Source: an uncultured Bacilli bacterium (lineage in GTDB: Bacteria > Bacillota_I > Bacilli_A > RF39 > UBA660). From it: a stretch of 64,000 nucleotides of DNA. Of the stretch, positions 1-64,000 are shown piece after piece. The first letter of the stretch is position 1. Every line of letters starts with the position of its first letter. Under the pieces are notes generated by a model. That model had not been told where the DNA came from. It did no database searches and worked only from the letters and a program-made list of their open reading frames with translations. The stretch spans positions 328,067-392,066 of the forward strand of contig CAKOXW010000001.1 in assembly GCA_934130375.1 (NCBI GenBank), given 5' to 3'. A program made the position numbers and the translations under genes.

Positions 1-551
1 GATACCATACTATCTATTTCTTGTTTATCTATCTTATTACAGCAGTACCCAAGACACTCACCTATATGATAATACAAACACTCTTTTTTACCCATGGTTT
101 TGCACTTTCTAAGAGGATACAATCGATTTAATAACTCAATTGTCTTCTTAGCAGCCGTACTATTAGGATATGGTCCATATAACTTATGATTTTTCTTTCT
201 TAATTTACTAGGTCTAACTATTAATAATCTAGGTACTTTTTCATCAGTTATTTCAATATATGGATAACTCTTATCATCCTTTAAAAGCACATTATATTTA
301 GGATTATGCTCTTTAATTAAATTAATTTCAAGTAATAATGCTTCTAGTTCAGAATTAGTAATTATATATTCAAAATCAACTATATTACTAACAAGCACCT
401 TAGTCTTACCAGTATGAGAACTCTTAAAATACGAATTAACCCTATTCTTAAGGTTCTTCGCTTTACCAACATATATAATAACACCATTTTTATCTTTCAT
501 AAGATAACAACCCGGTTTATTAGGTAGCAATAATAATTTTTCTTTTAACAT
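1..551 (-). CDS. uvrC: Excinuclease ABC subunit C (UvrC), N-terminal GIY-YIG part; runs off the window start
   Basis: Manual reverse-strand translation gives [42 protein letters not shown]..., the classic UvrC GIY-YIG motif. The ATG complement is at 549-551. Not in the ORF track because it is truncated. Confidence 0.8.
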
Positions 552-703
552 ATAAACACCTACTTATATTTAGTATATACAATTTTTTTAAAACGAGAAA
601 ATAAATTTATGTTTAGCATTCTTTATAATATAGTCTCTTCGTCATTATTCCCTCTTCACTACTATATCTTATCACAAAACTCATTTTAAGAAAAACTATA
701 AAA

Positions 704-1849
704 TTATTCAAATTTTATAGTTGGATTTTCTTTTTCTTCTTTCTTTATTTCAAAAAATAATTCTTGTTTAAAACCAAATATACTTGCAATAATATTAGAT
801 GGGAAAATCTCTAAATTATTTTTATAATTAAGTACATTTTTATTATATATACTTCTTGATTTTGCTATACTATCTTCAATTTCACTTAAATCATCTTGTA
901 ACTTCATAAAGTTTTTATCAGCCTTTAATTCTGGATACTCTTCTTTAAGCATCATTATCTTAGATACTTCATTACCAAGTCTTTCATTCGCATCAATACT
1001 ATCTTTTTTACTTTCGGCATTTATTACTTCACTTCTTGCCTTAGTAATACTAGTAAGAGTATTTTTCTCATGCTTTGAATAACCTTTTACTGCAGATACT
1101 ACATTAGGAATTAAATCTGCTCTTTGTTTAAGTAATATATCAACACTACTCCAACTTTCTTTTACTTTATTTAACAATTTAGTAAGTCTATTAAATACTG
1201 ATATTATATAAAATAATGGTATTAAAATAATTATAAGACCAACTATTATCTTAGTAATACATTCACGAATTATTGCTTCCTTCTTAGAATTTCTATTATT
1301 AATTTCAACTATTTCACCTTGTTTTTTATCATTTAAACTCTTAATCTCATTACTCTTATTAGAATTAACACTTTGTTTTTCACTAGATTTCTTTCTATCA
1401 GTCTCAAATTCTTCTTCGCTTTTCTTACTTGTCAAAGAACCCTTTTCACTTTGTAAATTAGACCACTCATCACTTAATTCATAAAATTTCTTTGATAAAC
1501 CATTTCTATAAAACTCCTTGTTTTTAGCAACATTAACATTAATTATTTTCTTACTAATTTCACTTTCTAAATTCTTATACTTAGTATCGATATTTGAATA
1601 AATAGTTTCATAATTTTTATCTATTTCATCAAGTTTTACTTGATACTTATCATTAATATCTTTTTCTAAGTTTAAATATTTGTCATTTACTTCACTAATT
1701 AAACTAGATATTTCTTCACTAGTTAATTCCTTAGTCTTCTTAGTATCATTAATAGTTTTAAAATTAGGTACGATTACATAATAACAAGACAAAAATATAA
1801 TTAGACCATACATTAATACACTTAATATTATTGATATACTCTTTTTCAT
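704..1849 (-). CDS. LemA family protein with a long N-terminal TM plus coiled-coil extension
   Basis: The C-terminal half (LLKQRADLIPNVV...NFMKLQDDLSEIEDSIAKSR) matches the LemA family. There is an N-terminal TM helix, a long charged heptad-like region and a second TM helix. Confidence 0.6.
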   Translation of the reverse strand: MKKSISIILSVLMYGLIIFLSCYYVIVPNFKTINDTKKTKELTSEEISSLISEVNDKYLNLEKDINDKYQVKLDEIDKNYETIYSNIDTKYKNLESEISKKIINVNVAKNKEFYRNGLSKKFYELSDEWSNLQSEKGSLTSKKSEEEFETDRKKSSEKQSVNSNKSNEIKSLNDKKQGEIVEINNRNSKKEAIIRECITKIIVGLIIILIPLFYIISVFNRLTKLLNKVKESWSSVDILLKQRADLIPNVVSAVKGYSKHEKNTLTSITKARSEVINAESKKDSIDANERLGNEVSKIMMLKEEYPELKADKNFMKLQDDLSEIEDSIAKSRSIYNKNVLNYKNNLEIFPSNIIASIFGFKQELFFEIKKEEKENPTIKFE

Positions 1850-1889
1850 AAAACACCTCTTTCTCGTAATTAAATTATACTATACTTTT

Positions 1890-1918
1890 ATAAAAAAGAA
1901 AAACCCTTTTTTAGGGTT
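1890..1918 (-). terminator. Intrinsic terminator downstream of tRNA-Arg
   Basis: On the minus strand: hairpin AACCC-UAAAAAA-GGGUU followed by UUUUCUUUUUU. Confidence 0.5.
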
Positions 1919-2123
1919 ATATTTCAAATTCAACTGATATTTGATAATTGTTACATTGTTGTGTACATTTATACTCTTTATATAAAAATTATTTTTTGTA
2001 TCCACGCGTTTGTAGAGTTTAAAAAAATCATAAATAGCAACACGATTATTTACGAATAAGTTTTAACTTTAAAGCAAGATTAAAAAAATAAAAACCCTTG
2101 AATATCAAGAGTTTACATACATA

Positions 2124-2200
<77 letters not shown>

Positions 2201-2281
2201 ACATAAAAATTATAGCACAATTACTTATTATAATAAAGTATAAAAATAATTAAATTGAATATAATAAATTTGGTTAACCAA

Positions 2282-2310
2282 TTGACAACAGCATAGTATC
2301 ATGCTATAAT
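2282..2310 (+). promoter_or_regulatory. Perfect sigma-A consensus promoter (TTGACA, 17 bp, TGcTATAAT)
   Basis: TTGACA at 2282-2287, 17-nt spacer, extended -10 TGcTATAAT at 2302-2310. No downstream plus-strand ORF. Confidence 0.6.
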
Positions 2311-2316
2311 GTTGTT

Positions 2317-2364
2317 ATTGAGTGTGGTCGTGCTGACTTAACAGCGCGGTCGCACTCTTTTTTT
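2317..2364 (+). ncRNA. Candidate small RNA of about 48 nt: a 16-bp hairpin plus U7 terminator, antisense to the 3' end of the 2338..2847 gene
   Basis: GAGUGUGGUCGUGCUG-ACUUAA-CAGCGCGGUCGCACUC forms a 16-bp stem (4 GU pairs) at 2320-2357, followed by TTTTTTT at 2358-2364. It sits immediately downstream of the consensus promoter. Confidence 0.4.
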
Positions 2365-2847
2365 GTAAATTCTAAATTTGTTATCTTTTATTATTATTAT
2401 CATATTAACAAATTGTGTATCTAATCTTTTATACAATGTATCAACTAATTTTATTGCTTTTTTTATGCTAATTTTTGACCCTGAAATATCAAAAATAAAA
2501 TTATTGCATTGTTTCTTTTTCTTATATATAGCGTGATAAAATGTTTGATTACTAAAACCAACAATTGTTTTCAAATCCCAATAATCACCTCTAAATAAAT
2601 AGTCAGACGTTTGTATTCCGCAAGGGTTATTCACTCTTGGTAACATATACAATTCACCACCAAATGTACATTCTAACCACCTTGCCATTTCTAATTCTTT
2701 TATAGAATAATCCAATATAACATTTTTATTATCTACTTCATACCTAGTCCCATTACATAAAACAGTTCTCAATTCAAGAACCTCATGCGAATTAGGTCTA
2801 ACATTTCTAACCCATTTCTTAGTAACATCTTTATAAGCCTTTTTCAT
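2338..2847 (-). CDS. Hypothetical protein (169 aa), adjacent to tRNA-Arg
   Basis: ORF with no recognisable motif. Its last 7 codons are encoded by the hairpin of the antisense element. Confidence 0.4.
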   Translation of the reverse strand: MKKAYKDVTKKWVRNVRPNSHEVLELRTVLCNGTRYEVDNKNVILDYSIKELEMARWLECTFGGELYMLPRVNNPCGIQTSDYLFRGDYWDLKTIVGFSNQTFYHAIYKKKKQCNNFIFDISGSKISIKKAIKLVDTLYKRLDTQFVNMIIIIKDNKFRIYKKRVRPRC

Positions 2848-3050
2848 AAACCTCCTAAAGAACTAAATAGTTTTCACTTAAATTAAAGACATCACATATT
2901 GATATTAAAAATACCTCTCATTATAATTATTCTAGGTTCACACACCAAATTCCCCTGAAAAATAAAAAAAAGACAAAGTTTTTTGCAAATAACTTTATCT
3001 TAAAATAATATTAGTATTATTTAAGCCCAAGAATACACATAAAATAAATA

Positions 3051-4319
3051 TTATTCACCCTTTATTATTAATGTACTCTTATTACTTAAATCTAAATTTT
3101 TAATAATATAATTTAACTCTTTAATATTCATACTCTTTAATAAATCATAAACATCAGTATATAAATTATTATACAAAACTAAATTATTTAACATTAACTT
3201 ATTAGTATTAGATATATCATCAAATATATATAATAAACTACTAATATTAGACTTAATCTTTCTAGATAAATCACTTTCAGATATATTTATATTCATTAAA
3301 TGATTATCAATTTCCTTAATAATTTTATTATAACTATTAGATTTAAAAGATAATATAAATGCTTTATGAGTATCTGTATCTAAAGTATCAATATCTATTT
3401 TAGTTTCAAGTAATTTATTCTCAGTTGTATATTCATAAAATAAAGATGTTTCATCAAATAATATATTAAATATTAAAGATAAATATAAATTTAATTTCTT
3501 TCTATCTATATCCTTAAACTTCTTAAGAGGTATCTTATAAGCATGCGCAATATAAGGCATAGAGACATTACCCTTTATTATTTCTTTTTTCTTATATACC
3601 GTATCCTTCTCATCTACACTCTTAATACATACATCATGACTAATTGTTTTTTTAGTACTTTGATTTAATCTTACTATTTCAAATGCTTCTTTATAATCAA
3701 CATTACCAGTAATAATTAAAAACATATTCTTAGGATTATAAAAAGCATTGTAACAATTATACAAGTCCTCTTTAGTAATCTTTTTAACATCTGATGCATA
3801 ACCACCTACTGGATATTTAACTGGATTTGTATTAAATAAATTATATATAGTTCTTTCAAATATAGTATTATCTGGCATATCATCATACATCTTTAACTCT
3901 TCAATAATTATTCCTTTTTCTTTTTCTACATTTTTATCTGTAAAATAAGGATTAGCAACAAAATCAAGTAAATAATTTAAATTATCCTTAAAGTTCTTAC
4001 TACCTGCAAAAAGATAAGAAGTATTAAAATAATTAGTAAAAGCATTAGAATAAGTACCAGATTTATTAAAGAAAGTAAAAGGATCTTCACCACTTTCTTG
4101 TTCAAACATTTTATGCTCTAAAAAATGCGCAATACCATTAGGTACTTTATATTCTATACCATCAACACTAAATTCATAATTAGCACCCCCATACCTTGTT
4201 GTTAAAGTTACAAAAGCATCATTAACATTTTTGTAAGGAATAACTACAACATTAAGCCCATTATCAAGAGTTTCTGTATATACATCTAAATTATAAAATT
4301 TAATCTTACTTTTCTTCAT
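3051..4319 (-). CDS. M16 family zinc peptidase (pitrilysin-like), active-site HxxEH present
   Basis: HFLEH inverted zinc-binding motif. 422 aa. Overlaps the upstream partner by 14 nt. Confidence 0.8.
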   Translation of the reverse strand: MKKSKIKFYNLDVYTETLDNGLNVVVIPYKNVNDAFVTLTTRYGGANYEFSVDGIEYKVPNGIAHFLEHKMFEQESGEDPFTFFNKSGTYSNAFTNYFNTSYLFAGSKNFKDNLNYLLDFVANPYFTDKNVEKEKGIIIEELKMYDDMPDNTIFERTIYNLFNTNPVKYPVGGYASDVKKITKEDLYNCYNAFYNPKNMFLIITGNVDYKEAFEIVRLNQSTKKTISHDVCIKSVDEKDTVYKKKEIIKGNVSMPYIAHAYKIPLKKFKDIDRKKLNLYLSLIFNILFDETSLFYEYTTENKLLETKIDIDTLDTDTHKAFILSFKSNSYNKIIKEIDNHLMNINISESDLSRKIKSNISSLLYIFDDISNTNKLMLNNLVLYNNLYTDVYDLLKSMNIKELNYIIKNLDLSNKSTLIIKGE

Positions 4320-5598
4320 TATTATTCCCCCTTAATAAATAAATCATTGCTACTTTCATCTTATGAGATAAATTAATTATATCTTCTTTAGTAACACTTC
4401 TAAATTTCTCTAACTTAACCTTAGCCTTATCAGCGCCAAACATTTCAATACCAAAGTAATAGTTAATAATATTAGATGGATTATCAAATAAAGATTCAAT
4501 AGAATTAATCATTTCACCTCTAGCGTTTTCAAGTTCCTCATCAGTTACACTTTCAAATACTATTTCTTTATTAATCATCTCAATTACTTTTTTATAATTT
4601 TTATAATCAATTCCCGCATAAATTAAGCATAATGAATTAGGTATCTTAGGCATTGCAGTTACAGTATAAGCATAACTATTTTTTTCTCTAATATTAGTAA
4701 AAAGCCTTGATGTTGATGCTTCTCCTAGAATTGATGTATACAATGGAAATACATATCTTCTTTCAAATATAGATAAATTTATTCCTTTTAAAACTACTGA
4801 TAATTTAGATTGCTTAATATTCATATCTTCTATTACTTCTTTTGCATCATAACAATTACCATAAGTTATAAACGCATCAAACTTATTACACTCGTTTTCA
4901 ATTTTAAATTTATTTTTAAAAGTATTAATTATTTTATCTTCATCTATATTGCCAACAACAAATATATCTATTTTATTATTTTTAATAACATATTTATAGT
5001 ACTCATATAAATTACTTACATTTATCTTATCTAAGTCCTCTTTGTAACCCCATAAGTTAAATGAAGCAGGATCGGTTTCATCCATTAACTCAACAGACCT
5101 ATTTAATGCATATTTAGTAGTATTTTCTTTCATTGAATTAATTACTAAATCTAATCTATCATATATTTTATCAAATGATTTCTTATCAAATTTATTATCA
5201 CTCACATTTGGATTTAATAATATTTCAAATAAAAAATCAAGTGCTTCATCTAGTAATTTATCATCACTAAACTCACTATCTAAAAAGTTAATATCAATAT
5301 AACTATTAACTAAAGAACCAAATGCAATATTAGCAAATCCAAGGTTCATCGCATATAAATCTTCTAATTTAATAGACAATAATCTTTCAGTATTATATTT
5401 CTTTGTAGATAAGCATAACATTTGAAATAAAAATTTTCTAATAGTTATCTCATCTTTTTTTAATCTATCTGCAAAATTAACAGACACAGTTGTAGTTTTA
5501 AATTTATCAGTCTTAATTAAATGCAAATTATAAGACCCCATATTAATTTTTTTATATTTCATAAATCCTCCCCTATTATTATGCGAAAAAAAATACAA
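4306..5598 (-). CDS. M16 family peptidase partner subunit (no HxxEH, probably non-catalytic)
   Basis: M16-like length and paired arrangement (YmfF/YmfH-like). The true start is probably the internal MKYKK. Confidence 0.65.
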   Translation of the reverse strand: MYFFSHNNRGGFMKYKKINMGSYNLHLIKTDKFKTTTVSVNFADRLKKDEITIRKFLFQMLCLSTKKYNTERLLSIKLEDLYAMNLGFANIAFGSLVNSYIDINFLDSEFSDDKLLDEALDFLFEILLNPNVSDNKFDKKSFDKIYDRLDLVINSMKENTTKYALNRSVELMDETDPASFNLWGYKEDLDKINVSNLYEYYKYVIKNNKIDIFVVGNIDEDKIINTFKNKFKIENECNKFDAFITYGNCYDAKEVIEDMNIKQSKLSVVLKGINLSIFERRYVFPLYTSILGEASTSRLFTNIREKNSYAYTVTAMPKIPNSLCLIYAGIDYKNYKKVIEMINKEIVFESVTDEELENARGEMINSIESLFDNPSNIINYYFGIEMFGADKAKVKLEKFRSVTKEDIINLSHKMKVAMIYLLRGNNNEEK

Positions 5599-5599
5599 T

Positions 5600-6295
5600 T
5601 TATAGATTTAATGCTGTTACTAATGCTAATTCTATCATTTTTATTGTACTTTTTTCTCTATCTATACTAGACATACTCTCACTTGTAACTAAATTATCAG
5701 ATACCGTAAGAATTGTTGCTGCATGTTTAGCAAATCTTCTCGCATTTACAAATAACGCAAAAGACTCCATTTCAACTCCTACACAATCTAAGTCTAAGAA
5801 CTTTGAATAACCATCATTATAAAATGCATCTGTATTATGAATATTTGCTTTGGTTATATTAATACCATATTTACTAGCATTTTCCATAATAATATTATTT
5901 AAAGTATCACTACCACTAATATTATCTAGACTATATCCTAAATTTCTACCATAACTTGTATCACTAAAAGACTTATCTACTAAAAGAACATCATTCAATT
6001 TTAGTTTATCAGTATACGCTCCACAAGTACCTATTCTAATTATATAATTTACATTATAATCATTAAATAATTCATATGAATAAATACCCATAGAAGCATT
6101 CCCCATACCACTTGCCATAACAGTTATTCTTTTATTTTGAAAATAGCCAGTAAAACCATACATACCTCTAATTGTATTAACTACTTTAGCGTTAGTTAAA
6201 TACTTTTCTGCTATCATCTTAGCCCTCATAGGGTCTCCTGGCATCAAAACTATATTACTTATATCTTCACGAGAAGCACCAATGTGTGTTGACAT
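5600..6295 (-). CDS. deoD: Purine nucleoside phosphorylase, DeoD type
   Basis: MSTHIGA...VLMPGDPMRAK...MASGMGNASMGIYSYELF matches PNP family 1. Confidence 0.85.
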   Translation of the reverse strand: MSTHIGASREDISNIVLMPGDPMRAKMIAEKYLTNAKVVNTIRGMYGFTGYFQNKRITVMASGMGNASMGIYSYELFNDYNVNYIIRIGTCGAYTDKLKLNDVLLVDKSFSDTSYGRNLGYSLDNISGSDTLNNIIMENASKYGINITKANIHNTDAFYNDGYSKFLDLDCVGVEMESFALFVNARRFAKHAATILTVSDNLVTSESMSSIDREKSTIKMIELALVTALNL

Positions 6296-6438
6296 ATCTT
6301 ATCACCATAACAAGTATACCAAATAACATACCCTAAAATCAATAACACTTTACAATATTTAAATACAAAATAAAAAAGTATACATTTAAGTATACCAATC
6401 CTTGTACTTCTTAAGTTCGCACCATATATTTTTATTTA

Positions 6439-8778
6439 CTAATCGTTACCAAATAATATTTTATAAGCATCCATATAATTACTTACTTCAATATAATTAA
6501 TTCCATTTTTTATTTCATCTTCTATTTCTTCTAAATCTTTTTTATTTGCTGTAGGAATTATAATTGTATCAATATTACCTTTTTTAGCACCAATAGATTT
6601 TTCTTTTAAACCACCTATTGGAAGTATATTACCATTTAATGAAATTTCGCCAGTTGCTCCTATATTATTAGCAACCTTTTTCTTTTTAAATGCACTTATT
6701 ATTGCTGTAGTTATTGCAATACCAGCAGATGGTCCATCTTTCTTAACCGCACCATCTAAAGCATGAATATGTATATTACTATTAGATAATTCTTCATAAT
6801 CTATTCCAAAAGTATTACAATTTGCTTTTATATAACTAAGAGCAATTTCACAACTTTCTTTCATAACATCACCTAATTGTCCAGTTAGAATAATCTTACC
6901 ATCGCCTTTATAATATGTTACTTCTACCTTTAATGTTTCTCCTCCAAAAGAAGTAAACGCTAAAGCATTAAAAGTACCAACACTATTTTCAAGTACTAAA
7001 TTATCATTATATTTATAAACACCTAAATAATTAGTAATGTTCTTTTCATTAATAATATATTTTTTCTTACTACTACCCTCTACTATATTAGTAGCAATCT
7101 TCCTTAGAATTGATGCTATAGTTCTATCTAATTCTCTAACGCCTGCTTCCCTCGTATAATTCCTTATAATGCTTAATAAAGAATTATCTGAGAAACTAAT
7201 ACTTGTATTAGTAAGTCCGCATTCTTCTAAATTCTTTTTTATCAAATAATCTTTTGCAATATTTAATTTCTCAAAGTCTGTATATGAAGATAACTCTATA
7301 ATTTCAAGTCTATCTCTTAGTTCAATAGGAATATTCTCAATATAATTTGCAGTTAATATAAACATTACATTAGATAAATCAAATTCTTCTTCTACATAAC
7401 TATCAACAAATGTCTTATTTTGCTCTTTATCAAGTACTTCTAGTAGTGCAGACGCTGGATCCCCTTTTAAATCTCTAGTCATTTTATCAACTTCATCTAT
7501 TAAAAATACCGGATTATTAACCTTAGCCTTCTTAATTGCTGTAATAATTTTACCAGGATTTGAACCAATGTATGTTCTTCTATGTCCCATTATTTCGGCC
7601 TCATCTGATACCCCACCAACTGATATCTTAACAAATTTTCTATTAGTTGCTTCAGCAATAGATTTTGCTAAAGTAGTTTTTCCTACACCAGGAGGACCAA
7701 CTAAACATATAATTGGACTAGTTTCATTATTACTTAACTTTTTAACAGCAAGATATTCTATAATTCTATCCTTAATCTTCTTAAGCCCATAATGAGTTCT
7801 ATCTAATATTTCCCTTGCTACTTTTAAATCATCATTCTCTTTATCCTTGTTATTCCAAGGCAAGGACAACATAAGATCGATGTAATTTCTTACTACGCCC
7901 ACTTCTGGAGAATTAGAGTTCATTAATTCATACTTTTTAATCTCATTATATATTTTATTCTTGATACTATCTTTGCAATCTAGTTTATCAACTTTCTCTT
8001 TAAGCATTAATGCATCATTTTCTTTAGAATTAACATCTCCTAATTCTTCTCTAATAAGTTTTATTTTTTCTCTTAATATAAATTCTTTTTGACTATCATC
8101 TAATACTTTTTTTAACTTAACATCTATTTTCTTATCAAGTTCCATTATTTCTTCTTCAGTCTTAATATCTTCAAAAAGCATTATTACTCTTTTATATGGA
8201 TTAATCGTATTTAAATACTCTAATCTTCTTTCAAAATCAATTGGTAAATAGTTAGCAGTAATATCACTAACCTTAGAGATACTATTGACATTACTTATTT
8301 CAGATAAAATACTATTTGACGCATTAGGAACCTTGTTGATATATGCTTCAACTCTTTTTTGTATTTTTCTTATTAATGCTGTTTCATCCATTGGAGACAT
8401 TGCAAACTGAGTTGTTGACGTGATAGATGCACTTAATATATTTGTTTCATTTTTATAATCTTCATATGATAAAACATTTACTCTATTTAAACCTTGTACA
8501 ATAATCCTGATGTTTTTTCCAATAGCCATTTTCATTGTAACTTTAACTACTACGCCAAGTTTAGGCAAATCAGGTATTTCAATACTTTCTTCTAAAGGGT
8601 TACTTGGAGATACTATAAGTAAGTGGGAGTCATGATTTTTTTCTGAAAGTTCAAGAATATGCTTATCAATGGGGTTGTTTAAATCAAGTCTAAATTCGCA
8701 ATATGGTAGTATGACTGCACCTTTTAAAATGATAACTGGTAAATTTGTTTTAACCATAAGCTCACTCTCCCAAAACAA
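6439..8778 (-). CDS. lon: ATP-dependent Lon protease (LonA)
   Basis: N-terminal LON domain, Walker A GPPGVGKTT, protease motif DGPSAGI. 779 aa. Confidence 0.9.
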   Translation of the reverse strand: MFWESELMVKTNLPVIILKGAVILPYCEFRLDLNNPIDKHILELSEKNHDSHLLIVSPSNPLEESIEIPDLPKLGVVVKVTMKMAIGKNIRIIVQGLNRVNVLSYEDYKNETNILSASITSTTQFAMSPMDETALIRKIQKRVEAYINKVPNASNSILSEISNVNSISKVSDITANYLPIDFERRLEYLNTINPYKRVIMLFEDIKTEEEIMELDKKIDVKLKKVLDDSQKEFILREKIKLIREELGDVNSKENDALMLKEKVDKLDCKDSIKNKIYNEIKKYELMNSNSPEVGVVRNYIDLMLSLPWNNKDKENDDLKVAREILDRTHYGLKKIKDRIIEYLAVKKLSNNETSPIICLVGPPGVGKTTLAKSIAEATNRKFVKISVGGVSDEAEIMGHRRTYIGSNPGKIITAIKKAKVNNPVFLIDEVDKMTRDLKGDPASALLEVLDKEQNKTFVDSYVEEEFDLSNVMFILTANYIENIPIELRDRLEIIELSSYTDFEKLNIAKDYLIKKNLEECGLTNTSISFSDNSLLSIIRNYTREAGVRELDRTIASILRKIATNIVEGSSKKKYIINEKNITNYLGVYKYNDNLVLENSVGTFNALAFTSFGGETLKVEVTYYKGDGKIILTGQLGDVMKESCEIALSYIKANCNTFGIDYEELSNSNIHIHALDGAVKKDGPSAGIAITTAIISAFKKKKVANNIGATGEISLNGNILPIGGLKEKSIGAKKGNIDTIIIPTANKKDLEEIEDEIKNGINYIEVSNYMDAYKILFGND

Positions 8779-8910
8779 CTCTTATTATACATATAAAATA
8801 TTTTTTGTCTATTCAAAAATCATAATTTTTTAAACTTTTTTTCAATACAAAAAAGTACCACAACATTATAGTACTTTTTGTATATAAATCCATAGAAAAA
8901 AGAATGCCTT

Positions 8911-9180
8911 TTAACCAGCATTCTTTAGCGCAAGTGTTATTTTAGGATCAACCATATATTGAAGTTCATCAATACAATTTTGATTAGGAACGTACACAGT
9001 AACACTATCAGCAGATAAATGATATAACAAATCTGCAATATTACGACTAGAAAATTTAGTGGTATCAAAACTTGATAAATCGATAACTGTTGCATAACTG
9101 TTCATAAATATTGCATCATATTCTGAAACATTACTCATATCAAAACTTGATAAATCAATAGGAGAAGAACTACTTTTACA
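8911..9180 (-). pseudogene. Remnant of a DUF285/BspA-like repeat surface protein
   Basis: Repeat IDLSSFD(M/T)... occurs twice. Matching 22-bp direct repeats at 9064-9086 and 9140-9162. No proper start. A bidirectional terminator-like hairpin overlaps the 3' end. Confidence 0.35.
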
Positions 9181-9206
9181 TTTCTTTTATAAGTAACATG
9201 AATTAG

Positions 9207-10985
9207 TTATCTTTTATTTCGGATTATTACAATACCAGAACCGCCTGATGTGGCAGCGTTATAATAACCTCCACCGCCTCCACCAGTATTTGCCTTTGCA
9301 GAACCACAACTTCCTCCATTACAAGATGCACCTCCACCGGCAGAAGGATTAAAGCTATCATAACCTGAAGTTCCACCTCCAGAATAAGCATAATCAGTAC
9401 CCTTTGTACAACTTGAGGTTGTTCCTTCACCAAATTCACAAGTTGTTGTTTTTTGTCCAGTGCCTGCTGCCCCCGCTTTGAAATCGCCGTAGCAATAATT
9501 ATTACAATTTCCAGAATTACCATAGGAGCCACCAGCACCGCAAACTCCTCCGCCTCCGGAACCACCAGAGCCACCATATGAACCGCTTCCAGAGTTTCCT
9601 CCTTGTGCTACATACGTTGTGGAATCTTTAAAGTATGATGCATCACCATTGCTTCCAGCTCCACCACCAGAGCCAACATTTACAGCATAACTTCCGGTAG
9701 ATATAACTTGACTTTTGTATGTTTTAGTATAGCCACCTCCGCCGCCTCCATTATCAGAGCCGCCGCCACCTCCACCTACTAAGAATATGTCAATCGACAT
9801 ACCTGTATTAAATTTAACAGTACCACTTGTTGTGAATTTTATTCTCCAATTACCACTGCCATCATTTAATAAAGTACAATTTCCACTATATTCAATATAA
9901 GGTGTTGCACCTGCGCTTGAATTTTTACATTTATAATTCTTAGACAAATCTTCATAAGTTATAAGTGTTTCTTTCCACTGAGCATAAATTGTTTGATTAC
10001 TTGTAATTTTTACAATAGTTGTTTCAGTTATCTTGCTTCCACCTGTTTTTGCAGTATACCATCCAAGAAAAGAATAACCTGCCCTTTGAGGTGTTGGAAG
10101 TGTACCATATTTAGCATTGTAAGTTACAGATTTTGAAGTCTCACTAACTGTTCCTCCATTTGCATTATATGTTACTGTATATTTCTTTGCAGTATAAATT
10201 GCTTTTATAGTTGTTTCCTCTGAACCAATTGTTATGGTATTACCACTTAAAATACTATTACCGCTTATTAATTCCCAACCTGAAAAATCATAACCTTCTT
10301 TTGTAGGAATATCAAGTGTTATAGATGTTCCTACTTTATAACTTCCTGCTTGATTATTACCAGTTCCTCCATCTAAATCTATATTCAATTTTTGTTCATT
10401 TAACTGATATAATGCCTTAATTTTCATGTTTTTAATACCTAATGTAAGTATATTATTATTAATACTACCATCACCATTTACAATTTCCCAACCTGAAAAA
10501 TCATAACCTTCTTTTGATGGTGATATTAATTCTAAAGTAGTATTTCTTTCATAACTACCTGCTTGATTATTACCAGTTCCTCCATCTAAATCTATAGTTA
10601 AACTAATATTAACAACTTTTCTACAATTAAGATCATCTTTTGTGCCTTCACATTTATAACCTTCTAATTTTCCACTTCCTACTAATACAATGTAAGGAAT
10701 ATGATTATTAAATGTTAAATCACAACTATTGTAATCAGTATCATTTAATTTAGATACATTTTCACAATTAATATTACTTGGATTTTCTAATACTTGATTT
10801 TCAGATTGTTTCTTTTCTGCAGAATCAAGCACTACTTTTGCTGAAGATGTTATTGTTCCTAACTTAGAATTATCTATTATATTAACAATTCTAGGTACTG
10901 CAATAACAAGAATAAACGCTAAAATAACTAATGACGCTAATAATTCTATTAAAGTAAAACCCTTTTTCTTTTTCATATTCTTCAC
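9207..10985 (-). CDS. Large type IV pilin-like protein with a class III prepilin signal, two or three Listeria-Bacteroides (Flg_new-type) repeats and a glycine-rich C-terminal domain
   Basis: The N-terminus is MKNMKKKKG/FTLIELLASLVILAFILVIAVP, with the prepilin cleavage site G/F and Glu at +5. IDLDGGTGNNQAGSY...EGYDFSGWE occurs twice, then YTVTYNANGG...GYSFLGWY. The C-terminal 200 aa has GGGGGGS.. runs resembling the Gly_rich family. Confidence 0.7.
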   Translation of the reverse strand: MKNMKKKKGFTLIELLASLVILAFILVIAVPRIVNIIDNSKLGTITSSAKVVLDSAEKKQSENQVLENPSNINCENVSKLNDTDYNSCDLTFNNHIPYIVLVGSGKLEGYKCEGTKDDLNCRKVVNISLTIDLDGGTGNNQAGSYERNTTLELISPSKEGYDFSGWEIVNGDGSINNNILTLGIKNMKIKALYQLNEQKLNIDLDGGTGNNQAGSYKVGTSITLDIPTKEGYDFSGWELISGNSILSGNTITIGSEETTIKAIYTAKKYTVTYNANGGTVSETSKSVTYNAKYGTLPTPQRAGYSFLGWYTAKTGGSKITETTIVKITSNQTIYAQWKETLITYEDLSKNYKCKNSSAGATPYIEYSGNCTLLNDGSGNWRIKFTTSGTVKFNTGMSIDIFLVGGGGGGSDNGGGGGGYTKTYKSQVISTGSYAVNVGSGGGAGSNGDASYFKDSTTYVAQGGNSGSGSYGGSGGSGGGGVCGAGGSYGNSGNCNNYCYGDFKAGAAGTGQKTTTCEFGEGTTSSCTKGTDYAYSGGGTSGYDSFNPSAGGGASCNGGSCGSAKANTGGGGGGYYNAATSGGSGIVIIRNKR

Positions 10986-11080
10986 TACCTTACTATTAGA
11001 TAGTATACCACAACTTAGTATCTTTAAAATATAAATTCATAAGAATTAAATATAAACTATTTAAGTACAAGAATACATAA

Positions 11081-11106
11081 AAAAAAAAGCACTACATTTG
11101 TAGTAC
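11081..11106 (-). terminator. Intrinsic terminator after tig
   Basis: Minus-strand hairpin GUACUACA..UGUAGUGC followed by U8. Confidence 0.5.
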
Positions 11107-11113
11107 CTCCTTA

Positions 11114-12373
11114 TTAGTTATTTTCTTTTAAGAAATCTAATGTTCTTCTCATTTTTAAATCATATTTAACAACATCTTTTGAACCAAATGCTTTTAATAA
11201 TTCTTCTTTAGTCATTTGATATTGTTTAGCAAGTCTATCTACTTCTTCATCTACTTCACTATCAGTAGGATCAATTTTCTCTAATCTTGCTATTTCATCA
11301 AGCATATATCTATAAGATACATTTTTCTTAGCCTCATCTTCTAATTCTTTTTCTAAATCATCCATAGTCTTCTTAGTAAATTCTAAGTATTGATTAATAT
11401 TTAATCCTTGCATTTGTAATCTTTGATTATAAGTATCAATCATTCTATGTATTTCTTCATGAACTATTTCTTCTGCCAATTCTATTTCAGTATTTTCTCT
11501 AACACTTTCTAATACATCATCTATAAACTTATTGTCTATTTCATTATTCTTTTTAGTTTCAAGTTCCTCTTTGCAATGTTTTTCTAAGTCTTCTTTAGAG
11601 TGAACACCTTCTAATCCAAGGTCATCAAAGAATTCTTCATTTATTTCAGGAAGTACTCTTGTCTTAACTTCATGAACTGTTACTTTAAATACTACTTTAG
11701 CACCCTTTAATTCTTCTGATGGATAATCATCTGGGAAAGTAAGCTCTATATCTTTAGTATCACCATCACTTAAACCAATTAAAGCATCTTCAAATCCAGG
11801 TATAAAAGTATTTGAACCGATTTCTAATGGATAATTTTCTCCTTTACCACCTTCAAAAGCTACTCCATCTTTAAAGCCCTCAAAGTCAATTACAGCAGTA
11901 TCTCCCTTTTCAATCTTTCCTTTTTTAATCTCTATTTCAGCATATTGGTCTCTTAATCTATTAATTTCATTTTCAACTTCTTCTTTACTTACTTTAGCAC
12001 TTTCCTTCTTAACTTTTAAACCAGTATATTTATTTACTTTTACAGTTGGTGCGGTAATTATAGTAAATTTAATTTCAACACCATCTTTAGAAATACTAAT
12101 AATATCAACCATTGGTTGTACAACTGGTTCTAGTTTAGATTCTTTTAATGTTTCTGTATATAAACTTGGCATAATTGTATCGATTGCATCATCGTATAAA
12201 GATTCTACTCCAAATTTCTTTTCAAAAATATTTCTTGGACATTTACCTTCTCTAAAACCATCTACTTTTACCTTTTTAACTTTCTTTTCGAATGCTTTAT
12301 CTAAAGCTTTAGTCCATTCTTCTTTTTCTATTTTTTTAACTATTTCATGTCTATTTTCCATATTTTCCTCCAA
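11114..12373 (-). CDS. tig: Trigger factor
   Basis: Ribosome-binding N-domain (VDGFREGKCPRNIFEKKFG), central FKBP-type PPIase, C-terminal arm. 419 aa. Confidence 0.85.
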   Translation of the reverse strand: MEENMENRHEIVKKIEKEEWTKALDKAFEKKVKKVKVDGFREGKCPRNIFEKKFGVESLYDDAIDTIMPSLYTETLKESKLEPVVQPMVDIISISKDGVEIKFTIITAPTVKVNKYTGLKVKKESAKVSKEEVENEINRLRDQYAEIEIKKGKIEKGDTAVIDFEGFKDGVAFEGGKGENYPLEIGSNTFIPGFEDALIGLSDGDTKDIELTFPDDYPSEELKGAKVVFKVTVHEVKTRVLPEINEEFFDDLGLEGVHSKEDLEKHCKEELETKKNNEIDNKFIDDVLESVRENTEIELAEEIVHEEIHRMIDTYNQRLQMQGLNINQYLEFTKKTMDDLEKELEDEAKKNVSYRYMLDEIARLEKIDPTDSEVDEEVDRLAKQYQMTKEELLKAFGSKDVVKYDLKMRRTLDFLKENN

Positions 12374-12441
12374 ATCAACATATATTATATAAAATTATAA
12401 TAAAAAAAGCAACTTATGTGCTTTATTTTTTTATTATTTTA

Positions 12442-13305
12442 CTATATTATAACTCTTTTCTTAGTAATACTTTTTACTTTCTCATCATCATCAAAAACTA
12501 TATCTACTTTATAAATACCTGATTCATAATTATCAAATCTTTTGTGTGGTATTTGCCTCATTAATGAAGGTGTTCTAATAAGTTCTACATTAGATACTGT
12601 CATATCACAATAAGTATGTTTATGTCCAAGATGTATTAAATCTGGTTTATCTATAATAGAGTTAACATATTTCTCCATTTTAATACTTGAACCAGTCTTA
12701 GAATCTCTATCACCATGCATAATAAGCATATCAAATGTACCAATTTTTACTCTTCTTTCCTTTGGTCCAAGATATATAAGTTCATTTCTTACATCACATA
12801 TTTCTTTAACTATATCTCTATTGTATGTCTTATATAAATATTCATCATGATTACCATTTACAATAAATGTTTTTCTATCACTAACAGGATAATAATGAAG
12901 AGAATATCCTAGTTGTCCTTCATAAGTTGTTTCTTTTAAATGCTTTTCATAATCGGCAACTGGTACGAATCCATCAGTAAAATCTCCGCAATGGAAATAA
13001 TAATCGCAAGGCATATCATACACTCTTTTAATTTTATCTACATCATCATACTTACTTGAAAGATGGGTATCACCTAAGAATATTAAGGATAATTTTTCTT
13101 TATTATTTGGAATTATATAAGTAGTTTTATCTATTTCATATGGTTTATGTATATTACCATCTAAATCAAAATTAAATTTTATACCTAGCATATTAAGACA
13201 CATAAATATTTCATCTTCTGTTAAATCAAGTGTTTCTTTAATTTCAAACAAACTTTTCTTTTTCTTACATAAATATTTTAACTTATTTAATAATTCTTTA
13301 TCCAT
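12442..13305 (-). CDS. Calcineurin-like metallophosphoesterase
   Basis: Motifs IFLGDTHLS, GDFTD, GNHDE, GHKH. Confidence 0.7.
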   Translation of the reverse strand: MDKELLNKLKYLCKKKKSLFEIKETLDLTEDEIFMCLNMLGIKFNFDLDGNIHKPYEIDKTTYIIPNNKEKLSLIFLGDTHLSSKYDDVDKIKRVYDMPCDYYFHCGDFTDGFVPVADYEKHLKETTYEGQLGYSLHYYPVSDRKTFIVNGNHDEYLYKTYNRDIVKEICDVRNELIYLGPKERRVKIGTFDMLIMHGDRDSKTGSSIKMEKYVNSIIDKPDLIHLGHKHTYCDMTVSNVELIRTPSLMRQIPHKRFDNYESGIYKVDIVFDDDEKVKSITKKRVII

Positions 13306-13359
13306 AATACCCTCTCAAACATGTATTATACTTAAAAATTAAAAAAAAGCAACTAAAAG

Positions 13360-13839
13360 TTACTTTATATCAACAAGTTCAATTTCATATTGTCCATTTG
13401 GACTTTCAACTGTTACTTTAGAACCCTTCTTCTTTCCTAATAATGCTTTTGCGATAGGAGATTCATTAGATATCTTGTTTTCAAATGGATCTGCTTCTGT
13501 GCTTCCAACTATTTTATATTCTTCTAAATCATCTTCATCATCATATCTAATTACAACAGAAGAACCTATTCTAACAGTATCTGATGCTTCTTCACTAATA
13601 ATTGATGCATGCTCCACCATATACTCTAATTCTTGAATTCTTCCTTCAATAATTGCTTGTTCTTCCCTTGCTGCATGATAATCAGCATTCTCAGATAAAT
13701 CACCAAGAGCTCTTGCTTCCTTTATTGCTTTAATAATTTCAGGTCTTTTAACTCTCTTTAATTCATCTAATTCATTTTCTATATCTGTAAAACCTTTAGC
13801 AGTTAAAAATACTTCTTTCTTATCTGCCATAAATATCAC
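13360..13839 (-). CDS. greA: Transcription elongation factor GreA
   Basis: Coiled-coil N-domain with LGDLSENADYHAAREEQ, FKBP-like C-domain. 159 aa. Confidence 0.9.
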   Translation of the reverse strand: MIFMADKKEVFLTAKGFTDIENELDELKRVKRPEIIKAIKEARALGDLSENADYHAAREEQAIIEGRIQELEYMVEHASIISEEASDTVRIGSSVVIRYDDEDDLEEYKIVGSTEADPFENKISNESPIAKALLGKKKGSKVTVESPNGQYEIELVDIK

Positions 13840-13928
13840 CTCTTCATTTTTTTATCTAGTTCATAATACAATTTTTTAAATACATTGTCAAGTCTTAATT
13901 ATTATATTCATAATTACTTAATTTATTA

Positions 13929-14510
13929 CTAATTTTTAATAGATACTGAAATACCATCTCCAATTTTATAAAACTCAGTAGTAAACTTCTTATTTTCTTT
14001 TAAATAATCAATATAATTCCTTATCTTATTAACTAATTGTCTAAGATTTCTACTCTCAATTCTCTCATCAGACTCAACCATCCCATGAAATCCAATATTA
14101 TCTGAGATAATTACACCATTTTTATTTAAATTCTTAGAAAACTTCTCAAAGAAATTTATATATTGAGCCTTAGCAGCATCAATAAATATTAAATCATACT
14201 TATCAGAAACATCAACTAAAGATGCATCACCAAGCACTAAAGTAATTCTTTTCTCAAGACCAAACTCCTTAATATTTTTTAATGCTTCTAAATATCTTTC
14301 ATTATCTCTTTCAATAGTTGTTACTTTAATCTTATAATCAACAAGTGCCATTTTAATAGCAGAATAACCAATAGCAGTACCAATTTCTAATATATTTTTA
14401 ACATTATGTTCTTTAATATACTCAGTTAAAAATTCAATACCTGTTTTTTCCATAATGGGCACATTGTGTTCCTTAGCGTACTTTTCAATACGTTTTATTT
14501 CCTTATCCAT
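13929..14510 (-). CDS. Class I SAM-dependent O-methyltransferase (YrrM/TrmR-like)
   Basis: ILEIGTAIGYS...IERD...VLGDA resembles the cation-dependent OMT family 3. Confidence 0.6.
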   Translation of the reverse strand: MDKEIKRIEKYAKEHNVPIMEKTGIEFLTEYIKEHNVKNILEIGTAIGYSAIKMALVDYKIKVTTIERDNERYLEALKNIKEFGLEKRITLVLGDASLVDVSDKYDLIFIDAAKAQYINFFEKFSKNLNKNGVIISDNIGFHGMVESDERIESRNLRQLVNKIRNYIDYLKENKKFTTEFYKIGDGISVSIKN

Positions 14511-14890
14511 AATAATCCTTCTTTTGTAAAAAATAGTAACTTCAACAACTTGAAATTACTTAGTAATAATATACTTTTTTTTATTCTTTGTCAAGTTTTT
14601 TATACTTTTTTAAATCTTTAAAAATAATTATTATACTTTTTTATAGGATTTTTTATGGTATTTTTAATATAATTTATGATTTATTATTTTTGGTTTTTTA
14701 GTGTTATTTTATGATTTGTTATTATTGTTTTGTTAGTATTATTTTGTACTTTATTATTTATATATTTTATTAATTTTTGTTTTTATGTCTATTCGTGGGC
14801 TTTCTTGGTTTATGTTTTGTGGTATAAACTTATATTTAACAGATGATGTATCTTGAAATTGTTGTTTAATTGTGGTATGTTGTTATTAGA

Positions 14891-14961
14891 AAAGGAACTG
14901 CTGACTGGTTTTCCAGTCGTAATAGATAAACTTGTTTTATCTAGGGCAGCTCCTTTTTTTC
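14891..14961. terminator. Three-way-junction structured element with flanking A4/T7 runs (bidirectional terminator-like)
   Basis: P1 GGAACUGC/GCAGCUCC (all Watson-Crick/GU on the minus strand), P2 UAGAUAAA-CUUG-UUUAUCUA, P3 GACUGG-UUUU-CCAGUC. Then TTTTTTT on the plus strand. Confidence 0.45.
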
Positions 14962-15005
14962 ATTGTTAAAAAAAATTCTTTGTTCTAAACAAAAGAAACT
15001 ATTAT

Positions 15006-15215
15006 CTAGTTCTTTTTCTTGATTTCCAAGGCTTTTAGTATTACTGCATTCTTATTTATTGTTTTGTTTCTTATTGTTATAAGATAATCCATCATTTCTT
15101 GTTGCTGTTTTTCTGTTTTCAATTTTGGCATAATTGAATTTACTGTATCCTTGTTTGCTCCTTGTTGTTTCAACTCTTGTATTAGCGTCTTTTGTAATAT
15201 CGTTAATTCCATCAA
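15006..15215 (-). CDS. Small hypothetical protein (69 aa)
   Basis: ORF only. Gln/Lys-rich. Confidence 0.3.
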   Translation of the reverse strand: MMELTILQKTLIQELKQQGANKDTVNSIMPKLKTEKQQQEMMDYLITIRNKTINKNAVILKALEIKKKN

Positions 15216-15324
15216 TATTTACTCCTTTCCAAATCTATTATATACTAATTCTTGTAGGATTTCCATCCAAGAATAAAGCAATTAATTTTTAATCATCAAT
15301 GTAGTCAAGTATTTTAGTGAGATA

Positions 15325-15810
15325 TTAATAATTTTCACTTAATACTCTTTTTATAGTTTCAAGTTGTGCCCTAAAAGTAAATCCATCATACCATTTAATA
15401 TATTGGTTTAAATCTTCTAATTTAACAAATTTTCTTTCACTTGTTTCCCATTCTTTTACAAATTCTAAAACATCTTTTACTCTTGCTATATACCTTAATT
15501 GATAATAAGTTTCATCATTTTCAACTACTTCTACTGCTCCTAAATACTGAATTTTGTTAATACTTACACATGCCTCTTCCATAATCTCTCTTATTAAAGT
15601 TCCTGTAGTATATTCATACAATTCAGGATGACCTCCCGGTATTGTCCAAGTATCTTTGTTTTTAACTATTAGCAATTCATTGTTATCATTAAAAACATAA
15701 CCACTAACTTGTTTATATTTTTGGGTTGTTAAATCAAATTTTTCAATCCATCTTATTTTACAATTTTTAGATAATACTTCATAATTATTCATAATCTCTA
15801 CCTCATACAC
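15325..15810 (-). CDS. NUDIX hydrolase
   Basis: Nudix box GGHPELYEYTTGTLIREIMEEACV. Confidence 0.75.
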   Translation of the reverse strand: MYEVEIMNNYEVLSKNCKIRWIEKFDLTTQKYKQVSGYVFNDNNELLIVKNKDTWTIPGGHPELYEYTTGTLIREIMEEACVSINKIQYLGAVEVVENDETYYQLRYIARVKDVLEFVKEWETSERKFVKLEDLNQYIKWYDGFTFRAQLETIKRVLSENY

Positions 15811-15846
15811 TTTAATTATACCAATTATTTAACTATAAAAGAAGGA

Positions 15847-18420
15847 CTAAATATTATCCTTCCTTATAGTTTCAATTATATTTTGTTTATTAATTTTATT
15901 AAGTGAATATTTCATAATAACAAGTATTAGTACAATAACTGATAAAATACTTATTAATATACCAGTTATAGGTAGATTATACATTACTTTATTAATACCA
16001 ATATTCATAGATAAATACATTATATATGATAGGAATATACCAATTGGAATACCTATTAATAATGATTTAAAGCAAGTCATAATACTTTCTAAAAATATCA
16101 TCTTATTAAATTCTTTATTAGTCATACCAACACTTTTTAACATTGCAAATTCTTTACTACGAAGAAACATACTAGTTGTAATTGTATTAAATATATTAGT
16201 AATACCAATAAGTGCGATTACAGTAATAAATCCATATAAGAATATTGCAATTAAGGTATATAAAGACTGTATTTCTCTTTTTTCTTTATCTAAATTATGA
16301 ATTCTATAACTATCATTATCTAATATTTTTTTAATTTCTGCTTCTACATAATCAGGATTAGTACTATCAATAAATATATAAGTATATTCACTATCTGCTA
16401 ACTTATCCATTACTTCATCACTTACAATTAATTCAATTCTTGCATATACTTCATCACTAAACATAGGTTTTATATCAGTAATTTTTATAATACTTAAATC
16501 AATAGTACTATCATCTAATTTAATACTTATAGTATCATTAACCTTGTTATTACTAGTAATAATCTCCTTTTTAATACTAGGATTTTCACTATCAGTAATC
16601 ATAGTCTTATTTATTAATATTACCTTATCTTTAGCATCTTCATAACTCAAATTTAGTTTATCTAAATAGTTTTTATAAACAGTACTTCCATGTGAAGATA
16701 TAAATGCATCAAATAAATTATCATTACCATCTAAGTAGTCACTAAAGTCTTTGGATAATTTAATACCAGTAACGTCTCTTGAAGCGTCTCTTTTTGCATC
16801 AATAGATTTAATACTATCAATTTTGCTTATTGCATCAATTTGAGTTTTATTATCACTTTTTACTCTTAAAGATATATTATAATCAGCATCAGGAAACTCA
16901 ATTGATATTTGCTTAAATGCATAATTTACAAAAGATGTTGTTGCGATAAAGACTGAAATACATACGATTAAAGATATTACTATCGTCCTGTACTTTTTCT
17001 TATTTCTCTTAATATTTTTATAAGATATTAACCCACCAATACCAAATAATTTCTTAACAAATTTTGATTTTTTTAAACCAAACTTTTTATTTTTTATATC
17101 ATTACTATTACGCACAAGTGCAATTGGGGAGGTTTTTGATGCTCTCTTAGCACTTTTTATTGATGATAAATATATCGTTAAAAAACTTAACACTACAGCA
17201 ACTATAATTGCAAGAAATGATATATTAAATGTAAAGTGCATAAATAATTGTTCACTAAGTAGAGAGTTACATACTTTAATTAAGATAAATGATGCGAATA
17301 AACCAGATATTATTCCAATTGGTATACCAATTAAACCAAGAATAAAACCTTCATATAATACGCTTTTCTTTATTTGTTTTTTAGTCGCACCAACACTTCT
17401 TAACATACCAAACAAAACTTGTTTTTCAGATACTTGTATATCAAAACTATTTTTTATACAGAATACTGAAGTTACAATAATTATTAACGCAACTACTACA
17501 AAAGTAGTATAAAGCATGCGTACCGTATAATCATTTGCAGGCATGGTTTCTAAATATATTAAATTAGAATTTTCAGAAAAAACAAACTTTGCTTTACTTA
17601 ATTCTTCTTTAATCAAGTCGTGTTCTTTATCGGTATTGTATAACATACCGCCTTTAGTATCTTCATACAATTTCTCACTTATACCCAATATATTAGCAGT
17701 TACTCTATATCTATATTTTAATCCTGTTTTTGTATACCTTACATAAACGGAGGATGAATAATGATTTTGAGTTCTATTTGTAATAACAGTATAACCAGGT
17801 GATGAATATTGTTCAATACCATATATTGGTCTTTCAATAATACCTACTACTTTATATGATTTAGTTTCTTTTGTGATAAGTTTTTCAGTATTATCATATG
17901 AGCAACTTGCATTAAGTGTATAACCATCACTTACTCTTTTACCTATTTTTAAATCTATGGTATCACCTATTTTTAAATCAACTTCACCATTATTTTTTAA
18001 GTGCTTAGCAATAACAATTTCATCACTATTTTCAGGCATCTTACCACTTATTAAATGAATTGATAAATTTTTATAATCATTATTATCAATACCTAATATA
18101 TGAACATAAGGTTTATATTCATTTTTAGAATTAATTAAAGCATAACCAATATCTTCAATAATACTATAACTTTCTATCTTTTTATTCTTTTTAATTACTT
18201 CTAAATCATCATCACTAATATCATAAAATGCATAATGATAATTACCTCTTTGTTGTATATAAAAATTATATAAAGAACTTTTAAAACTAGATATTAAAGT
18301 TGATAAACTTGTAATCAATGCGACTGAAAGAATTATACCTATAATTGTTACAATAGTTCTTTTTTTGTTTAATTTTAGATTACTTATAGTTAATTTATTC
18401 ATTATTTTCATACTATTCAC
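15847..18420 (-). CDS. ABC transporter permease, FtsX/MacB-BceB-like, with large extracytoplasmic domains
   Basis: 857 aa. Multiple TM helices with FtsX-type C-terminal 4-TM module. Overlaps the ATPase gene by 8 nt. Confidence 0.7.
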   Translation of the reverse strand: MNSMKIMNKLTISNLKLNKKRTIVTIIGIILSVALITSLSTLISSFKSSLYNFYIQQRGNYHYAFYDISDDDLEVIKKNKKIESYSIIEDIGYALINSKNEYKPYVHILGIDNNDYKNLSIHLISGKMPENSDEIVIAKHLKNNGEVDLKIGDTIDLKIGKRVSDGYTLNASCSYDNTEKLITKETKSYKVVGIIERPIYGIEQYSSPGYTVITNRTQNHYSSSVYVRYTKTGLKYRYRVTANILGISEKLYEDTKGGMLYNTDKEHDLIKEELSKAKFVFSENSNLIYLETMPANDYTVRMLYTTFVVVALIIIVTSVFCIKNSFDIQVSEKQVLFGMLRSVGATKKQIKKSVLYEGFILGLIGIPIGIISGLFASFILIKVCNSLLSEQLFMHFTFNISFLAIIVAVVLSFLTIYLSSIKSAKRASKTSPIALVRNSNDIKNKKFGLKKSKFVKKLFGIGGLISYKNIKRNKKKYRTIVISLIVCISVFIATTSFVNYAFKQISIEFPDADYNISLRVKSDNKTQIDAISKIDSIKSIDAKRDASRDVTGIKLSKDFSDYLDGNDNLFDAFISSHGSTVYKNYLDKLNLSYEDAKDKVILINKTMITDSENPSIKKEIITSNNKVNDTISIKLDDSTIDLSIIKITDIKPMFSDEVYARIELIVSDEVMDKLADSEYTYIFIDSTNPDYVEAEIKKILDNDSYRIHNLDKEKREIQSLYTLIAIFLYGFITVIALIGITNIFNTITTSMFLRSKEFAMLKSVGMTNKEFNKMIFLESIMTCFKSLLIGIPIGIFLSYIMYLSMNIGINKVMYNLPITGILISILSVIVLILVIMKYSLNKINKQNIIETIRKDNI

Positions 18421-19093
18421 TCACTATTTTTCCATCTTCAATTTTTATAATTCTATCAGCAGAGGATGCGATATCTAAATCATGCGTAATCATTATTATT
18501 GTTTGTTTGTATTCTCTATTTGATTTTTTAAGTAAAGATACTACTTCCAAAGAAGATTTTGAATCCAAGTTACCAGTAGGTTCATCCGCAAGAATTATTG
18601 CAGGATGAGTAATCAATGCTCTTCCAATTGAGCACCTTTGTTGTTGACCTCCTGATAAAGAATTAGGCAAATGATTTTTTCTTGATTGTAATCCAAGATG
18701 AGAAATTAATGCATCTAATTCGCATTTATCTATTTTTCTTCCATCTAAATCAAGAGGCAGTGTTATATTTTCTTCTACATTTAAAATAGGTATCAAATTA
18801 TAAAATTGATAGATAAGACCAATTTGTCTTCTTCTAAATATTGATAATTTATCATCATTTAATGAATATATATCATTATTATCAATGTATACTTTGCCAT
18901 GAGTTGGTCTATCTACACCTCCTATTAAATGAAGAAGTGTTGATTTACCAGAACCTGATGCGCCTACAATCGCAACAAATTCGCCCTTATTAACACTGAA
19001 ACTTACATTATCAAGTGCGACAACCCTAGTTTCATTTTTTCCATATATTTTTGTTAAATTTTCTACTCTTAATATTTCCATGAGCACCTCCAT
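18413..19093 (-). CDS. ABC transporter ATP-binding protein (MacB/LolD/BceA-like)
   Basis: Walker A GASGSGKST, signature LSGGQQQR, Walker B ILADEPTGNLD. Confidence 0.85.
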   Translation of the reverse strand: MEVLMEILRVENLTKIYGKNETRVVALDNVSFSVNKGEFVAIVGASGSGKSTLLHLIGGVDRPTHGKVYIDNNDIYSLNDDKLSIFRRRQIGLIYQFYNLIPILNVEENITLPLDLDGRKIDKCELDALISHLGLQSRKNHLPNSLSGGQQQRCSIGRALITHPAIILADEPTGNLDSKSSLEVVSLLKKSNREYKQTIIMITHDLDIASSADRIIKIEDGKIVSE

Positions 19094-19113
19094 GATTTGA
19101 TTATATTATATAG

Positions 19114-19197
19114 TAAGTGACATCTAAGTGACAATATGAAAAATTTGAATTATAAATATTGAAAAATGCAAATACAGTGACATTTACAGTGACATTT
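19114..19197. promoter_or_regulatory. Divergent promoter region with two pairs of tandem direct repeats containing GTGACA
   Basis: TAAGTGACA at 19114-19122 and 19125-19133 (11-bp spacing). ACAGTGACATTT at 19174-19185 and 19186-19197. Then TGgTACAAT extended -10 at 19199-19207 and RBS GGGAGTGA. Confidence 0.45.
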
Positions 19198-19231
19198 GTG
19201 GTACAATAGTTTTAGTATGGGAGTGATGTAA

Positions 19232-20200
19232 TTGAAATTATTTGATGAAGTTAAACCAATATATTATATTGACAAAGAAATGGAAAATTTATTGCAAGAT
19301 ATAAATGAAAAGATTAAAAGCATAAATATTAATGATAAACAAAAAAGAAAATACATGATTTCAAAATCTAAAATAAGGTCTATCCATTCTTCACTTGCAA
19401 TAGAAGATAATTCATTGTCTTTATTTGATGTAGAAAATATATCAGAAAATAAACGAGTATTTGGCAAAAAAAATGAAGTTCAAGAAGTTAAAAATGCAAT
19501 TGAGGCATACAATAACATAAATGATTACAATTATAAAAGCGAAAAAGATTTATTAAAAGTACACCAGTTAATGATGAAATACTTTGATGAGGATAATGGT
19601 AATTATAGAAACCATGGTGAAGGAGTTAAAAGAGGAAACGAAATAATATACATGGCACCTAATTCCATTTTGGTTCCATCTTTGATGAACAGCTTATTTG
19701 AATATATAAGTAGCAGTAATTTAAATATTATTATTTTATCTGCAATTTTCCATTATTACTTTGTTGCTATTCATCCTTTTTCGGATGGAAACGGAAGATG
19801 TGCTAGATTTTGGGTAACATTAATGTTAATAAATTATGATAAATGTTTTGAATTTATACCATTAGAAGAAGAAATATACTTAAATCAAGAAAAATATTAT
19901 TCATCAATTGCGGAATGCCATAATAACGGAAATGCTAATATTTTTATAAAGTTTATTTTAAAAACAATTAATACATCAATAGATAAATTAATAAAAAGTA
20001 GTAATTTTGTTCTAAATGACATGCAAAATAGAATTATTGAATTGATTACAAACAATAATAAAATAACGCAAAATGAAATGGCTAGTGTAATTGGTGTTAA
20101 CGTAAGAACTATTAAAAGAAATTTTAAAATATTAATTGATAATTTAGTCATTGAAAGAATTGGCTCTGACAAAACAGGTTACTGGCATATATTAAAGTAA
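19232..20200 (+). CDS. Fic family protein (Fido domain, probable AMPylase) with C-terminal wHTH
   Basis: Fic motif HPFSDGNGRCARFW. TTG start. 322 aa. Confidence 0.8.
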   Translation: MKLFDEVKPIYYIDKEMENLLQDINEKIKSININDKQKRKYMISKSKIRSIHSSLAIEDNSLSLFDVENISENKRVFGKKNEVQEVKNAIEAYNNINDYNYKSEKDLLKVHQLMMKYFDEDNGNYRNHGEGVKRGNEIIYMAPNSILVPSLMNSLFEYISSSNLNIIILSAIFHYYFVAIHPFSDGNGRCARFWVTLMLINYDKCFEFIPLEEEIYLNQEKYYSSIAECHNNGNANIFIKFILKTINTSIDKLIKSSNFVLNDMQNRIIELITNNNKITQNEMASVIGVNVRTIKRNFKILIDNLVIERIGSDKTGYWHILK

Positions 20201-20202
20201 AA

Positions 20203-20226
20203 AAAAGATGAAACAAATCATCTTTT
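20203..20226. terminator. Bidirectional intrinsic terminator between the convergent Fic gene and the 20226..20642 gene
   Basis: AAAAAAGAUGA-AACAAA-UCAUCUUUUU. Confidence 0.5.
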
Positions 20227-20642
20227 TAAATGCTATAAGTATCATTATATCTAAATTCTTCATTAAATATAAACTCTTCTTCATCACTATCAATATAACC
20301 AAGTATATATTCATTAGGTAAATAATAATTTGGTCTATCATCTAAATTCCACTCATTTGGTATATAGTCCACTTTACGAACTGCATCATTAATATCTTCT
20401 TTTGCTATACCAATTATTACAAGGTTACCATTTTCTCTATAAGTACCCTTCATACCTTTTTCACCTTTTGAATAAGATATTGGGTCCTTATAAAATTCAT
20501 CTGGTAATTCAATCATTGTTGTATATAATTCTCTTTCTACCATATATAAACCCTCATCTAATATTTCATTACAATCAGTATTAGTAACATGATAGAAATA
20601 TCTAATATCTTCTTTTTCTAAAAATTCATTTAATAAATCCAT
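20226..20642 (-). CDS. Hypothetical acidic protein (138 aa), translationally coupled to serS
   Basis: Its start is 1 nt after the serS stop. N-terminal YFYHVTN..ILDEGL motif, acidic C-terminus. Confidence 0.4.
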   Translation of the reverse strand: MDLLNEFLEKEDIRYFYHVTNTDCNEILDEGLYMVERELYTTMIELPDEFYKDPISYSKGEKGMKGTYRENGNLVIIGIAKEDINDAVRKVDYIPNEWNLDDRPNYYLPNEYILGYIDSDEEEFIFNEEFRYNDTYSI

Positions 20643-20643
20643 A

Positions 20644-21927
20644 TTATTTACACTCTATCTTCTCTATTCCACCCATATATGGTCTTAGAACTTCTGGAAT
20701 AGTTATACTTCCATCTTCATTATAATTATTTTCAATAAATGCAATTAATGCTCTTGTTGATGCTAAAACGGTATTGTTAAGAGTATGTAAATAATAATTA
20801 CCATTTTGTCCTTTTGCTCTTATACCAAGTCTTCTTGCTTGAGCATCACCTAGAGTTGAACATGAACCTACTTCAAAATACTTTTGCTGTCTTGGGCTCC
20901 ATGCTTCTACATCACAAGATTTTACTTTTAAATCTGCTAAATCACCACTGCAACACTCAAGTTGCCTTACTGGAATATTCATACTTGTAAATATTTCAAC
21001 AGTATATCTCCACATTTTTTCGTACCATTCCATACTTTCTTCAGGCTTACATAAAACAATCATTTCTTGTTTTTCAAATTGATGAACTCTATAAATACCA
21101 CGTTCTTCAATTCCATGTGCTCCAACTTCTTTTCTAAAGCATGGAGAATATGAAGTCATAGTAATTGGTAATTTTGCCTCATCTATTAATTCACCTTTAA
21201 ATTTACCAATCATAGAATGTTCTGATGTTCCGATTAAGAATAAATCTTCACCCTCTATTTTATACATCATAGCATCCATTTCTTTAAATGACATAACTCC
21301 ATTAACAACATCACTTCTAATCATAAATGGAGGTATGCAATAAATAAATCCTTTATTAATCATAAAATCTCTAGCATACGCAAGCATAGCAGATGATAAT
21401 CTAGCAATATCTCCCATTAGATAATAAAAACCATTACCTGAAGTTCTTGCAGATGCATCTTTATCAAGACCATTTAACTTATTCATAATATCTGCATGAT
21501 ATGGTATTTCATAACTTGGTACTTTTGCATCTAAAAATCTTTGTACTTCAACATTCTCACTATCATCTTTACCAATTGGTACAGAAGCATCAATTATATT
21601 AGGTATTTTATACATAATATTTTTTATTTTTTCTTCAAGTTCTGCTTCTTCTACTTCAATACTTTCAAGTTCTTTATTAATTAAAACTACTTTATCTTTA
21701 AGTTTTAAACCTTCTTCTTTTTTACCCTCACGCATTAAAGCACCAATATTATCACTAATAGAATTTCTATCTTTTCTATCATTGTCTGCCTTAACTTTTA
21801 ACTCTCTATACCTTTTATCAAGTTCATATACTTCATCAACTAAAGGTAATTTTTCATCTTGAAATTTTTTCTTAATATTTTCTTTTACTAAATCCCTATT
21901 TTCTCTTATTAATTTAATATCTATCAT
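20644..21927 (-). CDS. serS: Seryl-tRNA synthetase
   Basis: N-terminal coiled coil, class II aaRS motifs. The start is probably MIDIKLIR (ATG at 21927), preceded by GGGAGGA. The ORF track extends to 21939. Confidence 0.9.
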   Translation of the reverse strand: MIDIKLIRENRDLVKENIKKKFQDEKLPLVDEVYELDKRYRELKVKADNDRKDRNSISDNIGALMREGKKEEGLKLKDKVVLINKELESIEVEEAELEEKIKNIMYKIPNIIDASVPIGKDDSENVEVQRFLDAKVPSYEIPYHADIMNKLNGLDKDASARTSGNGFYYLMGDIARLSSAMLAYARDFMINKGFIYCIPPFMIRSDVVNGVMSFKEMDAMMYKIEGEDLFLIGTSEHSMIGKFKGELIDEAKLPITMTSYSPCFRKEVGAHGIEERGIYRVHQFEKQEMIVLCKPEESMEWYEKMWRYTVEIFTSMNIPVRQLECCSGDLADLKVKSCDVEAWSPRQQKYFEVGSCSTLGDAQARRLGIRAKGQNGNYYLHTLNNTVLASTRALIAFIENNYNEDGSITIPEVLRPYMGGIEKIECK

Positions 21928-21939
21928 AAATCCTCCCAT

Positions 21940-22133
21940 AAAATAAAAAAGGACAATACCATAGGAACGAATTATCGTGGTACCATCCTAAATTATACTT
22001 AATTAAATAACGGTTTTTAACCGGGCACAAAGCCACTCTGGAGTAGATTCATAAACTCATATAACTAATTTTCACCAACCATTAGTTCTCTTTGATATAC
22101 TCATTTACTACTATGTTCCATCAACGTTTTACA
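21940..22133 (-). promoter_or_regulatory. T-box riboswitch leader (Ser specifier candidate UCU) with terminator
   Basis: Minus-strand T-box sequence AAUUUAGGAUGGUACCACG (plus 21975-21993). Terminator GAUGGUACCA...UGGUAUUGUC plus U6. Stem I AGAGA (plus tctct 22087-22091) and CCAGAGUGG. Possible TTGACA-17-TATTAT promoter at 22140-22168. Confidence 0.7.
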
Positions 22134-22147
22134 TATAAATAATACAT

Positions 22148-22717
22148 TTATTTATCAATATTGTCAATATCAGTACTTAAATAATCAGCAAGTTTATAGT
22201 ATGCATCAGTATTCCATAAACTAAATCTTTCTTTATCAGGATAATTTGCAAGAGTTTTATCGCATCCATCAGGTATAAAGATAAAATCCCAACTCCATCC
22301 ATATTTACCACTTTTCTCTTTTGCAATCGTACCCTTAGTTATCGATTTAAATACAACAGGTTCACAACCATATTTACAATATGCGAACGCTTCTACAAAA
22401 GATGCTCTTCTATTTTCAATACCATCTAGTAGTTTTAATATGCAATCTTCTCCTAATAAATCATCCACATAATGAGTATATGGTCCAGGAAAACCATTTA
22501 GAGCATCTACATATAAACCACTATCATTTTTTAAAACATCACATTTTAATTTACTACTTGCTTCCTTGGCAGAATACATTGCAACCTCTTCTACAGTATT
22601 TGCTTGAATTTCAGTAGTATCCATCTTAACATTATCAATTTCAAAACCAAGAGGACTAAGTATGTTTTTAGCACTTTCTAACTTAGCCCAATTTCCTGTT
22701 ACATATGTTATTTTCAT
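22148..22717 (-). CDS. Non-canonical purine NTP pyrophosphatase (Ham1/RdgB family ITPase)
   Basis: MKITYVTGNWAK...DSGLYVDALNGFPGPY pattern of the Ham1 family. 189 aa. Confidence 0.7.
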   Translation of the reverse strand: MKITYVTGNWAKLESAKNILSPLGFEIDNVKMDTTEIQANTVEEVAMYSAKEASSKLKCDVLKNDSGLYVDALNGFPGPYTHYVDDLLGEDCILKLLDGIENRRASFVEAFAYCKYGCEPVVFKSITKGTIAKEKSGKYGWSWDFIFIPDGCDKTLANYPDKERFSLWNTDAYYKLADYLSTDIDNIDK

Positions 22718-22718
22718 A

Positions 22719-23843
22719 TTACCTACTTTCTAAAACAATTAATGGAACTGTCATTTCTTCTTTTGAAATACCTCCATGGTCCGCAATTAAAGGAGGCTCT
22801 TTTACACCATCAATTGAATATCCTACACTTTTTTTCTTATAAAATACTAAAGTATAATCTCCAAGGTAATCATTTATATTTTGATGTTGTTTTCCTTTAC
22901 CAAACAATCCACTATCCAAAAATTTCTTTTTAGTGTACAAGATATATTCACCTTCAAAATATTTATTCATTGCATTTTTAAATTTATTCTTCATACCCTT
23001 TTTTATAAAAAATGTAACAATTCTTGTTTCAATAGAAGGTGGCATTTTTAAGCAATCATTTATCTCTGGTATTTCATTTATATATATTTCATCAACATTA
23101 ACTGCACCATGGTCTGCAGAAATAATTACAACACTATCTTCTAATTTATCAACTAAGTTTTTTAAATTATTTTCAATATTTTCTAACACTTCTTTAACAC
23201 AACTACATTTAACACCATTATGATGAATTGTATGGTCTGGTTCATTCCAATAAGCAGATATCAAATTTCTATCGTTGTTATTGCAATGATTTTTTATTTT
23301 ATTACATAAATCTTTAAAATCTTCTGCACCATCTTTTTGAATATTTTTCGGAAATACTTTATGAAATTTTATATTCTTATTTTTATTGCATATCTTCTCA
23401 TAAATAGTTTCGTACTCCAAGTTAATACTTTCAGGTCTTTCTATAATTTGTTTTCTTGTATAGAAATCTTTACCAGAGAATAATTCAATTATACTATTAT
23501 ATTTTTTAAAATAAGGCATCCAACCTACCCAACCATTTTCTAAAGGTGATAAACCAGAGTGAAATGCAGTTGTTGCAGCAGCAGTAGTTGGTGGATATAC
23601 AGATGTCACACTTGTTACTATATTTTTTCTTAACAAAGAGTTTTCATCCAAATTTTTTTCAATAATATCAGTACCTAAACAATCTAATATTAAGAATATT
23701 ACATTTCTATATTTTTTTCTTAATATATTATCAAGTTCACTTAATGACTTATAATTAGATTTAACATCATAATTTTTAAGTATTGATGAACTAATTGATA
23801 AAATACTTCTATCATAATTTGGAAAACATATATTTTTATTCAT
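22719..23843 (-). CDS. Alkaline-phosphatase superfamily metalloenzyme (phosphodiesterase/phosphomutase-like)
   Basis: ILDCLGTD, metal-ligand region VTSVYPPTTAAATTAFHSG, ISADHGA and ADHGG motifs. Confidence 0.6.
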   Translation of the reverse strand: MNKNICFPNYDRSILSISSSILKNYDVKSNYKSLSELDNILRKKYRNVIFLILDCLGTDIIEKNLDENSLLRKNIVTSVTSVYPPTTAAATTAFHSGLSPLENGWVGWMPYFKKYNSIIELFSGKDFYTRKQIIERPESINLEYETIYEKICNKNKNIKFHKVFPKNIQKDGAEDFKDLCNKIKNHCNNNDRNLISAYWNEPDHTIHHNGVKCSCVKEVLENIENNLKNLVDKLEDSVVIISADHGAVNVDEIYINEIPEINDCLKMPPSIETRIVTFFIKKGMKNKFKNAMNKYFEGEYILYTKKKFLDSGLFGKGKQHQNINDYLGDYTLVFYKKKSVGYSIDGVKEPPLIADHGGISKEEMTVPLIVLESR

Positions 23844-23888
23844 TTAATCATCTCCTAACACTTTTATATTTTCAAATTTTTTTAAAAA

Positions 23889-24569
23889 TTAATTTATTAA
23901 CTTATTTTTTATACAATTAATTTCTTCATTAGAAAGTCCAATAATATTTAAATAATTTTGTATATTATCATATTTTTCATAAAATAATTCAATTGTTTTT
24001 TCCATTGTTTCCATTTCGCTTCTATTTACAAAGAACGGAACATCATAATTTTTATTGTGTTCTTTTCTAGCAAGCATTCTTATATATGTATAACTGACTT
24101 CATAGTCAGCAATAATATCATCATCGTATACATCTGCAAGCATCAAAAGAAGCATGCTAATAATTCCTGTCCTATCTTTCCCTGCTCTGCAATTATAAAT
24201 AACTCCACCTTTAGAATTAGCAATTGTTTTAAATACTAACTTAATGTTATCATAATCATTTATTATATTCATATAACAATTAGGAAAATCATCTTGAGAT
24301 TTAAAAAATTTATTGCCAACTAAATTAATATTATAATAATCAAAATAATCTTTTAAACAATTAGGATTACTAATGCATTCGTCTTTTTTTCTTAAATCAA
24401 TTACTGTCGTGAAATTATTATCTTTTAAAAATTTTATACCATTATCAGTAATATTTGTTGGTAAATCACTTCTAATAAATCTAAGTAATTTTACCTCAAT
24501 ACCATCTTTATTAATAATCCAACCAAGGTCTCTTAAATTGTTATTAGTACCTATCTTATATCTTTTCAT
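23889..24569 (-). CDS. Protein-tyrosine/dual-specificity phosphatase-like protein
   Basis: CX5R P-loop NCRAGKDRTG. Confidence 0.65.
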   Translation of the reverse strand: MKRYKIGTNNNLRDLGWIINKDGIEVKLLRFIRSDLPTNITDNGIKFLKDNNFTTVIDLRKKDECISNPNCLKDYFDYYNINLVGNKFFKSQDDFPNCYMNIINDYDNIKLVFKTIANSKGGVIYNCRAGKDRTGIISMLLLMLADVYDDDIIADYEVSYTYIRMLARKEHNKNYDVPFFVNRSEMETMEKTIELFYEKYDNIQNYLNIIGLSNEEINCIKNKLIN

Positions 24570-24583
24570 TATTGCACCCCCTT

Positions 24584-26023
24584 TTATTTCTTAATATGTT
24601 CCTTTATTTTACTTTTTGCTAGACTTGTTTTAGCAATATCTAACCAGTCCTCTCTAGGACCATAAGATAACTCATTTGTAACTATTCTTACTCTATCTTT
24701 ATTTTGAAGAACATAATGGGCAGGTACATATTCATCATTTACAAATGCTCCAACCATTGTATTACCAATATCTGTATCCAATTTATACGCATAATCTATT
24801 ACTGTTGAACCAATTGGTAATTCTATAATATCTCCTTTTGTTGTATATACATATATTTTATTTGCAAACAATTCATTTTTTACTTGATTTACAAATTGTT
24901 GATTATCTCCAAATATTGAATTTATTTCTATTAATGATTTAAAAAATTGATATTTTTGTTTTAAATCATCTTGCATTACATCTCTTGCTTTCCCTTTTTC
25001 TATATCCCAATATGCAGTTAGTCCAAAAGAAGCAATCTTATCCATATCAAATGTTCTTATTTGTGTTTGAACTAATCTATCTTCAGGACCAAAAACTGTT
25101 GTATGTAAACTTCTATACATATTAGTTTTCGGATTACATATATAATCTTTAAATTTATCATTTATTGGTTTATATTTACTATGCACTAAATACAAGCCAA
25201 TATAGCAATTCTCTATTTCATCTACCATTATCTTAAGTGCTAGTAAATCATGTATATCTGATAATTTATGTCCTTCTGATAATCTTTTATATATTCCATA
25301 AATATTCTTAGTTCTTACCTTTATTTCATTTGGTATATTTCTATCATTTAATAGTGTTTCAATCTTATATAGCATTTCTTTTAAAATATCACCAGAAGTC
25401 TCTTCTAATCTTATCTTTTTTTCCCCAATTCTTTTGTATACATCTGGTTTTAAATACTTTAAAGATAAATCTTCTAATTCAGATTTAATTCTATATGCTC
25501 CAATATAGTACGCAAGTGGGACAAATATTTCCATTGTCTCAAGTGAATTTTCTTTTTGCTTAAATTCAGATTTAAATTCTAATGTCCTCATATTATGAAG
25601 TCTATCTGCAAGTTTAATTATAATTATTCTTACATCATCCGTAATACCTGTTATAATTTTTCTAGTATTTGCATAATTTTGGTCTTGCTTAGAAGAAAAA
25701 TTCATTTTAGCAAGTTTAGTAACACCATCTACTAAATTAGCAACATTTTGATTAAAATCATGAGCAATATCTTCTTTCTTAATATTCGTATCTTCTAGAG
25801 TATCATGCAATAACCCTGCACACACAGTATCACTATCAGCATGCATTTCAGATAGAATATACGCAACATTAAGAGGATGACTTATATATGGTTCTCCACT
25901 TTGTCTTACTTGACCATTATGAAGATAACTTGCATAGTCATATGCCTTTTTAACATCACTTATTGCATCCGGATTATACTCACTTAAATTTTTTAACAAA
26001 TCATCAATTGTAATATTGCTCAT
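24584..26023 (-). CDS. Truncated RelA/SpoT-homologue (HD hydrolase, synthetase and TGS domains; no C-terminal ACT/RRM region), copy 1
   Basis: HD motif HPLNVAYIL..LLHDTLEDT. Synthetase YRSLHTTV. TGS-like IYVYTTKGDIIELP...RIVTN. 479 aa against about 730 for full-length Rel. Near-identical paralogue at 55533..56999. Confidence 0.8.
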   Translation of the reverse strand: MSNITIDDLLKNLSEYNPDAISDVKKAYDYASYLHNGQVRQSGEPYISHPLNVAYILSEMHADSDTVCAGLLHDTLEDTNIKKEDIAHDFNQNVANLVDGVTKLAKMNFSSKQDQNYANTRKIITGITDDVRIIIIKLADRLHNMRTLEFKSEFKQKENSLETMEIFVPLAYYIGAYRIKSELEDLSLKYLKPDVYKRIGEKKIRLEETSGDILKEMLYKIETLLNDRNIPNEIKVRTKNIYGIYKRLSEGHKLSDIHDLLALKIMVDEIENCYIGLYLVHSKYKPINDKFKDYICNPKTNMYRSLHTTVFGPEDRLVQTQIRTFDMDKIASFGLTAYWDIEKGKARDVMQDDLKQKYQFFKSLIEINSIFGDNQQFVNQVKNELFANKIYVYTTKGDIIELPIGSTVIDYAYKLDTDIGNTMVGAFVNDEYVPAHYVLQNKDRVRIVTNELSYGPREDWLDIAKTSLAKSKIKEHIKK

Positions 26024-26041
26024 ATTGCCTCCTTTGAATAG

Positions 26042-26084
26042 AAAAAATCGGCATCAAAACGCATAACACGTTTAGATACCGATT
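26042..26084 (-). terminator. Leader intrinsic terminator (attenuator) immediately upstream of the Rel copy 1 RBS
   Basis: Minus-strand AAUCGGUAUC-UAAACG-UGUUAUG-CGUUU-UGAUGCCGAUU plus U6, then AAAGGAGGCAAUAUG. Confidence 0.6.
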
Positions 26085-26173
26085 GCAACAACAAGATTAC
26101 AGCATGTAAAAAGAAAGCCTTTAAATTCATATTTCTTACAATTTTCTAATTCCACACTTAATCCCTTATTCAT
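26072..26173 (-). CDS. Leader peptide (33 aa) with its stop codon inside the terminator stem
   Basis: RBS GAGAGG, ATG, then MNKGLSVELENCKKYEFKGFLFTCCNLVVAIGI*. It is conserved in frame and register with the copy 2 leader ORF (M-KGL..E..CCN..IG-stop). A TTGACA-17-TAAATT promoter is upstream at about 26203-26231. Confidence 0.5.
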   Translation of the reverse strand: MNKGLSVELENCKKYEFKGFLFTCCNLVVAIGI

Positions 26174-26361
26174 ACAAAAACCTCTCTAATAAAATTAAGT
26201 CTAATTTATCATTTTTATACTTGTATGTCAACACATTTTTATTATTTTTTTACATAAAAATTCACTTGCAAATATATGTATTAAAACCATCTGTTTTACA
26301 AAATACTGTTATAAGAAAATTAGAATTATCTAAATAGTTTTATTCACTAGAAAAGCCTTCA

Positions 26362-26895
26362 TTATTTATCAAATTCTTCTTTTGCAAGTTTAATAATATT
26401 TTTTATAAATTCGTCTTTACCCTGTGTATATAATTTTCTTTCATTTGCATATTTGTTTGCCAAAGACACTTTTAAATCATTATATTCTTTTATATAATCA
26501 GGATGACTTAATAAATATTTCTTAAAATATAATTGATTAAAATAGGTATCACTATTCGTAGTAGTAAAATGTATATAATGACTTCTAGCATTATCAGGTC
26601 CTTTAGCAAAGAATATTCTGCCTATTACTCCTTGCTCTTTCCTATTTTCATAACTATATGGTTTTAATAGTTCTTCAATACAAGGTATCTCATTTAAAGA
26701 TTTAATAACTATTAAAATATCAATTATTGGTTTTGCTTTTAAACCAGGTATAGAAGTACTTCCAACATGGTGTATTTCTATTATTTTATCTTTAAGTACA
26801 CTTTTTAATAAGTTTTCTTCTTTTTTATATTCATTTTCCCAGTTTGGATTATAATCTTCTAATTTAACAATTCCTCTTTGTAAAGCCATAATCAT
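26362..26895 (-). CDS. GrpB family protein (nucleotidyltransferase-fold)
   Basis: HVGSTSIPGLKAKPIIDI motif typical of GrpB/DUF. Confidence 0.65.
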   Translation of the reverse strand: MIMALQRGIVKLEDYNPNWENEYKKEENLLKSVLKDKIIEIHHVGSTSIPGLKAKPIIDILIVIKSLNEIPCIEELLKPYSYENRKEQGVIGRIFFAKGPDNARSHYIHFTTTNSDTYFNQLYFKKYLLSHPDYIKEYNDLKVSLANKYANERKLYTQGKDEFIKNIIKLAKEEFDK

Positions 26896-27273
26896 CCTCC
26901 ATTTTAATATTCTAATTTATTTATTATTTTTTCATCTTTTGAATTAGCAAACAATCACAACACATGACATTGATTACAATATTCTTATTATCAACTATAA
27001 ACTCAATACTAGATATTTTTTAACAATATCATATAATTTGCAAGACAACAGAATATTTTTTATTACAGATGCTTTTATTTGGCTTATTGAGTGCCTTCCA
27101 TCAACATTATAATTAAAATGAATGTATAAATTTATGAACAGTTCATCTTTTATGCTGGGCAAACATCTTATTTTATCCCTAATCTTATTTAAGTATTTAT
27201 CTATAAAATTATAATCATTTAACTTTTGTTTTCCTATTTAATTGTACCTTTTAAACGATTTTATCATAACAAA

Positions 27274-28545
27274 TTATTTCCTTTTAACCTTATTTTTAAC
27301 CTCTGCATAATTTATAATCGGCAACAAAACTCTACTTAATTTTTCGCACATGTCTGCCTCATATACTTTTTCCTTACAAAAATCAGTTACTTGTATAGTT
27401 TTGATATTAGCACTTTTTGAAGATATTATTCCTCTTTTTGAATCTTCAAAAGCAATACAATTATCGCTCAAAACATTTAATGAGTTGAGCGCCATTTCAT
27501 ATGCATCAGGCGCAGGCTTAAGTCTTTCTACATCTTCTCTTGATACAATAACATCAAAAAGCGTTTCAAGTTTCAATTTATTTAATAACAAATCTATAAA
27601 CTTTCTTCTACTTGTACTTACAAGAGCCAAATTTAAACCCTTATTTTTTAGTTGTTTTAACAATTCAAAATTTATAGTCACTTCATTTTCATCTAATAAC
27701 TCTATAAACTTTTGCTCATACTTTAAATAAACTTTTTGCATAATCAATTCATCAGACACATCATAACCAATTATTTTATCTTCTTTTAATTTTTTTATTA
27801 AATTTGCATTTTGCTTTAATTCATTTTCCTCATATTCTTTATAAGTGATTAGATAATCATAATCAGTTTGTATTACTTCTCTAAAACTTTCAAAAAATTT
27901 TTTTTCACTATTTATTAATGTGCCATCCAAATCAAATAAAATAGTAGTTAATTTTTGTGGAGGCATAGCATTTGTAAAAGTTTTATATGCTGAAAAATCA
28001 CAATAAGGTGAATTTGCATTTTGAAAGTTCAGACTTTTAAATTTTAAAACAAATTCTTTTAACTTATCTTGTAAATAATCAACACTCAAATCATCTTTAC
28101 AATATAATAATTCATATTTAACAAATGTTCCAATGCCATCTACTGTATCAACCATTACATTATATTCAAAATCACCATCATTTTTAGAATATATTACTCT
28201 TGTTTTGTTTACAATGGAATAGCTTAAATAACCCAAAGAAAACAACAAATCACTAATACTTTCGTAATTAGAAATATCTACATTAATACTATTCACTGTC
28301 TTTCCATGATTATTTAAAAAATCCCTAGAAGCTCCTTTGAACGCAACTTCTAGATGTTTATTATCTGTAATACGCATCCTTAAACAAGACCTATTCTTTA
28401 TAAAATTGCCATTAATGTCCACAAAATATTCATCTATCTCAAATTCTTCTTTTACTTTTTTAAGTCCACATTTATTAATAGTACTTAATAATTCATTATA
28501 ACTATCACAATAAAATTTTTCTTCATTTTCAATTTTTTTACTCAT
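27274..28545 (-). CDS. CYTH (triphosphate tunnel metalloenzyme) domain fused to a HAD-superfamily hydrolase
   Basis: N-terminal E-x-E-x-K-F CYTH-like start and LRMRI. C-terminal HAD motif I LFDLDGTL, motif II VSTS, and a Lys/Asp pair. Confidence 0.55.
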   Translation of the reverse strand: MSKKIENEEKFYCDSYNELLSTINKCGLKKVKEEFEIDEYFVDINGNFIKNRSCLRMRITDNKHLEVAFKGASRDFLNNHGKTVNSINVDISNYESISDLLFSLGYLSYSIVNKTRVIYSKNDGDFEYNVMVDTVDGIGTFVKYELLYCKDDLSVDYLQDKLKEFVLKFKSLNFQNANSPYCDFSAYKTFTNAMPPQKLTTILFDLDGTLINSEKKFFESFREVIQTDYDYLITYKEYEENELKQNANLIKKLKEDKIIGYDVSDELIMQKVYLKYEQKFIELLDENEVTINFELLKQLKNKGLNLALVSTSRRKFIDLLLNKLKLETLFDVIVSREDVERLKPAPDAYEMALNSLNVLSDNCIAFEDSKRGIISSKSANIKTIQVTDFCKEKVYEADMCEKLSRVLLPIINYAEVKNKVKRK

Positions 28546-28607
28546 ATAAACCTCTTAATTTAATCTTCTATATTTCAAATATTGATTTAAAACTAATCTA
28601 AAATACA

Positions 28608-29657
28608 TTAGATATTGTTTTTTATAATCAAAAGAATACTATTAATTTCTTTTAAATCTTTGTTATTTATAATTATTGATTTTTTTAAATCAACTTTATT
28701 TTTCTTAATTACTTGATTTAGTGATTCATCATCATTATATATAATATTATTTATCTTAATATTCATTTTTCCAAAAAAATGAGTAAAGAATACTTTATTT
28801 GTTTTTGTTATAAACAATTTATTTTGAGGAAGTTTATCAAGTAATTGCATCGCCACCAATAATTCTTTTGAATCAAATATTACATTGTTTAAATAGTCAT
28901 CAATATAGGACATTACAATTGGACATAACTCATCATTTTTTCTGAATAAACCCCATTTAATAGTTTTCTTATAATCATTACTAAATTTTTCCTTATATTT
29001 TTTATAAAAATCCTTTTCATATTTAAAAAGAAACTCATCTAAACAAATATATATATTCTCTATCTTTTCTTTAGGTTTAATCTTTTTAAATTTGTAATCA
29101 GCAACAACATCTCTATATGGTCTTGTTTCTTCTTTTAAATTAAATTCAGAAAAAGAATTTACAAATTTTCTTAATGCAATGTTTAATTCTTCTTTTTTTG
29201 ATTCTTCTTGTTCGGAAATAATTTCAAATTCAATAAAACCGCCTATATTTGGTAATGTATCAATCATTATGCTATACCTATATTTTTCATCAGTTTTAAA
29301 GAAAGTATATCTTTCTTTTTCAACTTTGCAGTATGAATAAAATCCTAATGAAGTAAATAAACTAACAAAGTTGTCATATTCATTTATATCTGCTGATATA
29401 TTATTTTCTAATTTACAATATTGACCCAAAAGTGATGAAGATTTCCCCTTGAAAGTTATTTCCATATCTTTATTATTAGTCTTACGAATTCTAAGACATG
29501 TCCTGTTTTCAATAAATTCACTATCAATATCTGTAAAATATTCATCATTTTCAATTTTAATAGGTAATTCTATAAACTTCATATTTTTTATTTTTTCAAT
29601 TATCTTTTTGGGGTTAAAATAATAATATTTTTGTTCAGTTTCTACTTTTATTTTCAT
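28608..29657 (-). CDS. CYTH-domain protein, paralogue of the adjacent gene, with a divergent C-terminal domain
   Basis: The N-terminus aligns with 27274..28545 (..ENDEYFTDIDSEFIENRTCLRIR..). The C-terminal 170 aa are unassigned. Confidence 0.45.
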   Translation of the reverse strand: MKIKVETEQKYYYFNPKKIIEKIKNMKFIELPIKIENDEYFTDIDSEFIENRTCLRIRKTNNKDMEITFKGKSSSLLGQYCKLENNISADINEYDNFVSLFTSLGFYSYCKVEKERYTFFKTDEKYRYSIMIDTLPNIGGFIEFEIISEQEESKKEELNIALRKFVNSFSEFNLKEETRPYRDVVADYKFKKIKPKEKIENIYICLDEFLFKYEKDFYKKYKEKFSNDYKKTIKWGLFRKNDELCPIVMSYIDDYLNNVIFDSKELLVAMQLLDKLPQNKLFITKTNKVFFTHFFGKMNIKINNIIYNDDESLNQVIKKNKVDLKKSIIINNKDLKEINSILLIIKNNI

Positions 29658-29658
29658 A

Positions 29659-30708
29659 TTATTTATCCTTCCTTATTTTAGCAATCATATAAGTTCCTAA
29701 AATATTAGTAAACTTATAATAATCAACGCTATGATTATTAAAATTATGTTCAATAATTTTTTTGAATTGAGATTCATTTAAAAAACAACTACCAGCATCT
29801 TTTAAAAACTTAGTATATAACCACTTATTCAAAAAATTAGGTAATCCCCCAGCTTCCCTTGGATTACATATTTCTACTATTAAAACTTCATACTTAGAAA
29901 TTTTATTTAATAATAATAGCATATTGTTTATTGCATTAACATCATTCATATGATGTAGTGTATTTTTACAAAAAGCAACATCATAACTACAATCTTTAAT
30001 ATTATTAAAGTTTGCATCATCATTAGTATATACAACATTTTCATTCGTTTTTTCTTCCATGTACTTTATGCAAATGTCATTACCCACAATAAGTTCATAA
30101 TTTTTATTTAAAGCAATATCAAATATATCTTTGTTATCACCGCAAGATATATCAATAATTGATTTTTTTAACGGTAGAAGTTTTGATATTAATTCATTAA
30201 ACTCTTTTTTTCTTCGTTTTTTATAAGTAAGAAGATATTTTTTTATAAATTTTTCATGAAACTTATACCTTCCAATATATTTTTGACTAGTTTGTATCTC
30301 TTTTGAAACACTACTTGATAAGTAATACATTTCAAAATGTTTTTTGTGATAATCTACAAGTTTTTTATATTTAGAAGGAATTTTTTTTATGTCAAATCTT
30401 TTCAGTTTTGTTGTCAAATTATTTACAACCCTAATTGCTATAACAAGCGTTGAACCACAAAAACAAACAGGGTAGTAATTTATTATATCTATTTTATATT
30501 TTTTACTTACTCTTTTGATTAAATTTAAAATATCTTTTTGATTAACATAATCAATAAATCTGTTTTCACTTAAATAATAATAATACTTATCATCATACAC
30601 TAAAAGTATAATGTCTTTCTGAGAAATGTTGAGATTAATTTTTTTTAAATCATAGTGTTCTTTATAAAAATCATATATATTATTTTTCATATTCAATTTC
30701 CTCATCAA
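29659..30708 (-). CDS. Class I SAM-dependent methyltransferase with an N-terminal unknown domain
   Basis: Motif I IDISCGDN... and post-I acidic ..VGNDIC. Motif IV region AFCKNTLHHM. Confidence 0.55.
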   Translation of the reverse strand: MMRKLNMKNNIYDFYKEHYDLKKINLNISQKDIILLVYDDKYYYYLSENRFIDYVNQKDILNLIKRVSKKYKIDIINYYPVCFCGSTLVIAIRVVNNLTTKLKRFDIKKIPSKYKKLVDYHKKHFEMYYLSSSVSKEIQTSQKYIGRYKFHEKFIKKYLLTYKKRRKKEFNELISKLLPLKKSIIDISCGDNKDIFDIALNKNYELIVGNDICIKYMEEKTNENVVYTNDDANFNNIKDCSYDVAFCKNTLHHMNDVNAINNMLLLLNKISKYEVLIVEICNPREAGGLPNFLNKWLYTKFLKDAGSCFLNESQFKKIIEHNFNNHSVDYYKFTNILGTYMIAKIRKDK

Positions 30709-31567
30709 TAAACATTTGAGCAGTTTTTGTAAGATTATTATCTATTTTAACAATATTTATTTCCATTTTTGGAAACATAAAATCAATATCAACTTTCTCA
30801 ATAATACCTGCTTTAACTAAATAGTCAATTGCCGGTTCAACAACATAACCAATTCCAAGGTTTCTTCTAACAGAATCAATAATTAAGTCCTCTGTTCCAA
30901 ATTCAAGTACAGGAACAATATCTAAACTTTGCTCATCAAATATCCTATTCAAGTTTTTTCTCAAAGAACTTCTTGCAATTGGAAGAATAATATTTTCGTT
31001 TTCAAGGTCATTAATTGTTTTAATGATTGCATCGTTTCTTGTAGATTTTATAAAGCATGTCTTTAAAGCACATATTGGAGTTATAGATATATTATTGTAT
31101 ATTGTATCTATTGGTGCTGCATCTATAATAAAATCGACTTTTCTACTAACCAATTGCTCAATCAATTGGTTAGTTGACATATCAATTAATTCAATTTTAA
31201 TTTTAGGATGTTTTAATCTAAAGTCATCAATTTTACTCATCAAATAATTTCTTACTATATGTGACTGAACTCCAATAACTAGTGTACCTTGTTCAACATC
31301 ATTTATAGCTATTAAAGCACGCTCGCAAGTTTCAAGTAAATCTTTTGTTTCTCTTAAACAATTATATAAAATTTCACCAGATGGTGTCAAAGATATTCCC
31401 TTATTCGCTCTATAAAAAAGTGCTACATTTAATGTTTCTTCTAATTTCGACATACTCTTACTTATTGCTGGTTGTGACATATATAATTTATTTGATGCTT
31501 CAAGAAAACTATTTGATGTCGCAACTTCTAAAAACATTTTTAAAGAATTTAAATTTATTTCGTTCAT
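30680..31567 (-). CDS. LysR family transcriptional regulator
   Basis: N-terminal HTH LKMFLEVATSNSFLEASNKLYMSQPAISKSMSKLE. Overlaps the methyltransferase gene by 29 nt. Preceded by a consensus promoter (TTGACA at plus 31610-31615 complement, 17 bp spacer, TATAAT at 31587-31592 complement). Confidence 0.8.
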   Translation of the reverse strand: MNEINLNSLKMFLEVATSNSFLEASNKLYMSQPAISKSMSKLEETLNVALFYRANKGISLTPSGEILYNCLRETKDLLETCERALIAINDVEQGTLVIGVQSHIVRNYLMSKIDDFRLKHPKIKIELIDMSTNQLIEQLVSRKVDFIIDAAPIDTIYNNISITPICALKTCFIKSTRNDAIIKTINDLENENIILPIARSSLRKNLNRIFDEQSLDIVPVLEFGTEDLIIDSVRRNLGIGYVVEPAIDYLVKAGIIEKVDIDFMFPKMEINIVKIDNNLTKTAQMFIDEEIEYEK

Positions 31568-31660
31568 ATCAAATCACCTTAAAATTATTATAATTTCAAT
31601 TTGATATAATGTCAATTGTCGTTTTTTTATATTTGGTATAACTTTAAGTAATACTAAAAA

Positions 31661-31682
31661 TAGAATAGCAATTGCTATTCTA
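31661..31682 (-). terminator. 22-bp perfect palindrome TAGAATAGCAATTGCTATTCTA followed by a U-run; terminator of the NUDIX gene and/or LysR-type operator
   Basis: Perfect inverted repeat overlapping the stop of 31680..32165. Minus-strand UUUUUAGU follows. About 95 bp upstream of the lysR start. Confidence 0.45.
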
Positions 31683-32165
31683 TAAGTCATTTTCAATAAT
31701 ATGCTCATATGTCTTTTTTACATTTGTTAATTTGTTTTTCAAAAAATCAGGTTTAATTGAAGATTTTTTTATATCTTTTTTATCAATCCATTTGTATATT
31801 ATATTTTTTCCTTCTTCTATTCCATTAAATTCATCATCTTTCATCAATTTAGAATTATCAGGAATGTTTACTAAATAACCCAAAATATATTGATGTTGAA
31901 CCTTTCCAGCAAATTCAAAAAAATATTCAGTAAACCATAATGGTCTTTCAACCACTGCATTTTTTTCACCTGTTTCCTCTTCAAGCTCCCTTAAAACCAC
32001 TTCTTCGCCAGTTTCTAATGTTGCAATTGCGCCACCAGGTAAAGCCCAGTTTTCATCACCTTTTCTTTTTTGAAATAGTATTTTGTTGTTTTTAATTATA
32101 ACGCCAACAGCTCTACAACTAAATTTAACATTTCCTATCATTAATCTGATATCATCTTTTTCCAT
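31680..32165 (-). CDS. NUDIX hydrolase
   Basis: Nudix box GGAIATLETGEEVVLRELEEETG. Confidence 0.75.
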   Translation of the reverse strand: MEKDDIRLMIGNVKFSCRAVGVIIKNNKILFQKRKGDENWALPGGAIATLETGEEVVLRELEEETGEKNAVVERPLWFTEYFFEFAGKVQHQYILGYLVNIPDNSKLMKDDEFNGIEEGKNIIYKWIDKKDIKKSSIKPDFLKNKLTNVKKTYEHIIENDL

Positions 32166-32195
32166 ATTTTCCTCCTATTTTGATTATATCATATA

Positions 32196-32927
32196 TTATG
32201 AAATAATACATTGTAAGTATTTTTTAACACTATCTGTATTATTATCACCAATTATAATTGTTGCATTTCGTTTCAACTCTTCACAAGAGTTTCCAACAGC
32301 AACTTTATTGCCTGATACTGCAATAAATAAGGGTATATCATTGGCATCGTTACCAAAAGCCATCGTATTCTTTGCATCAATATTTAACAATTTCATTAAA
32401 TATACTGCAGCTGTTCCTTTATTAGCATCTTTGGGCAATATACTAAACCAATAATATCCATTTTCGTATGCATTGTCTCTTTGATACTTAATTTCACATA
32501 AACCTTTTATTTCAGCTCTTAAAACGTTTAATTTTTCATTACTACCCTTTATCATGCATTGCTTAACATTTTTAATAAAACAAATATAGTTTTCTTTAGT
32601 TATTTCTATCTCTTTATCTTCAATCGCTGCAATTAATGACAAATCATTTGCCAGCGCTAATTCATAAATTTTTAAAATTACATTTGAATCTAAAGTTAGA
32701 TTATATAACACTTTATTTTCATAGTTATCATATAACTCTGTACCATATGAAGAAATGAAATATCTAAATCCAAGTTCATCACATATTTTCTTGACTTCAC
32801 TTCGAGCTCTACCTGTTGTTAAGATAATATTTTTAAATTTTTTTAATGTCTTTTTTGCTGTTTCAGAAATTTCCCCAGTATCACGTGCAATAGTACCATC
32901 TATATCAACAAATAACAATTTTTCCAT
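32196..32927 (-). CDS. HAD-IIB Cof-type phosphatase
   Basis: DIDGTI motif I. GNDANDIPLF motif IV (Cof family). Confidence 0.75.
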   Translation of the reverse strand: MEKLLFVDIDGTIARDTGEISETAKKTLKKFKNIILTTGRARSEVKKICDELGFRYFISSYGTELYDNYENKVLYNLTLDSNVILKIYELALANDLSLIAAIEDKEIEITKENYICFIKNVKQCMIKGSNEKLNVLRAEIKGLCEIKYQRDNAYENGYYWFSILPKDANKGTAAVYLMKLLNIDAKNTMAFGNDANDIPLFIAVSGNKVAVGNSCEELKRNATIIIGDNNTDSVKKYLQCIIS

Positions 32928-32931
32928 AATT

Positions 32932-33630
32932 TCACTTCCTTTTAATTATTTGATATTGTTCCTCGTATTGTTCATATTCCATGTTTCCACATAAATATTC
33001 AACAAACAAATTGCTTTTTTTATTCTTTGATAAATCTAATTCAAAATCAAACAATTCTTTAACAATAATTTTAACTTTTAACAATATAATTTTTAGTTCT
33101 TCTTTTGGCATATAAGCAATTGATCTTAAAAAATAATTAGTAACATTTGCTATAGCTAAATTTTTATTTAAATAATAATTTTTATATTCATCACTATCAA
33201 GATTTTCCTGTGATAATTTACTTCTATATATTGAAGGTACTAGATCAACATAAACCAAATTACCATTTTTTATAATGAAATTTCTCATATTTAAATCTAA
33301 TGCAGCATCAGAAGATAAAGTTTTTCTATAAATAATAAGTAATTTTTTATAACAATTAAGTTTATCATCTATTAATACATCTTTTTTTTCCATATAAGAT
33401 GCAAGACTTTCTCCAGGAATAAATTCTTGAATTTCAATATTTTTGCCGAATATTTTTTTATCAAAATAGAGTCTTGCAACATCAATACCTAATTTTTTTA
33501 AATCATCATAATATGCTTTGTGATTACAATCAAAGCTTAGCAGTATATTTTTTGAATATAAATCTGCAACATTCTCTATCTTAAAGACTTTATCCTTGAT
33601 AACTATTATTTTATTAAAAGAACCCTTCAC
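32932..33630 (-). CDS. Atypical protein-kinase-like fold protein
   Basis: Catalytic-loop-like LDLNMRNFIIKNGNLVYVDLV (D..N...D). No clear Gly-rich loop. Confidence 0.35.
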   Translation of the reverse strand: MKGSFNKIIVIKDKVFKIENVADLYSKNILLSFDCNHKAYYDDLKKLGIDVARLYFDKKIFGKNIEIQEFIPGESLASYMEKKDVLIDDKLNCYKKLLIIYRKTLSSDAALDLNMRNFIIKNGNLVYVDLVPSIYRSKLSQENLDSDEYKNYYLNKNLAIANVTNYFLRSIAYMPKEELKIILLKVKIIVKELFDFELDLSKNKKSNLFVEYLCGNMEYEQYEEQYQIIKRK

Positions 33631-34463
33631 TATTTAAATTCCTTTTTCAGAATTTTTATACTTTCTTTACAAAAATCAGAATCAAGTTTGTTTCTCTCAT
33701 AGCACCAATTGACAGCAGTATAAGCATCAAATATATTATAAAAATTAATCCTTTCGAGAATAGAATTGTCTATATTCTTAACACTTTTGTAGCCTTCCAT
33801 AAATATATCAAATTTTTCTTCACTTAATATCCTTTTCATTTTTAAAAAGTCAAATGCAGGATCTCCACTTTTCATGCTTTCAAAATCAATCAAATACTCT
33901 TTATCGCCAAATATTATATTACCAACCCTAAAGTCAAGATGTAGTATAACATTTTCGTATGTTCCCTTGATTGACTCAATTGAATTAATGATAGAACCAT
34001 ATATTATTTCGTTATTATCCAATACATTTTCTAAATTTTTATTCGATTTTTCAGCATATTTATATAAATAATTAATCCATGATTCGTTATTTTTGTCCAA
34101 AGGTTTAATTGTATGTAGTTTGCCTAACAAAATACCAATCTTAAATATTTGTTCATCAGATAACAATTCAATATCACTATCTGAATATGATTTACCTTCA
34201 ATGAAAGTTATAACATTGTATGACTTATCATTGATACTACCTGAAAAAACCAATTTTGGAGCATTAACTTTATCAGATATATATTCAATATACATTGCCT
34301 CACCTTTTTGTTTTTCCTCATTATATAAAATTTTAAATATGTATTTTTGTGTTTTTGAATAAGCAATATATACATTCGAACTATAAGAGTTTGTCACTTT
34401 ATCTAATCTATATATTACAATATCATGTTTTTTAAATTCTTCAATTATATTTTTTTCAATCAT
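33630..34463 (-). CDS. Phosphotransferase family kinase (APH/choline-kinase/CotS-like)
   Basis: Brenner motif region LHLDFRVGNIIFGDKEYLIDFE. Confidence 0.65.
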   Translation of the reverse strand: MIEKNIIEEFKKHDIVIYRLDKVTNSYSSNVYIAYSKTQKYIFKILYNEEKQKGEAMYIEYISDKVNAPKLVFSGSINDKSYNVITFIEGKSYSDSDIELLSDEQIFKIGILLGKLHTIKPLDKNNESWINYLYKYAEKSNKNLENVLDNNEIIYGSIINSIESIKGTYENVILHLDFRVGNIIFGDKEYLIDFESMKSGDPAFDFLKMKRILSEEKFDIFMEGYKSVKNIDNSILERINFYNIFDAYTAVNWCYERNKLDSDFCKESIKILKKEFK

Positions 34464-34464
34464 G

Positions 34465-35751
34465 TTACCTCTCCGTTTTAGTATAAATTATCTCTTTTTT
34501 TAAAATTATATTTTTTAATTTTTTTATTGAATATTTAATAAATCCAATTGGTCTAAAGCAAAACCAAATAAATGATAGCAAAATTGCTAGCAATGATCTT
34601 AATTTATTATCATCATTAATTCCAATAACTTTTAATTCGATGTAAGAAGATAATGACCACAATACAGGAATTAATAATGTAACAATATTAAACAAAGTAA
34701 AGTTTTTTGTTAAGAAAATATAAATATAATAACTAAGAAACATATATGGGATTATACAAAATTCAAATATATTTGCAGTACCTGCTATAGCCATTTTCAA
34801 TTTATTAATATAATGTCTTTTTGCTTTTTTTATTTCACTTACATATGTCAAAATGCCCTTAAATATTAAAGTTGAACTACTAAAATATCCCTTTAAATCA
34901 TTTGGAATCAAAGAATAATTTGGAGTATATAAATATTCACATTTTTTACCATATATTGAATATCTGTATCCTAAAGTTAAATCATCAACAAATATTGGAA
35001 ACAAATCATATTGAATCAATGTACTCAATTTTAGATGCATGCAAGCTCCCATAAAATATTTTGGAACATTTAAATTTAATAAAGTACTTAACTGAAATTT
35101 AAATTTTTCAATAGCAAGAGACCTTACCATATGTTGTAGACTATAAATTGTCATTATAATGCTTTTATTAGTCATTTCCGAATAATTTTTTATTGCAAGA
35201 GGTATCTGTTGTACCATATCTGGCTTATTTTTATTTTGTACTACTTTATTGAGTTCATTAAAAGTATTTTTTTCTGGTCTCGAATCGAAATCAAATACAG
35301 AAATGTAAGTATTATCTAAATCTATATTCTTTGACTTCAATTGTAATATTGCATAATTCATTTGCGATGATTTATTACCCTCTGTTTTAGGGTAATGAAG
35401 ATGTAAAAATCTATTATCCTTTACCTTTTTTAAATACTCATTTACAACTTTATTAGTTGTTTCACTTTTTATGTTATTTTTTTTGAATTCATTTTCTTCT
35501 TTTTCAGTTGTAATAATTACATATTTTATATTTCCTTTGTATTTAATATTTTTAAACCAATCAATTGTTTCTTTAACAATTTTCTGTTCTTTTAAGGCAG
35601 GAAGCAAGACATAAATGTCGACATATTCTTTTACCTTGTATTTTTTTTGCTTTTTTATAATTATCTTATCAAGCAAAATAGTCATTAATAAAACAAATGG
35701 AGCAATCAGATAGATATATACAATTATTTTAAATGCTATCATATTGTGCAC
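34465..35751 (-). CDS. Membrane-anchored family 2 glycosyltransferase-like protein
   Basis: N-terminal TM helix. VLLPALKEQ, DxD (VFDFDSRP), VDDLTLGYR. Four or more C-terminal TM helices. Confidence 0.5.
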   Translation of the reverse strand: MHNMIAFKIIVYIYLIAPFVLLMTILLDKIIIKKQKKYKVKEYVDIYVLLPALKEQKIVKETIDWFKNIKYKGNIKYVIITTEKEENEFKKNNIKSETTNKVVNEYLKKVKDNRFLHLHYPKTEGNKSSQMNYAILQLKSKNIDLDNTYISVFDFDSRPEKNTFNELNKVVQNKNKPDMVQQIPLAIKNYSEMTNKSIIMTIYSLQHMVRSLAIEKFKFQLSTLLNLNVPKYFMGACMHLKLSTLIQYDLFPIFVDDLTLGYRYSIYGKKCEYLYTPNYSLIPNDLKGYFSSSTLIFKGILTYVSEIKKAKRHYINKLKMAIAGTANIFEFCIIPYMFLSYYIYIFLTKNFTLFNIVTLLIPVLWSLSSYIELKVIGINDDNKLRSLLAILLSFIWFCFRPIGFIKYSIKKLKNIILKKEIIYTKTER

Positions 35752-37360
35752 CCCCTAATTGTTTATTTAAAATTTTAATTCCTTGTATAAAAAACGCTAA
35801 TTGTCTTTCTGGATAATCACTATGAAGACTTATCATTGATATAAATAACAAACCCTCAATTAGTTCAATATCATCGATAGAGATACAATTTTTATTAATT
35901 ATGCTATCAAAAGCACTATAATTTGATGCTTGTTTAAAAAACTTAAGCTTAAATCCTTTTTCGTTTTCATCAACTGTAAATAGATCATTTATAATTTCAT
36001 CATATCTACCATGATAACAATGTCTCAACTTAGCAATATCGTACCTATAATCTCCATATATTGTATCAATGACGAAATTACCCCTAGGATCAATGAATTT
36101 AAATATCATATTTCTTGGCGAAAATAATATATTAGAAAAAGCTGGATCTCCATGAACAATTGAAACATAATTAATAGAATCATTGCATATTCTAATTATT
36201 CTCTTTTCAAGTTTTTCTAAGCATTTATTTATTCCTAAATGTTTTTTTCCATCAATTATAACTTCATCAGATAATACAATATCTTTTCTATCCCATTTAT
36301 CAATTCTAGATTTAGTTTTTTTAATAAGCATTTCCTGCATATAGTCTCTAAATGATAGGGAAATTATTTTGTTTTTACTATATATATTCATCAAGTTTTC
36401 AAATAATTTTTCAAAAATATAATTTTTGTTATAATCCATCAATGGATAAAATGTAAAATATTCAGATAATGTTAAATAATCATAATATTCAATCCCATAT
36501 TCATTATCAAATTTATTATTTTTATAAAATTTCGGAGTTATTTTTTCAAAGTCTGTATTAGCAACTTCTTTATACCAATTCATTTCAGAAGAAATTTTAT
36601 TCCAAGTACTCTTTTTATGTAGTACTGATAGATTATCAAGAAATAAAGAATTAAAGTTTCGACAATTAAAATTCTTTTTGTTTGTCTCCATATAATTTTC
36701 TAAAGTTCCTATATCTTCCCAGCTAGTTGTCTTTTCAAGATAAACATCTTCTTTTTCCATATACTTATAAAAATATGATGACAATTGATATTCAGCTCCA
36801 TCTTTATCTTCTTCTAATATTTTCTTTAATAATTTGTAATTTTTAAAATAGTATAACCCAATAGCTGCATAAGAAGCATTAGTTTTTTGAGGTTTGTCCT
36901 CTAAATTAATTATTTTATCGTTACTGTCAGTACTTATCATACAATACATATTTGCCTTTTCATTCGCAATTTTTTGGCCTACAATAAAACTTTTAGAATA
37001 ATCAGTCGGATATTCGCATAATGTATCGCCCAATAGTAGAATTGTTTTTTTCTTTATTAAATCTTTTGTCATTCTTAATGCAATACCAGGCCCAGAAAAG
37101 TCTCTTTGAACAACATATTTAAAATCAATTTTAATGTTATTAAATGAATTTTTCATAAATTGTTCTATTAAATACCTATTTTCATCATTTACAACAAATG
37201 TTATATCTGTTAATCCATCTTTAATTAATGGAATAAGCATGTTGTATATTGATGGCATTTGTTTAACACTTAACAATGCTTTGGGCATATTTAGTGTTAA
37301 AGGATACAATCTTGTTCCGTGACCTGCCATTAACACAATTAATTGTTTATCTTTATACAT
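35729..37360 (-). CDS. Bifunctional sugar/phospho-alcohol nucleotidyltransferase (LicC-like) fused to a C-terminal APH-fold kinase (LicA/choline-kinase-like)
   Basis: N-terminal LMAGHGTRLYPLTLNMPKALL (NTP_transferase G-x-G-T-R-L). C-terminal VHGDPAFSNILF...FIDPRG (HGD...N...D kinase motifs). 543 aa. Confidence 0.65.
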   Translation of the reverse strand: MYKDKQLIVLMAGHGTRLYPLTLNMPKALLSVKQMPSIYNMLIPLIKDGLTDITFVVNDENRYLIEQFMKNSFNNIKIDFKYVVQRDFSGPGIALRMTKDLIKKKTILLLGDTLCEYPTDYSKSFIVGQKIANEKANMYCMISTDSNDKIINLEDKPQKTNASYAAIGLYYFKNYKLLKKILEEDKDGAEYQLSSYFYKYMEKEDVYLEKTTSWEDIGTLENYMETNKKNFNCRNFNSLFLDNLSVLHKKSTWNKISSEMNWYKEVANTDFEKITPKFYKNNKFDNEYGIEYYDYLTLSEYFTFYPLMDYNKNYIFEKLFENLMNIYSKNKIISLSFRDYMQEMLIKKTKSRIDKWDRKDIVLSDEVIIDGKKHLGINKCLEKLEKRIIRICNDSINYVSIVHGDPAFSNILFSPRNMIFKFIDPRGNFVIDTIYGDYRYDIAKLRHCYHGRYDEIINDLFTVDENEKGFKLKFFKQASNYSAFDSIINKNCISIDDIELIEGLLFISMISLHSDYPERQLAFFIQGIKILNKQLGGAQYDSI

Positions 37361-37364
37361 ATTA

Positions 37365-38180
37365 TCACCTCATTATCTTATTTATCAATTTTTTACTTTT
37401 TTCATTTTCCACACCAATTAAATCACCAGGTTTATGAAAATCACTTCCACATGTAGTTAATAAATCATATTTTTTTGCTAAAAATTCGTAATACTCGTTT
37501 TTCATTTTAGAATTCTTACTTAAATTTGTTATTTCAATTCCCATTAATCCTATTTCCTTCAAATGAGATATAAAACAATCAAGTTCTTCATCAGACAATT
37601 TCAAAGTACAAGGATGCGCTAGCACAGGTATTCCACCACTTTTTAATATTACATTTATAGTATCTTCTAATGGAAATTTTGCAGTTGGTTCATAATACTT
37701 TGACATTTTTCCAGTATATAAATCACCAGCCTCGCTCATGCTTGAGGCATACCCTGCTTCTACAAGCATTCGTCTTATTAATCCCTTACTCATATTGCAA
37801 TTTTTATATTTATCTAAATTTAAATTAAATTTGTAATCATTTTTTAAATGTTCAAGTAATCTTTTGCATATAAATAAATTTTCTAATTGCACTTTTTTCA
37901 AGTATGTTTTAACCATATCAATATCATTTATTCCATATCCTAAAATATGCATGTGATTATATTTCTCTATACTAAACTCTATTCCAGGTAATAAAATCGT
38001 TTTACACTTATTATCAAAGTTGTTTAATGTTTGATTCTCGGTTATAAAATCATGATCTGTAATACACAAGCATTCTAATCCTAATTCATTTGATTTTTCA
38101 ACTAATTTAGAAGGTTCAAAAACACCATCTGAATTAGTGGAATGTACGTGTAAATCGTAATACATTTGATTTTTCTCCAC
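37365..38180 (-). CDS. PHP-domain phosphoesterase (TrpH/YciV-like)
   Basis: DLHVHSTNSDG...ITDHD PHP motifs. The true start is possibly MYYDLH at 38165. Confidence 0.7.
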   Translation of the reverse strand: MEKNQMYYDLHVHSTNSDGVFEPSKLVEKSNELGLECLCITDHDFITENQTLNNFDNKCKTILLPGIEFSIEKYNHMHILGYGINDIDMVKTYLKKVQLENLFICKRLLEHLKNDYKFNLNLDKYKNCNMSKGLIRRMLVEAGYASSMSEAGDLYTGKMSKYYEPTAKFPLEDTINVILKSGGIPVLAHPCTLKLSDEELDCFISHLKEIGLMGIEITNLSKNSKMKNEYYEFLAKKYDLLTTCGSDFHKPGDLIGVENEKSKKLINKIMR

Positions 38181-39480
38181 TTAATTTCTTTAAATGTAAG
38201 TCTAATTCGTCAAAAGTTTCTCCAGATTGTTCAACTCTTTTAACATTACATCTATTTAAAAAATCAGGATTAGTATAAGTTACATTAAATAGTTCATTTA
38301 AAAAACGTTTGTTTTCAATAACACAATTATCAGTCATAATATTATCATAACCTAAGTATGATACAATATCTGGTTCATCATTTATTGTAATTGACTTTGC
38401 ATTCGCATTGTATTTTGGAAGAAGTATTGTATTCAATTTTACAATACTATGAACACAAACATTAAACTTCTTGCTAACATCATCATTATTTAGATAAACT
38501 TTTTCTTTATCACCATCTCTTGCTATTTTACAGTCTGAAATATCAAACACTTTTTCTGCATCATCTAATATTATTCCCATTGAAAAAGGAATACCAACAA
38601 CTACCACATGATCATCTTCTTGTTTTAATGCAAGTCTATCATTTGCTACATAATCATATCCACGAGATAAAAGATTTAGTAATGTAACTGTTTTACCTGC
38701 ACGTTTATTTCCACTAATTACAAAACCTTCACCATTTCTGCTTGCACATGCACCATGAAGTATTACATAACCTTTCTGCTGCAATGTTTTTGTTAATATT
38801 GAAGTAAACATTCTTTTAGCAAAATCCTTATCTTTTTCATCATACCTAGACATATAAATATTTATATTATCTTCAATTTTGTCAACATAACTAAACTCAA
38901 TCTGATTGCTTTCTTTTATTGGATAGTCTGTTTTTCTTTTAGACCCAACAATATAATTTATTGCAATATCCTCTTTGTCATTTGTTTCTTCATAGTAAGA
39001 CCCAAAAAGTTTAATAAGATTAATTACCACATTTGGATTATTTGACCTTACTTTTACATTAGTGTCATTCACTTTGAAAGTATGCTCTACAATGTTATTT
39101 ATATTTCTATCGTCATTACATATTTTGTTTAATTCAAAAAAGTCATGTTCAAGAAATTCCTTAGGTCTTATACTTCTATCATCAATGTAAAAGCCCTCTT
39201 TGCCTGGCCATTGTTTTCCACACACAATCTCATCAAATGGTATATTCCATTCTTTTAACCATAATTCTAATTCAGGTTTTGTAAATTTATTTATCAAATC
39301 CAAATTACAATTATAAGTATTCATGTTTCTAGATGTAAACAATACAATTTTAAATCCTTTCTCTTGATATTCTTTTAATTTTTCAATCATTTTTTTATAA
39401 GGAATCAAATCCTTATAATTTTCATTTGTCTTTTTGATTGGACACAATGTCCCATCAATATCGACAATGATACTTTTCAT
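38134..39480 (-). CDS. HAD-like hydrolase fused to an HprK/P-like P-loop kinase domain
   Basis: N-terminal VDIDGTL with FTSRN motif II. C-terminal ILHGACASRNGEGFVISGNKRAGKT resembles the HPr kinase C-domain P-loop. Start chosen at MKSIIVDIDG (ATG 39480, RBS GGAGGTGA with a 7-nt spacer). The ORF track extends to a TTG at 39522. Confidence 0.55.
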   Translation of the reverse strand: MKSIIVDIDGTLCPIKKTNENYKDLIPYKKMIEKLKEYQEKGFKIVLFTSRNMNTYNCNLDLINKFTKPELELWLKEWNIPFDEIVCGKQWPGKEGFYIDDRSIRPKEFLEHDFFELNKICNDDRNINNIVEHTFKVNDTNVKVRSNNPNVVINLIKLFGSYYEETNDKEDIAINYIVGSKRKTDYPIKESNQIEFSYVDKIEDNINIYMSRYDEKDKDFAKRMFTSILTKTLQQKGYVILHGACASRNGEGFVISGNKRAGKTVTLLNLLSRGYDYVANDRLALKQEDDHVVVVGIPFSMGIILDDAEKVFDISDCKIARDGDKEKVYLNNDDVSKKFNVCVHSIVKLNTILLPKYNANAKSITINDEPDIVSYLGYDNIMTDNCVIENKRFLNELFNVTYTNPDFLNRCNVKRVEQSGETFDELDLHLKKLSGEKSNVLRFTRTFH

Positions 39481-39886
39481 CAAATCACCTCCACACAATT
39501 CAATCATAAAGGCAATTTTCAAAATAGTAAACTAACAATTTTTTATAATGATTTTTACTATTTTTTTTAATAATTTAAATTTATATTATGTAAATTATTT
39601 ATTATTAATTTTATTTTTTTTAAATAATAGAAAGTAGTTTTTGTATAATCTCAATTTATATAAGTATATCTTTTTTATTGAACAAAAAACGATTTTTTCA
39701 TAATAAAAAGCAATTTTTTACGTTTATCTTTATGATTAATTGAAGTTATATAACTTAAAGATTTTTTTAATATAATTTAAACACATAAATATATAGATAT
39801 AATTCATATTAAAAAATTATAATATTTAAAACTTTATACATTAAAAACAATATTTTTGCATAAAAAAAAGTACAACAAGTGCACTT

Positions 39887-40426
39887 TTAATAATTATTTG
39901 CTTTTCTCTCAAAGAAACTTTTTGGGTGTTTACATATTGGACATACTTCTGGTGCTTTCTTACCAATTACAACATGTCCACAATTTCTACAAATCCAAAT
40001 AGTATCACCATCATTTGAGAATACTAAATCATTTTCTATATTACTAATTAACTTTCTATATCTTTCTTCATGTTCTTTTTCTATTTTAGCAACACCTTCA
40101 AATAGATAAGCAATTCTATCAAAACCTTCTTCTTTTGCAGTCTTTGCAAATTCAGCATACATATCAGTCCATTCGTATGCTTCTCCATTAGCTGCTTCTT
40201 CTAAGTTGTTTAATGTATCTGGTATTTCACCACCACATAATTCCTTAAACCATAACTTAGCATGTTCCTTTTCATTATTTGCAGTTTCTTCAAATATTGC
40301 TGCAATTTGCTCATAACCATCTTTTCTTGCTTTTGATGCGAAATAAGTATATTTATTTCTTGCTTGTGACTCACCCGCAAAAGCCGCTAATAAATTAGTC
40401 TCAGTTTTACTTCCTTTTAATTCCAT
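39887..40426 (-). CDS. rbr: Rubrerythrin
   Basis: Ferritin-like diiron E..H motifs plus C-terminal rubredoxin CRNCG...CPICKHP. Confidence 0.9.
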
Positions 40427-40485
40427 AATTTATACCTCCTTAATAATTATTTTATCATATTTATTATGTATATGTGAATAATTTT

Positions 40486-41514
40486 TTACTTAATGCCTAA
40501 TTCTTTATTTTTTCTAATAATTTCCTTAGCCTTCTTAATATTTTCTCTAGTATAACCTATTAAAGAATTGTTGCATTTATCAGTAAGAGTATTAATAATC
40601 TCTTCATATTCCATCTTTGATTTCTTTGTAAATGCATCATTTAACGCAATATGATTTTGCTTACCATATTTATCTACAACCATTATTGATTTTATAGTTT
40701 TTATTCCATATACTCTACTATTAAATTCATAAATCCATATTACATCTTTATAATCTATATATGAAAACTTCATACCAAAATTTATTATATAATTCTTAGT
40801 TAAACATACACATGAATTATCATAGTAAAATGCTTCTTCATCATTCATTTCTTGTTCTAATTTACTTATTATATTACTATCTAATTTTTTAATTCCTGAT
40901 TTATAATTTATCTTTCTAACTATAGTTATAATAAATAATATAATACCAAAGATTAAAGCACCAAAACCAATTATAAAGAATATTAACCCTCCACCTGATA
41001 AATCTTTAGTTGTATCTAAATATACTGTACCAAAATAATTTTCAAAATCTGCAATAGTTAATTTTTCTTCATCACTAAGTTCAAACATTTCATTATAAGT
41101 ATCTATTGCTAGTTCTTTAACATCTTTAGATACTAGTGCAGTAATTCCTTCTACTTTAATAAAATCATCTTTCTTTTCTTCATTATATATCTCTTTATAC
41201 TTATCTATAGTCATATACATTATATATAAATACTCACCATCAGTTGTAAAATAATAAGCATCAGTCGTATCATCATATACAGCAAATTTAAATAAATTTC
41301 TCTTTATATTTATTTTAGAATACAATTCATCCTTAGCGGTAATACTTTTATCTTGTATAATTGTCTTTAAATCTTTTTCATTTTTCTTATCTTTTTCATC
41401 AAACAAAAAACTAACATAAAAAGATATAAATGCCGCAACAATAATAAATACACTTATCAATATTTCTTTAGACATTTTTCTTTCAGCATTAATTATTTTT
41501 TCATTTGTAAACAT
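40486..41514 (-). CDS. Hypothetical membrane protein (two TM helices)
   Basis: ORF with TM helices near residues 20-40 and 180-200. No motif. Confidence 0.4.
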   Translation of the reverse strand: MFTNEKIINAERKMSKEILISVFIIVAAFISFYVSFLFDEKDKKNEKDLKTIIQDKSITAKDELYSKINIKRNLFKFAVYDDTTDAYYFTTDGEYLYIMYMTIDKYKEIYNEEKKDDFIKVEGITALVSKDVKELAIDTYNEMFELSDEEKLTIADFENYFGTVYLDTTKDLSGGGLIFFIIGFGALIFGIILFIITIVRKINYKSGIKKLDSNIISKLEQEMNDEEAFYYDNSCVCLTKNYIINFGMKFSYIDYKDVIWIYEFNSRVYGIKTIKSIMVVDKYGKQNHIALNDAFTKKSKMEYEEIINTLTDKCNNSLIGYTRENIKKAKEIIRKNKELGIK

Positions 41515-41529
41515 TATTACTACACCTCT

Positions 41530-42228
41530 TTACTTATTTTTCTCTAATTTACTATTTATTCTATTTCTAAGTTCTATCAAATATTCTTTTCTACCCTTAA
41601 AATTAGGGAAAGCCTTAATAAGTCTTTTGTACAAGAAATTTTTATTTAAGAACTCTTCTTTAACTAACTCTGATATTTGTTCAGTAGAATCTTTTTCATG
41701 CAATTTAATACTACTTCTAAATTTATATATAATTTTAAATGAAATAATATTATCTGCTATATATATTGCACTTAGTATTACCGCTAAGATATATGTTAAA
41801 TCTGGTGATAACTTAGCAAGTAAATTTACAAATACTGGATTAACAACATATATAATAAGCATACCTAGTAATCCAAAAGGTATCATAGTTTCTAAACATA
41901 TTCTTCCATTAATATTAAATTTTCTTCTTGAATAATCCCACCATCTTGCTTTAAAAACTTTCTCCATTATGTAACTTGTAAAATATTCAAGTGTTGAACA
42001 AATTACTATTGACATTGTAAATAGAAGAAGTGGATCGGATTGATATTTACTTAACAAAAGTATCATTAATATCGCACCATGACCATATATTGGACAGTAT
42101 GGCCCGATTAAAAATCCTCTATTTATAAACTTATGCTTTTCAATTAATTTGCAAGTAACTTCAAGTAACCATCCCATTATTGAATAAAGCATAAATAATA
42201 AAAATAATGTATCATAACTATAACTCAT
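41530..42228 (-). CDS. Polytopic membrane protein, DUF1113 (putative ABC-transporter type IV-like) family
   Basis: GWLLEV...GPYCPIYGHG...STLEYFTSYIMEKVFKARWWDYS pattern. Confidence 0.5.
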   Translation of the reverse strand: MSYSYDTLFLLFMLYSIMGWLLEVTCKLIEKHKFINRGFLIGPYCPIYGHGAILMILLLSKYQSDPLLLFTMSIVICSTLEYFTSYIMEKVFKARWWDYSRRKFNINGRICLETMIPFGLLGMLIIYVVNPVFVNLLAKLSPDLTYILAVILSAIYIADNIISFKIIYKFRSSIKLHEKDSTEQISELVKEEFLNKNFLYKRLIKAFPNFKGRKEYLIELRNRINSKLEKNK

Positions 42229-42818
42229 AATGTACTCCCTATAATATTAACTGCATTATCTAATAATTTATCTAAATATTCATCACTATAATAATTATAA
42301 CTAGACAATACCTTGTCCTTCTTATTTAAGTAATTAATTACATTTATAACATCTTGATTGTTTATATTAATCTCCCTAATAACCTTAGATTTTTCTACTA
42401 AATCATCTACATTCTTAATATCTATAATATTATCACCAAAATTATTATTAAAAAGTTTAAAATCATTTTGTTTTAGAATTCTTAACTTTTCTTTATTTTC
42501 ACTTGTATGCACTTCTTTACTATAAAAATCATTATTAAATATATAATCAGTATACAAATGAGTATAATAACCAAGCACTACTTTATTATTCATAAAGTCT
42601 TTATACTCATCATAAAAATCACTATAACCCTTATAAGTATCTTTATTAAAATGAGTAATATTATGTGATATTTTATTTGATATATCAGTTACTATAAAAG
42701 CATTATTAATATCAGGCAATATATTACCAAATAAAAATTCTATGTATTCATTATCTTTTAATTTTAACTTACTATTTAATCTTTTAGCAACTTCTAGATG
42801 TGTTTTCCAATTAGGCAT
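42225..42818 (-). CDS. Hypothetical protein (197 aa)
   Basis: ORF overlapping the upstream gene by 4 nt. No assignable motif. Confidence 0.35.
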   Translation of the reverse strand: MPNWKTHLEVAKRLNSKLKLKDNEYIEFLFGNILPDINNAFIVTDISNKISHNITHFNKDTYKGYSDFYDEYKDFMNNKVVLGYYTHLYTDYIFNNDFYSKEVHTSENKEKLRILKQNDFKLFNNNFGDNIIDIKNVDDLVEKSKVIREININNQDVINVINYLNKKDKVLSSYNYYSDEYLDKLLDNAVNIIGSTL

Positions 42819-42872
42819 AATATCATCCTTTCAAATAATATTATACATTAAAATATTAATAAAAAAAAGATG

Positions 42873-43664
42873 TTATTCAACATTAACACCTTTCTCTAAT
42901 TCTTTTCTTGAAGAATAACTAATACCAATAATTATTAATATATATACAAACATCAATATAAATATTAATGGCTTAATAATAGTTAAATTACTTATACTAT
43001 TTGATTTAAATATAGACATAACATCACTATTAAATAATCCAACTATAAATATAGATAATACTACTAACAATTGACTAATTATATATACTATAAAACCAAA
43101 TAATACTGAATACCCTACCTTGTTATTACTTTTTCTAAAGCCAAATATTATTCCAAGATAACCGGATACTAAACCAGCAAATATTTCTAAAAATAACATT
43201 ATTATTATAAGCACTATAAATACATTTGAATTTATATTTATAGATACTAAAAGAGTATCAAGCATATTAATTATATTAGTGTAATTTTCTTTTGTATAAA
43301 AAGCAATTAGTAATGATACTACTATTACTACAAATGTTATAAACATATTTATAAAACCAAGTAAGGATTTTGATAAATATATTTCTTTTTTAGTAACTGG
43401 TAATGTATGTGTTAAATAAGACTCGTCTCCATACAAAGTTTGTTTAAATCTAACCCAGTTACGCATAAGTGTATTTATAAGTGAACTTGCAAGCATAGAA
43501 AACATAAATCCCATACATACTTGTCTTATAATTTCTATAATTATAGTATTTGTTAAACTACCAAATATACGAGTTAATACCGCACCAATAAATGATAAAA
43601 TATAGAAAACTGATATTGACTTTAATAAATCTTTTAAATCATATTTTAATAACTTCCCTAGCAT
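42873..43664 (-). CDS. ABC-2 type transporter permease
   Basis: Six TM helices. Overlaps the ATPase by 7 nt. Confidence 0.6.
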   Translation of the reverse strand: MLGKLLKYDLKDLLKSISVFYILSFIGAVLTRIFGSLTNTIIIEIIRQVCMGFMFSMLASSLINTLMRNWVRFKQTLYGDESYLTHTLPVTKKEIYLSKSLLGFINMFITFVVIVVSLLIAFYTKENYTNIINMLDTLLVSININSNVFIVLIIIMLFLEIFAGLVSGYLGIIFGFRKSNNKVGYSVLFGFIVYIISQLLVVLSIFIVGLFNSDVMSIFKSNSISNLTIIKPLIFILMFVYILIIIGISYSSRKELEKGVNVE

Positions 43665-44359
43665 TTAAACATCCTCCTAAATACAAAATCAATAGATGCA
43701 TTTTCCTCTTCTCTTATCTTATCCGCATCACCTTGTAGTATTATTTTTCCATTATCAATTATTACTACTTCATCAAGTATTCTTTCGATATCAGATATTA
43801 AATGTGTTGAAATTAGTACACTCGCACCATCATTAAAATTAGTCAATATAGTATCTAATATATAATCTCTTGTTGCAGGGTCTACTCCACCTAATGGTTC
43901 ATCTAAAATATATAAATCTGCATTTCTTGACATAACTAATACAAGTTGTACTTTTTCCTGCATACCTTTACTCATTTTAGATAATTTTTGATTAATATCA
44001 AGATTTAAATCATTAAGTAATTTTATTGCTTTTTCTTTATCAAAATCAAAATAAAAATCAGAAAAATAATTAATTACTTCAATAACTTTCATACTCTTAT
44101 TTAAATAAGTTCTCTCAGGTAAATAAGATATTACTTTCTTAGTTTCAACGCCTACCTCGCAACCATTTACCAAAATCGTACCACTATCTTTTACTAATAA
44201 ATCATTAATTAACTTAATTAAAGTAGTTTTACCCGTACCATTTTGACCAAGTAATCCAACTATCTTACCCTTCTTAATTTTTAAATTAATATCATTTAAC
44301 ACAACCTTGTTGTCGTAACTTTTATATAAGTTTTTAATTTCAAGAAGCATTCTTACCAT
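43658..44359 (-). CDS. ABC transporter ATP-binding protein
   Basis: Walker A GQNGTGKTT, signature MSKGMQEK, Walker B ILDEP. Confidence 0.85.
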   Translation of the reverse strand: MVRMLLEIKNLYKSYDNKVVLNDINLKIKKGKIVGLLGQNGTGKTTLIKLINDLLVKDSGTILVNGCEVGVETKKVISYLPERTYLNKSMKVIEVINYFSDFYFDFDKEKAIKLLNDLNLDINQKLSKMSKGMQEKVQLVLVMSRNADLYILDEPLGGVDPATRDYILDTILTNFNDGASVLISTHLISDIERILDEVVIIDNGKIILQGDADKIREEENASIDFVFRRMFKC

Positions 44360-44708
44360 CCTTTCCTAGGTAACATATCGCATCCTCCTTAGAAATACCA
44401 ATTTTACTCATAGATAAAAAATAATCATCTATAATTTTTTGTGCGCACTCTTTTTTCAAATTATCAATAATTTTTTTATCTTCCGTAACATATTTTCCAT
44501 TAGTTCTCTCAGTATATATTAGTTTGATATTTTCAAGTTCACCTAATGCCTTCTGCATTGTATTAGGATTTACTTTAAATAAGGACGCTAAATCACGAAC
44601 TGATGGCAATCTCTCTCCACTTTTAAATTCACCACGGATTATATAAGTTTTTAAATAATCAACTATTTGAACATAAATTGGAATATTATTATCAAAATTA
44701 GTATTCAT
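44340..44708 (-). CDS. GntR family (YtrA-like) transcriptional regulator
   Basis: wHTH LPSVRDLASLFKVNPNTMQKALGELE. Short C-terminus. Confidence 0.8.
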   Translation of the reverse strand: MNTNFDNNIPIYVQIVDYLKTYIIRGEFKSGERLPSVRDLASLFKVNPNTMQKALGELENIKLIYTERTNGKYVTEDKKIIDNLKKECAQKIIDDYFLSMSKIGISKEDAICYLGKDGKNAS

Positions 44709-44721
44709 ATGTCACCTCCAA

Positions 44722-44743
44722 TTGTATTACTTAACTAATACAA
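44722..44743. promoter_or_regulatory. 8-6-8 perfect palindrome TTGTATTA-CTTAAC-TAATACAA just upstream of the GntR RBS; likely operator
   Basis: Inverted repeat 14 bp upstream of the start codon. A second short palindrome CAATAATATTG follows. Confidence 0.45.
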
Positions 44744-44800
44744 TAATATTGTATACTTATTTAAAAAAAGTGTCAATAGTAAAAATAGAACATCAAAGTT

Positions 44801-45172
44801 CTATCTTAAAAAATCCTTCTTTTCAATTCTTTTTTGTTTTCTTTTACATTTAACCTTAGTTTGATATTCATAATGTCCTTCAGGCATAACTGCATAATAC
44901 CTCTTCAAACCTTTGTAAATTTTTTGTGATGCATCAAGTGATTGTTCAAAACTTTCAAAAGAAAATTTTAACTCCAAATCACCTATTTCATCATTCATAT
45001 AAGAATTATAAACACCCTCATCATAATACACACCTACTGCACTTGGTTTGCTAGAATAAGCAGGTTTACGATTATAATTAGTAACATTAAATAAATTCTC
45101 ATCAATTAATGGACTATAATCCTCACCATTAAAATATATTTCCATACCATTCCCTCCAATTTTATTATACAA
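44801..45172 (-). CDS. Hypothetical protein (123 aa)
   Basis: ORF only. Confidence 0.3.
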   Translation of the reverse strand: MYNKIGGNGMEIYFNGEDYSPLIDENLFNVTNYNRKPAYSSKPSAVGVYYDEGVYNSYMNDEIGDLELKFSFESFEQSLDASQKIYKGLKRYYAVMPEGHYEYQTKVKCKRKQKRIEKKDFLR

Positions 45173-45222
45173 GAAAAAAAGATAAAAATCTATCTTTTTA
45201 ACAATCTAAATTAAAATATCAA

Positions 45223-46340
45223 TTATTCACAAGCATTAACAACAACATTACTTGGAAAACTATAATTACCATCTTCCATAATTGGATTACCTCTAAACGC
45301 ATTACAACCAAGCGTTATTGGTGTATCAGGAAATGTAATTGAAGTTATTTGATTATTTTCAAAAGCATTGATACCTATTTCGGTAATACTTGATGGTATT
45401 GTAATATTTGTTAATTCATTACCAAAAAACGCATTTCTATATATACTTGTTACTGTATTAGGTATCACTACCGAAGTTATTCCTAAACCCGAAATCGATA
45501 TGGAAAGTGGTTTAACCACGTAATTATTAGAATTATAACTTAATAAACTTACTTTATAATCATTATTATAAGCAGTAAGTGTTGGTATAATACCTCCTGT
45601 TGTAAATGCATTATCTCCAATAGTAACAACTGTCTTACCATCTACTTGTGATGGTATTACTACATCAGTTCCTCCAGCAATATTATAACCTGTTATTTTT
45701 ATACCTTCTGTTGCATCTACTTTTAATCCTATAGTTTCATAACTATAATCCTCTAGAGTTGAAACTTCAAGTGCTAAATCGTTAACAGTAAGAGTCTTAT
45801 TATTTATTGTTAGTGAACCCGTTGTACAAAAAGTATTGGCTTGTGCTTCAGTACAACCAACTGGATTTTGCATAAACGTTTTACATTTGTCTATATCTAC
45901 AATTTCAGCACTATGAATTATTGGTGTATCTTCATAACTAAAATACTTAGTAGCAGTTTCAGCAATTTCTTTCTTAGCACTTGCTTTGGCACTATCCTTA
46001 GTGCCATCTACTACTTGTAAACCTTCAAACTTACCTTTACCTACTATTGATACTTTTGCATTTCCCTTATCATCAAAAGTAATATTACAACTTTCATAAT
46101 CATTTGAATTTATCTTAGCAACATCACTACATTTTATTGTACTACTACCATCTAATACTTGATTTTCAGTATATTTCTTTTCAGCCTGACTTGCTATTAA
46201 CTTTGCAGTTGTTTCTAATGATGCCTCCTTAGAATTTTTAATTACATCACTTATTTTTGGCATTGCAATAATTAGTATAACTGCCAAAATAACTATTACT
46301 GCTAATAATTCTACTAAAGTAAAACCCTTCTTTTTCTTCA
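45223..46340 (-). CDS. Type IV pilin-like protein fused to BspA-type leucine-rich repeats (copy A)
   Basis: Start at MKKKKG/FTLVELLAVIVILAVILIIAMP (ATG 46340, RBS AGGAGGAG). C-terminal LRRs (TSVVIPNTVTSI..., ITIPSSITEIG..., ITSITFPDTPITLG). The ORF track's upstream start is unlikely. Confidence 0.7.
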
Positions 46341-46378
46341 TAATCTCCTCCTTATTATACAAGGTTATTATACTATAC

Positions 46379-46388
46379 ACCCCCCCCC
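46379..46388 (-). repeat. Homopolymeric tract (C10 on plus, G10 on the coding strand) in the promoter spacer of pilin-LRR copy A
   Basis: It lies between the -35-like TTGTCA (complement of 46392-46397) and TAGTAT/TATAAT -10-like elements, about 45 nt upstream of the RBS. Confidence 0.7.
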
Positions 46389-46786
46389 ATTTGACAATGG
46401 GCGAGGGCGTTTTTTAGGCCTATTTTTGACATATTTTTACACAAAATTTGATATTTTATACTAAAACGACCACTTTTTAACTAATTATTACGGGATTTTA
46501 CATGTATTCAAAATAATACTAAAATCCCGTATGTGATTGAAAATATAATTAAAATAGTTATTATGAATATGTGAAGAAAGTCTTAATAAAATATAAAAGA
46601 AACACTTAACCAGTAATTAGGTGTTGCTTTACAACAAAACTAATCCTTATGATTAGACATTTTTTATATTCTACTAAAGATAGTGAACTATAAATAATAG
46701 AAGAGTAAGCACTAATAGAAGAATTGTAAAATCCTTCACCATGCACATACCTCATTTCATTTTTATAAGAAGTAGGCAATCAATAA

Positions 46787-48058
46787 TTAACATGATTCAC
46801 CAATAACATTATTAGGAAAACTATAACTATCATCATTTATAATTGGATTATCTCTAAATGCATCACAACCAAGCATTATTGGTGTATCAGGAAATGTGAT
46901 TGAAGTTATTTGATTATTTCTAAATGCATAAGCACCTATCGAAATAACACTATTTGGAATTGTTACACTTGTTAATTGATTGCCACTAAAAGCATAGTCA
47001 CCTATTTTGGTAATACTTGATGGGATTTCCACATTTGTTAATTTGTTACCATAAAATGAATTTTCACCTATACTTGTTAAAGTACTTGGCATTACTACTG
47101 AAGTAATTCCTAGACCATCACCTGTATTACTATCATAAAATGCCTTATCTCCAATAGCAACAACTGCCTTACCATCTATTTGTGACGGTATTACTACATC
47201 TGTTCCTCCACCATTTTCGTATGTTATCTTCAATCCGGCATTCTCATAGTCACTTGATGGTATATCTCCTGAGATAACATCTTTTTGAATTGTATATCCA
47301 TCAACCTCACCTCTACTGCAATAATTATTTGATTGTTCCTCATCATAAGAAAAATTTGTTTGAACATAATTTTTGCACTTATTTTCATCTACTACTTCAA
47401 CATTACATATTGTTCCAATTTCAAATCCTGTTATTGAAATACCATCTATTGTTTCTACTTTTAATCCTGCTGTTTCATAGTCACTTGATTGTATTAAATT
47501 AAGTGATACTGTATCTTGTAAACTCGAACCATTAACTGCTTGATCAGTTGTACATAATGTTGTTACTTGTTCTTCGGTTAATTTAAATTTAGATTGAATA
47601 TAACTTGTACATTTAGCAGTGTCTTCGACAATAACATTAGATACTACAGGTATGTCTACATAACTAAAATACTTAGCCTCAGTTGAGCAATCACTAGTTA
47701 TAGATGCACTATTCTTACTTGCATTACATACAGCCATACCTTCAAACTTACCCTTTCCTACTATTGATACTTTTGCATTTCCCTTATCATCAAAAGTAAT
47801 ATTACAACTTTCATAATCATTTAAACTTATCTTAGCAACATCACTACATTTTATTGTACTACTACCATCTAATACTTGATTTTCAGTATATTTCTTTTCT
47901 GCTTGACTTGCTATTAACTTTGCAGTTGTTTCTAATGATGCTTCCTTAGAATTCTTAATTACATCACTTATCTTAGGCATTGCAATAATTAGTATAACAG
48001 CCAAAATAACTATTACTGCTAATAATTCAACTAAAGTAAAACCTCTCTTTTCCTTCAT
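46787..48058 (-). CDS. Type IV pilin-like protein fused to BspA-type leucine-rich repeats (copy B)
   Basis: The N-terminal 110 aa are about 95% identical to copy A. The central region is divergent and Cys-containing. LRR C-terminus. RBS GAGGAGGAA. Confidence 0.7.
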   Translation of the reverse strand: MKEKRGFTLVELLAVIVILAVILIIAMPKISDVIKNSKEASLETTAKLIASQAEKKYTENQVLDGSSTIKCSDVAKISLNDYESCNITFDDKGNAKVSIVGKGKFEGMAVCNASKNSASITSDCSTEAKYFSYVDIPVVSNVIVEDTAKCTSYIQSKFKLTEEQVTTLCTTDQAVNGSSLQDTVSLNLIQSSDYETAGLKVETIDGISITGFEIGTICNVEVVDENKCKNYVQTNFSYDEEQSNNYCSRGEVDGYTIQKDVISGDIPSSDYENAGLKITYENGGGTDVVIPSQIDGKAVVAIGDKAFYDSNTGDGLGITSVVMPSTLTSIGENSFYGNKLTNVEIPSSITKIGDYAFSGNQLTSVTIPNSVISIGAYAFRNNQITSITFPDTPIMLGCDAFRDNPIINDDSYSFPNNVIGESC

Positions 48059-48107
48059 AATTTCCTCCTCTATTATACAAGGTTATTATACTATACACCC
48101 CCCCCCA

Positions 48108-48116
48108 TTTGGCAAT
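48108..48116 (-). repeat. Homopolymeric tract (C9 on plus, G9 on the coding strand) in the promoter spacer of pilin-LRR copy B
   Basis: Same promoter context as copy A. The -35-like hexamer is TTGCCA here. Confidence 0.7.
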
Positions 48117-48220
48117 GGGAGAGGATGTAAATAGACATAACTTTACATGCAATTTGCAAATTAATATACAAATCTTATAATCTTTAACATATAAATTTAT
48201 AAAAATGTAATATAAACTAT

Positions 48221-48496
48221 TTAAGCCCACGAATACATAAAAAAGAAATAATCATTTTTAGTTTCCTTAATATTATATTTATCTACAAATGAAGAAGTAG
48301 AAATAGATACTATTAAATCTTCTAAGATATCAGACACTTCAAATCTTTTTAACATGGTTAGTATTTCTAATCTATTACTGATTATCTCTTTAATATCACT
48401 TTTAGAAAGATATAGATTTTTATCTTCTAAGTATTTATTTATTTCATATATTTTTTTATCATCCACAACCTTGTTATTCATTATTTCTTGTAACAT
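48221..48496 (-). CDS. Small hypothetical protein (91 aa)
   Basis: ORF only. Its 3' end overlaps the recurring intergenic motif. Confidence 0.25.
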   Translation of the reverse strand: MLQEIMNNKVVDDKKIYEINKYLEDKNLYLSKSDIKEIISNRLEILTMLKRFEVSDILEDLIVSISTSSFVDKYNIKETKNDYFFFMYSWA

Positions 48497-48639
48497 ATTT
48501 TCACCTCATATACTTAATACACTAGTAATACAATTATTACAAGACTTGAAAAAAAGTTGATTTTGTGGTAATATGTAAGTAGTTTGAAAGATAAATTCTT
48601 TCTTTTTTTATAGTTTGAAAGAAAAAAAGTTAGCATTAA

Positions 48640-49521
48640 CTAACCTTCTATATAACTTAAAATATCATCTATATTCGCATCTACCTCTTCATTTGCAAGT
48701 CCAATAATGGGTCTTATACCATCACTAGCATGAAAATCAGAACCAATTGTAGATACTAAAGCATTATCAATAGCAAATTTATTCCATAATTTTACTTCAT
48801 TTATTTTATTATTATTCCTATCTACATAAACATAATTACCTTCAATCGCATGGCAATCCATACTTTTAAGTATTTTTAAAACTTCATCACAAGACAAATT
48901 ATCTTCATATTTGTACGCAACAGGATGCGCCAAAACAGGCTTACCACCATATTTTCTTATAATATCAGCAGCATAAGAAGGAGTAATAGTTTCTTTCTTA
49001 ACATAACAAGGACATCCTTCGTTCATAATAGTTTCAATAAATTCACCCTTATTTGGAATATGATTAAAATATTTAATCAAATTATCCTTGTTGTTCTTAT
49101 TATTAATTACATCATTTGCTATATGCGCCTTTGTAACTGCATCTATCTTATCAAGGGTATTTACATCTAATATAAATCCAACACTTTCTAACTTCTTACT
49201 AACATCATATAAATACTTATGCCTTGTACTTCTTAAGCCACATAATATATCACTAAACTCTTTATTGTTTATATCGATATTATAGCCAAGGACATGTATT
49301 CCACATTTATTACTTTTAGTAGATATTTCTATACCCGGTATCAATTTGATACCTTTTTTCTTAGCGTATTCTATTAAGTCTTCTGTATATGCACTTATAG
49401 TATCATGGTCTGTAATAGATATAATTTTTACATTATTTTTGTATGCTTCATCTATTACTTCATACGGACTAAGCACTCCATCTGAACAAGTTGTATGTAT
49501 ATGCAAATCTATCTTTTCCAT
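48640..49521 (-). CDS. PHP-domain phosphoesterase (TrpH/YciV-like)
   Basis: IDLHIHTTCSDG...ITDHDT PHP motifs. 293 aa. Confidence 0.75.
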   Translation of the reverse strand: MEKIDLHIHTTCSDGVLSPYEVIDEAYKNNVKIISITDHDTISAYTEDLIEYAKKKGIKLIPGIEISTKSNKCGIHVLGYNIDINNKEFSDILCGLRSTRHKYLYDVSKKLESVGFILDVNTLDKIDAVTKAHIANDVINNKNNKDNLIKYFNHIPNKGEFIETIMNEGCPCYVKKETITPSYAADIIRKYGGKPVLAHPVAYKYEDNLSCDEVLKILKSMDCHAIEGNYVYVDRNNNKINEVKLWNKFAIDNALVSTIGSDFHASDGIRPIIGLANEEVDANIDDILSYIEG

Positions 49522-50468
49522 CCTTCAATCCTCTTTCTAAAACTTTTTTGTAATTCCTCTGTTTCAAATCTTCTTAAAACTGAATCAGGTGCGACACTTA
49601 TAAATAGCTTTTCTATTTCTTCTTCAGTAAATTTTGATAATAATGTACTTCTTGTTTCTTCTAGTAATTCATCTAGTTTTCCAAATCTAAAAGGGGTAAA
49701 TGAATATAAATAATCTAATATAAAATTATAAGCCTCATCATCATATTGCCACTTTTTTCTAAGTGAGTGCGGATGTATAGGCAAATAAGGAACTGTGTTA
49801 TTTTTTATTGCATTTTCAATAACACGTGGTGCTTCTTTTAAAATATTTACAAACTTACTATACTCTATAACATGTATATCAAGCGGCAAATATTTATCAG
49901 GCATTTTTCCGCTTATTAAATCTTTTGCAATTAATGAAAATTCTCTCATTGTTCTTAGTGGGTCAACATCAGAAGTATACATTTCCTCTTTATTAAATTT
50001 CCTAACAAGCATTTCTTTTGCTTGACTTATTTTGCCATCTTCACAAATCATCCATATATCTAAATCAGGCAATCTATTTATTACTTTTCTAGGTTTTAAC
50101 TCATCATCCATATTTGGACATGGCTTACATAATATTTTTAAATCGGGCATGTTAAAATAATTTTTCTCCATGCAATCAGCACATACCCAGTACTTTTTAT
50201 CACTTTTAGATGCATGAAAAGCAAGTTCATCATTATATCTTATTTGTTCATTTATAACAGGTAAATCACCATTTAAATCCTCTTCTAAAACATAAAATGG
50301 ATATCCAGTTGCAAAACTCCCCTTAAATCCTATTGTACTTTTCATAATTGTTACAACTTTTATTATATTTGAGGCATAATACTCTCTTTTTAAATCTGTA
50401 TTACATTTTTCAAATAAATTTGATATTGCTGAAATATAAGTACAAAATTCAATTGGTAAATTATTCAT
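49509..50468 (-). CDS. Hypothetical protein with an internal Cys4 zinc-ribbon (CADC...CKPC)
   Basis: WVCADCMEKN...LCKPCPNMDDE. Overlaps the PHP gene by 13 nt. No confident family. Confidence 0.35.
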   Translation of the reverse strand: MNNLPIEFCTYISAISNLFEKCNTDLKREYYASNIIKVVTIMKSTIGFKGSFATGYPFYVLEEDLNGDLPVINEQIRYNDELAFHASKSDKKYWVCADCMEKNYFNMPDLKILCKPCPNMDDELKPRKVINRLPDLDIWMICEDGKISQAKEMLVRKFNKEEMYTSDVDPLRTMREFSLIAKDLISGKMPDKYLPLDIHVIEYSKFVNILKEAPRVIENAIKNNTVPYLPIHPHSLRKKWQYDDEAYNFILDYLYSFTPFRFGKLDELLEETRSTLLSKFTEEEIEKLFISVAPDSVLRRFETEELQKSFRKRIEGWKR

Positions 50469-50678
50469 CCAATCACCTCCCTACACGTTTGTTTAATAAA
50501 ATATCAAAGTAAAATTCCTAAATAATAATTAAATTAGATTTAATTTATCACTTTTATTTATATATGTCAAATATTTTAAAATATGAATACATGCAATTAA
50601 TCATTTTTATTGCATTTGCTTTTCATATTTTTATTTTTCAAAAAAAATTATCTCATTTACAAAGATAATTTTTAATAA

Positions 50679-51989
50679 CTATTTTTCAAAAAACTCTTTT
50701 ATTTCATCAAATTTAACTTGGTTTTGTTCACCTGTTACCATATTTTTTATTGTTAAAGTATTAGTATTAATTTCATCTTCGCCAATAATAACTGCATATT
50801 TTGAATTCATATTATCAGCATACTTTATCTTAGATTTAAACTTTTTATTAATGTAACATATACTTGTGGAAATACCCAATTCCCTTATTTTTTTAGATAC
50901 TTCGAGGCACATTTTATAATCTTCTGTCATAGGAAGTATCATAACATCAACTGGTGAATTTATTTCATTATTTATAATACAATTTTCTTTTAATTGATAA
51001 AATAATCTTGTAAGACCAATTGATATTCCAACACCAGGTAATTTTTTATCAGTATAATAAGTCGCTAAATCATCATACCTACCACCTGAACATACACTGC
51101 CTATTTGTGGGTAATCTACTAACTTTGTTTCATACACAACACCAGTATAGTAATCAAGACCTCTTGCGATTGTTAAATCGATTGCAAAGTACTCTTCATC
51201 AATATTCATTGCTCTTAATGAATTTATAACTGTTTCTAGTTCATTAATACCATTTATAAACGTTTCATTTTCAATATTCAAATTCTTTAAACTATTTAAT
51301 ATATCATCATTAGAACCTTTAATTTTAATAAATGACAAAATTTTATTTACTATTTCATCAGTTAGATTTATTTCTTTTAACATGTCAATTAAATCATCTT
51401 CAGAAACTTTTTCCATTTTATCAATTATTCTTAAAATATCTTGATACTTATCAGATAAGTTTAAGTTTTCAAAAAATCCATTTAATATTTTTCTACTATT
51501 AATTCTAATAACAAATTTACCAATATTCATCTTAGTAAAAATATCATAAATAATTGATGGTATTTCAGCATCATACATAAGTGATAATTCGCCATCACCT
51601 ATAACATCTATATCACATTGATAAAATTCTCTAAATCTTCCCTTTTGAGGTCTTTCACCTCTAAAAACTTTACCTATTTGATATCTTTTAAATGGAAAAG
51701 ATAATTCATTATATTTTGCTGAAACATATTTTGCCAAAGGCACAGTTAAATCAAATCTTAATGATAAATCATTATCACCTTTATTAAATCTATATATTTG
51801 TTTTTCAGTTTCACCACCTGCTTTTGCAAGCAATACACTAGAATACTCAATAATAGGAGTATCAAGTGGGTAAAAACCATATAACTTATATGTGTCTTCT
51901 ATAATATTTTTAATTCTATCAAATTCAATTTGATCAAGTGGACTTAATTCCATAAATCCAGACAAAGTTTTAGGCTCAACTTTATTCAT
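50679..51989 (-). CDS. hisS: Histidyl-tRNA synthetase
   Basis: Class II motifs FRGERPQKGRFREFYQCDID and GGRYD...GVGISIGLTR. C-terminal anticodon-binding domain present. 436 aa. Confidence 0.85.
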   Translation of the reverse strand: MNKVEPKTLSGFMELSPLDQIEFDRIKNIIEDTYKLYGFYPLDTPIIEYSSVLLAKAGGETEKQIYRFNKGDNDLSLRFDLTVPLAKYVSAKYNELSFPFKRYQIGKVFRGERPQKGRFREFYQCDIDVIGDGELSLMYDAEIPSIIYDIFTKMNIGKFVIRINSRKILNGFFENLNLSDKYQDILRIIDKMEKVSEDDLIDMLKEINLTDEIVNKILSFIKIKGSNDDILNSLKNLNIENETFINGINELETVINSLRAMNIDEEYFAIDLTIARGLDYYTGVVYETKLVDYPQIGSVCSGGRYDDLATYYTDKKLPGVGISIGLTRLFYQLKENCIINNEINSPVDVMILPMTEDYKMCLEVSKKIRELGISTSICYINKKFKSKIKYADNMNSKYAVIIGEDEINTNTLTIKNMVTGEQNQVKFDEIKEFFEK

Positions 51990-52022
51990 AAATTCTCACT
52001 CCTTGTTCTTCTATATTTTACT

Positions 52023-52135
52023 AAAAAAAAGCACTTATTACAATAATAATAACTATTTTCTTTTTATAACATACTAAAATATCACCTACACAAAAGAAAA
52101 AACACTATAAAGTGTCTATTCATTTTTCAATCTCA
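52023..52135. repeat. About 113-bp intergenic repeat element, copy 1 (copy 2 at 57266..57378)
   Basis: AAAAAAAAG(C/T)ACTTATTACAATAATAATAACTATTTTCTTTTTATAA...ACACTATAAAGTGTCTAT(T/C)CATTTTTCAATCTCA. About 90% identity between the copies. Contains the hairpin CACUAUAAAGUG. Confidence 0.7.
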
Positions 52136-52187
52136 ATCATAGCATTTAAAACAACCATATTGTAACATACTATCTATATTAATAAAT

Positions 52188-52871
52188 TCAATTCTGTTCG
52201 GGTTTGAAAGCCCTAACATTACCAAATAATTCAATTTCTTCAGTATCCCTATTATAAATCATTGCACCATCATCATATATTGCATAAACATTTTTGCTCT
52301 TCTCATTTGCAACTTTTTGTAATTTAGATAAATATCTTGAATTATTTATTGTATGAACATCAATATAGAATGGATCATCAATTACTCCAAAACCATCATA
52401 AAATGAAAAATACTTATAAAAATTATTTTTTGCTGTTATAAAATATCTTTTTAATTGTAATTCTGTTCCAGCACTTTCACCAATTATAATTCCTTTATAA
52501 TGTTTTATATCATAAAGAATTTCAGTACCATGAACAACTTTACTAAAAAACATTTCGGGATTACCACCTGGTAATAATATAACATTAGATTTTTTTATAA
52601 TCTGTTTTAATTTTTCCTTCGAATCACTATAACAATTACACACAGTTATATCATTCTCATTTATGCCTATCTTTTTTAGTTCATTTATATATCTATTATA
52701 TCTTTTTTCTCCCTTTTTAAAAAATTCATTATCTAATTTTTGAGCATCTATTTCAACAGGAAATGCCCAAGGAAAAATCGCAACTTTTGAATTCTTTGGA
52801 ATTATTTGTTTTAATTTATCACTAACTAAATCCATCCCCATTTCAATTCTACTAAATAAAACACTATACAT
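52188..52871 (-). CDS. Peptidase S51 (dipeptidase E/cyanophycinase-like, class I glutamine-amidotransferase fold)
   Basis: ILLPGGNPEMF and IIIGESAGTE motifs. Confidence 0.55.
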   Translation of the reverse strand: MYSVLFSRIEMGMDLVSDKLKQIIPKNSKVAIFPWAFPVEIDAQKLDNEFFKKGEKRYNRYINELKKIGINENDITVCNCYSDSKEKLKQIIKKSNVILLPGGNPEMFFSKVVHGTEILYDIKHYKGIIIGESAGTELQLKRYFITAKNNFYKYFSFYDGFGVIDDPFYIDVHTINNSRYLSKLQKVANEKSKNVYAIYDDGAMIYNRDTEEIELFGNVRAFKPEQN

Positions 52872-53142
52872 TCTTCTTTATCCTCTCTAATTTCTTAGCA
52901 GCCATTTGACCGCATCCAACATTAATTTTGTCACAAATACTTTCAAATTTTGAATTTCGAATATTTCTTTCATCCAACATTTTATGTAAAATTCGTATCG
53001 TTATTCTGATAATTTACTAAATTTACCATTTTCAATTCCATTATAAGTACTTATTTTTACTTTATCATCATATTCTAAAAAATTCAATAATTCTATAAAT
53101 TTTTTATTTCTTCATATGTTAAATTTTGCACAAAATTTTTAT

Positions 53143-53319
53143 TTAACCATTGTAACACATTTGAAATGCTATCGGGCATCCAACTTGACATGACATACAT
53201 AAATGGCAAGTATCTCCATCAGCAATAACTCCTGTTTCAATAACAAAGTTGTCATTTGTTATTTGTAATATTTTTATTGATTTATCAATCTAACCACATG
53301 TTCTATCAATTATTTTCAT
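53143..53319 (-). pseudogene. Cys-rich micro-ORF with an in-frame TAG, translationally coupled (ATGA) to the upstream gene
   Basis: MKIIDRTCG-TAG-IDKSIKILQITNDNFVIETGVIADGDTCHLCMSCQVGCPIAFQMCYNG-TAA. The ATG overlaps the TGA of 53316..54404. Confidence 0.35.
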
Positions 53320-54404
53320 AATAAGCCACCCTTATACATTTTTTTCATTATTTTAATATTATTTTGCATATTAGTATTGTAATTTAATAAAATATATAAA
53401 ATTTCTTCTATTTTTGCATCTGGATTTATTAATTCAGATGCATTTAAAATCATTGATTTATATAAATTTTTTATTTTTGTTTCACTTATTCCATTTAAAT
53501 AACTAGCTACTGAATCTGACCAATTACAATTTTTATTATGCCATCTTAAATTATATAAAATTAGTAATGCCTTATATTCTTTCAATAATTTTTTTTCATA
53601 TTGATTTTTAGCATTTTTTAAATCCATATTTAAATAGGGATTAGCTATAAATGATAATCTTTTATTTGAAGATATTGCTGCCAAATAATTCATAAAATAC
53701 ATTGCAAATAATTGATGATTACTAGCAATATAAATTTGATTTTGTTCTTGCATTAAATTAAAATAATTACTCCAAATAAAATCAACATCAATATTAAATA
53801 TTCCTTCACGTGTGTCAATTTCAAATCCTGTATTTCTACCTTTAGAAATAAGAATATCGCTATTTTTGAAATTTTTACTTAATTCCTTCATTTCCTTTTC
53901 TAAAAACAATGGACATATAGACGGGATAATTGTTTCATCCCTTATCTCAAGAACTAATGACTTCTCTTGATATTTTTTACATTCTTTACCACAGTGATTG
54001 CATATTATTTTTCCATTTTGTCTAGTGTATAATTTTTCATTATTAATAGATTCACATAGCATATCAACACGACCACATTCACATCTTATTGTTTCTTTGG
54101 TTTTAACTTTTATAAAACCATCATAATACATTTTTTCAATTATATTTAGTAATTCATCACTATAATTTTTATCAATAAAAACAGAATCATAGTTTATGCC
54201 TGAATTATTAACATAACTCAAATAACTGTTTAAATTAACATCTTTATTTTCATAACTATGTATTGTATTAAATCCAATATTCTTTTTAATTGATAGTGAT
54301 GACCCAATATAGTCCATTATGGTTGGTGATATCATCATCCCAATATTTGTTTCTTGTTGCGGTTTAATTGGCAAAGTTAAAATTATTGTATCTTGTTTAT
54401 TCAT
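53316..54404 (-). CDS. Hypothetical protein (362 aa) with a double CxC/CxxC zinc-knuckle
   Basis: RCECGRVDMLC...CNHCGKEC. Overlaps the nucleotidyltransferase gene by 8 nt. Confidence 0.4.
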   Translation of the reverse strand: MNKQDTIILTLPIKPQQETNIGMMISPTIMDYIGSSLSIKKNIGFNTIHSYENKDVNLNSYLSYVNNSGINYDSVFIDKNYSDELLNIIEKMYYDGFIKVKTKETIRCECGRVDMLCESINNEKLYTRQNGKIICNHCGKECKKYQEKSLVLEIRDETIIPSICPLFLEKEMKELSKNFKNSDILISKGRNTGFEIDTREGIFNIDVDFIWSNYFNLMQEQNQIYIASNHQLFAMYFMNYLAAISSNKRLSFIANPYLNMDLKNAKNQYEKKLLKEYKALLILYNLRWHNKNCNWSDSVASYLNGISETKIKNLYKSMILNASELINPDAKIEEILYILLNYNTNMQNNIKIMKKMYKGGLL

Positions 54405-55536
54405 TTGTCATACCTCCTAAAAATTTATAACACATATCATACAATTTTTTCTTATATAAATTCAAATCGTCTAATATATTATTTTTATTAAAAATTCTTT
54501 TATAATCATTATTGATATCTACAAGATTCAGTAAATCATTTGAATGAGAACTCAAATCGATTTGTTTTAAATCTAGTATATACTGTAAATCTTGAATGAC
54601 ACCCAAATATTTATAAAAGTAAATAAATATTTTTTTGTCTAATTTTTTACTATTTGAAAAAAAACAATCAATAGTAAATTCATTAACATCTTTTTCCATT
54701 CTAAAATCGATAGCTAATAATTTATAAAAATTAAATAATACACATGTTTTATAAATAGATTTTAATTCACAATTTTTTATTTTATTAATTGAAGAATCTA
54801 TATATATATTGTTTTTACTAATGTCTTCTATTAAATCTTTTTTAAATTTTTGAATATTACTTAAATCATTACATACTTTTCTTTGTAAATCAAATATGTT
54901 TTTATACTCATTTGAATAAATAAATTTAAAACAATAAGTCCATTCATTAATACAATCTTTTGTATCGTTTGAATTTAAATATTTTATAACATCATTTAAA
55001 TTTCTAGTTGAATTATACATTTCAAATAACAATTTTTTAGAATTTTCTCTACATGGTATATTTAAAATTCCATCATCAAATACTAATTTATATAAATTAT
55101 CATTTTGTAAATTTAATCTTTTATTTGATATTAATGGTAAATAAACTACCAAACTATGTATTTTATCTTTCCCTCTAAATTTTAAAACCTCTTGTATAAT
55201 AAAATTGATTTTATCTTCAATATCAATAATATTTTTATAATCACAACTACATGTTAGATAATTTATATCAACATCGCTAAATAAAGTGTTTGAATTTCTT
55301 CCTAGACTTCCACTAAGAGTAATACAAAAATCAATTTTATATATTTTTTTGAATTCATTTGCCAATTCTTGTATCATCCGAATTATATAATTTCTATATC
55401 TCATATTAATATCAACGAAATCTTTAATCGTTATTTTTTTATAAATATTTACATATTCATTTCTCAAATTAATTATTCTATTTTGATATTTTTGAATGTA
55501 TTTTAGTTTGATTTTTTCATAATCCAATATTTTCAT
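54397..55536 (-). CDS. Polymerase-beta superfamily nucleotidyltransferase (379 aa) with a helical C-terminal domain
   Basis: LSGSLGRNSNTLFSDVDINYL matches the G-S-x9-13-D-x-D core. The start overlaps the Rel copy 2 stop (ATGA). Confidence 0.55.
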   Translation of the reverse strand: MKILDYEKIKLKYIQKYQNRIINLRNEYVNIYKKITIKDFVDINMRYRNYIIRMIQELANEFKKIYKIDFCITLSGSLGRNSNTLFSDVDINYLTCSCDYKNIIDIEDKINFIIQEVLKFRGKDKIHSLVVYLPLISNKRLNLQNDNLYKLVFDDGILNIPCRENSKKLLFEMYNSTRNLNDVIKYLNSNDTKDCINEWTYCFKFIYSNEYKNIFDLQRKVCNDLSNIQKFKKDLIEDISKNNIYIDSSINKIKNCELKSIYKTCVLFNFYKLLAIDFRMEKDVNEFTIDCFFSNSKKLDKKIFIYFYKYLGVIQDLQYILDLKQIDLSSHSNDLLNLVDINNDYKRIFNKNNILDDLNLYKKKLYDMCYKFLGGMTNE

Positions 55537-56999
55537 GCTTTATCACCATTTTCAACTAATAATTTTCTATTAAATTCTTTTAATTTCTTTTTAGCCAAGC
55601 TAGTTTGAGCTTTCTCTAACCAGCCCTCCCTAGGACCATAAGATAACTCATTTGTAACTATTCTTACTCTATCTTTATTTTGAAGAACATAATCAACTGG
55701 TACATATTCATCATTTACAAATGCACCAACCATTGTATTACCAATATCTGTATCCAAATTATACGCATAATCTATTACTGTTGAACCTTTTGGCAACTCT
55801 ATAATATCTCCCTTTGTTGTATATACATATATTTTATTTGCAAACAATTCATTTTTTACTTGATTTACAAATTGTTGATTATCTCCAAATATTGAATTTA
55901 TTTCTATTAATGATTTAAAAAATTGATATTTTTGTTTTAAATCATCTTGCATTACATCTCTTGCTTTCCCTTTTTCTATATCCCAATATGCAGTTAGTCC
56001 AAAAGAAGCAATCTTATCCATATCAAATGTTCTTATTTGTGTTTGAACTAATCTATCTTCAGGACCAAAAACTGTTGTATGTAAACTTCTATACATATTA
56101 GTTTTCGGATTACATATATAATCTTTAAATTTATCATTTATTGGTTTATATTTACTATGCACTAAATACAAGCCAATATAGCAATTCTCTATTTCATCTA
56201 CCATTATCTTAAGTGCTAGTAAATCATGTATATCTGATAATTTATGTCCTTCTGATAATCTTTTATATATTCCATAAATATTCTTAGTTCTTACCTTTAT
56301 TTCATTTGGTATATTTCTATCATTTAATAGTGTTTCAATCTTATATAGCATTTCTTTTAAAATATCACCAGAAGTCTCTTCTAATCTTATCTTTTTTTCC
56401 CCAATTCTTTTGTATACATCTGGTTTTAAATACTTTAAAGATAAATCTTCTAATTCAGATTTAATTCTATATGCTCCAATATAGTACGCAAGTGGGACAA
56501 ATATTTCCATTGTCTCAAGTGAATTTTCTTTTTGCTTAAATTCAGATTTAAATTCTAATGTCCTCATATTATGAAGTCTATCTGCAAGTTTAATTATAAT
56601 TATTCTTACATCATCCGTAATACCTGTTATAATTTTTCTAGTATTTGCATAATTTTGGTCTTGCTTAGAAGAAAAATTCATTTTAGCAAGTTTAGTAACA
56701 CCATCTACTAAATTAGCAACATTTTGATTAAAATCATGAGCAATATCTTCTTTCTTAATATTCGTATCTTCTAGAGTATCATGCAATAACCCTGCACACA
56801 CAGTATCACTATCAGCATGCATTTCAGATAGAATATACGCAACATTAAGAGGATGACTTATATATGGTTCTCCACTTTGTCTTACTTGACCATTATGAAG
56901 ATAACTTGCATAGTCATATGCCTTTTTAACATCACTTATTGCATCTGGATTATACTCACTTAAATTTCTTAACAAATCGTCAATTGTAATGCTATTCAT
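55533..56999 (-). CDS. Truncated RelA/SpoT-homologue (HD, synthetase, TGS), copy 2
   Basis: Nearly identical at nucleotide level to 24584..26023 apart from the last 25 codons. Start chosen at MNSITIDD (ATG 56999, RBS GGGAGG). The ORF track's TTG at 57035 lies inside the leader terminator. Confidence 0.8.
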   Translation of the reverse strand: MNSITIDDLLRNLSEYNPDAISDVKKAYDYASYLHNGQVRQSGEPYISHPLNVAYILSEMHADSDTVCAGLLHDTLEDTNIKKEDIAHDFNQNVANLVDGVTKLAKMNFSSKQDQNYANTRKIITGITDDVRIIIIKLADRLHNMRTLEFKSEFKQKENSLETMEIFVPLAYYIGAYRIKSELEDLSLKYLKPDVYKRIGEKKIRLEETSGDILKEMLYKIETLLNDRNIPNEIKVRTKNIYGIYKRLSEGHKLSDIHDLLALKIMVDEIENCYIGLYLVHSKYKPINDKFKDYICNPKTNMYRSLHTTVFGPEDRLVQTQIRTFDMDKIASFGLTAYWDIEKGKARDVMQDDLKQKYQFFKSLIEINSIFGDNQQFVNQVKNELFANKIYVYTTKGDIIELPKGSTVIDYAYNLDTDIGNTMVGAFVNDEYVPVDYVLQNKDRVRIVTNELSYGPREGWLEKAQTSLAKKKLKEFNRKLLVENGDKA

Positions 57000-57023
57000 C
57001 CAATACCTCCCTTGAATAGAAAA

Positions 57024-57062
57024 AATCGGCGTCAAAACGCATAACTCGTTTAGACACCGATT
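57024..57062 (-). terminator. Leader intrinsic terminator (attenuator) upstream of the Rel copy 2 RBS
   Basis: AAUCGGUGUC-UAAACG-AGUUAUG-CGUUU-UGACGCCGAUU plus U6 on the minus strand. Confidence 0.6.
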
Positions 57063-57187
57063 TTATTAATTTTTGCATAATTCACATAAATAGCAGAATT
57101 GCAGCATAGAAAAGCAGAACATCTTTTTGAAAAAATATTCCTTTTAATAAAATTAATATCAATTTCCATACCTAATCCCTTAATCAT
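57050..57187 (-). CDS. Leader peptide (45 aa) ending inside the terminator stem
   Basis: MIKGLGMEIDINFIKRNIFSKRCSAFLCCNSAIYVNYAKINKIGV*. Same start context (GAGGUUUUUGUAUG) and same stop position relative to the hairpin as copy 1. Promoter TTGACA-17-TAAATT upstream. Confidence 0.5.
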   Translation of the reverse strand: MIKGLGMEIDINFIKRNIFSKRCSAFLCCNSAIYVNYAKINKIGV

Positions 57188-57608
57188 ACAAAAACCTCTT
57201 AAATAAAATTAAATCTAATTTATCATTTTTATTTTTATATGTCAACATATTTTCTTCTTTTTTTCAAAAAAAAGTACTTATTACAATAATAATAACTATT
57301 TTCTTTTTATAATATATTAAAACATCACCTACACAAAAGAAAGAGCACTATAAAGTGTCTATCCATTTTTCAATCTCAGTTATATCAGTAACAAGTTTAT
57401 GTGAATTATAATCAGTATCAAACACTATATTAATACAATCTACATTATCATTAGTTAATTTCTTTATATCATTAAATGTATGACCTAACCATCCTGCATT
57501 AGTTGCATAAGCCTTTACTATTTTATAATTAAATATAATCCTGTTTTTGCATTTTTCGTAATATCACCTTTCTTCTTTTAAAATTCTTTCTTTAAATATA
57601 TTTCTCTA

Positions 57609-57818
57609 TTTTTTATTAGCATTTTCTCTTGCTAGTTCTATATTCTTAGATGCGACAAATGTACCTTTTCCTTGAACTGACCTTATGTATCCTTCATTTT
57701 CTAGTTCATCATATACTTTCTTTATAGTCATTACATTTATTTTAATATCACTTGCAAGCGTTCTAATTGAAGGGATAGCATCACCACTTTTTAATTCATC
57801 AGTTATTATTTGGTTAAT
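57609..57818 (-). pseudogene. GntR-family HTH gene remnant (no intact start)
   Basis: INQIITDELKSGDAIPSIRTLASDIKINVMTIKKVYDELENEGYIRSVQGKGTFV... is homologous to 44340..44708 but lacks a start codon in frame. An S51-like C-terminal fragment follows downstream. Confidence 0.5.
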
Positions 57819-57941
57819 TATTTAACTTTTTATCTGTTTATATATTGAAACAGTACTACTAATAATAATTATTTTTCATAAAACCTCTAGTATTATATAC
57901 ATTATATAACACTTATCAATAAAAAAGAACTAACTAATTTG

Positions 57942-58157
57942 TTAGTTCGATAACTTATTATTATCTTCTCTTTTCTTTGTAACAAATACATACAATAATA
58001 TTATTACTAAAGCACTTATTTCTACTAATAAAACATTTAATAATTTACTACTAATATCATCCTTGTTATTACTATTATTAATAAAATTATCACTATTAGA
58101 ATAACTTACCATCAGTATAACTATCAATAGAATAATAAAGACCATTTTCAGAATCAC
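57942..58157 (-). pseudogene. Probable C-terminal membrane-anchor segment of the surface protein, separated by a -1/+1 frameshift
   Basis: ..SKLLNVLLVEISALVIILLYVFVTKKREDNNK is a typical hydrophobic stretch plus a positively charged tail. It overlaps the 58096..59508 ORF in another frame. Confidence 0.35.
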
Positions 58158-59508
58158 CAGTAATTACTCCATCTTTATATATTTTATATGAGTTATAACT
58201 TAAATCTTTAGTTGTGTATAACAAGGTTTTAATATCTTTATTTGTTTTAAACGCTGTTATGATTTTATCATTTTCATCTTTAATAACTAGTAAAGTGTTT
58301 GCTGAAATTGTTTCATTAAATGTTACATATATGTTTTTTTGACTAGAACTATCTATTCTATCAGCCATATTACCTGTTGCGATAATAGTTCCTCCATTTA
58401 TATATGTTCCTTTATCAGAATCAAGTCCAGAATCACCACTTTTATAATGTGAGAATGCATAAATAGTACCTCCATTAATAGTTAATGTACCATTAGAATC
58501 TATTGCATCCCCTTCGTCCGCATCATCTAATACATTTGCATATAAAGTTTTAACATTTATAACTAAATCATTTCTTACATTTTTAGCTTGGGAAGAAGTT
58601 GTTGTGTTTAAGCAATCATCCATCGCATTTATAACATAATCTCCTTTACCATCACCTAAATATAAATTACCTTTAGTTTCAATTCCTTCTTTATTTTTAC
58701 TAGTAACATTTAAATAACCATCTCCAGCAAAATATAAATCTATATCAGAAGATATCGCACCACTTGCTTTATAAAAATAATATGGATCTCCATCTTGTAA
58801 ATCTTCTTTATCTGCAGTTACTTTAGCAAATAAAATATTATCAATTTGTTTACTTGTATAAATACCATAATATGAAGTATAAATATCATAATTATTTTTT
58901 ATATCCCCTGTATAATTAGAAGAATATTTATCTAATTCATCACTACCAACTAGACTAACTTTTTTTAATTTACCACCTTCAATATAATTTTTTGAATTAC
59001 TAACTGAATAAATAGTTACTTTACAATCAGTATAATTTATATCTTTATTATAAACATATATTGCAGGTGCCTTTTTAGTATCAGTATCAATAGATACATT
59101 ATTTAAATATAGATTAATATTACCTTTAAGTTCATTAGTATTAATAGCAATCATACCAACAAATTTACCACTTAATTCATAATTACCAATATTATTTATA
59201 TTTAAGACTTTAATATCAAGGTTTTTAATTTTAGTATCATTTGAATTATTTTCAATAAAATCATCTAAGTCTGAACTTTTAACAGAAGATACTCCATCAA
59301 ATAAGAAATTTGTTATATATACATCATCCAAATTATCACTATTATAATCTTTTATAAAATCTTCTAAGTTATCATACTCTTTAATACTCTTATTATCTAT
59401 TTTTAAATTATCTAAATCAATATTTACTTTACTATCTGCAAGTACATTTGTATTTAAAATAAACAAACTAACTAATAAAATTCCTAAATATTTAAAAATA
59501 TTTTTCAT
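58096..59508 (-). CDS. Secreted surface protein (signal peptide; possible beta-helix/carbohydrate-binding type)
   Basis: N-terminal signal peptide MKNIFKYLGILLVSLFILNTNVLA. 470 aa, rich in N/D/Y/G/T. Confidence 0.5.
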   Translation of the reverse strand: MKNIFKYLGILLVSLFILNTNVLADSKVNIDLDNLKIDNKSIKEYDNLEDFIKDYNSDNLDDVYITNFLFDGVSSVKSSDLDDFIENNSNDTKIKNLDIKVLNINNIGNYELSGKFVGMIAINTNELKGNINLYLNNVSIDTDTKKAPAIYVYNKDINYTDCKVTIYSVSNSKNYIEGGKLKKVSLVGSDELDKYSSNYTGDIKNNYDIYTSYYGIYTSKQIDNILFAKVTADKEDLQDGDPYYFYKASGAISSDIDLYFAGDGYLNVTSKNKEGIETKGNLYLGDGKGDYVINAMDDCLNTTTSSQAKNVRNDLVINVKTLYANVLDDADEGDAIDSNGTLTINGGTIYAFSHYKSGDSGLDSDKGTYINGGTIIATGNMADRIDSSSQKNIYVTFNETISANTLLVIKDENDKIITAFKTNKDIKTLLYTTKDLSYNSYKIYKDGVITGDSENGLYYSIDSYTDGKLF

Positions 59509-59520
59509 TTGTCCTCCAAT

Positions 59521-59715
59521 CTAATTATTATTATTATTTTGATTATTTCCACTTGGCATATCAGGTGGTGTTTGTCTATCTATTTCTTTTATATCATTTC
59601 TAAACCCATCATCCTTGTTATTCTTAGATGCAACTGTATAAGCATATATAGAACCAGTTGATATAATCGCACCTAATAGTAATCCAACTAAAAATATTAC
59701 AATTTTTTCTTTCAT
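59521..59715 (-). CDS. Small secreted/membrane-anchored protein
   Basis: Likely start MKEKIVIFLVGLLLGAIIS (signal/anchor). Asn-rich tail. Confidence 0.35.
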   Translation of the reverse strand: MKEKIVIFLVGLLLGAIISTGSIYAYTVASKNNKDDGFRNDIKEIDRQTPPDMPSGNNQNNNNN

Positions 59716-59784
59716 AAATTCCTCCTTCAAATTAATAATATAATATAAATATGTGAAAATTATGTAAAAAAAAAGAAAAATCAA

Positions 59785-60432
59785 TTAATCTTTCTTTATA
59801 CTCAAATAATATGTTTCTAATATTTTTAATAATGTAATTGATATTATTATTGAACCAATTATATCACTAGCCCAGTGTACTCCAGATAAAAGTCTTCCAA
59901 GAACAATTAATACCATTGATATAATTGATACAATGTTGATATATTTATAAATCTTTTTATTATTAAATAAATATTTATTTATTAAAAGTGCACTTCCACA
60001 AATACAAATTGATAATAATGTATGACTAGATGGATAAGATGCTTCTAAAATACCATCTATAAGAACAGGTCTATAATTAATAATGCATTTTTCAAAGAAA
60101 ACATATATTAATATTACTACAACATAAAGTATTCCAAGTGCGATTAGTTCTTTATCAACTTTTAAACTTTTTCTATCAATTACTTGAATTAATCCAATAA
60201 CTGCATACATAAGAGCAATTAAAATAGGAATAATACCAAGTATTTCAGTTATCTTATATAAAGTCATATTATTTCCAGTTAGATTAAATACAAAACTATT
60301 TAATGAAGAAAATCCGACTACTGAACCATTTGGTCCGATTATAGAAGTATCAACGTATTTTACAAGTATAGTATATGTAATTGATAATAAAACAAGTAAT
60401 ATACATATTAATGAATTTTTTCTATTTTTCAT
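59785..60432 (-). CDS. PAP2 family membrane phosphatase
   Basis: PSSHT (PSGH-like) and SGVHWASD (SR..H...D-like) motifs. Six TM helices. Confidence 0.6.
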   Translation of the reverse strand: MKNRKNSLICILLVLLSITYTILVKYVDTSIIGPNGSVVGFSSLNSFVFNLTGNNMTLYKITEILGIIPILIALMYAVIGLIQVIDRKSLKVDKELIALGILYVVVILIYVFFEKCIINYRPVLIDGILEASYPSSHTLLSICICGSALLINKYLFNNKKIYKYINIVSIISMVLIVLGRLLSGVHWASDIIGSIIISITLLKILETYYLSIKKD

Positions 60433-60451
60433 AAAACACCTCTTTTAATAA

Positions 60452-61030
60452 TTATTTATAAAATCTTAATACTTGGTATTGATAATAATCATTGTTATCT
60501 AAATAACCAACAGAAATACCTTTTCCATTGTATGCTGTTTCACCAGTTGATGATTTAGTTTTTGCTTCCTCTAATAATGCAGCAATAGAAGTATCTGTTA
60601 CTTCATTATAATTTGCTTTTATTAAATATTTAGCATATGTATTAGCAGCATCACCATACTTACTAGTTTTATTTACATAAATAAGCATATAATCTACAAT
60701 GTCAATATTTTTATCTCCAGTATATGTTTTTGGAACAACTACTAAATAAACACCATCAAGTAGTCCATACCAATATTGATTATTTTCTTCAGTTAAATAG
60801 TCAGCTGATGCGGGATTTAAAGAAGAACTACCATTATCCATTACTTGTGTATTAAATTTTGCAACAAGTACATCAATGCTTTCTTTTTCAACAGAGCCAT
60901 ACTTTTCATAACTTTCTTCTAAATCCTTTTTAGCATCTTCAACCTTAGAATTTCCACATCCAGTTACTCCTAAAATAACAAAACCACACATTAAAATAGT
61001 AAATATTTTCTTTTTCATAATAACCTCCAT
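60452..61030 (-). CDS. Lipoprotein (lipobox LGVTGC)
   Basis: Signal peptide with lipobox Cys. 192 aa. Confidence 0.55.
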   Translation of the reverse strand: MEVIMKKKIFTILMCGFVILGVTGCGNSKVEDAKKDLEESYEKYGSVEKESIDVLVAKFNTQVMDNGSSSLNPASADYLTEENNQYWYGLLDGVYLVVVPKTYTGDKNIDIVDYMLIYVNKTSKYGDAANTYAKYLIKANYNEVTDTSIAALLEEAKTKSSTGETAYNGKGISVGYLDNNDYYQYQVLRFYK

Positions 61031-61081
61031 CTCTTACTATATATAATAATAGCATAAAAAATCATTTTATTAAATAAATTA

Positions 61082-61834
61082 TTATCCCTTGCCTATTTCA
61101 TACGAAGCAGTTAAATAATTATTATTATCTTCCAAATATAAAGTTCTTCTAAATTCCAAATTATTTTTAGATAGACATAGTTCTAAAAAACATAAGAAAA
61201 TTCCAATATCAATTTGATTATAATAATCAACCATCATAATAGGCATAATACCTCTTTTGCCTTCTTTTTTATATCTATATACTTTTATTTCGTTATGTGA
61301 TGTTTCTACCTTCCAAGGCTGTGTATTACATGAACTTGGTGCATAACGAACAATATTTGCAATATCTAAATAATCTTTACCGTTCCATATTTCTTCTATA
61401 CTCTTTCTTTTACTTTTAAACATATCTTTTCTAAACTTTAAAGGTGAATTTACCTTGGCAATTGCAATCATTATTACAAAATCTAAACCATCATATTTCA
61501 TATCAGTAGGTTTACCAATTCCAAACCATAATGTACCAATATTTTTTGATACTAGATACAAATCCATTTGTTCACCCAAATAACCAATATTTTGTAAATA
61601 CAAATCCTTCTTTTCAGAATAGAACAAAATAGAATACTCTTCACCTCTTTTACAGATAGTATTATCTTTTACTATTTTAATTTTAACATTTATATCATTT
61701 ACTAATGGCTTTAAACTATAAAAATAATTCTCAATATCCTCTAATTCTTTAGAAGTAATATGCTCATTTCCTATATCTTTAAATAAATGAAATGATTTTC
61801 TTTTGTAAATCATATCGTAAAGATTATTGTTCAT
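61082..61834 (-). CDS. Nitroreductase family protein
   Basis: RKSFHLFKD and RYAPSSCNTQPWKV motifs. Confidence 0.65.
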   Translation of the reverse strand: MNNNLYDMIYKRKSFHLFKDIGNEHITSKELEDIENYFYSLKPLVNDINVKIKIVKDNTICKRGEEYSILFYSEKKDLYLQNIGYLGEQMDLYLVSKNIGTLWFGIGKPTDMKYDGLDFVIMIAIAKVNSPLKFRKDMFKSKRKSIEEIWNGKDYLDIANIVRYAPSSCNTQPWKVETSHNEIKVYRYKKEGKRGIMPIMMVDYYNQIDIGIFLCFLELCLSKNNLEFRRTLYLEDNNNYLTASYEIGKG

Positions 61835-61932
61835 ATAATTATCTCCTTTCTATTTTCCTAAAAAATAAATAATATATTAATATTCCATCTATTACAATAT
61901 TATTGACGCAATTGATACAATGTTAATATTTT

Positions 61933-62262
61933 TTACTCATTTTCAATAACTTTTTCAAGGAAAATTTTTTCTTCAAAAGCACCACGTTTTTCATTTTTTT
62001 TGTCTGCAATTTTTATAACTTCATTTAAATTTTTATTTTCTAAATTAGCTAATGCTCTAATTACTTCTAACATATCAGCTAATTCTTCTACACGATTATC
62101 ACCTGTTGCTTCAATTACTTCTTTATATTCTTCATATAATTTTTTTTCTAATTCTATTTTATATTCAAATTCATCTAATATTCTTACAATTGGTGTTTCT
62201 CCATTTCCTTTTATTATGTTTGGAATTTTATCTCTTACTAGTTTATTATATATTCTTTCCAT
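61933..62262 (-). CDS. MazG-like nucleoside triphosphate pyrophosphohydrolase (YpjD-like small all-alpha NTP-PPase)
   Basis: KLVRDKIPNII...EELADMLEVI pattern. 109 aa. Confidence 0.6.
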   Translation of the reverse strand: MERIYNKLVRDKIPNIIKGNGETPIVRILDEFEYKIELEKKLYEEYKEVIEATGDNRVEELADMLEVIRALANLENKNLNEVIKIADKKNEKRGAFEEKIFLEKVIENE

Positions 62263-62437
62263 CTTCTATCCTCCTTAATAATTTTTTCAATAATTCTATT
62301 TTCTTATTTTTGAACTTGTTCCAAAATGGAACAGTTGAATTCTTATCCAATTCATCATCATCATTATATATGTTTTTTATACCACTTATATCGACGTCGT
62401 ATACATACAATACTCAAACAAGTCTCTAAATATTTTT

Positions 62438-63646
62438 TTATTTTTCAATGCTTTTTCGATGCATCACTGAAACACACTCCACATGTTTAGTCTTTGGAAA
62501 TAAATCAAATAATTTCATATCAACTATATCGTAATACTCTTTTAAATAATTTAAATCTCTTGCTAGCGTAGTAGAATTACATGAAACATATACAATTTTG
62601 TTAATGTTATTATCTACTATGGTTTTAAGTACCATCTTATCTACTCCACTTCTTGGTGGATCTAGTATTACTGTATTAAAAAGTCTAAGGTTTGGTAAAT
62701 TATCTTCTACTCTACCACTTATAAATTCAACATTACTGCATTTATTTAACTCACTATTCCTTTTAGCGTCTTTAATAGCACAATCTATTATCTCAATACC
62801 AAGTACCCTACTTACTTTATCAGGAATATATATAGATATAGACCCAACTCCACAATATAAATCAAGTACACAATCTTTATTATCTAATACATCTTTTACA
62901 TAATCATAAAGCTTAATACACATATTAGTATTCTTCTGAAAAAAAGATGGATTAGAAATAATATATTTCTTATCTTTTAAAGAAATAGAACTATATTCAT
63001 TAATTATAGGTTTATTATTTATATATAAAGAATTAAATAAAACCATATTCTTAAACTCATCAATCAAATTAAAACTATTACTCTCAATATTAATAATAAT
63101 ATTATCATAATGTTTAATACTAATCTTACTAATATTATTATCCTTGTACTTCTTAATAAAGCACCTTATATCACTAAGAACTTTATTGATTGTATCATCT
63201 GCAATATAACAATAATCTATATCTACTATAGTATGAGTATTATTCTTATAAAAACCTATCTTATCTTTATCTACATTTAAGGTAATATGATTTCTATAAT
63301 TATATTCCCTATCATATTCTATATCTATATTATCTATTTTTATATTAGCAATATGTTCTAAATTATTAATAACCTTGTTCTTCTTAAACATAATCTCATT
63401 ATCATAAGTTGTATGCATTAGATTGCATCCCCCGCACTCATAATAATACTTACACTTAGGAATTACTCTATCCTTAGACTTAGTAATAATATTCTCTATA
63501 TTAGCAATATTATATTTCTTATGCTCATCTACAATATTAATATCTACTACCTCACCACATAGAGCATAAGGAACGAAAGTAACTTTATCACCAACTCTAC
63601 ATATACCTTGTCCTTCATTATTTAAATTATTTATATTAACTTTCAT
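62438..63646 (-). CDS. rlmD: 23S rRNA (uracil-C5)-methyltransferase RlmD/RumA family (TRAM plus class I MTase with Fe-S Cys cluster)
   Basis: N-terminal TRAM, Cys cluster CKYYYECGGCNLMH, LDLYCGVGSISI, DPPRSG. Confidence 0.75.
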   Translation of the reverse strand: MKVNINNLNNEGQGICRVGDKVTFVPYALCGEVVDINIVDEHKKYNIANIENIITKSKDRVIPKCKYYYECGGCNLMHTTYDNEIMFKKNKVINNLEHIANIKIDNIDIEYDREYNYRNHITLNVDKDKIGFYKNNTHTIVDIDYCYIADDTINKVLSDIRCFIKKYKDNNISKISIKHYDNIIINIESNSFNLIDEFKNMVLFNSLYINNKPIINEYSSISLKDKKYIISNPSFFQKNTNMCIKLYDYVKDVLDNKDCVLDLYCGVGSISIYIPDKVSRVLGIEIIDCAIKDAKRNSELNKCSNVEFISGRVEDNLPNLRLFNTVILDPPRSGVDKMVLKTIVDNNINKIVYVSCNSTTLARDLNYLKEYYDIVDMKLFDLFPKTKHVECVSVMHRKSIEK

Positions 63647-63809
63647 AAAACACTTCCTACATAAGAATTATATCATGTTTTTTAATACTTAAAAAGAAAA
63701 ATGAATACATGTTATTTACTCGCATTATTTTAAATTAAATTATTAAAAAGTAAGTTTTAAATTTGTATACTTTAAGTATACCATGTCAATAATAAAAATG
63801 GTGAAGATT

Positions 63810-64000
63810 ATGCTTGATAATATTATTAAAAAATTAAATGAAAATCCAGACTTTGTTGTAAGAAAAATTAATATTAATAACTGTGATGTAACTTTTTTGT
63901 TTTTTGAAACTCTTACTAGTACTAGTAACATTAATGATTTTATTTTAAAATATACAAGTTATTTAAAAGCAAATAAGAAATTAATATTAAACATAGATAA
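63810..64000 (+). CDS. Spore germination protein, GerA (GerAA/KA) family, N-terminal part; runs off the window end
   Basis: MLDNIIKKLNENPDFVVRKINI..DVTFLFFETLTS is typical of the GerAA N-terminus. RBS GGTGAAG 5 nt upstream. An alternative ATG is at 63798. Confidence 0.5.
   Translation, partial: MLDNIIKKLNENPDFVVRKININNCDVTFLFFETLTSTSNINDFILKYTSYLKANKKLILNID

Follow-up and report, generated by a model that had tools for sequence, protein, structure and literature searches.

A candidate translation-coupled attenuator, with cysteine codons just short of an intrinsic terminator, precedes truncated Rel genes in uncultured gut Bacilli

A truncated Rel gene is present twice in the 64,000-nucleotide stretch of DNA analyzed here (hereafter, the window), and each copy is preceded by a leader with its own promoter, a short ORF with a Shine–Dalgarno (SD) sequence and an intrinsic terminator within which that ORF ends. 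Its sequence features suggest that the leader is probably a new switch, tying a stress-signalling enzyme to the translation state of the cell. The mechanism that we favour, and to which we give somewhat better than an even chance, is a transcription attenuator of the pyrBI kind, in which the ribosome would itself occlude the terminator and in which Cys codons, and hence Cys-tRNA, would act as the gate. Control of Rel-family enzymes is normally exerted on the protein, through ribosome binding and the detection of uncharged tRNA, and no report of a leader-peptide attenuator before a rel gene was found in the literature.

All features at both Rel copies are on the minus strand. At copy 1, a promoter (26231..26203; TTGACA, a 17-nt spacer and TAAATT, with a TG upstream of the −10 hexamer) is followed by the leader translation initiation region (S1, 26170..26187), formed by the SD AGAGAGG (26187..26181) and an ATG (26173..26171), and by an ORF of 33 codons and a TAA (26173..26072) that codes for the peptide MNKGLSVELENCKKYEFKGFLFTCCNLVVAIGI. 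Cys codons are found at 26140..26138 and, as a tandem pair, at 26104..26099; the pair is part of a segment, ACAUGCUGUAAUCUUG (S2, 26092..26107), for which pairing with the SD/AUG region is predicted. The intrinsic terminator (26040..26084) is formed, in ViennaRNA folds, by a 39-nt hairpin (26084..26046) with the arms AATCGGTATC-T-AAACG and CGTTT-T-GATGCCGATT, followed by a T-run; its 37-nt core has a folding energy of −18 kcal/mol and is also present in the minimum free energy (MFE) fold of the whole leader. The leader stop is at +9 nt from the start of this core (26083), and the T-run is followed by the Rel SD and by the Rel ATG, at 26023.

At copy 2, the promoter (57245..57217) has the same TTGACA, 17-nt spacer and TAAATT, with the TG, and the leader ORF (57187..57050) is formed by 45 codons and a TAA, with Cys codons at 57121..57119 and, in tandem, at 57106..57101. 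The S2 segment, GAAUUAUGCAAAAAUUA (57067..57083), pairs with the leader SD/AUG region (57197..57181), and the terminator (57018..57062) consists of a hairpin (57062..57024; −18.6 kcal/mol) and a T-run. Thus, the ViennaRNA folds and the ORF coordinates bear out, at both copies, what the sequence-only reading of the window had described, namely a hairpin with a U-run and SD-ATG leader ORFs of 33 and 45 codons; the stop register that it had called identical is so, as both stops (TAA at 26074..26072 and at 57052..57050) are found at an identical place within the 5′ arm (GGT-RTC-TAA-ACG). Its description of leaders that diverged while keeping the start context and a Cys-Cys-Asn box also agrees with our alignment of the duplication: identity is 97.3% from the Rel gene to the 5′ end of the hairpin and 86% across the promoter and the first codons of the ORF, between these two blocks the leader has diverged and its indels total 36 nt (a multiple of three), and the box is found in both copies (TGC TGT AAT and TGC TGC AAT). 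The hairpins differ by one compensatory A-U to G-C change between copy 1 and copy 2. A simple terminator scanner missed the terminator at either copy, because of a 1x1 internal mismatch in the stem and a scarcity of G-C pairs in its upper part, whereas the ViennaRNA folds show both hairpins clearly. In Rfam searches, tRNA was the sole match in the whole window at gathering thresholds, and at E ≤ 1 over positions 21900..26300 the Rel leader was without a match; in particular, no T-box covariance model matched it at E ≤ 1, in a search that did find the T-box before serS. An alternative genetic code with UGA read as Trp, considered because relatives are labelled Mycoplasma or Tenericutes, was rejected: TGA is the stop of 6 of 44 long ORFs, and in each of these the frame stays open only briefly beyond it.

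The copy 1 Rel gene (24584..26023), the first of its operon, codes for a protein of 479 residues in which Pfam recognizes HD_4, RelA_SpoT and TGS domains only, and the copy 2 gene (55533..56999, with its ATG at 56999), 97.3% identical to it, is followed by overlapping genes for proteins of 379 and 362 residues. The alignment of copy 1 Rel to Bacillus subtilis Rel (6yxa) does not extend past residue 483 of the deposited chain, which has 562 residues; the C-terminal ribosome-binding domains of the long bifunctional RelA/SpoT homologues are thus absent. A Gln aligns with the catalytic Glu of the synthetase (RelSeq E323, B. subtilis E324), and the motif VQTQIRT, or a one-residue variant of it, is found in all but a few of 80 related loci (VQAHIRT in L078). 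According to a passage in PMC13299517 that cites Hogg et al., the substitution E323Q abolishes the synthetase activity of RelSeq. With Gln for the catalytic Glu in the whole clade, the regulated gene probably does not code for an alarmone synthetase, as the sequence-only reading had labelled it, and the Rel proteins of this clade may be hydrolases. Downstream of Rel no common operon theme emerged, as none of nine neighbouring genes from the window was matched by tblastn in any of the 80 loci and Pfam assigned unrelated functions to 20 downstream genes; Rel is the only constant neighbour of the leader, and the genes that follow vary freely. Sulfur-related genes are found in some Rel-headed operons (PAPS reductase in L009, AdoMet synthetase in L076), and a C39-like peptidase is encoded downstream in a few loci.

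For comparison, 77 related loci with a Rel start, from uncultured gut Bacilli/Mycoplasmatota, were examined together with the two window copies; all the genomes compared are metagenome-assembled, and one closed relative, OZ007038.1, contributed two of the loci, L028 and L035. The 71 leaders that passed our automated pipeline, which represent 65 distinct peptides in 32 clusters that blastn does not link, have a promoter (a promoter-like motif in 66 of them, its −10 end almost always 26-35 nt away from the leader ATG), an ORF with SD and ATG that is 19-67 codons long, and a terminator immediately ahead of the Rel SD. Six loci gave doubtful automated ORF and terminator calls or none at all: L006 and L064, where the DNA upstream was too short, and L029, L035, L039 and L060. 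Of these, L035 and L060 have a leader when read by eye; a leader is absent from L061 and L078. When the architecture itself was used as a query, a scan of the window returned two cases, both of them the Rel leaders, and a scan of both strands of the 80 related loci returned 47, all upstream of Rel; before other genes there was none, in the window or in any of the loci. The two-copy layout is therefore more than chance, given scans that hit Rel alone. No gene of known logic, such as cysS, was among those preceded by the architecture, and the polarity proposed below is accordingly tentative. The sequence-only reading had itself considered that the two leaders might resemble each other merely through recent duplication; with promoter, SD-ATG ORF and stop-bearing terminator recurring in related genomes, the comparison indicates that the leader architecture is no by-product of the duplication in the window.

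The claim that selection acts on translation of the leader, also made from the window alone, is strengthened by the related sequences. The leader frame is open in all 65 leaders, whereas the other two frames are open in four and in none; no stop interrupts the leader frame, as against 280 and 399 stops in the other frames, where stops make up 11-16% of the codons. Moreover, in L077 and L071, relative to the reference L003, a −1 indel is followed 36 nt later by a +1 indel, so that 12 residues are changed and the frame is restored; this compensated pair, in two genomes, indicates that translation is selected, and not the peptide. The peptides are accordingly free to vary: they form 32 unalignable clusters of 19 to 67 residues with no common motif beyond Cys, and their C-terminal residues are dictated by the local hairpin sequence. 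These observations bear on two other views of the element. The short ORF could be a gene in its own right, for a functional Cys-rich small protein or peptide precursor, with the hairpin as a leaky terminator that sets the ratio of peptide to enzyme; a good SD and ATG, the abundance of Cys and the C39-like peptidase fit such a gene, and leaky terminators after precursor genes are common in the operons of peptide natural products. We nevertheless find a peptide gene very improbable, in view of the unalignable peptides, the rewriting of 12 residues by the compensated frameshift, the C-terminal residues set by the hairpin, a leader SD that is sequestered at equilibrium (see below) and the freely varying genes around the one constant neighbour, Rel. 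Alternatively, a purely RNA-based leader could bind a ligand or a protein and so control the terminator, the ORF being incidental. Most of the leader is indeed taken up by a conserved long-range helix, the terminator and, in the largest cluster, an internal hairpin (GUGYUAG/CUAACRY); yet an incidental ORF would hardly remain open in every leader or have its frame restored by paired indels, nor would its Cys box be in frame in 21 of 29 occurrences, and there is no conserved sequence core across the clusters, no antiterminator (see below) and no Rfam match at E ≤ 1, so that an RNA element of this kind has, in our estimate, very little probability.

Cysteine accounts for 8.4% of the leader residues, against a background of 1.5%, a 5.7-fold enrichment, and no other amino acid is enriched above 1.6-fold. 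TGY triplets number 214 in the leader frame and 42 and 121 in the other two, at least one Cys is present in 64 of the 65 peptides and tandem Cys in 25. The position of the Cys codons relative to the hairpin is also restricted, since they make up 15-19% of the codons at −45..−16 nt but only 3.4% at −15..+14. The sequence-only reading had proposed that the Cys-Cys-Asn box reflects a dependence on the supply of Cys-tRNA. The enrichment, the frame and a peak just short of the hairpin support this idea; part of the conservation of the box is, however, explained by the pairing of CAUGC with the leader start. The converse candidate, that the box is an RNA-pairing element alone, is likewise only partly true: the box does pair with the start region, but Cys still accounts for 6.8% of the residues after Cys codons preceded by CA (the CAUGY pairing box) are dropped, and 21 of the 29 YATGY boxes found across the family are, as noted above, in the Cys frame. 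At the conserved Cys codon itself the constraints from RNA pairing and from coding are confounded, because the codon shares nucleotides with the CAUG box, the partner of the start codon in the helix. It may be added that Cys occurs just once in 16 of the 65 peptides and is missing from one (L026), and that the pairing of SD/AUG with S2 is weak at copy 1 (see below); both observations count against a Cys-gated model.

Hairpins of −5 to −27 kcal/mol with a T-run are found directly before the Rel SD at nearly all of the related loci, with stems unrelated in sequence. Measured from the start of the 5′ arm, the stop codons of the 71 leaders fall at −9..+29 nt, and the median stop precedes the predicted release site by 33 nt; in L035, read by eye, the ORF runs right through the terminator, as does pyrL. 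Among the Escherichia coli controls, thrL, trpL, hisL and leuL stop 27-67 nt before their terminators and pyrL stops 26 nt past its own. We searched for an antiterminator in three ways. The duplex energy of the 5′ arm with the upstream leader, compared with shuffles, gave a mean z of +0.11 over 65 leaders; the classical E. coli controls scored −0.75 to −3.1 in this test, and pyrL +1.33, so that its power per sequence is modest and the negative result rests on the mean over the 65 leaders. The comparison of cognate with non-cognate partners gave p 0.57, and constrained partition-function folding, with a ribosome footprint placed at every Cys codon, did not detect an antiterminator either. In the constrained folds, the probability of the terminator is at least 0.82 with a ribosome parked at a Cys codon at least 17 nt upstream of the hairpin (0.93 for the upstream Cys codons of copy 1), 0.62-0.90 with the ribosome at −14/−12 and below 0.6 from −8 inward. 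With no antiterminator, a ribosome on the 5′ arm would be the only sequence-encoded route to suppression of the terminator.

These results are difficult to reconcile with amino acid attenuation of the usual polarity, in which stalling at Cys codons under cysteine starvation would cause read-through, and Rel and the downstream genes would be induced. Known Cys-codon leaders act in this manner, being switched on under Cys limitation (cysS uORFC-8-2, PMC8632094; mycobacterial polycysteine sORFs, 10.1101/834739), and this precedent speaks against the polarity that we propose. The PAPS reductase and AdoMet synthetase genes mentioned above would suit a response to cysteine starvation, as would the additional Cys codons that about a quarter of the leaders have at −15..+17, positions at which a stall would place the ribosome over the 5′ arm and occlude the hairpin, the opposite of the effect in the proposed model. 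Both hallmarks of the trp-type systems are missing, however: no antiterminator helix was found, with a test on which the trp-type controls score negative, and the terminator persists with ribosomes at Cys codons at least 17 nt upstream; the stop is within the terminator and not, as in those controls, well upstream of it; and Cys is depleted in the very zone in which a stall would occlude the hairpin. We thus regard the usual polarity as decidedly unlikely. What is found, a leader ORF extending into or through the terminator, is the arrangement of pyrBI and pyrE.

After the terminator, the best supported RNA feature is a helix between the leader SD/AUG and the segment just before the terminator. 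Across the family this pairing has a mean z of −1.77, with p ≤ 0.05 in 32 of the 65 leaders, and is stronger for cognate than for non-cognate partners (−13.7 vs −10.0 kcal/mol; Wilcoxon p 1.3e-6); RNAalifold likewise yields the AUG:CAU helix, and the leader initiation region is less accessible than that of Rel (unpaired probability 0.30 vs 0.48). At copy 2, the duplex of S2 with SD/AUG has −13.5 kcal/mol (z −2.94, p 0.005) and the same helix appears in the MFE fold. At copy 1, the S1:S2 duplex is weak (−9.4 kcal/mol, z −0.73), and in the MFE fold of the whole leader the tandem-Cys S2 box is paired with codons 4-8. The helix would create a kinetic window for initiation, and this lends some weight to a general sensor of translation capacity with the same occlusion architecture, which would measure two things, the loading of any ribosome in the brief interval before sequestration of SD/AUG and its ability to keep up with the polymerase. 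The input could then be the free ribosome pool, the elongation speed, translation inhibitors or, as in pyrBI, the NTP-dependent speed of the polymerase, the Cys codons being no more than slow baseline codons. The leaders with a single Cys, and L026 with none, agree with such a sensor, and pyrL, its closest architectural analogue, senses the speed of the polymerase and not an amino acid. We consider it unlikely all the same, as an in-frame Cys enrichment shared by no other amino acid, tandem pairs in 25 of the 65 leaders and a sharp positional peak are hard to explain unless the decoding of Cys matters.

In the Cys-gated occlusion mechanism that we favour, transcription would start about 25-30 nt before the leader ORF, and a ribosome loading at its good SD would trail RNA polymerase along a frame that is open right into the terminator hairpin. 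A ribosome that keeps pace would cover the 5′ arm as the polymerase reaches the U-run, the hairpin could not form, and Rel and the downstream genes would be transcribed. A ribosome delayed at the Cys codons, 16-45 nt before the hairpin, would halt just short of it, allowing the terminator to fold and expression to be shut off. If no ribosome loads, SD/AUG would become locked in the long-range helix with the pre-terminator segment, the terminator would form and later translation of the leader would be blocked. From the arrangement of these parts we infer suppression of the terminator by ribosome occupancy, charged tRNA-Cys as the signal, the direction in which regulation works, the part played by the SD/AUG helix and a coupling of ribosome and RNA polymerase. 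The sequence-level expectations of a translation-coupled attenuator, as first suggested for the window, hold in the related genomes, with Cys codons just short of the hairpin and no antiterminator, and the direction that they suggest is the one given here, in agreement with the sequence-only reading. Two findings in E. coli agree with the steps proposed: a stop codon 5 bp before a terminator cuts termination from about 90% to under 10% (PMC4824070), and, in the absence of EF-P, termination at pyrL increases 26-fold when a stall site precedes the hairpin (PMC5021804). The first ribosome would have to stay close behind the polymerase, as read-through in the pyr systems also requires. RNA polymerase has been reported to outrun the ribosome in B. 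subtilis, which counts against the model for this reason; in Mycoplasma pneumoniae, an RNAP–ribosome expressome has been seen.

The element has the features by which leader-peptide attenuators are broadly recognized, i.e., a promoter-proximal ORF, a maintained frame with a variable peptide, an intrinsic terminator and one over-represented amino acid. Its closest relatives in design are pyrBI (pyrL) and pyrE of E. coli, whose leader ORFs also extend into or through a terminator with no antiterminator, but there is no sequence relationship, and the lineage and the regulated gene are different. pyrL senses UTP through polymerase pausing; the enrichment of Cys codons in the Rel leaders suggests a different or additional input, and, unlike pyrL, they usually have the stop within the hairpin and their own SD/AUG sequestered by a long-range helix. 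With the trp, his, leu and thr attenuators the Rel leaders share a promoter-proximal ORF rich in the codons of one amino acid and followed by an intrinsic terminator, but not the mutually exclusive antiterminator nor the distant stop. In the antibiotic-responsive leader peptides of the erm, cat and ABC-F resistance genes of Firmicutes, which are low-GC Gram-positive relatives, the behaviour of a ribosome on a short ORF also decides the fate of a downstream terminator. Those leaders use specific arrest motifs and an antiterminator freed by the stalled ribosome, whereas the Rel leader peptides are hypervariable and no antiterminator was found; the antibiotic-responsive leader of vmlR is of the former type (PMC9226507). 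Rhodobacterales cysS uORFC-8-2 (PMC8632094) and the mycobacterial polycysteine sORFs (10.1101/834739) resemble the Rel leader as upstream ORFs with often tandem Cys codons that sense the supply of Cys-tRNA, and uORFC-8-2 also in the intrinsic terminator at its end. They control cysteine metabolism or cysS, however, and are proposed or shown to be on under Cys limitation, whereas the Rel element has a Rel-family target, a stop within the terminator, no alternative structure and the opposite predicted polarity. The mycobacterial sORFs are, in addition, leaderless and work through the RBS of the gene that follows them (10.1101/834739), whereas the Rel leader has a 5′ UTR and an SD, the Rel initiation region is not strongly sequestered (unpaired probability 0.48) and tandem Cys is limited to 25 of the 65 peptides.

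Whatever the signal, this uncultured gut lineage has a Rel without ribosome-binding domains and, instead, a conserved translated leader that ends in a terminator; should our reading of it be wrong, it would still be a real, conserved cis-regulatory leader missed by annotation pipelines and by Rfam. A wider scenario, tentative and to our minds rather doubtful, is that Rel has lost its ribosome-binding domains and the synthetase Glu throughout this lineage of reduced-genome gut Mycoplasmatota, RF39-like to judge by the record names, and that the sensing of translation has moved to a Cys-gated attenuator in cis; a hydrolase-type Rel and its operon would be made only while Cys is decoded at full speed, and a loss of charged tRNA-Cys would turn the hydrolase off and let the alarmone rise. 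The stringent response would in this case be wired in a new way, its polarity the reverse of that in all known Cys-codon leaders. If the proposed mechanism is correct, it would represent a natural and widespread case of terminator control purely by ribosome occupancy beyond the enterobacterial pyr genes, and a clean test of transcription–translation coupling in this branch of the Bacilli/Mycoplasmatota; the 32 independent sequence versions of one device would be ideally suited to reporter and in vitro work. It would also give unculturable gut bacteria with reduced genomes a route to couple alarmone metabolism to translation and to the supply of cysteine, i.e., of reduced sulfur.

In the window (G+C content of 25%), two truncated Rel genes, copy 1 (24584..26023, minus strand) and copy 2 (55533..56999, minus strand), are preceded by leaders of the same layout. 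A near-consensus promoter (TTGACA-17 nt-TAAATT with an upstream TG; 26231..26203 for copy 1 and 57245..57217 for copy 2, both minus) is followed by a 5′ untranslated region of about 25 nt that ends in a Shine-Dalgarno (SD) sequence (AGAGAGG or AAGAGG), with the ATG of a short ORF 7 nt further on. This ORF has 33 codons in copy 1 (26173..26072, minus) and 45 in copy 2 (57187..57050, minus), and its TAA stop codon occupies the identical place within the 5′ arm of a 39-nt hairpin of about -18 kcal/mol (26084..26046 and 57062..57024, both minus) with a T-run behind it; about 20 nt beyond come the SD and start codon of Rel. TGA is a stop codon in this organism. Re-reading both copies confirmed the coordinates and description from which the sequence-only reading had proposed a translation-coupled attenuator. 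Identity between the copies is 97.3% over the stretch that runs from Rel to the 5′ edge of the hairpin, which carries one compensatory A-U to G-C change, and 86% over the promoter and the initial codons of the leader; the central part of the leader is barely alignable, with indels totalling 36 nt. Just upstream of the copy 2 leader promoter, an intergenic repeat of 130 nt (57252..57378) recurs just upstream of hisS (52006..52135; 91.5% identity); inside it, a small hairpin precedes a T-run, and it may serve the preceding gene as a repeated terminator. A second local duplication (46021..46406/47738..48124 and 45218..45368/46779..46929; 95% and 86% identity) spans the ends of two adjoining paralogous genes (385 and 423 aa) together with the regions upstream of them.

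Relatives of the Rel protein were sought in one genome per species, which yielded 80 loci with 69-86% Rel identity and a single locus, L078, at 48%. All derive from uncultured gut Bacilli, 'Tenericutes' or Mycoplasmatota metagenome-assembled genomes (MAGs), for example Mycoplasma sp. CAG:472, CAG:611, Clostridium sp. CAG:710 and Candidatus Faecisoma, and all our results come from sequence analysis of such assemblies. Inspection of the 260-330 nt upstream of each Rel start revealed the same leader layout almost everywhere: in nearly all loci, our pipeline placed a hairpin and T-run immediately before the Rel SD, the stems being quite unrelated in sequence, and an SD-ATG ORF terminates within or at the edge of that hairpin. 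Once loci with insufficient upstream sequence or unsuccessful automatic calls had been set aside, 71 leaders were kept, encoding 65 distinct peptides that fall into 32 clusters not linkable by blastn. A promoter-like motif was present in 66 of the 71, and the -10 element keeps a strikingly constant spacing from the leader ATG (26-35 nt in nearly all leaders). The leader was absent from two relatives, L061, where Rel directly follows rpoC, and the divergent L078; several genomes carry two leader-Rel modules. In one locus, L035 (OZ007038.1, about 2790..3010), the leader ORF has no stop codon in the hairpin, passes through the terminator and enters the Rel start in another frame, like Escherichia coli pyrL. 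The layout thus recurs well beyond the duplication in the window, and the possibility that the two leaders would have no counterparts in other strains is not borne out. A stricter scan was also run for a hairpin of -9 kcal/mol or lower with at least 5 T and a gene no more than 90 nt away, combined with an SD-ATG ORF, 15-90 codons long, whose end falls in the hairpin. In the window it returned two cases, both upstream of Rel, and 47 on both strands of the 80 loci, all 47 upstream of Rel; the leader architecture is specific to Rel.

In 65/65 distinct leaders the leader frame remains open between ATG and terminator, as against four for the +1 frame and none for +2; among 2561 codons there are 280 stops in +1, 399 in +2 and none in frame. 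Within the largest cluster, two leaders (L077 and L071) have, relative to L003 and its kin, lost one A directly behind the ATG and gained another 36 nt on. The 12 residues in between are wholly changed (KRFYNGIIRFNQK vs KDSIMELLDLIKK), and reading frame, stop position and downstream Cys codon are all restored. On sequence grounds, such compensated indels are the signature of an ORF apparently selected for translation, not for its product. That the ORF encodes a functional peptide is a reading that we consider very improbable beside residues so completely replaced.

Cysteine accounts for 8.4% of leader residues, a 5.7-fold excess over the 1.5% seen in long ORFs of the window; enrichment of every other residue is no more than 1.6-fold. 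TGY triplets number 214 in frame vs 42 and 121 out of frame, with TGC and TGT used about equally, and 64 of the 65 peptides contain at least one Cys, 25 of them in tandem. The codons are also placed non-uniformly: Cys makes up 15-19% of codons at -45 to -16 nt from the hairpin, where a stall would leave the ribosome just short of the 5′ arm and the arm free to fold, and 3.4% at -15 to +14, so that the zone in which a stalled ribosome would cover the arm is Cys-depleted. Together, the open frame, the compensated indels, the in-frame Cys enrichment and the restriction of the architecture to Rel argue for selection on translation, as the sequence-only reading had claimed. Its use of the Cys-Cys-Asn shared by the two copies as a coding signal holds in part. 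The conserved Cys codon mostly lies in a YCAUGY box; of 29 occurrences in cluster representatives, 21 have the box in the Cys frame. The CAU of this box pairs with the start codon, so conservation between the copies partly reflects RNA pairing; however, Cys still forms 6.8% of codons outside the CAUGY context. Within the box, coding and pairing constraints are inseparable.

This pairing belongs to the one recurrent structure found besides the terminator, a long-range helix between the leader SD/AUG region (S1) and a segment 1-45 nt upstream of the terminator (S2), in the 5′ part of which the Cys box mostly lies. Against shuffled S1, the helix had a mean z of -1.77 (p ≤ 0.05 in 32 of 65 leaders). 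To control for purine- or pyrimidine-rich composition, each S1 was also paired with the 50 nt before the terminator in all other clusters; cognate pairs reached -13.7 vs -10.0 kcal/mol for non-cognate ones (Wilcoxon p 1.3e-6), and the cognate S2 ranked best of 32 in 10 cases and among the top three in 17. In the largest cluster, RNAalifold recovered the AUG:CAU part of S1:S2, an internal hairpin and the terminator with compensatory changes. Across the leaders, the equilibrium unpaired probability was lower for the leader initiation region than for that of Rel (0.30 vs 0.48, p 9e-5). In the window, copy 2 forms a good helix with 57083..57067 (z -2.94); in copy 1, where the counterpart of this segment is deleted, S1 is left with only a weaker pairing to the Cys box (z -0.73). 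Such a helix would suit an element acting as RNA only; with the leader frame open throughout, we regard that explanation as highly unlikely.

Classical attenuators require a structure that competes with the terminator; in these leaders, no antiterminator was found by three approaches. With a ribosome footprint (-15 to +14 nt) placed on each Cys codon, the partition function gave a terminator probability of at least 0.82 for Cys codons at least 17 nt upstream of the hairpin, 0.62-0.90 at -14/-12 and below 0.6 from -8 inward. Complementarity of the 5′ arm to the whole upstream leader did not exceed that of shuffled arms (mean z +0.11), and cognate leaders had no advantage over non-cognate ones (p 0.57). 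In the same 5′-arm test, leaders from the annotated E. coli K-12 genome gave z values of -3.1 (thrL), -0.95 (trpL), -0.75 (hisL) and -1.8 (leuL), with stop codons 27-67 nt upstream of their terminators, and +1.33 for pyrL, whose ORF extends 26 nt beyond its terminator. By z value and stop position, the Rel leaders therefore group with pyrL, not with trp-type leaders. About a quarter of the leaders have extra Cys codons near or inside the hairpin, and these would work in the direction opposite to that of the upstream codons; that the leaders as a whole follow the classical attenuation polarity nevertheless seems to us quite improbable.

The simplest reading of the Rel leaders, which we favor with moderate confidence, is Cys-gated ribosome occlusion. 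A ribosome would load during leader transcription and keep pace with the polymerase, which presumes ribosome-polymerase coupling in this lineage; if it stood at the 5′ arm or at its stop codon while the U-run was made, the hairpin would be blocked and the Rel operon transcribed. A ribosome slowed at the Cys codons would leave the hairpin free and transcription would end; with no ribosome, both S1:S2 and the terminator would form. With Cys-tRNA available, expression is thus predicted to be ON; with Cys-tRNA limiting, OFF. Relative to the start of the 5′ arm, leader stop codons are positioned at -9 to +29 nt, and the median distance from the predicted release site (8 nt past the stem) to the stop codon is 33 nt, which would be about the reach of a ribosome directly behind the polymerase, judging from published footprints summarised in PMC4824070. 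S1:S2 might limit leader translation to one co-transcriptional round, make read-through depend on the speed of ribosome loading, or act as a pause hairpin melted by the arriving ribosome as the Cys codon enters the A site. Both steps of the mechanism have experimental precedent in E. coli: termination fell from about 90% to less than 10% when a stop codon 28 bp ahead of a terminator was shifted to 5 bp, provided that the region was translated (PMC4824070), and a polyproline stall upstream of the pyrL hairpin raised termination 26-fold without EF-P (PMC5021804). Some leaders have a single Cys and one has none, as might suit a sensor of general translation capacity working by unchanged occlusion; beside the marked enrichment of Cys alone, we think this unlikely.

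On its sequence features, the element belongs to the broad class of leader-peptide transcription attenuators. It differs from the trp type on two defining points, having no antiterminator and a stop codon that is not upstream of the terminator. The pyrBI/pyrE class would be alike in mechanism but is unrelated, and the Rel leader apparently uses an amino-acid codon signal. Cys codons are shared with the cysS and mycobacterial elements, from which the Rel leader differs in target gene, architecture and predicted polarity, that of known Cys-codon leaders being the opposite (PMC8632094; 10.1101/834739). No Rfam model matched the leader (gathering thresholds over the whole window; E ≤ 1 over 21900..26300). 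In a full-text literature search with incomplete journal coverage, we found no report of a leader peptide before a rel gene, in agreement with the sequence-only reading, nor of stringent-response regulation in this lineage.

The genes downstream of Rel differ in every genome sampled (3 kb, L001-L080), and include class II aaRS-like proteins, Trp/TyrRS, LeuRS, PLP decarboxylases, PAPS reductase, an archaeal-type AdoMet synthetase, ABC-F, DUF402 and a transketolase; none of the neighbors in the window adjoins Rel in any other locus. Downstream of copy 1 lie genes for a Y_phosphatase3 protein, a phosphodiesterase-family protein and Ham1, and then serS with its own T-box leader (21960..22133, minus); at 92 bits (E 5.9e-20) this leader fell just short of the Rfam gathering score of 93 and so escaped the default search. 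Since this organism does use T-boxes, it is all the more notable that Rel is preceded by another kind of device. After copy 2 come genes for two proteins lacking a Pfam match (379 and 362 aa; 53316..55536, minus), which overlap the end of Rel; by eye, the first recalls Pol-beta-type nucleotidyltransferases by its GS...DxD motif, and the second shows CxC...CxxC motifs. Upstream of copy 1, two adjoining genes (27274..29657, minus) appear to be a paralogous pair with CYTH-like N-termini; Pfam confirmed CYTH and HAD for 27274..28545 only, the likeness of 28608..29657 being judged by eye. CYTH domains act on triphosphorylated substrates, a substrate type that may be relevant beside a Rel-family gene.

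The Rel protein has HD_4, RelA_SpoT and TGS domains only (Pfam), and it aligns with Bacillus subtilis Rel as far as residue 483 in a deposited chain of 562 residues. An intact HD hydrolase motif is present (LLHDTLED, in some LLHDTIED or LLHDVLED, recovered in most loci). At the position of the synthetase catalytic Glu, both window copies have a Gln (LVQTQIRT vs PLEVQIRT in B. subtilis; residue 319 of copy 1), and nearly all of the 80 loci gave a reading of VQTQIRT or of a variant differing by one residue; in the few others, three or four in number, the automatic search caught an unrelated QIRT and the Rel motif went unread. L078 has VQAHIRT. According to PMC13299517, citing Hogg et al., E323Q abolishes the synthetase activity of RelSeq, which makes this protein a hydrolase-only candidate. 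The sequence-only reading had called it an alarmone synthetase: membership of the Rel family stands, but, judging from this one residue, the Rel of this clade may be a hydrolase-only enzyme. If so, the predicted polarity would be sensible, in that the hydrolase would be produced only while translation runs well.

Follow-up and report, generated by a model that had tools for sequence, protein, structure and literature searches.

We identified a conserved operon of eight co-directional genes that we read, with a probability of roughly 0.55, as a self-contained pathway in which a sugar would be activated and then transferred at the membrane by a hyaluronan-synthase-like GT2, giving a surface glycan or glycolipid. 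The operon, confirmed as real, runs on the minus strand from position 39480 to position 31680 of the window, by which we mean the whole 64-kb stretch of DNA that was analysed. The host is an uncultured low-GC gut Bacilli bacterium. The seven minus-strand ORFs of the initial annotation and the NUDIX gene following them were all recovered in place. Its boundaries were those of maximal ORFs and not of real starts; we set the starts from ribosome-binding sites and from independent gene calls on an identical metagenome contig. The resulting features are as follows.

39481-39886, minus strand: AT-rich leader/promoter region of 406 nt, between a rubrerythrin gene and P1
38134-39480, minus strand: P1 gene, a fusion of two domains
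39106-39480, minus strand: P1 N-terminal domain (residues 1-125), EcbF/BcbF-type HAD-III phosphatase (TIGR01689, PDB 1xpj)
38134-39078, minus strand: P1 C-terminal domain (residues about 135-448), HprK-related and P-loop kinase-like (HprK profiles, Walker A)
37365-38165, minus strand: P2, PHP-family phosphoesterase of the TrpH/YciV (RNase AM) / Cv1693 type (Pfam, NCBIfam, PDB)
35729-37360, minus strand: P3 gene, nucleotidyltransferase-kinase fusion
36677-37360, minus strand: P3 N-terminal domain (residues 1-228), RmlA-like sugar-1-phosphate nucleotidyltransferase (NTP_transferase 1e-27, RmlA alignment)
35729-36676, minus strand: P3 C-terminal domain (residues 229-543), small-molecule kinase of the APH/choline-kinase fold (AF2 model, Foldseek)
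34465-35742, minus strand: P4, membrane-embedded synthase-type GT2 glycosyltransferase (Pfam below cut-off, AF2/Foldseek)
33630-34463, minus strand: P5, APH-family kinase (APH 4e-15)
32932-33630, minus strand: P6, orphan minimal kinase-like protein, Bud32/RIO-like (conserved residues, weak Bud32 profile match)
32196-32927, minus strand: P7, Cof-type HAD-IIB sugar-phosphate phosphatase, a variable member (Hydrolase_3, S6PP, TIGR00099)
31680-32165, minus strand: P8, NUDIX hydrolase, last gene of the operon (NUDIX 4e-14, intact Nudix box)
31660-31683, minus strand: intrinsic-terminator-like hairpin ending the operon (10-bp stem and T-run), overlapping the NUDIX stop codon

Successive junctions from P1 to P8 are -32, +4, -14, +1, -1, +4 and +30 nt. 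The packing is tight, as had been claimed, but overlaps and gaps are not confined to 5 nt, since P1 and P2 overlap by 32 nt and P3 and P4 by 14 nt. The ribosome-binding site of P1, GGAGGTG, lies 5 nt upstream of the start codon (ATG, 39480); those of P2 and P8 are GTGGAG and AGGAGG. Each gene has such a site, which together with the one leader, the overlapping junctions and the terminator after the NUDIX gene indicates a single operon. No terminator was found in the 30-nt gap between P7 and P8, and the promoter of a LysR gene (31615-31587, 12/12 consensus) comes after the terminator hairpin. The leader matched no Rfam family and contained no credible small ORF, and promoter-like hexamers were not above chance across the scanned region 27000-40600, leader included.

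The transferase domain of P3 aligns end to end with RmlA glucose-1-phosphate thymidylyltransferases (4ho0, 2.5e-17, residues 8-226) and keeps the RmlA motifs GxGTRL, VQ, LGD, (E/D)KP, GLYYF and WxDxGT; G13, R17, K27, Q85, D112, K156 and W214-D216-G218 are invariant in the family. In contrast to this full-length likeness, LicC (1jyk) aligns with residues 7-68 only. The C-terminal domain gave no Pfam match (neither Choline_kinase nor APH) and no PDB sequence match. In its AF2 model (pLDDT 91) the domain adopts an APH/choline-kinase fold, for which the best Foldseek match was methylthioribose kinase 2pu8 (1.5e-6), along with APH(2''), choline kinases and LicA. Methylthioribose kinase is a sugar C1 kinase. 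The modelled fold is no nearer to this enzyme than to APH(2'') or to choline kinases, which counts against the preferred reading. K249, E259, H403-G-D405, N410 and D424 are invariant and make up a complete catalytic set; in L017 a kinase domain of this type is a stand-alone gene. These data bear out the earlier claim of a kinase-nucleotidyltransferase fusion, which implies phosphorylation followed by nucleotidylation.

P4 is the sole membrane protein of the operon and has four hydrophobic transmembrane segments. Pfam Glyco_tranf_2_3 matched at 4e-5, just under its cut-off. With the AF2 model (pLDDT 92), the best Foldseek matches were Chlorella virus hyaluronan synthase 8sne (9e-11, TM 0.68), BcsA, chitin synthase and PcManGT, and P4 models as closest to hyaluronan and cellulose synthases. 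P4 retains a DxD motif and a catalytic Asp, with DFDS (151-154) and D253/D254 conserved. The QxxRW motif, by which processive synthases keep hold of the growing chain, is absent from P4, which has LIFKG at that position and therefore may not polymerise.

The membrane GT2 is accompanied by extra kinases and phosphatases, as had been described. The HAD domain of P1 matched TIGR01689 (5e-38, 129.8 bits, below the cut-off of 162) and PDB 1xpj (1e-30 across residues 1-125), and carries DIDGT and DD motifs. Its HprK-related domain matched Hpr_kinase_C (7e-6) and HprK_rel_B (1e-11), both below the family cut-offs and confined to residues about 249-312, and HprK structures at 4e-5 across residues 241-305; its Walker A is GNKRAGKT, followed by NDR. 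P2 matched Pfam PHP (2e-8), in NCBIfam RNase RNM (5e-35) and 3',5'-nucleoside bisphosphate phosphatase (9e-35), both under the equivalog cut-offs, and over its full length PDB 7ug9 (1.5e-22) and 2yb1 (1.4e-13). P5 matched Fructosamin_kin at 5e-8 in addition to APH, and K44, E55, H175-x-D177, N182 and D193 are invariant. P6 had no Pfam match, and its family comprises only 26 representative clusters among 1.84 billion proteins. K17 is nearly invariant in this family (at least 90%), and D112 and N117 (D112-x4-N117), D129 and P132 are invariant. The family profile matched Bud32 8unk weakly (E 0.0027), spanning the catalytic loop, and members gave weak ABC1, RIO1 and Pkinase matches; comparison with APH profiles by hhalign was not significant. 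P7 scored 8e-39 with Hydrolase_3, 5e-14 with S6PP and 1.5e-38 with TIGR00099.

In at least seven diverged lineages the cluster is found again with its gene order or content preserved, the fusion protein being 77 to about 40% identical. Given this recurrence, the grouping is more than chance. Four sampled lineages have the whole of a recurring seven-member set (PHP, fusion, GT2, APH kinase, Bud32-like mini-kinase, HprK-like P-loop kinase and NUDIX), and three more lack one member. P5 is present in 7/8 cluster variants and also lies next to distant P4-like GTs of L016 and L017. NUDIX orthologs occur within or next to the cluster in L003, L009, L011, L013, L014 and L015, and P7 was found only in the window, L003 and L004 among the sampled cluster loci. 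The HAD domain is its own gene of 131-134 aa in L004 and L009, the HprK-like domain stands alone (303-393 aa) in L009, L011 and L013 to L017, and a 57% GC organism has separate genes for GT, nucleotidyltransferase, P3C-like kinase, APH and HprK-like proteins. Domain fusions also link the parts: HAD with HprK-like in the window, HprK-like with NUDIX (P0250 and P0256) and, in other organisms, HAD with nucleotidyltransferase.

The fusion family shows three independent genomic couplings to glycan machinery. It lies beside a P4-type GT2 in the window, L003, L004, L009, L011, L013, L014 and L015. Relatives of a sister clade (L005, L007 and L012) lie beside UgtP-like diglucosyl-diacylglycerol synthases, and there the stop of a HAD gene overlaps the ATG of the fusion gene. 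In a Wzx/Wzy capsule locus (L019), a 545-aa P3 homolog overlaps a fusion of EcbF-HAD and nucleotidyltransferase. Near a distant P4 relative in L016 we found HprK-like, dTMP-kinase-like and APH genes and no nucleotidyltransferase, suggesting that the kinases may serve the GT rather than precursor supply.

Several other explanations have to be weighed. The product could be a glycolipid and not a polymer, if P4 were non-processive and added one or a few sugars to a membrane lipid (diacylglycerol or polyprenyl phosphate), as for a lipoteichoic-acid-type anchor, while the kinases and phosphatases added or trimmed head-group phosphate. The replacement of QxxRW by LIFKG, the coupling of the sister-clade fusion to UgtP-like proteins, which are glycolipid enzymes, and the occurrence of PcManGT, GtrB and DPMS among the structural matches of P4 are consistent with this proposal. 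However, the best matches by a wide margin are channel-bearing polymer synthases (TM 0.68 compared with about 0.3 for GtrB). Moreover, work on Mycoplasma tells synthases and glycolipid GT2s apart by transmembrane helices surrounding the GT2 domain; the synthase-dependent capsules described there, made by membrane GT2s with 3-6 such helices, are a precedent for the preferred reading (PMC11658790). We consider a purely glycolipid product possible but unlikely. It is improbable that the operon is mainly a regulatory circuit, in which the HprK-like, Bud32-like and APH-like proteins would be protein kinases and the PHP and HAD proteins protein phosphatases that switch the synthase on and off, only P3 and P4 being biosynthetic. 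The analogy is with the PHP phosphatase CpsB and the P-loop kinase CpsD of Gram-positive capsule loci, where capsule assembly is regulated by CpsB-type PHP phosphatases and P-loop BY-kinases. Relatives of HprK and Bud32/RIO are indeed protein kinases or ATPases, and the kinases of L016 follow a P4-type GT even without a nucleotidyltransferase nearby. P2, however, is full-length kin of the nucleotide phosphoesterases TrpH/YciV and Cv1693, with no CpsB-type structure matched at E 1e-3; CpsC/CpsD-type proteins are absent, and the fusions of HAD with nucleotidyltransferase and of HprK-like with NUDIX speak for chemistry on small molecules, either nucleotides or sugar phosphates.

The initial annotation had favoured a LicC-like/LicA-like pathway, in which a small amine or alcohol such as choline, ethanolamine or glycerol would be phosphorylated and converted to CDP-X, and the phospho-head group transferred onto a lipid or glycan. 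P3 shares its domain order with Treponema LicCA, the nucleotidyltransferase preceding the APH-fold kinase, and of all matches of the P3 kinase domain LicA (4r7b) gave the highest TM-score (0.54/0.60, rmsd 5.0). LicCA is named in previous work (PMC8590670). The CDP-alcohol reading is nevertheless unsupported, because the transferase of P3 is RmlA-like over its full length (LicC covers the N-terminal 60 residues only), no LicB, LicD or CDP-alcohol phosphotransferase was found in the operon or the whole 64-kb window, the coupled transferase is a GT2, and relatives lie beside UgtP-like GTs and in the Wzx/Wzy locus. The kinase domain also lacks a Choline_kinase match. We rejected this candidate as decidedly improbable; no transferase other than a glycosyltransferase is encoded, and such an enzyme needs an NDP-sugar. 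The second option of the initial annotation, a sugar phosphate, is favoured by the RmlA-like alignment, the GT2 and the UgtP-like and Wzx/Wzy couplings, so that overall the earlier interpretation is partly supported. Synthesis of a spore-coat or exosporium glycan with CotS-type kinases, also suggested there, found little support and seems highly improbable. The P5 profile weakly matches CotS-family YtaA (8e-5), and in L011, a relative from sediment, GerA and spore-permease genes adjoin the cluster. The profile is far nearer to APH(2'') (9e-13), however, and then to YihE; NCBIfam gave no match to a CotS-type model, a search of the 64-kb window turned up no sporulation gene, and most carriers of the cluster are low-GC gut or rumen Bacilli MAGs.

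What each domain is, the intactness of the catalytic motifs, the organisation of the operon and the recurring partnership of its genes are established observations. For the preferred reading, sugar activation followed by transfer, the catalytic steps, their order, the sugar and the product are inferred; we agree with the initial annotation that the substrate cannot be read from the sequence. Two sub-modules are envisaged, one for precursor supply and one for transfer. In the first, the APH-fold kinase of P3 would phosphorylate a sugar at the anomeric position, and the RmlA-like domain would convert the sugar-1-phosphate and an NTP (probably UTP or dTTP) to an NDP-sugar. One of the phosphatases encoded here (PHP-type P2, Cof-type P7 or the EcbF-type domain of P1) would remove a distal phosphate, either before the kinase (MupP-like) or after it (GmhB-like). 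This NDP-sugar supply resembles the logic of the MupP phosphatase, AmgK kinase and MurU uridylyltransferase, which provide a precedent (PMC5371409); as an alternative model for the phosphatase step, GmhB works between HddA and HddC. Three extra kinases, a TrpH-type PHP protein and a NUDIX hydrolase exceed the needs of any known NDP-sugar route. P5, P6, the NUDIX hydrolase and the HprK-like kinase are found together with P4-type GTs and may act on the same pool of phosphorylated sugar or nucleotide, or on the product, by phosphorylation or by proofreading or turnover of NDP-sugars. Among the flanking genes, many encode nucleotide house-cleaning enzymes (Ham1, nucleotide pyrophosphatase, CYTH, RelA/SpoT), which leaves room for a nucleotide-centred function. 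In the second sub-module P4, translationally coupled to P3, would use the NDP-sugar at the membrane's inner face, and its product would be a surface glycan or a membrane-anchored glycoconjugate.

The operon lies in a very AT-rich stretch (~25% GC) in which the minus strand carries nearly all genes. The same stretch was found unchanged in a Hadza gut metagenome, within a contig of 389 kb, and its closest named relatives were 'Bacilli bacterium' MAGs. Gene starts were set by ribosome-binding sites and independent gene calls, and all ORFs claimed by the initial annotation were present.

Genes of the operon, from the first (P1) to the last (P8)
P1, 38134-39480, minus strand, 448 aa: HAD domain and HprK-like domain
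P2, 37365-38165, minus strand, 266 aa: PHP protein
P3, 35729-37360, minus strand, 543 aa: nucleotidyltransferase-kinase fusion
P4, 34465-35742, minus strand, 425 aa: membrane GT2
P5, 33630-34463, minus strand, 277 aa: APH kinase
P6, 32932-33630, minus strand, 232 aa: putative Bud32-like mini-kinase
P7, 32196-32927, minus strand, 243 aa: Cof-type HAD
P8, 31680-32165, minus strand, 161 aa: NUDIX hydrolase

From P1 to P8 the junctions measured -32, +4, -14, +1, -1, +4 and +30 nt; the packing is tight, but two overlaps (32 and 14 nt) exceed the 5 nt given as the maximum in the initial annotation. A hairpin with a T-run overlaps the P8 stop codon, and downstream of it the following gene, LysR, has a sigma-70-type promoter of perfect consensus. 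With the terminator-like hairpin and the LysR promoter placed after P8, the operon comprises eight genes, the NUDIX gene included. P1 is preceded by a 406-nt AT-rich leader, in which a search for Rfam families found no riboswitch or other known RNA.

The block directly downstream of the operon (27274-31567), with its own consensus promoter, encodes LysR, a methyltransferase-like protein and two CYTH (triphosphate tunnel) paralogs (33% identity, 242 aa), the second fused to a HAD_2 phosphatase. This LysR-CYTH block is kept with the operon in the closest of the relatives' loci compared (L003), with the HAD encoded there by an ORF of its own. The operon is further flanked (22148-26895) by genes for nucleotide house-cleaning enzymes and phosphoesterases: a Ham1 ITPase, a type I phosphodiesterase/nucleotide pyrophosphatase, a Y_phosphatase3 protein, RelA/SpoT and GrpB. 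At another relative's locus, L013, the cluster has at least six NUDIX genes, an HD_4 protein, a pyrophosphatase and GrpB as neighbours. Two RelA/SpoT-family paralogs (HD_4 + RelA_SpoT + TGS; 479 and 500 aa) are encoded at 24584-26023 and 55533-57035, with no domain detected C-terminal to TGS. Elsewhere in the window, three proteins (9207-10985, 45223-46380 and 46787-48058) whose N-terminal methylation motif resembles that of type IV pilins bear large adhesin-type domains, namely Listeria-Bacteroides repeats, a glycine-rich domain and BspA-type LRR_5. The only sizeable plus-strand gene of the window belongs to the Fic/DOC family (19232-20200), and the GC skew flattens around it (18001-20000).

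The fusion protein P3 is central to our reading of the operon. Along its residues 1-228, RmlA glucose-1-phosphate thymidylyltransferases aligned end to end (residues 8-226, E 1e-16 to 2.5e-17), the NTP_transferase family PF00483 scored 97.8 bits (cut-off 21.2), and the GxGTRL, VQ, LGD, (E/D)KP, GLYYF and WxDxGT motifs were kept. The motif positions were invariant in 30 family members, and a residue-level alignment to 4ho0 and 1lvw placed the conserved Gln of P3 on the RmlA VQ motif. In RmlA the corresponding residue reads a uracil or thymine base, which suggests UTP or dTTP as the likely nucleotide partner of P3. Scores lay below the equivalog level both for RmlA (TIGR01208, 79.8 bits vs 320; TIGR01207, 75 vs 360) and for MurU (NF045761, 49 bits vs 250), so that orthology to neither is indicated. 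An HddC-type model (NF049965, 7e-12) and the structure 5xhw (2.5e-9) also matched this domain. A sugar phosphate as substrate, which the initial annotation had mentioned as a fallback, is favoured.

The C-terminal 315 residues of P3 had no match to a named sequence in Pfam, NCBIfam or PDB. An AlphaFold (AF2) model of this part, made with 41 family members as input (pLDDT 91), adopts an APH/choline-kinase fold, at a similar distance from methylthioribose kinase, APH(2''), choline kinases and LicA. At E ≤1e-3 it was matched by 84 PDB structures (Foldseek), the best 50 of which were all APH-type, choline/ethanolamine, methylthioribose or macrolide kinases. Invariant in the P3 family were K249, E259, H403-G-D405, N410 and D424, giving a complete catalytic Lys, Glu, HxD...N and metal-binding Asp. 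A search of this half for the choline-kinase signature (Pfam Choline_kinase) found none, and the general fold alone is held in common.

P4 is the sole membrane protein of the operon and has four predicted transmembrane segments (1-31, 325-345, 348-368 and 381-403). Its AF2 model (pLDDT 92) was nearest to the Chlorella virus hyaluronan synthase 8sne (9e-11, TM 0.68; Foldseek), followed by 4p00 (2e-10) and by cellulose synthases (BcsA), chitin synthases and PcManGT. The DFDS motif (151-154) and the catalytic Asp (D253/D254) are conserved, and P4 has the architecture of processive GT2 enzymes, with a GT-A domain, DxD, a catalytic acid and flanking transmembrane and interface helices. In processive synthases, a QxxRW motif grips the acceptor end of the polymer. 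When this motif was sought in the P4 family, the helix was found to read (S/Q)xx(L/R)I(F/Y)(K/R)G, with LIFKG at the QxxRW site of P4 and Trp in none of 37 members.

The remaining proteins are two phosphatases or phosphatase domains of the HAD type, a PHP enzyme, candidate kinases and the NUDIX hydrolase P8, whose Nudix box is intact. The N-terminal HAD of P1 is probably of the EcbF/BcbF type of HAD-III (TIGR01689, 5e-38; PDB 1xpj, 1e-30). It scored 129.8 bits on TIGR01689 (cut-off 162) over profile positions 1-124 of 126, carries the DxDGT motif and scores on HAD-IIIA too; P7 is a Cof-type HAD-IIB phosphatase. In the C-terminal part of P1, likeness to HPr kinase is limited to the P-loop region (residues ~241-312) and lies under all family cut-offs: PF07475 gave 26.1 bits vs 33.3 over profile positions 8-62 of 171 and thus no full HprK domain, and TIGR00679 gave 26 bits vs 240. 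From these profile scores, we regard the domain as HprK-related and not HprK. P2 is related over its full length to the PHP enzymes TrpH/YciV (RNase AM 7ug9, 1.5e-22, residues 2-248) and also matches Cv1693 (2yb1, 1.4e-13). The two NCBIfam model families concerned are named RNase RNM and 3',5'-nucleoside bisphosphate phosphatase, and P2 scored under both equivalog cut-offs (121 vs 375 and 120 vs 400 bits). A second PHP-domain gene of the window (293 aa) overlaps a 319-aa ORF without Pfam match (48640-50468), and the two may form another PHP-containing pair. P5 is an APH-family kinase, nearest to APH(2'') (9e-13). The family of P6 is tiny, with 26 representative clusters in 1.84 billion proteins; a D-x4-N loop and the Asp after it are invariant, and one Lys almost so. 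The family profile weakly matches the mini-kinase Bud32 across the catalytic loop, and profile-profile comparison with two APH-type families was not significant. Because of the conserved motifs and the weak Bud32 match, it is reasonable, if weakly supported, to call P6 kinase-like.

Almost all homologs of the fusion and of P4 belonged to MAGs of uncultured Bacilli and Clostridia recovered from guts, rumen and sediment. Most family members have no source name, and the names given to the few others are hypothetical protein, glycosyltransferase or sugar phosphate nucleotidyltransferase. A single-sequence search of genome contigs returned two loci, and synteny was assembled from exact-protein look-ups. 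The recurring set consists of the PHP protein, the fusion, a P4-type GT2, APH, P6, an HprK-like protein and NUDIX; membership of the EcbF-type HAD and of the Cof phosphatase varies.

Loci of relatives, with the identity of the fusion protein
L003, 77%: set complete
L004, 62%: HprK-like slot held by an unrelated ORF; no NUDIX within the stretch examined
L009, 53%: set complete
L013, 52%: set complete
L014, 49%: set complete
L011, 43%: sediment spore-former; APH and HprK-like too diverged for tblastn, recovered by phmmer and family profile
L015, about 40%: PHP replaced by a histidine phosphatase; APH absent

The ORF in the HprK-like slot of L004 (12481-13440, 319 aa) has no P-loop, no Pfam match and no similarity to the HprK-like family, and is an unrelated replacement of that gene.

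The fusion family was found with three glycan systems: the P4-type GT2, UgtP-like GTs and a Wzx/Wzy capsule locus. At three loci of a sister clade (L005, L007 and L012) the fusion stands beside UgtP-like diglucosyl-diacylglycerol synthases and a HAD whose stop codon overlaps the fusion ATG. An apparent in-frame stop in L012 raised the possibility of genetic code 4, which was rejected, the stop being the genuine HAD stop overlapping the fusion start (ATGA). In a 45% GC organism (L019, 7364-10233), a 545-aa P3 homolog lies within a classical Wzx/Wzy capsule locus; it has lost the N-terminal nucleotide-binding signature, has kept the kinase half and overlaps a fusion of EcbF-HAD and nucleotidyltransferase. 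This arrangement looks like a division of labour after domain decay. HprK-like and APH kinases accompany the P4-type GT even among distant relatives. One such locus (L016) has an added dTMP-kinase-like gene and no nucleotidyltransferase nearby, and another (L017, 57% GC) has the GT, a stand-alone nucleotidyltransferase, a stand-alone kinase like the P3 kinase half, APH, HprK-like and dTMP-kinase-like genes. By co-occurrence, two sub-modules can be separated: the fusion with glycan systems, and the P4-type GT with kinases. Domain fusions join HAD to HprK-like in the window, HprK-like to NUDIX in two homologous proteins (P0250 and P0256) and HAD to nucleotidyltransferase in four (P0255, P0259, P0261 and P0262).

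As the most likely mechanism, we propose that the operon supplies its own nucleotide sugar to a surface glycan or glycolipid pathway. The kinase half of P3 would phosphorylate a sugar at C1, and the RmlA-like half would convert the sugar-1-phosphate to an NDP-sugar. A co-encoded phosphatase would strip off a distal phosphate, either before the kinase acts or afterwards. P4, which is translationally coupled to P3, would consume the NDP-sugar at the membrane. Its product could be a polymer, secreted or capsular, like those of the Mycoplasma synthases (PMC11658790), or a short glycolipid-type product; both are possible because P4 combines synthase architecture with the lack of QxxRW. The domain fusions and co-occurrence indicate that P5, P6, the HprK-like domain, P2 and P8 act in the same process, their targets probably being phosphorylated intermediates, of sugar or nucleotide type, or the product; no known NDP-sugar route accounts for their roles. 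We infer every enzymatic step of this scheme, whereas we observed the identity of the domains, the integrity of their motifs, the structure of the operon and its synteny.

A close precedent in logic is MupP/AmgK/MurU of Pseudomonas, an anabolic recycling route to UDP-MurNAc in which a HAD removes the 6-phosphate of the sugar, a kinase of the APH family acts at the anomeric carbon and an NTP_transferase makes the UDP-sugar (PMC5371409). The same three activities are co-encoded in the window (a HAD, either P1 or P7, an APH-fold kinase and an NTP_transferase), and in the sister clade the HAD gene overlaps the fusion start. Unlike that route, the window has kinase and transferase fused in a single protein, the transferase resembles RmlA more than MurU, the phosphatase belongs to the EcbF-type HAD-III or the Cof-type enzymes and is not phosphoglycolate-phosphatase-like, and the product would go to a GT2 synthase or UgtP-like GT and not to peptidoglycan. 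The HddA/GmhB/HddC unit of capsule loci, for GDP-D-glycero-alpha-D-manno-heptose, also joins a kinase, a HAD-III phosphatase and a nucleotidyltransferase. In it, the phosphatase removes the distal phosphate around the kinase step, and GmhB belongs to HAD-IIIA, the subfamily on which the EcbF-type HAD of P1 scores. The window kinase, however, has the APH and not the GHMP fold, the GmhA isomerase is absent and scores are far under equivalog cut-offs. On the side of P4, hasABC, pneumococcal cps3 and the Mycoplasma glucan/galactan synthases likewise place a lone membrane GT2 with flanking transmembrane helices next to nucleotide-sugar supply genes, and the four helices of P4 fall inside the range of 3-6 of the Mycoplasma enzymes (PMC11658790). 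Unlike these synthase-dependent operons, the window has a GT2 without QxxRW, a kinase-nucleotidyltransferase fusion in place of Pgm and GalU/HasC as precursor supply, and, without counterpart there, three additional kinases, a PHP enzyme and a NUDIX.

The initial annotation had read the operon as a LicCA-like pathway for a CDP-linked head group. The order of domains in P3, a nucleotidyltransferase followed by a kinase of APH/choline-kinase fold, and the logic of phosphorylation then nucleotidylation are indeed those of Treponema denticola LicCA; membership of the LicC and LicA families did not stand. The match to the CTP:phosphocholine cytidylyltransferase LicC (1jyk) was confined to residues 7-68 (E 5e-6) vs 8-226 for RmlA, so the transferase is of RmlA type, and the kinase half lacks both a sequence match and a signature that would set it with LicA or choline kinases and apart from methylthioribose kinase and APH(2''). 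A LicB permease and a partner that would transfer the phospho-head group, either LicD or a CDP-alcohol phosphotransferase, were not found by Pfam in 48 of the 58 window ORFs of at least 120 aa. With neither half assigned to LicC or LicA and no phospho-head-group transferase partner among the ORFs scanned, a CDP-linked pathway is very improbable. A role in a spore-coat or exosporium glycan had been suggested from CotS-like kinases and retains marginal support: the CotS-family protein YtaA (2q83) matched P5 at 8e-5, poorer than APH(2''), and no CotS-type NCBIfam model matched.

The HprK-like domain of P1 shares the P-loop core GxxGxGK(T/S) ... (N/D)DR with HPr kinase/phosphorylase and with the HprK-like kinases of lasso-peptide clusters. 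It differs from both in that only ~65 residues align and that HPr, a precursor peptide and a lasso cyclase are absent here. The leader contained no credible small ORF and hence no precursor peptide, and a RiPP-like reading was rejected. Fusion to HAD or NUDIX suggests, at the level of domain architecture, a nucleotide or sugar-phosphate substrate. An anti-phage defence system was rejected as well, PADLOC matches being generic NUDIX and PHP noise only. A further reading is that the ensemble of P4-type GT2, kinase-nucleotidyltransferase, second APH kinase, Bud32-like and HprK-like proteins, TrpH-type PHP and NUDIX, whose carriers extend from gut Bacilli with 23% GC to an organism with 57% GC, forms a phosphate-centred glycan pathway of a kind not yet described, with a nucleotide-phosphorylated donor or a glycan or glycolipid multiply phosphorylated by dedicated kinases. 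By analogy, such a donor could follow PAPS-like or 3'-phospho-CDP-amidate-like logic, and it would account for the bisphosphate-phosphatase-type PHP, the P-loop kinase and the NUDIX fusion. We consider this unlikely, though less so than a CDP-linked head group.

Neither the source names of several hundred homologs nor literature searches assigned such clusters to a known pathway. The literature yielded no natural AmgK-MurU fusion or characterised anomeric-kinase/nucleotidyltransferase fusion linked to glycolipids, RiPP papers only for HprK-like kinases, and unrelated acronyms only for bcbF/ecbF. Operons that make a surface glycan or glycolipid and supply the nucleotide sugar themselves are well known as a kind. 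What is new is the natural fusion of an APH-fold kinase with an RmlA-like transferase, the QxxRW-less synthase-like GT2 family and the conserved set of multiple kinases, PHP and NUDIX.

The deep conservation of a synthase-like GT2 together with three or four kinases and NUDIX, for which there is no explanation yet, marks a concrete, testable gap in bacterial glycobiology. If our model is true, the fusion, occurring near three different glycan systems, would also serve to detect loci of this kind. P3 would then be a natural enzyme that activates a sugar in two steps on one protein, of the kind wanted for chemoenzymatic nucleotide-sugar synthesis, and abundant uncultured low-GC Bacilli of the human and ruminant gut would use a route missed by current annotation to build a surface glycan or glycolipid.

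Follow-up and report, generated by a model that had tools for sequence, protein, structure and literature searches.

Homopolymeric G tracts between promoter-like hexamers of tandem pilin-LRR genes in an uncultured gut Bacillota: a candidate contingency locus

The window, by which we mean the whole 64-kb stretch of DNA analyzed here, has a GC content of 25.1% and carries most of its genes on the minus strand. Two of these genes lie in tandem, and each is preceded by a run of nine G residues on its coding strand:

45223..46341, minus strand: gene A, whose 372-aa product is predicted to be a modular type IV pilin (prepilin leader at the N-terminus, BspA-type leucine-rich repeat (LRR) domain at the C-terminus)
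46787..48058, minus strand: gene B, whose 423-aa product is likewise predicted to be a modular type IV pilin, with a prepilin leader ahead of a C-terminal BspA-type LRR domain
46380..46388, minus strand: G9 tract 5' of gene A (plus strand: C9)
48098..48106, minus strand: G9 tract 5' of gene B (plus strand: C9)
46021..46406, minus strand: first copy of a 387-nt repeat (95% identical), spanning gene A's promoter, its G tract and its initial ~107 codons
47738..48124, minus strand: second copy of the 387-nt repeat (95% identical), spanning gene B's promoter, its G tract and its initial ~107 codons

The products of both genes begin with the signature of a class III signal peptide, namely a glycine at -1, a phenylalanine at +1 and a glutamate at +5 followed by a hydrophobic helix (gene A: MKKKKG/FTLVELLAVIVILAVILIIA, also given as MKKKKG/FTLVELLAVIVIL...; gene B: MKEKRG/FTLVELL...). 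Profile searches recovered the PF07963 family with scores of 32.3 and 29.4 bits for genes A and B respectively (cut-off 21.2) and the prepilin N-terminal methylation motif TIGR02532 with 27.9 and 28.0 bits (cut-off 16.3), while the BspA-type LRR family PF13306 scored above its cut-off in both. The closest solved structures are those of LRR cell-surface proteins (the best PDB matches of gene B by sequence being 4gt6, 4fs7 and TpLRR 6mlx), and the N-terminus weakly matches type IV pilins. On these sequence features the two genes are assigned as modular type IV pilins with an adhesin-like module, and by the leader, the LRR domain and the structural matches alike the genes behind the tracts are surface determinants. 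Surface proteins of the kind of prepilin-LRR adhesins are typical cargo of phase-variable systems. Gram-positive modular type IV pilins are exemplified by PilB and PilC of Streptococcus sanguinis, which likewise carry an adhesive module at the C-terminus, behind the prepilin leader and the pilin module; the genes in the window differ in that their adhesive module is a BspA-type LRR; to our knowledge, control by simple sequence repeats (SSRs) has not been described for the S. sanguinis pilins. The pilin-LRR family as a whole comprises more than 4000 proteins at E < 1e-5, nearly all from ENA gut metagenomes. A paper on TANB77 pilins (PMC11680825) was set aside as a precedent, as its subject is a Tad-type pilus cluster and not prepilin-LRR genes. 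None of the 20 window ORFs scanned against Pfam belonged to a type IV pilus machinery family. At 9207..10976, on the minus strand, the window encodes a third modular type IV pilin (589 aa), which combines a prepilin leader with Listeria-Bacteroides repeats and a Gly-rich domain; it has no G tract upstream, and its far upstream part resembles the upstream region of gene B (tgtattcttg..cttaaatagtttatat).

Proteins identical to those of the window are found on human gut metagenome contigs of the Hadza cohort and of other cohorts. Among the matches listed, the distant GTDB relatives are mostly labeled as Bacilli, with a few labeled as Clostridium sp. or Tenericutes, and are at most 59% identical over the pilin N-terminus. 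The host is a low-GC Bacillota, for which the class Clostridia named in the original prediction is tentative. GerA, GerAC, SpoVIF, Coat_F and ComK genes are present on contigs from related species; these sporulation and germination genes suggest that the host is a spore-former.

The two tracts are the sole G or C runs of at least 6 nt in the 64-kb window, both appearing as C9 on the plus strand, and no G run of at least 6 nt was found on the plus strand across it; at the composition of the window we estimate that ~0.005 C9 runs would be expected by chance. With nine G:C pairs at both promoters, they lie in the length range (7 to 8 or more) at which G:C homopolymers become prone to slippage. 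As both are inside the 95% identical 387-nt repeat, they have one origin and not two. The shared module can be written CCTC(G/T)CCC-A-TTG(T/C)CA-AAT-G9-TG-TATAGTATAAT-AACCTTGTATAATA(G)AGGAGGA(G/A)ATT-ATG, with the G9 tract lying 38-47 nt upstream of the ATG. The original prediction of two homopolymers upstream of the paralogues thus stands as to their presence, with amended details: the supposed G10 at 46379..46388 is the G9 at 46380..46388, the gene B tract has the predicted length of nine but was placed 10 nt off, at 48108..48116 instead of 48098..48106, and the difference of 10 versus 9 G between the copies was a miscount. Likewise, the tract is not ~45 nt before the ribosome-binding site; its 5' end is 47 nt ahead of the ATG and its 3' end 26 nt ahead of the Shine-Dalgarno (SD) sequence.

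The promoter-like elements flanking the tracts are as follows:

46392..46397, minus strand: -35-like TTGTCA of gene A, with AAT between the hexamer and the tract
48110..48115, minus strand: -35-like TTGCCA of gene B
46375..46370, minus strand: TAGTAT, gene A
48093..48088, minus strand: TAGTAT, gene B
46372..46367, minus strand: TATAAT, gene A
48090..48085, minus strand: TATAAT, gene B
46367..46377, minus strand: composite -10 block TATAGTATAAT of gene A, with overlapping TATAGT, TAGTAT and TATAAT
48085..48095, minus strand: composite -10 block TATAGTATAAT of gene B

The TTG(T/C)CA and TAGTAT/TATAAT hexamers around the tract agree with the original description. A promoter scan recovered them as TTGTCA-16-TAGTAT and TTGCCA-16-TAGTAT, each with a consensus score of 9/12. 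The scanned region contained 32 promoter-like sites against 34 expected from shuffled sequences: in this AT-rich DNA the match of the hexamers is at chance level and by itself proves nothing. The TATAGTATAAT block is invariant in all ten of the aligned family promoters (10/10). On related contigs, the gene downstream of a homologous pilin next to gatB has a TTGAAT, a 17-nt spacer and a TATAAT inside the same block; because this neighboring gene uses the block in that way, TATAAT is most likely the working -10 in preference to TAGTAT. The distances from the -35-like hexamer to TATAAT in the window and in the homologous promoters discussed below are:

window, G9: 19 nt
window type with G8: 18 nt
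window type with G7: 17 nt
GGGAGG alleles: 16 to 17 nt
L130 (G6): 18 nt
P0063 (GGGAGGGGG): 19 nt

The spacer to TAGTAT is 3 nt shorter than that to TATAAT, giving 16, 15 and 14 nt for G9, G8 and G7. The tract lies between the promoter-like hexamers, as had been proposed, while the spacer at G9 is more likely 19 nt (to TATAAT) than 16 nt (to TAGTAT); the predicted contrast of 16 versus 15 nt between the copies falls away, both having 16 nt to TAGTAT and 19 nt to TATAAT. Were TAGTAT used as the -10, the optimum would be at G9 to G10. With either -10, the observed tract lengths fall in the range where one base is predicted to alter promoter geometry. Which length would be 'on' is ambiguous from these geometries, as the interrupted GGGAGGGGG (L163) keeps 9 nt and GGGAGG gives 16 to 17 nt to TATAAT.

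The reading that we favor, with somewhat better than even confidence, is that of a promoter-spacer contingency locus driving adhesin genes. The hexamers would be parts of a working promoter of the sigma-A type, one for each of the tandem pilin-LRR genes, in which a hypermutable G tract would occupy most of the spacer between the -35-like hexamer and TATAGTATAAT. Slipped-strand mispairing at replication would add or remove G residues and thereby shift the spacer length, and, if expression depends on that length, the shift would move the transcription of each adhesin up or down in a heritable and reversible manner, independently of its neighbor.

The region upstream of the -35 adds a further element, a pyrimidine-rich arm that can pair with the tract:

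46399..46409, minus strand: C-rich arm CGCCCTCGCCC of gene A, able to pair with the G tract across the -35 hexamer
48117..48127, minus strand: C/T-rich arm CATCCTCTCCC of gene B, able to pair with the G tract

Together, arm, -35 and tract make up an inverted repeat that is imperfect (CCCATTG-N-CAAATGGG, with C/T:G pairs extending it), raising the alternative of a static promoter or operator element, in which the repeat would be bound by a dimeric regulator or would shape the DNA, being kept for its sequence, with the length differences as neutral drift. We regard this as unlikely. Folded as DNA, arm and tract reach -12.4 kcal/mol (z = -3.2) for gene A and -10.5 kcal/mol (z = -3.6) for gene B, i.e. 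better than shuffled sequences, and a pyrimidine-rich arm directly upstream of the -35 is present in all ten family promoters despite differing in sequence, as such an element would have it. Against it, RNAalifold on the ten promoters kept five arm-tract pairs with zero covariation or compensatory changes, the palindrome is lost in L130, L152 and L173 while promoter and gene are intact, and an operator does not need a pure homopolymer. The arm itself may serve as an operator-like inverted repeat or as a hairpin that promotes slippage, or it may be a coincidence; its presence in every family member hints at a second function that would be independent of tract length.

The pairing potential also bears on a different, RNA-level role, in which transcription would start further upstream and the tract would pair with a C/U-rich arm in the 5' leader, acting as an anti-anti-SD with respect to GGAGG, or else undergo reiterative transcription as at pyrG of Bacillus subtilis. 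The C/U-rich arm (CCUCUCCC or CCCUCGCCC) is indeed able to pair with the tract or with the SD region. There is, on the other side, no promoter-like site at a fitting distance upstream, the invariant TATAGTATAAT 3' of the tract is best read as a -10, and no U run follows the hairpin in the window. Rfam returned no match at E up to 1 in 46200..48400 and, at the gathering score, one tRNA as the sole match of the whole window. With zero covariation in the alignment, a structured RNA is not supported. A scan for intrinsic terminators or attenuators found none at the tracts, the tract hairpin being followed on the sense strand by GTATAG. With these points against it, we hold an RNA-level role to be very improbable.

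Two further features of the intergenic regions may be recorded. On the plus strand, the tract/loop/arm hairpin of gene A is followed by a T6 at 46410..46415 and has the look of a terminator antisense to the pilin (region 46399..46415); the gene B copy is without the T run. Between the gene B stop and the gene A promoter, at 46490..46530, lies an 11-bp inverted repeat (ACGGGATTTTA ... TAAAATCCCGT), which by its position may be the gene B terminator, though the scan gave no call and no clear T run follows.

Promoters homologous to those of the window were found ahead of pilin-LRR genes at several loci that are unlinked to it or belong to other species:

next to gatB: P0022, G9 in 3 assemblies
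next to gatB: P0016, G8
next to gatB: P0008 and P0012, GGGAGG
next to nusB: P0098, G9 in 5 assemblies and G8 in 1
next to the OGG gene: P0080, G9 in 2 assemblies
syntenic with gene A in another species: L179, G9
next to der: P0063, GGGAGGGGG
human gut contig: L130, G6

The presence of pure tracts beside interrupted alleles is a pattern familiar from contingency loci, which the alleles listed here resemble. The GGGAGGGGG allele keeps exactly 9 nt, a point that sides with the static element. These promoters also bear on a third alternative, namely that the tract is a fixed relic carried along by the 387-nt duplication and that the differences in its length are sequencing or assembly artefacts. 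In a genome of 25% GC such a relic would be expected to erode, yet the tract is retained from species to species, and the homologous promoters of different species have lengths of 6, 8 and 9. The exact promoter pattern with a variable G tract had 0 matches in the JGI metagenome contigs; a looser pattern gave 62 matches there, L130 alone being a relative, and the rest were dismissed as chance or as an unrelated palindromic promoter motif. The latter, of the form TTGACA..ACTATA-GGGGGG-TATAGTATAAT, is seen in L091, L101, L112, L116, L117, L124, L131, L138, L145 and others, which are environmental and unrelated to the window.

Length differences were found between assemblies that are otherwise identical or nearly so, with 7, 8 and 9 G at three loci between conserved flanks, the lengths being partly linked to haplotype and all read from consensus contigs of short-read metagenomes, some with 8 to 19x coverage by their contig names. 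The claim of a one-G polymorphism, mistaken for the two copies in the window, hence holds among other assemblies of the same species. The tract of gene B is G9 in 6 samples and G8 in 6, and that of gene A is G9 in 7 samples and G7 in one (L162). The 2.4 kb upstream of gene B resolve into four SNP haplotypes with zero indels, of which H1 and H2 have G9 and H3 and H4 have G8, and within a haplotype the consensus length is constant across 3 to 5 independent hosts each. Under the four-point condition applied to the distances, one change on an internal branch would account for most of the G8/G9 split at gene B. As length follows haplotype, rapid switching is not demonstrated; the association speaks either against switching at a very high rate or for strong selection acting on tract length. 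This stability within haplotypes across hosts likewise speaks for a static element.

Changes that appear to be more recent are three in number. L006 is identical to the window over 4.3 kb yet has G8 at gene B, making it the exception to the haplotype rule, with its tract 6 nt from the contig end; the G7 of L162 at gene A lies 48 nt from the contig end; and at the nusB locus L160 has G8 where L156 and L159 have G9, with 0 substitutions in 4.55 kb and the tract in the interior of the contig. The last of these is, on the assembled sequence, the cleanest case of a recent change; the six nusB-locus contigs contain one further 1-nt indel only (T6/T7). L002, which is 99.5% identical to the window, differs from it by 33 substitutions over 7.1 kb and by one indel only, that in the gene B tract. 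As a control, the 8.8 kb compared contain ten A/T runs of 7 or 8, all shorter than G9, and none of them varied.

The explanation by artefact draws on the origin of these data in short-read consensus contigs of partly low depth (8 to 19x) and on the position of the L006 and L162 variants near contig ends, so that two of the three recent changes might be consensus homopolymer miscalls. The G8 of gene B, in contrast, recurs in six independent samples from three studies and two assemblers on H3 and H4 (L006 excepted), which is unlike random error, and the L160 variant is inside its contig. Together with the persistence of the tract across species, these observations make the combination of artefact and relic improbable in our judgment, and the lengths would instead have arisen by slippage in vivo. 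Contig breaks near the tracts were rejected as a sign of heterogeneity, since the repeated 5' block (longest exact shared stretch 73 nt) and strain mixtures also break contigs.

We also surveyed more distant pilins, covering 458 kb around 94 pilin gene starts in GTDB species genomes. The survey recovered 8 G runs of at least 9 nt, where we estimate ~0.03 G9 runs to be expected at that composition, and no C run of at least 7 nt in the 458 kb. Six of the eight long G runs precede a pilin start by 35 to 130 nt, in contexts unlike that of the window, and G runs of 6 to 8 occur within 150 nt upstream at none of the 94 starts. The tracts of these pilins are G9 to G11 and always on the coding strand. 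Judged from these genomes, the group thus recurrently has, and apparently maintains, long G tracts 5' of its pilin genes. The occurrence of G9 to G11 in very different flanks counts against a static element and points to the homopolymer itself as the selected feature. The coding-strand orientation was rejected as an indication of an RNA role, the coding strand being so strongly skewed to G over C that composition alone favors G runs.

In three of the distant cases, from GTDB Bacilli MAGs (L074 2943..2951, L068 1864..1873 and L085 2938..2947), other pilin genes have a G9 to G10 tract at a distance of 46 to 120 nt upstream, in the context TTAGC.ATTTGT[AG]AAC, G tract, CCCC/CCTC/ACCC and T6 to T7, which looks like a hairpin with a T run and not like a promoter spacer; this terminator- or attenuator-like arrangement is the further point on the side of an RNA-level role. 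In L044 (4761..4771), a G11 preceded by TTGACA lies 37 nt upstream of the gene for a 625-aa non-pilin with an N-terminal membrane helix, and by this example the G-tract habit may extend to other surface proteins.

Taken with the original prediction of slipped-strand phase variation, a slippage-prone tract in the spacer, lengths of 7, 8 and 9 among assemblies and homologous promoters elsewhere partly support the proposal of a contingency locus, while the 10-versus-9 comparison drops out of its grounds. Repeat-driven promoter switches are textbook cases in Neisseria, Haemophilus, Bordetella, Campylobacter and Mycoplasma, and phase variation in the gut has been documented mainly for invertible promoters (Bacteroides, Clostridioides) and epigenetic switches. 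By analogy, the closest counterparts of the window would be the fim genes of Bordetella, porA and opc of Neisseria and vlp of Mycoplasma. The fim2, fim3, fimX and fimN genes of Bordetella pertussis and B. bronchiseptica have a poly-C tract in the promoter. They resemble the genes in the window, as interpreted here, in being paralogous filament-subunit genes, each of which has a G:C homopolymer separating its -10 from an upstream promoter or activator site, so that each paralogue is able to switch alone via changes in spacing. They differ in that their tracts are of ~13 to 15 C, their transcription depends on the activator BvgA, their fimbriae are of the chaperone-usher type and not type IV pilins, and their switching has been shown experimentally whereas that of the window is inferred. 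Neisseria meningitidis porA (poly-G) and opc (poly-C) have promoter-spacer tracts. In these, as is proposed here, a G:C run (~9 to 14) lies between the -35 and the -10 of a surface-protein gene, its length setting high, intermediate or no transcription (a volume control). Neisseria is, unlike the present organism, a Gram-negative pathogen with a well-defined phase-variable set and measured switching rates and expression effects, against an uncultured gut Bacillota with polymorphism at the consensus level only.

The vlp lipoprotein genes of Mycoplasma hyorhinis have a poly-A tract in the promoter spacer. Their organism is low-GC and Bacillota-related, and they are likewise tandem surface paralogues with conserved 5' regions and a homopolymer in each promoter, an arrangement that would allow combinatorial expression; the tract is poly-A and not poly-G, and the products are lipoproteins and not pilins. 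The history of SSRs and of phase variation in Mycoplasma is treated in a review (PMC11868660), which cites Rosengarten and Wise. For pilins of uncultured gut Bacillota, we found no description of repeat-driven promoter switches in the literature searched. If the tracts switch, members of a pilin-LRR family of this size would be under stochastic control, which would matter for strain-level colonization and IgA evasion and would affect the reading of metagenomic 'strain' variants and of contig breaks at pilin-LRR loci. Public read sets already exist for the compared samples and would show directly any heterogeneity in tract length.

The pilin locus is otherwise hypervariable between strains, which we count in favor of a contingency locus. 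In L167 and L170 a single chimeric gene joins the promoter and first codons of gene B to a gene A-like body, in L169 an unrelated 154-aa pilin lies behind the same promoter and leader, and in L180 and L185 the pilin gene is absent between the flanking genes. Such plasticity, as reconstructed from the contigs, fits diversifying selection on a surface structure. It also fits a broader and rather doubtful proposal, namely that the C-rich arm, -35, G tract, TATAGTATAAT, SD and prepilin leader may together be a portable expression site across a clade of uncultured spore-forming low-GC gut Bacillota. Slippage may then set adhesin expression, while recombination in the 387-nt 5' block may swap, fuse or delete adhesin bodies, the two jointly diversifying pilus-tip adhesins. 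The combination would resemble that of Mycoplasma vlp switching with Neisseria pilE/pilS recombination, in commensals.

The surroundings of the related pilins yield some minor observations. At the gatB-adjacent paralogue in three species (L152, L155 and L173), the pilin-LRR gene is followed by a conserved gene for a 165-aa protein and then by one for a 672-aa GGDEF protein, a gene order that hints at a possible link of the pilin to c-di-GMP; in L173 a ComK gene lies 4 kb upstream of this pilin. At the nusB locus, a 684-nt insertion or deletion distinguishes strains at a DUF1016/YhcG-like gene (L156..L160, ~800..1800); L157 and L158 have this gene at full length, and L156, L159 and L160 have a truncated form.
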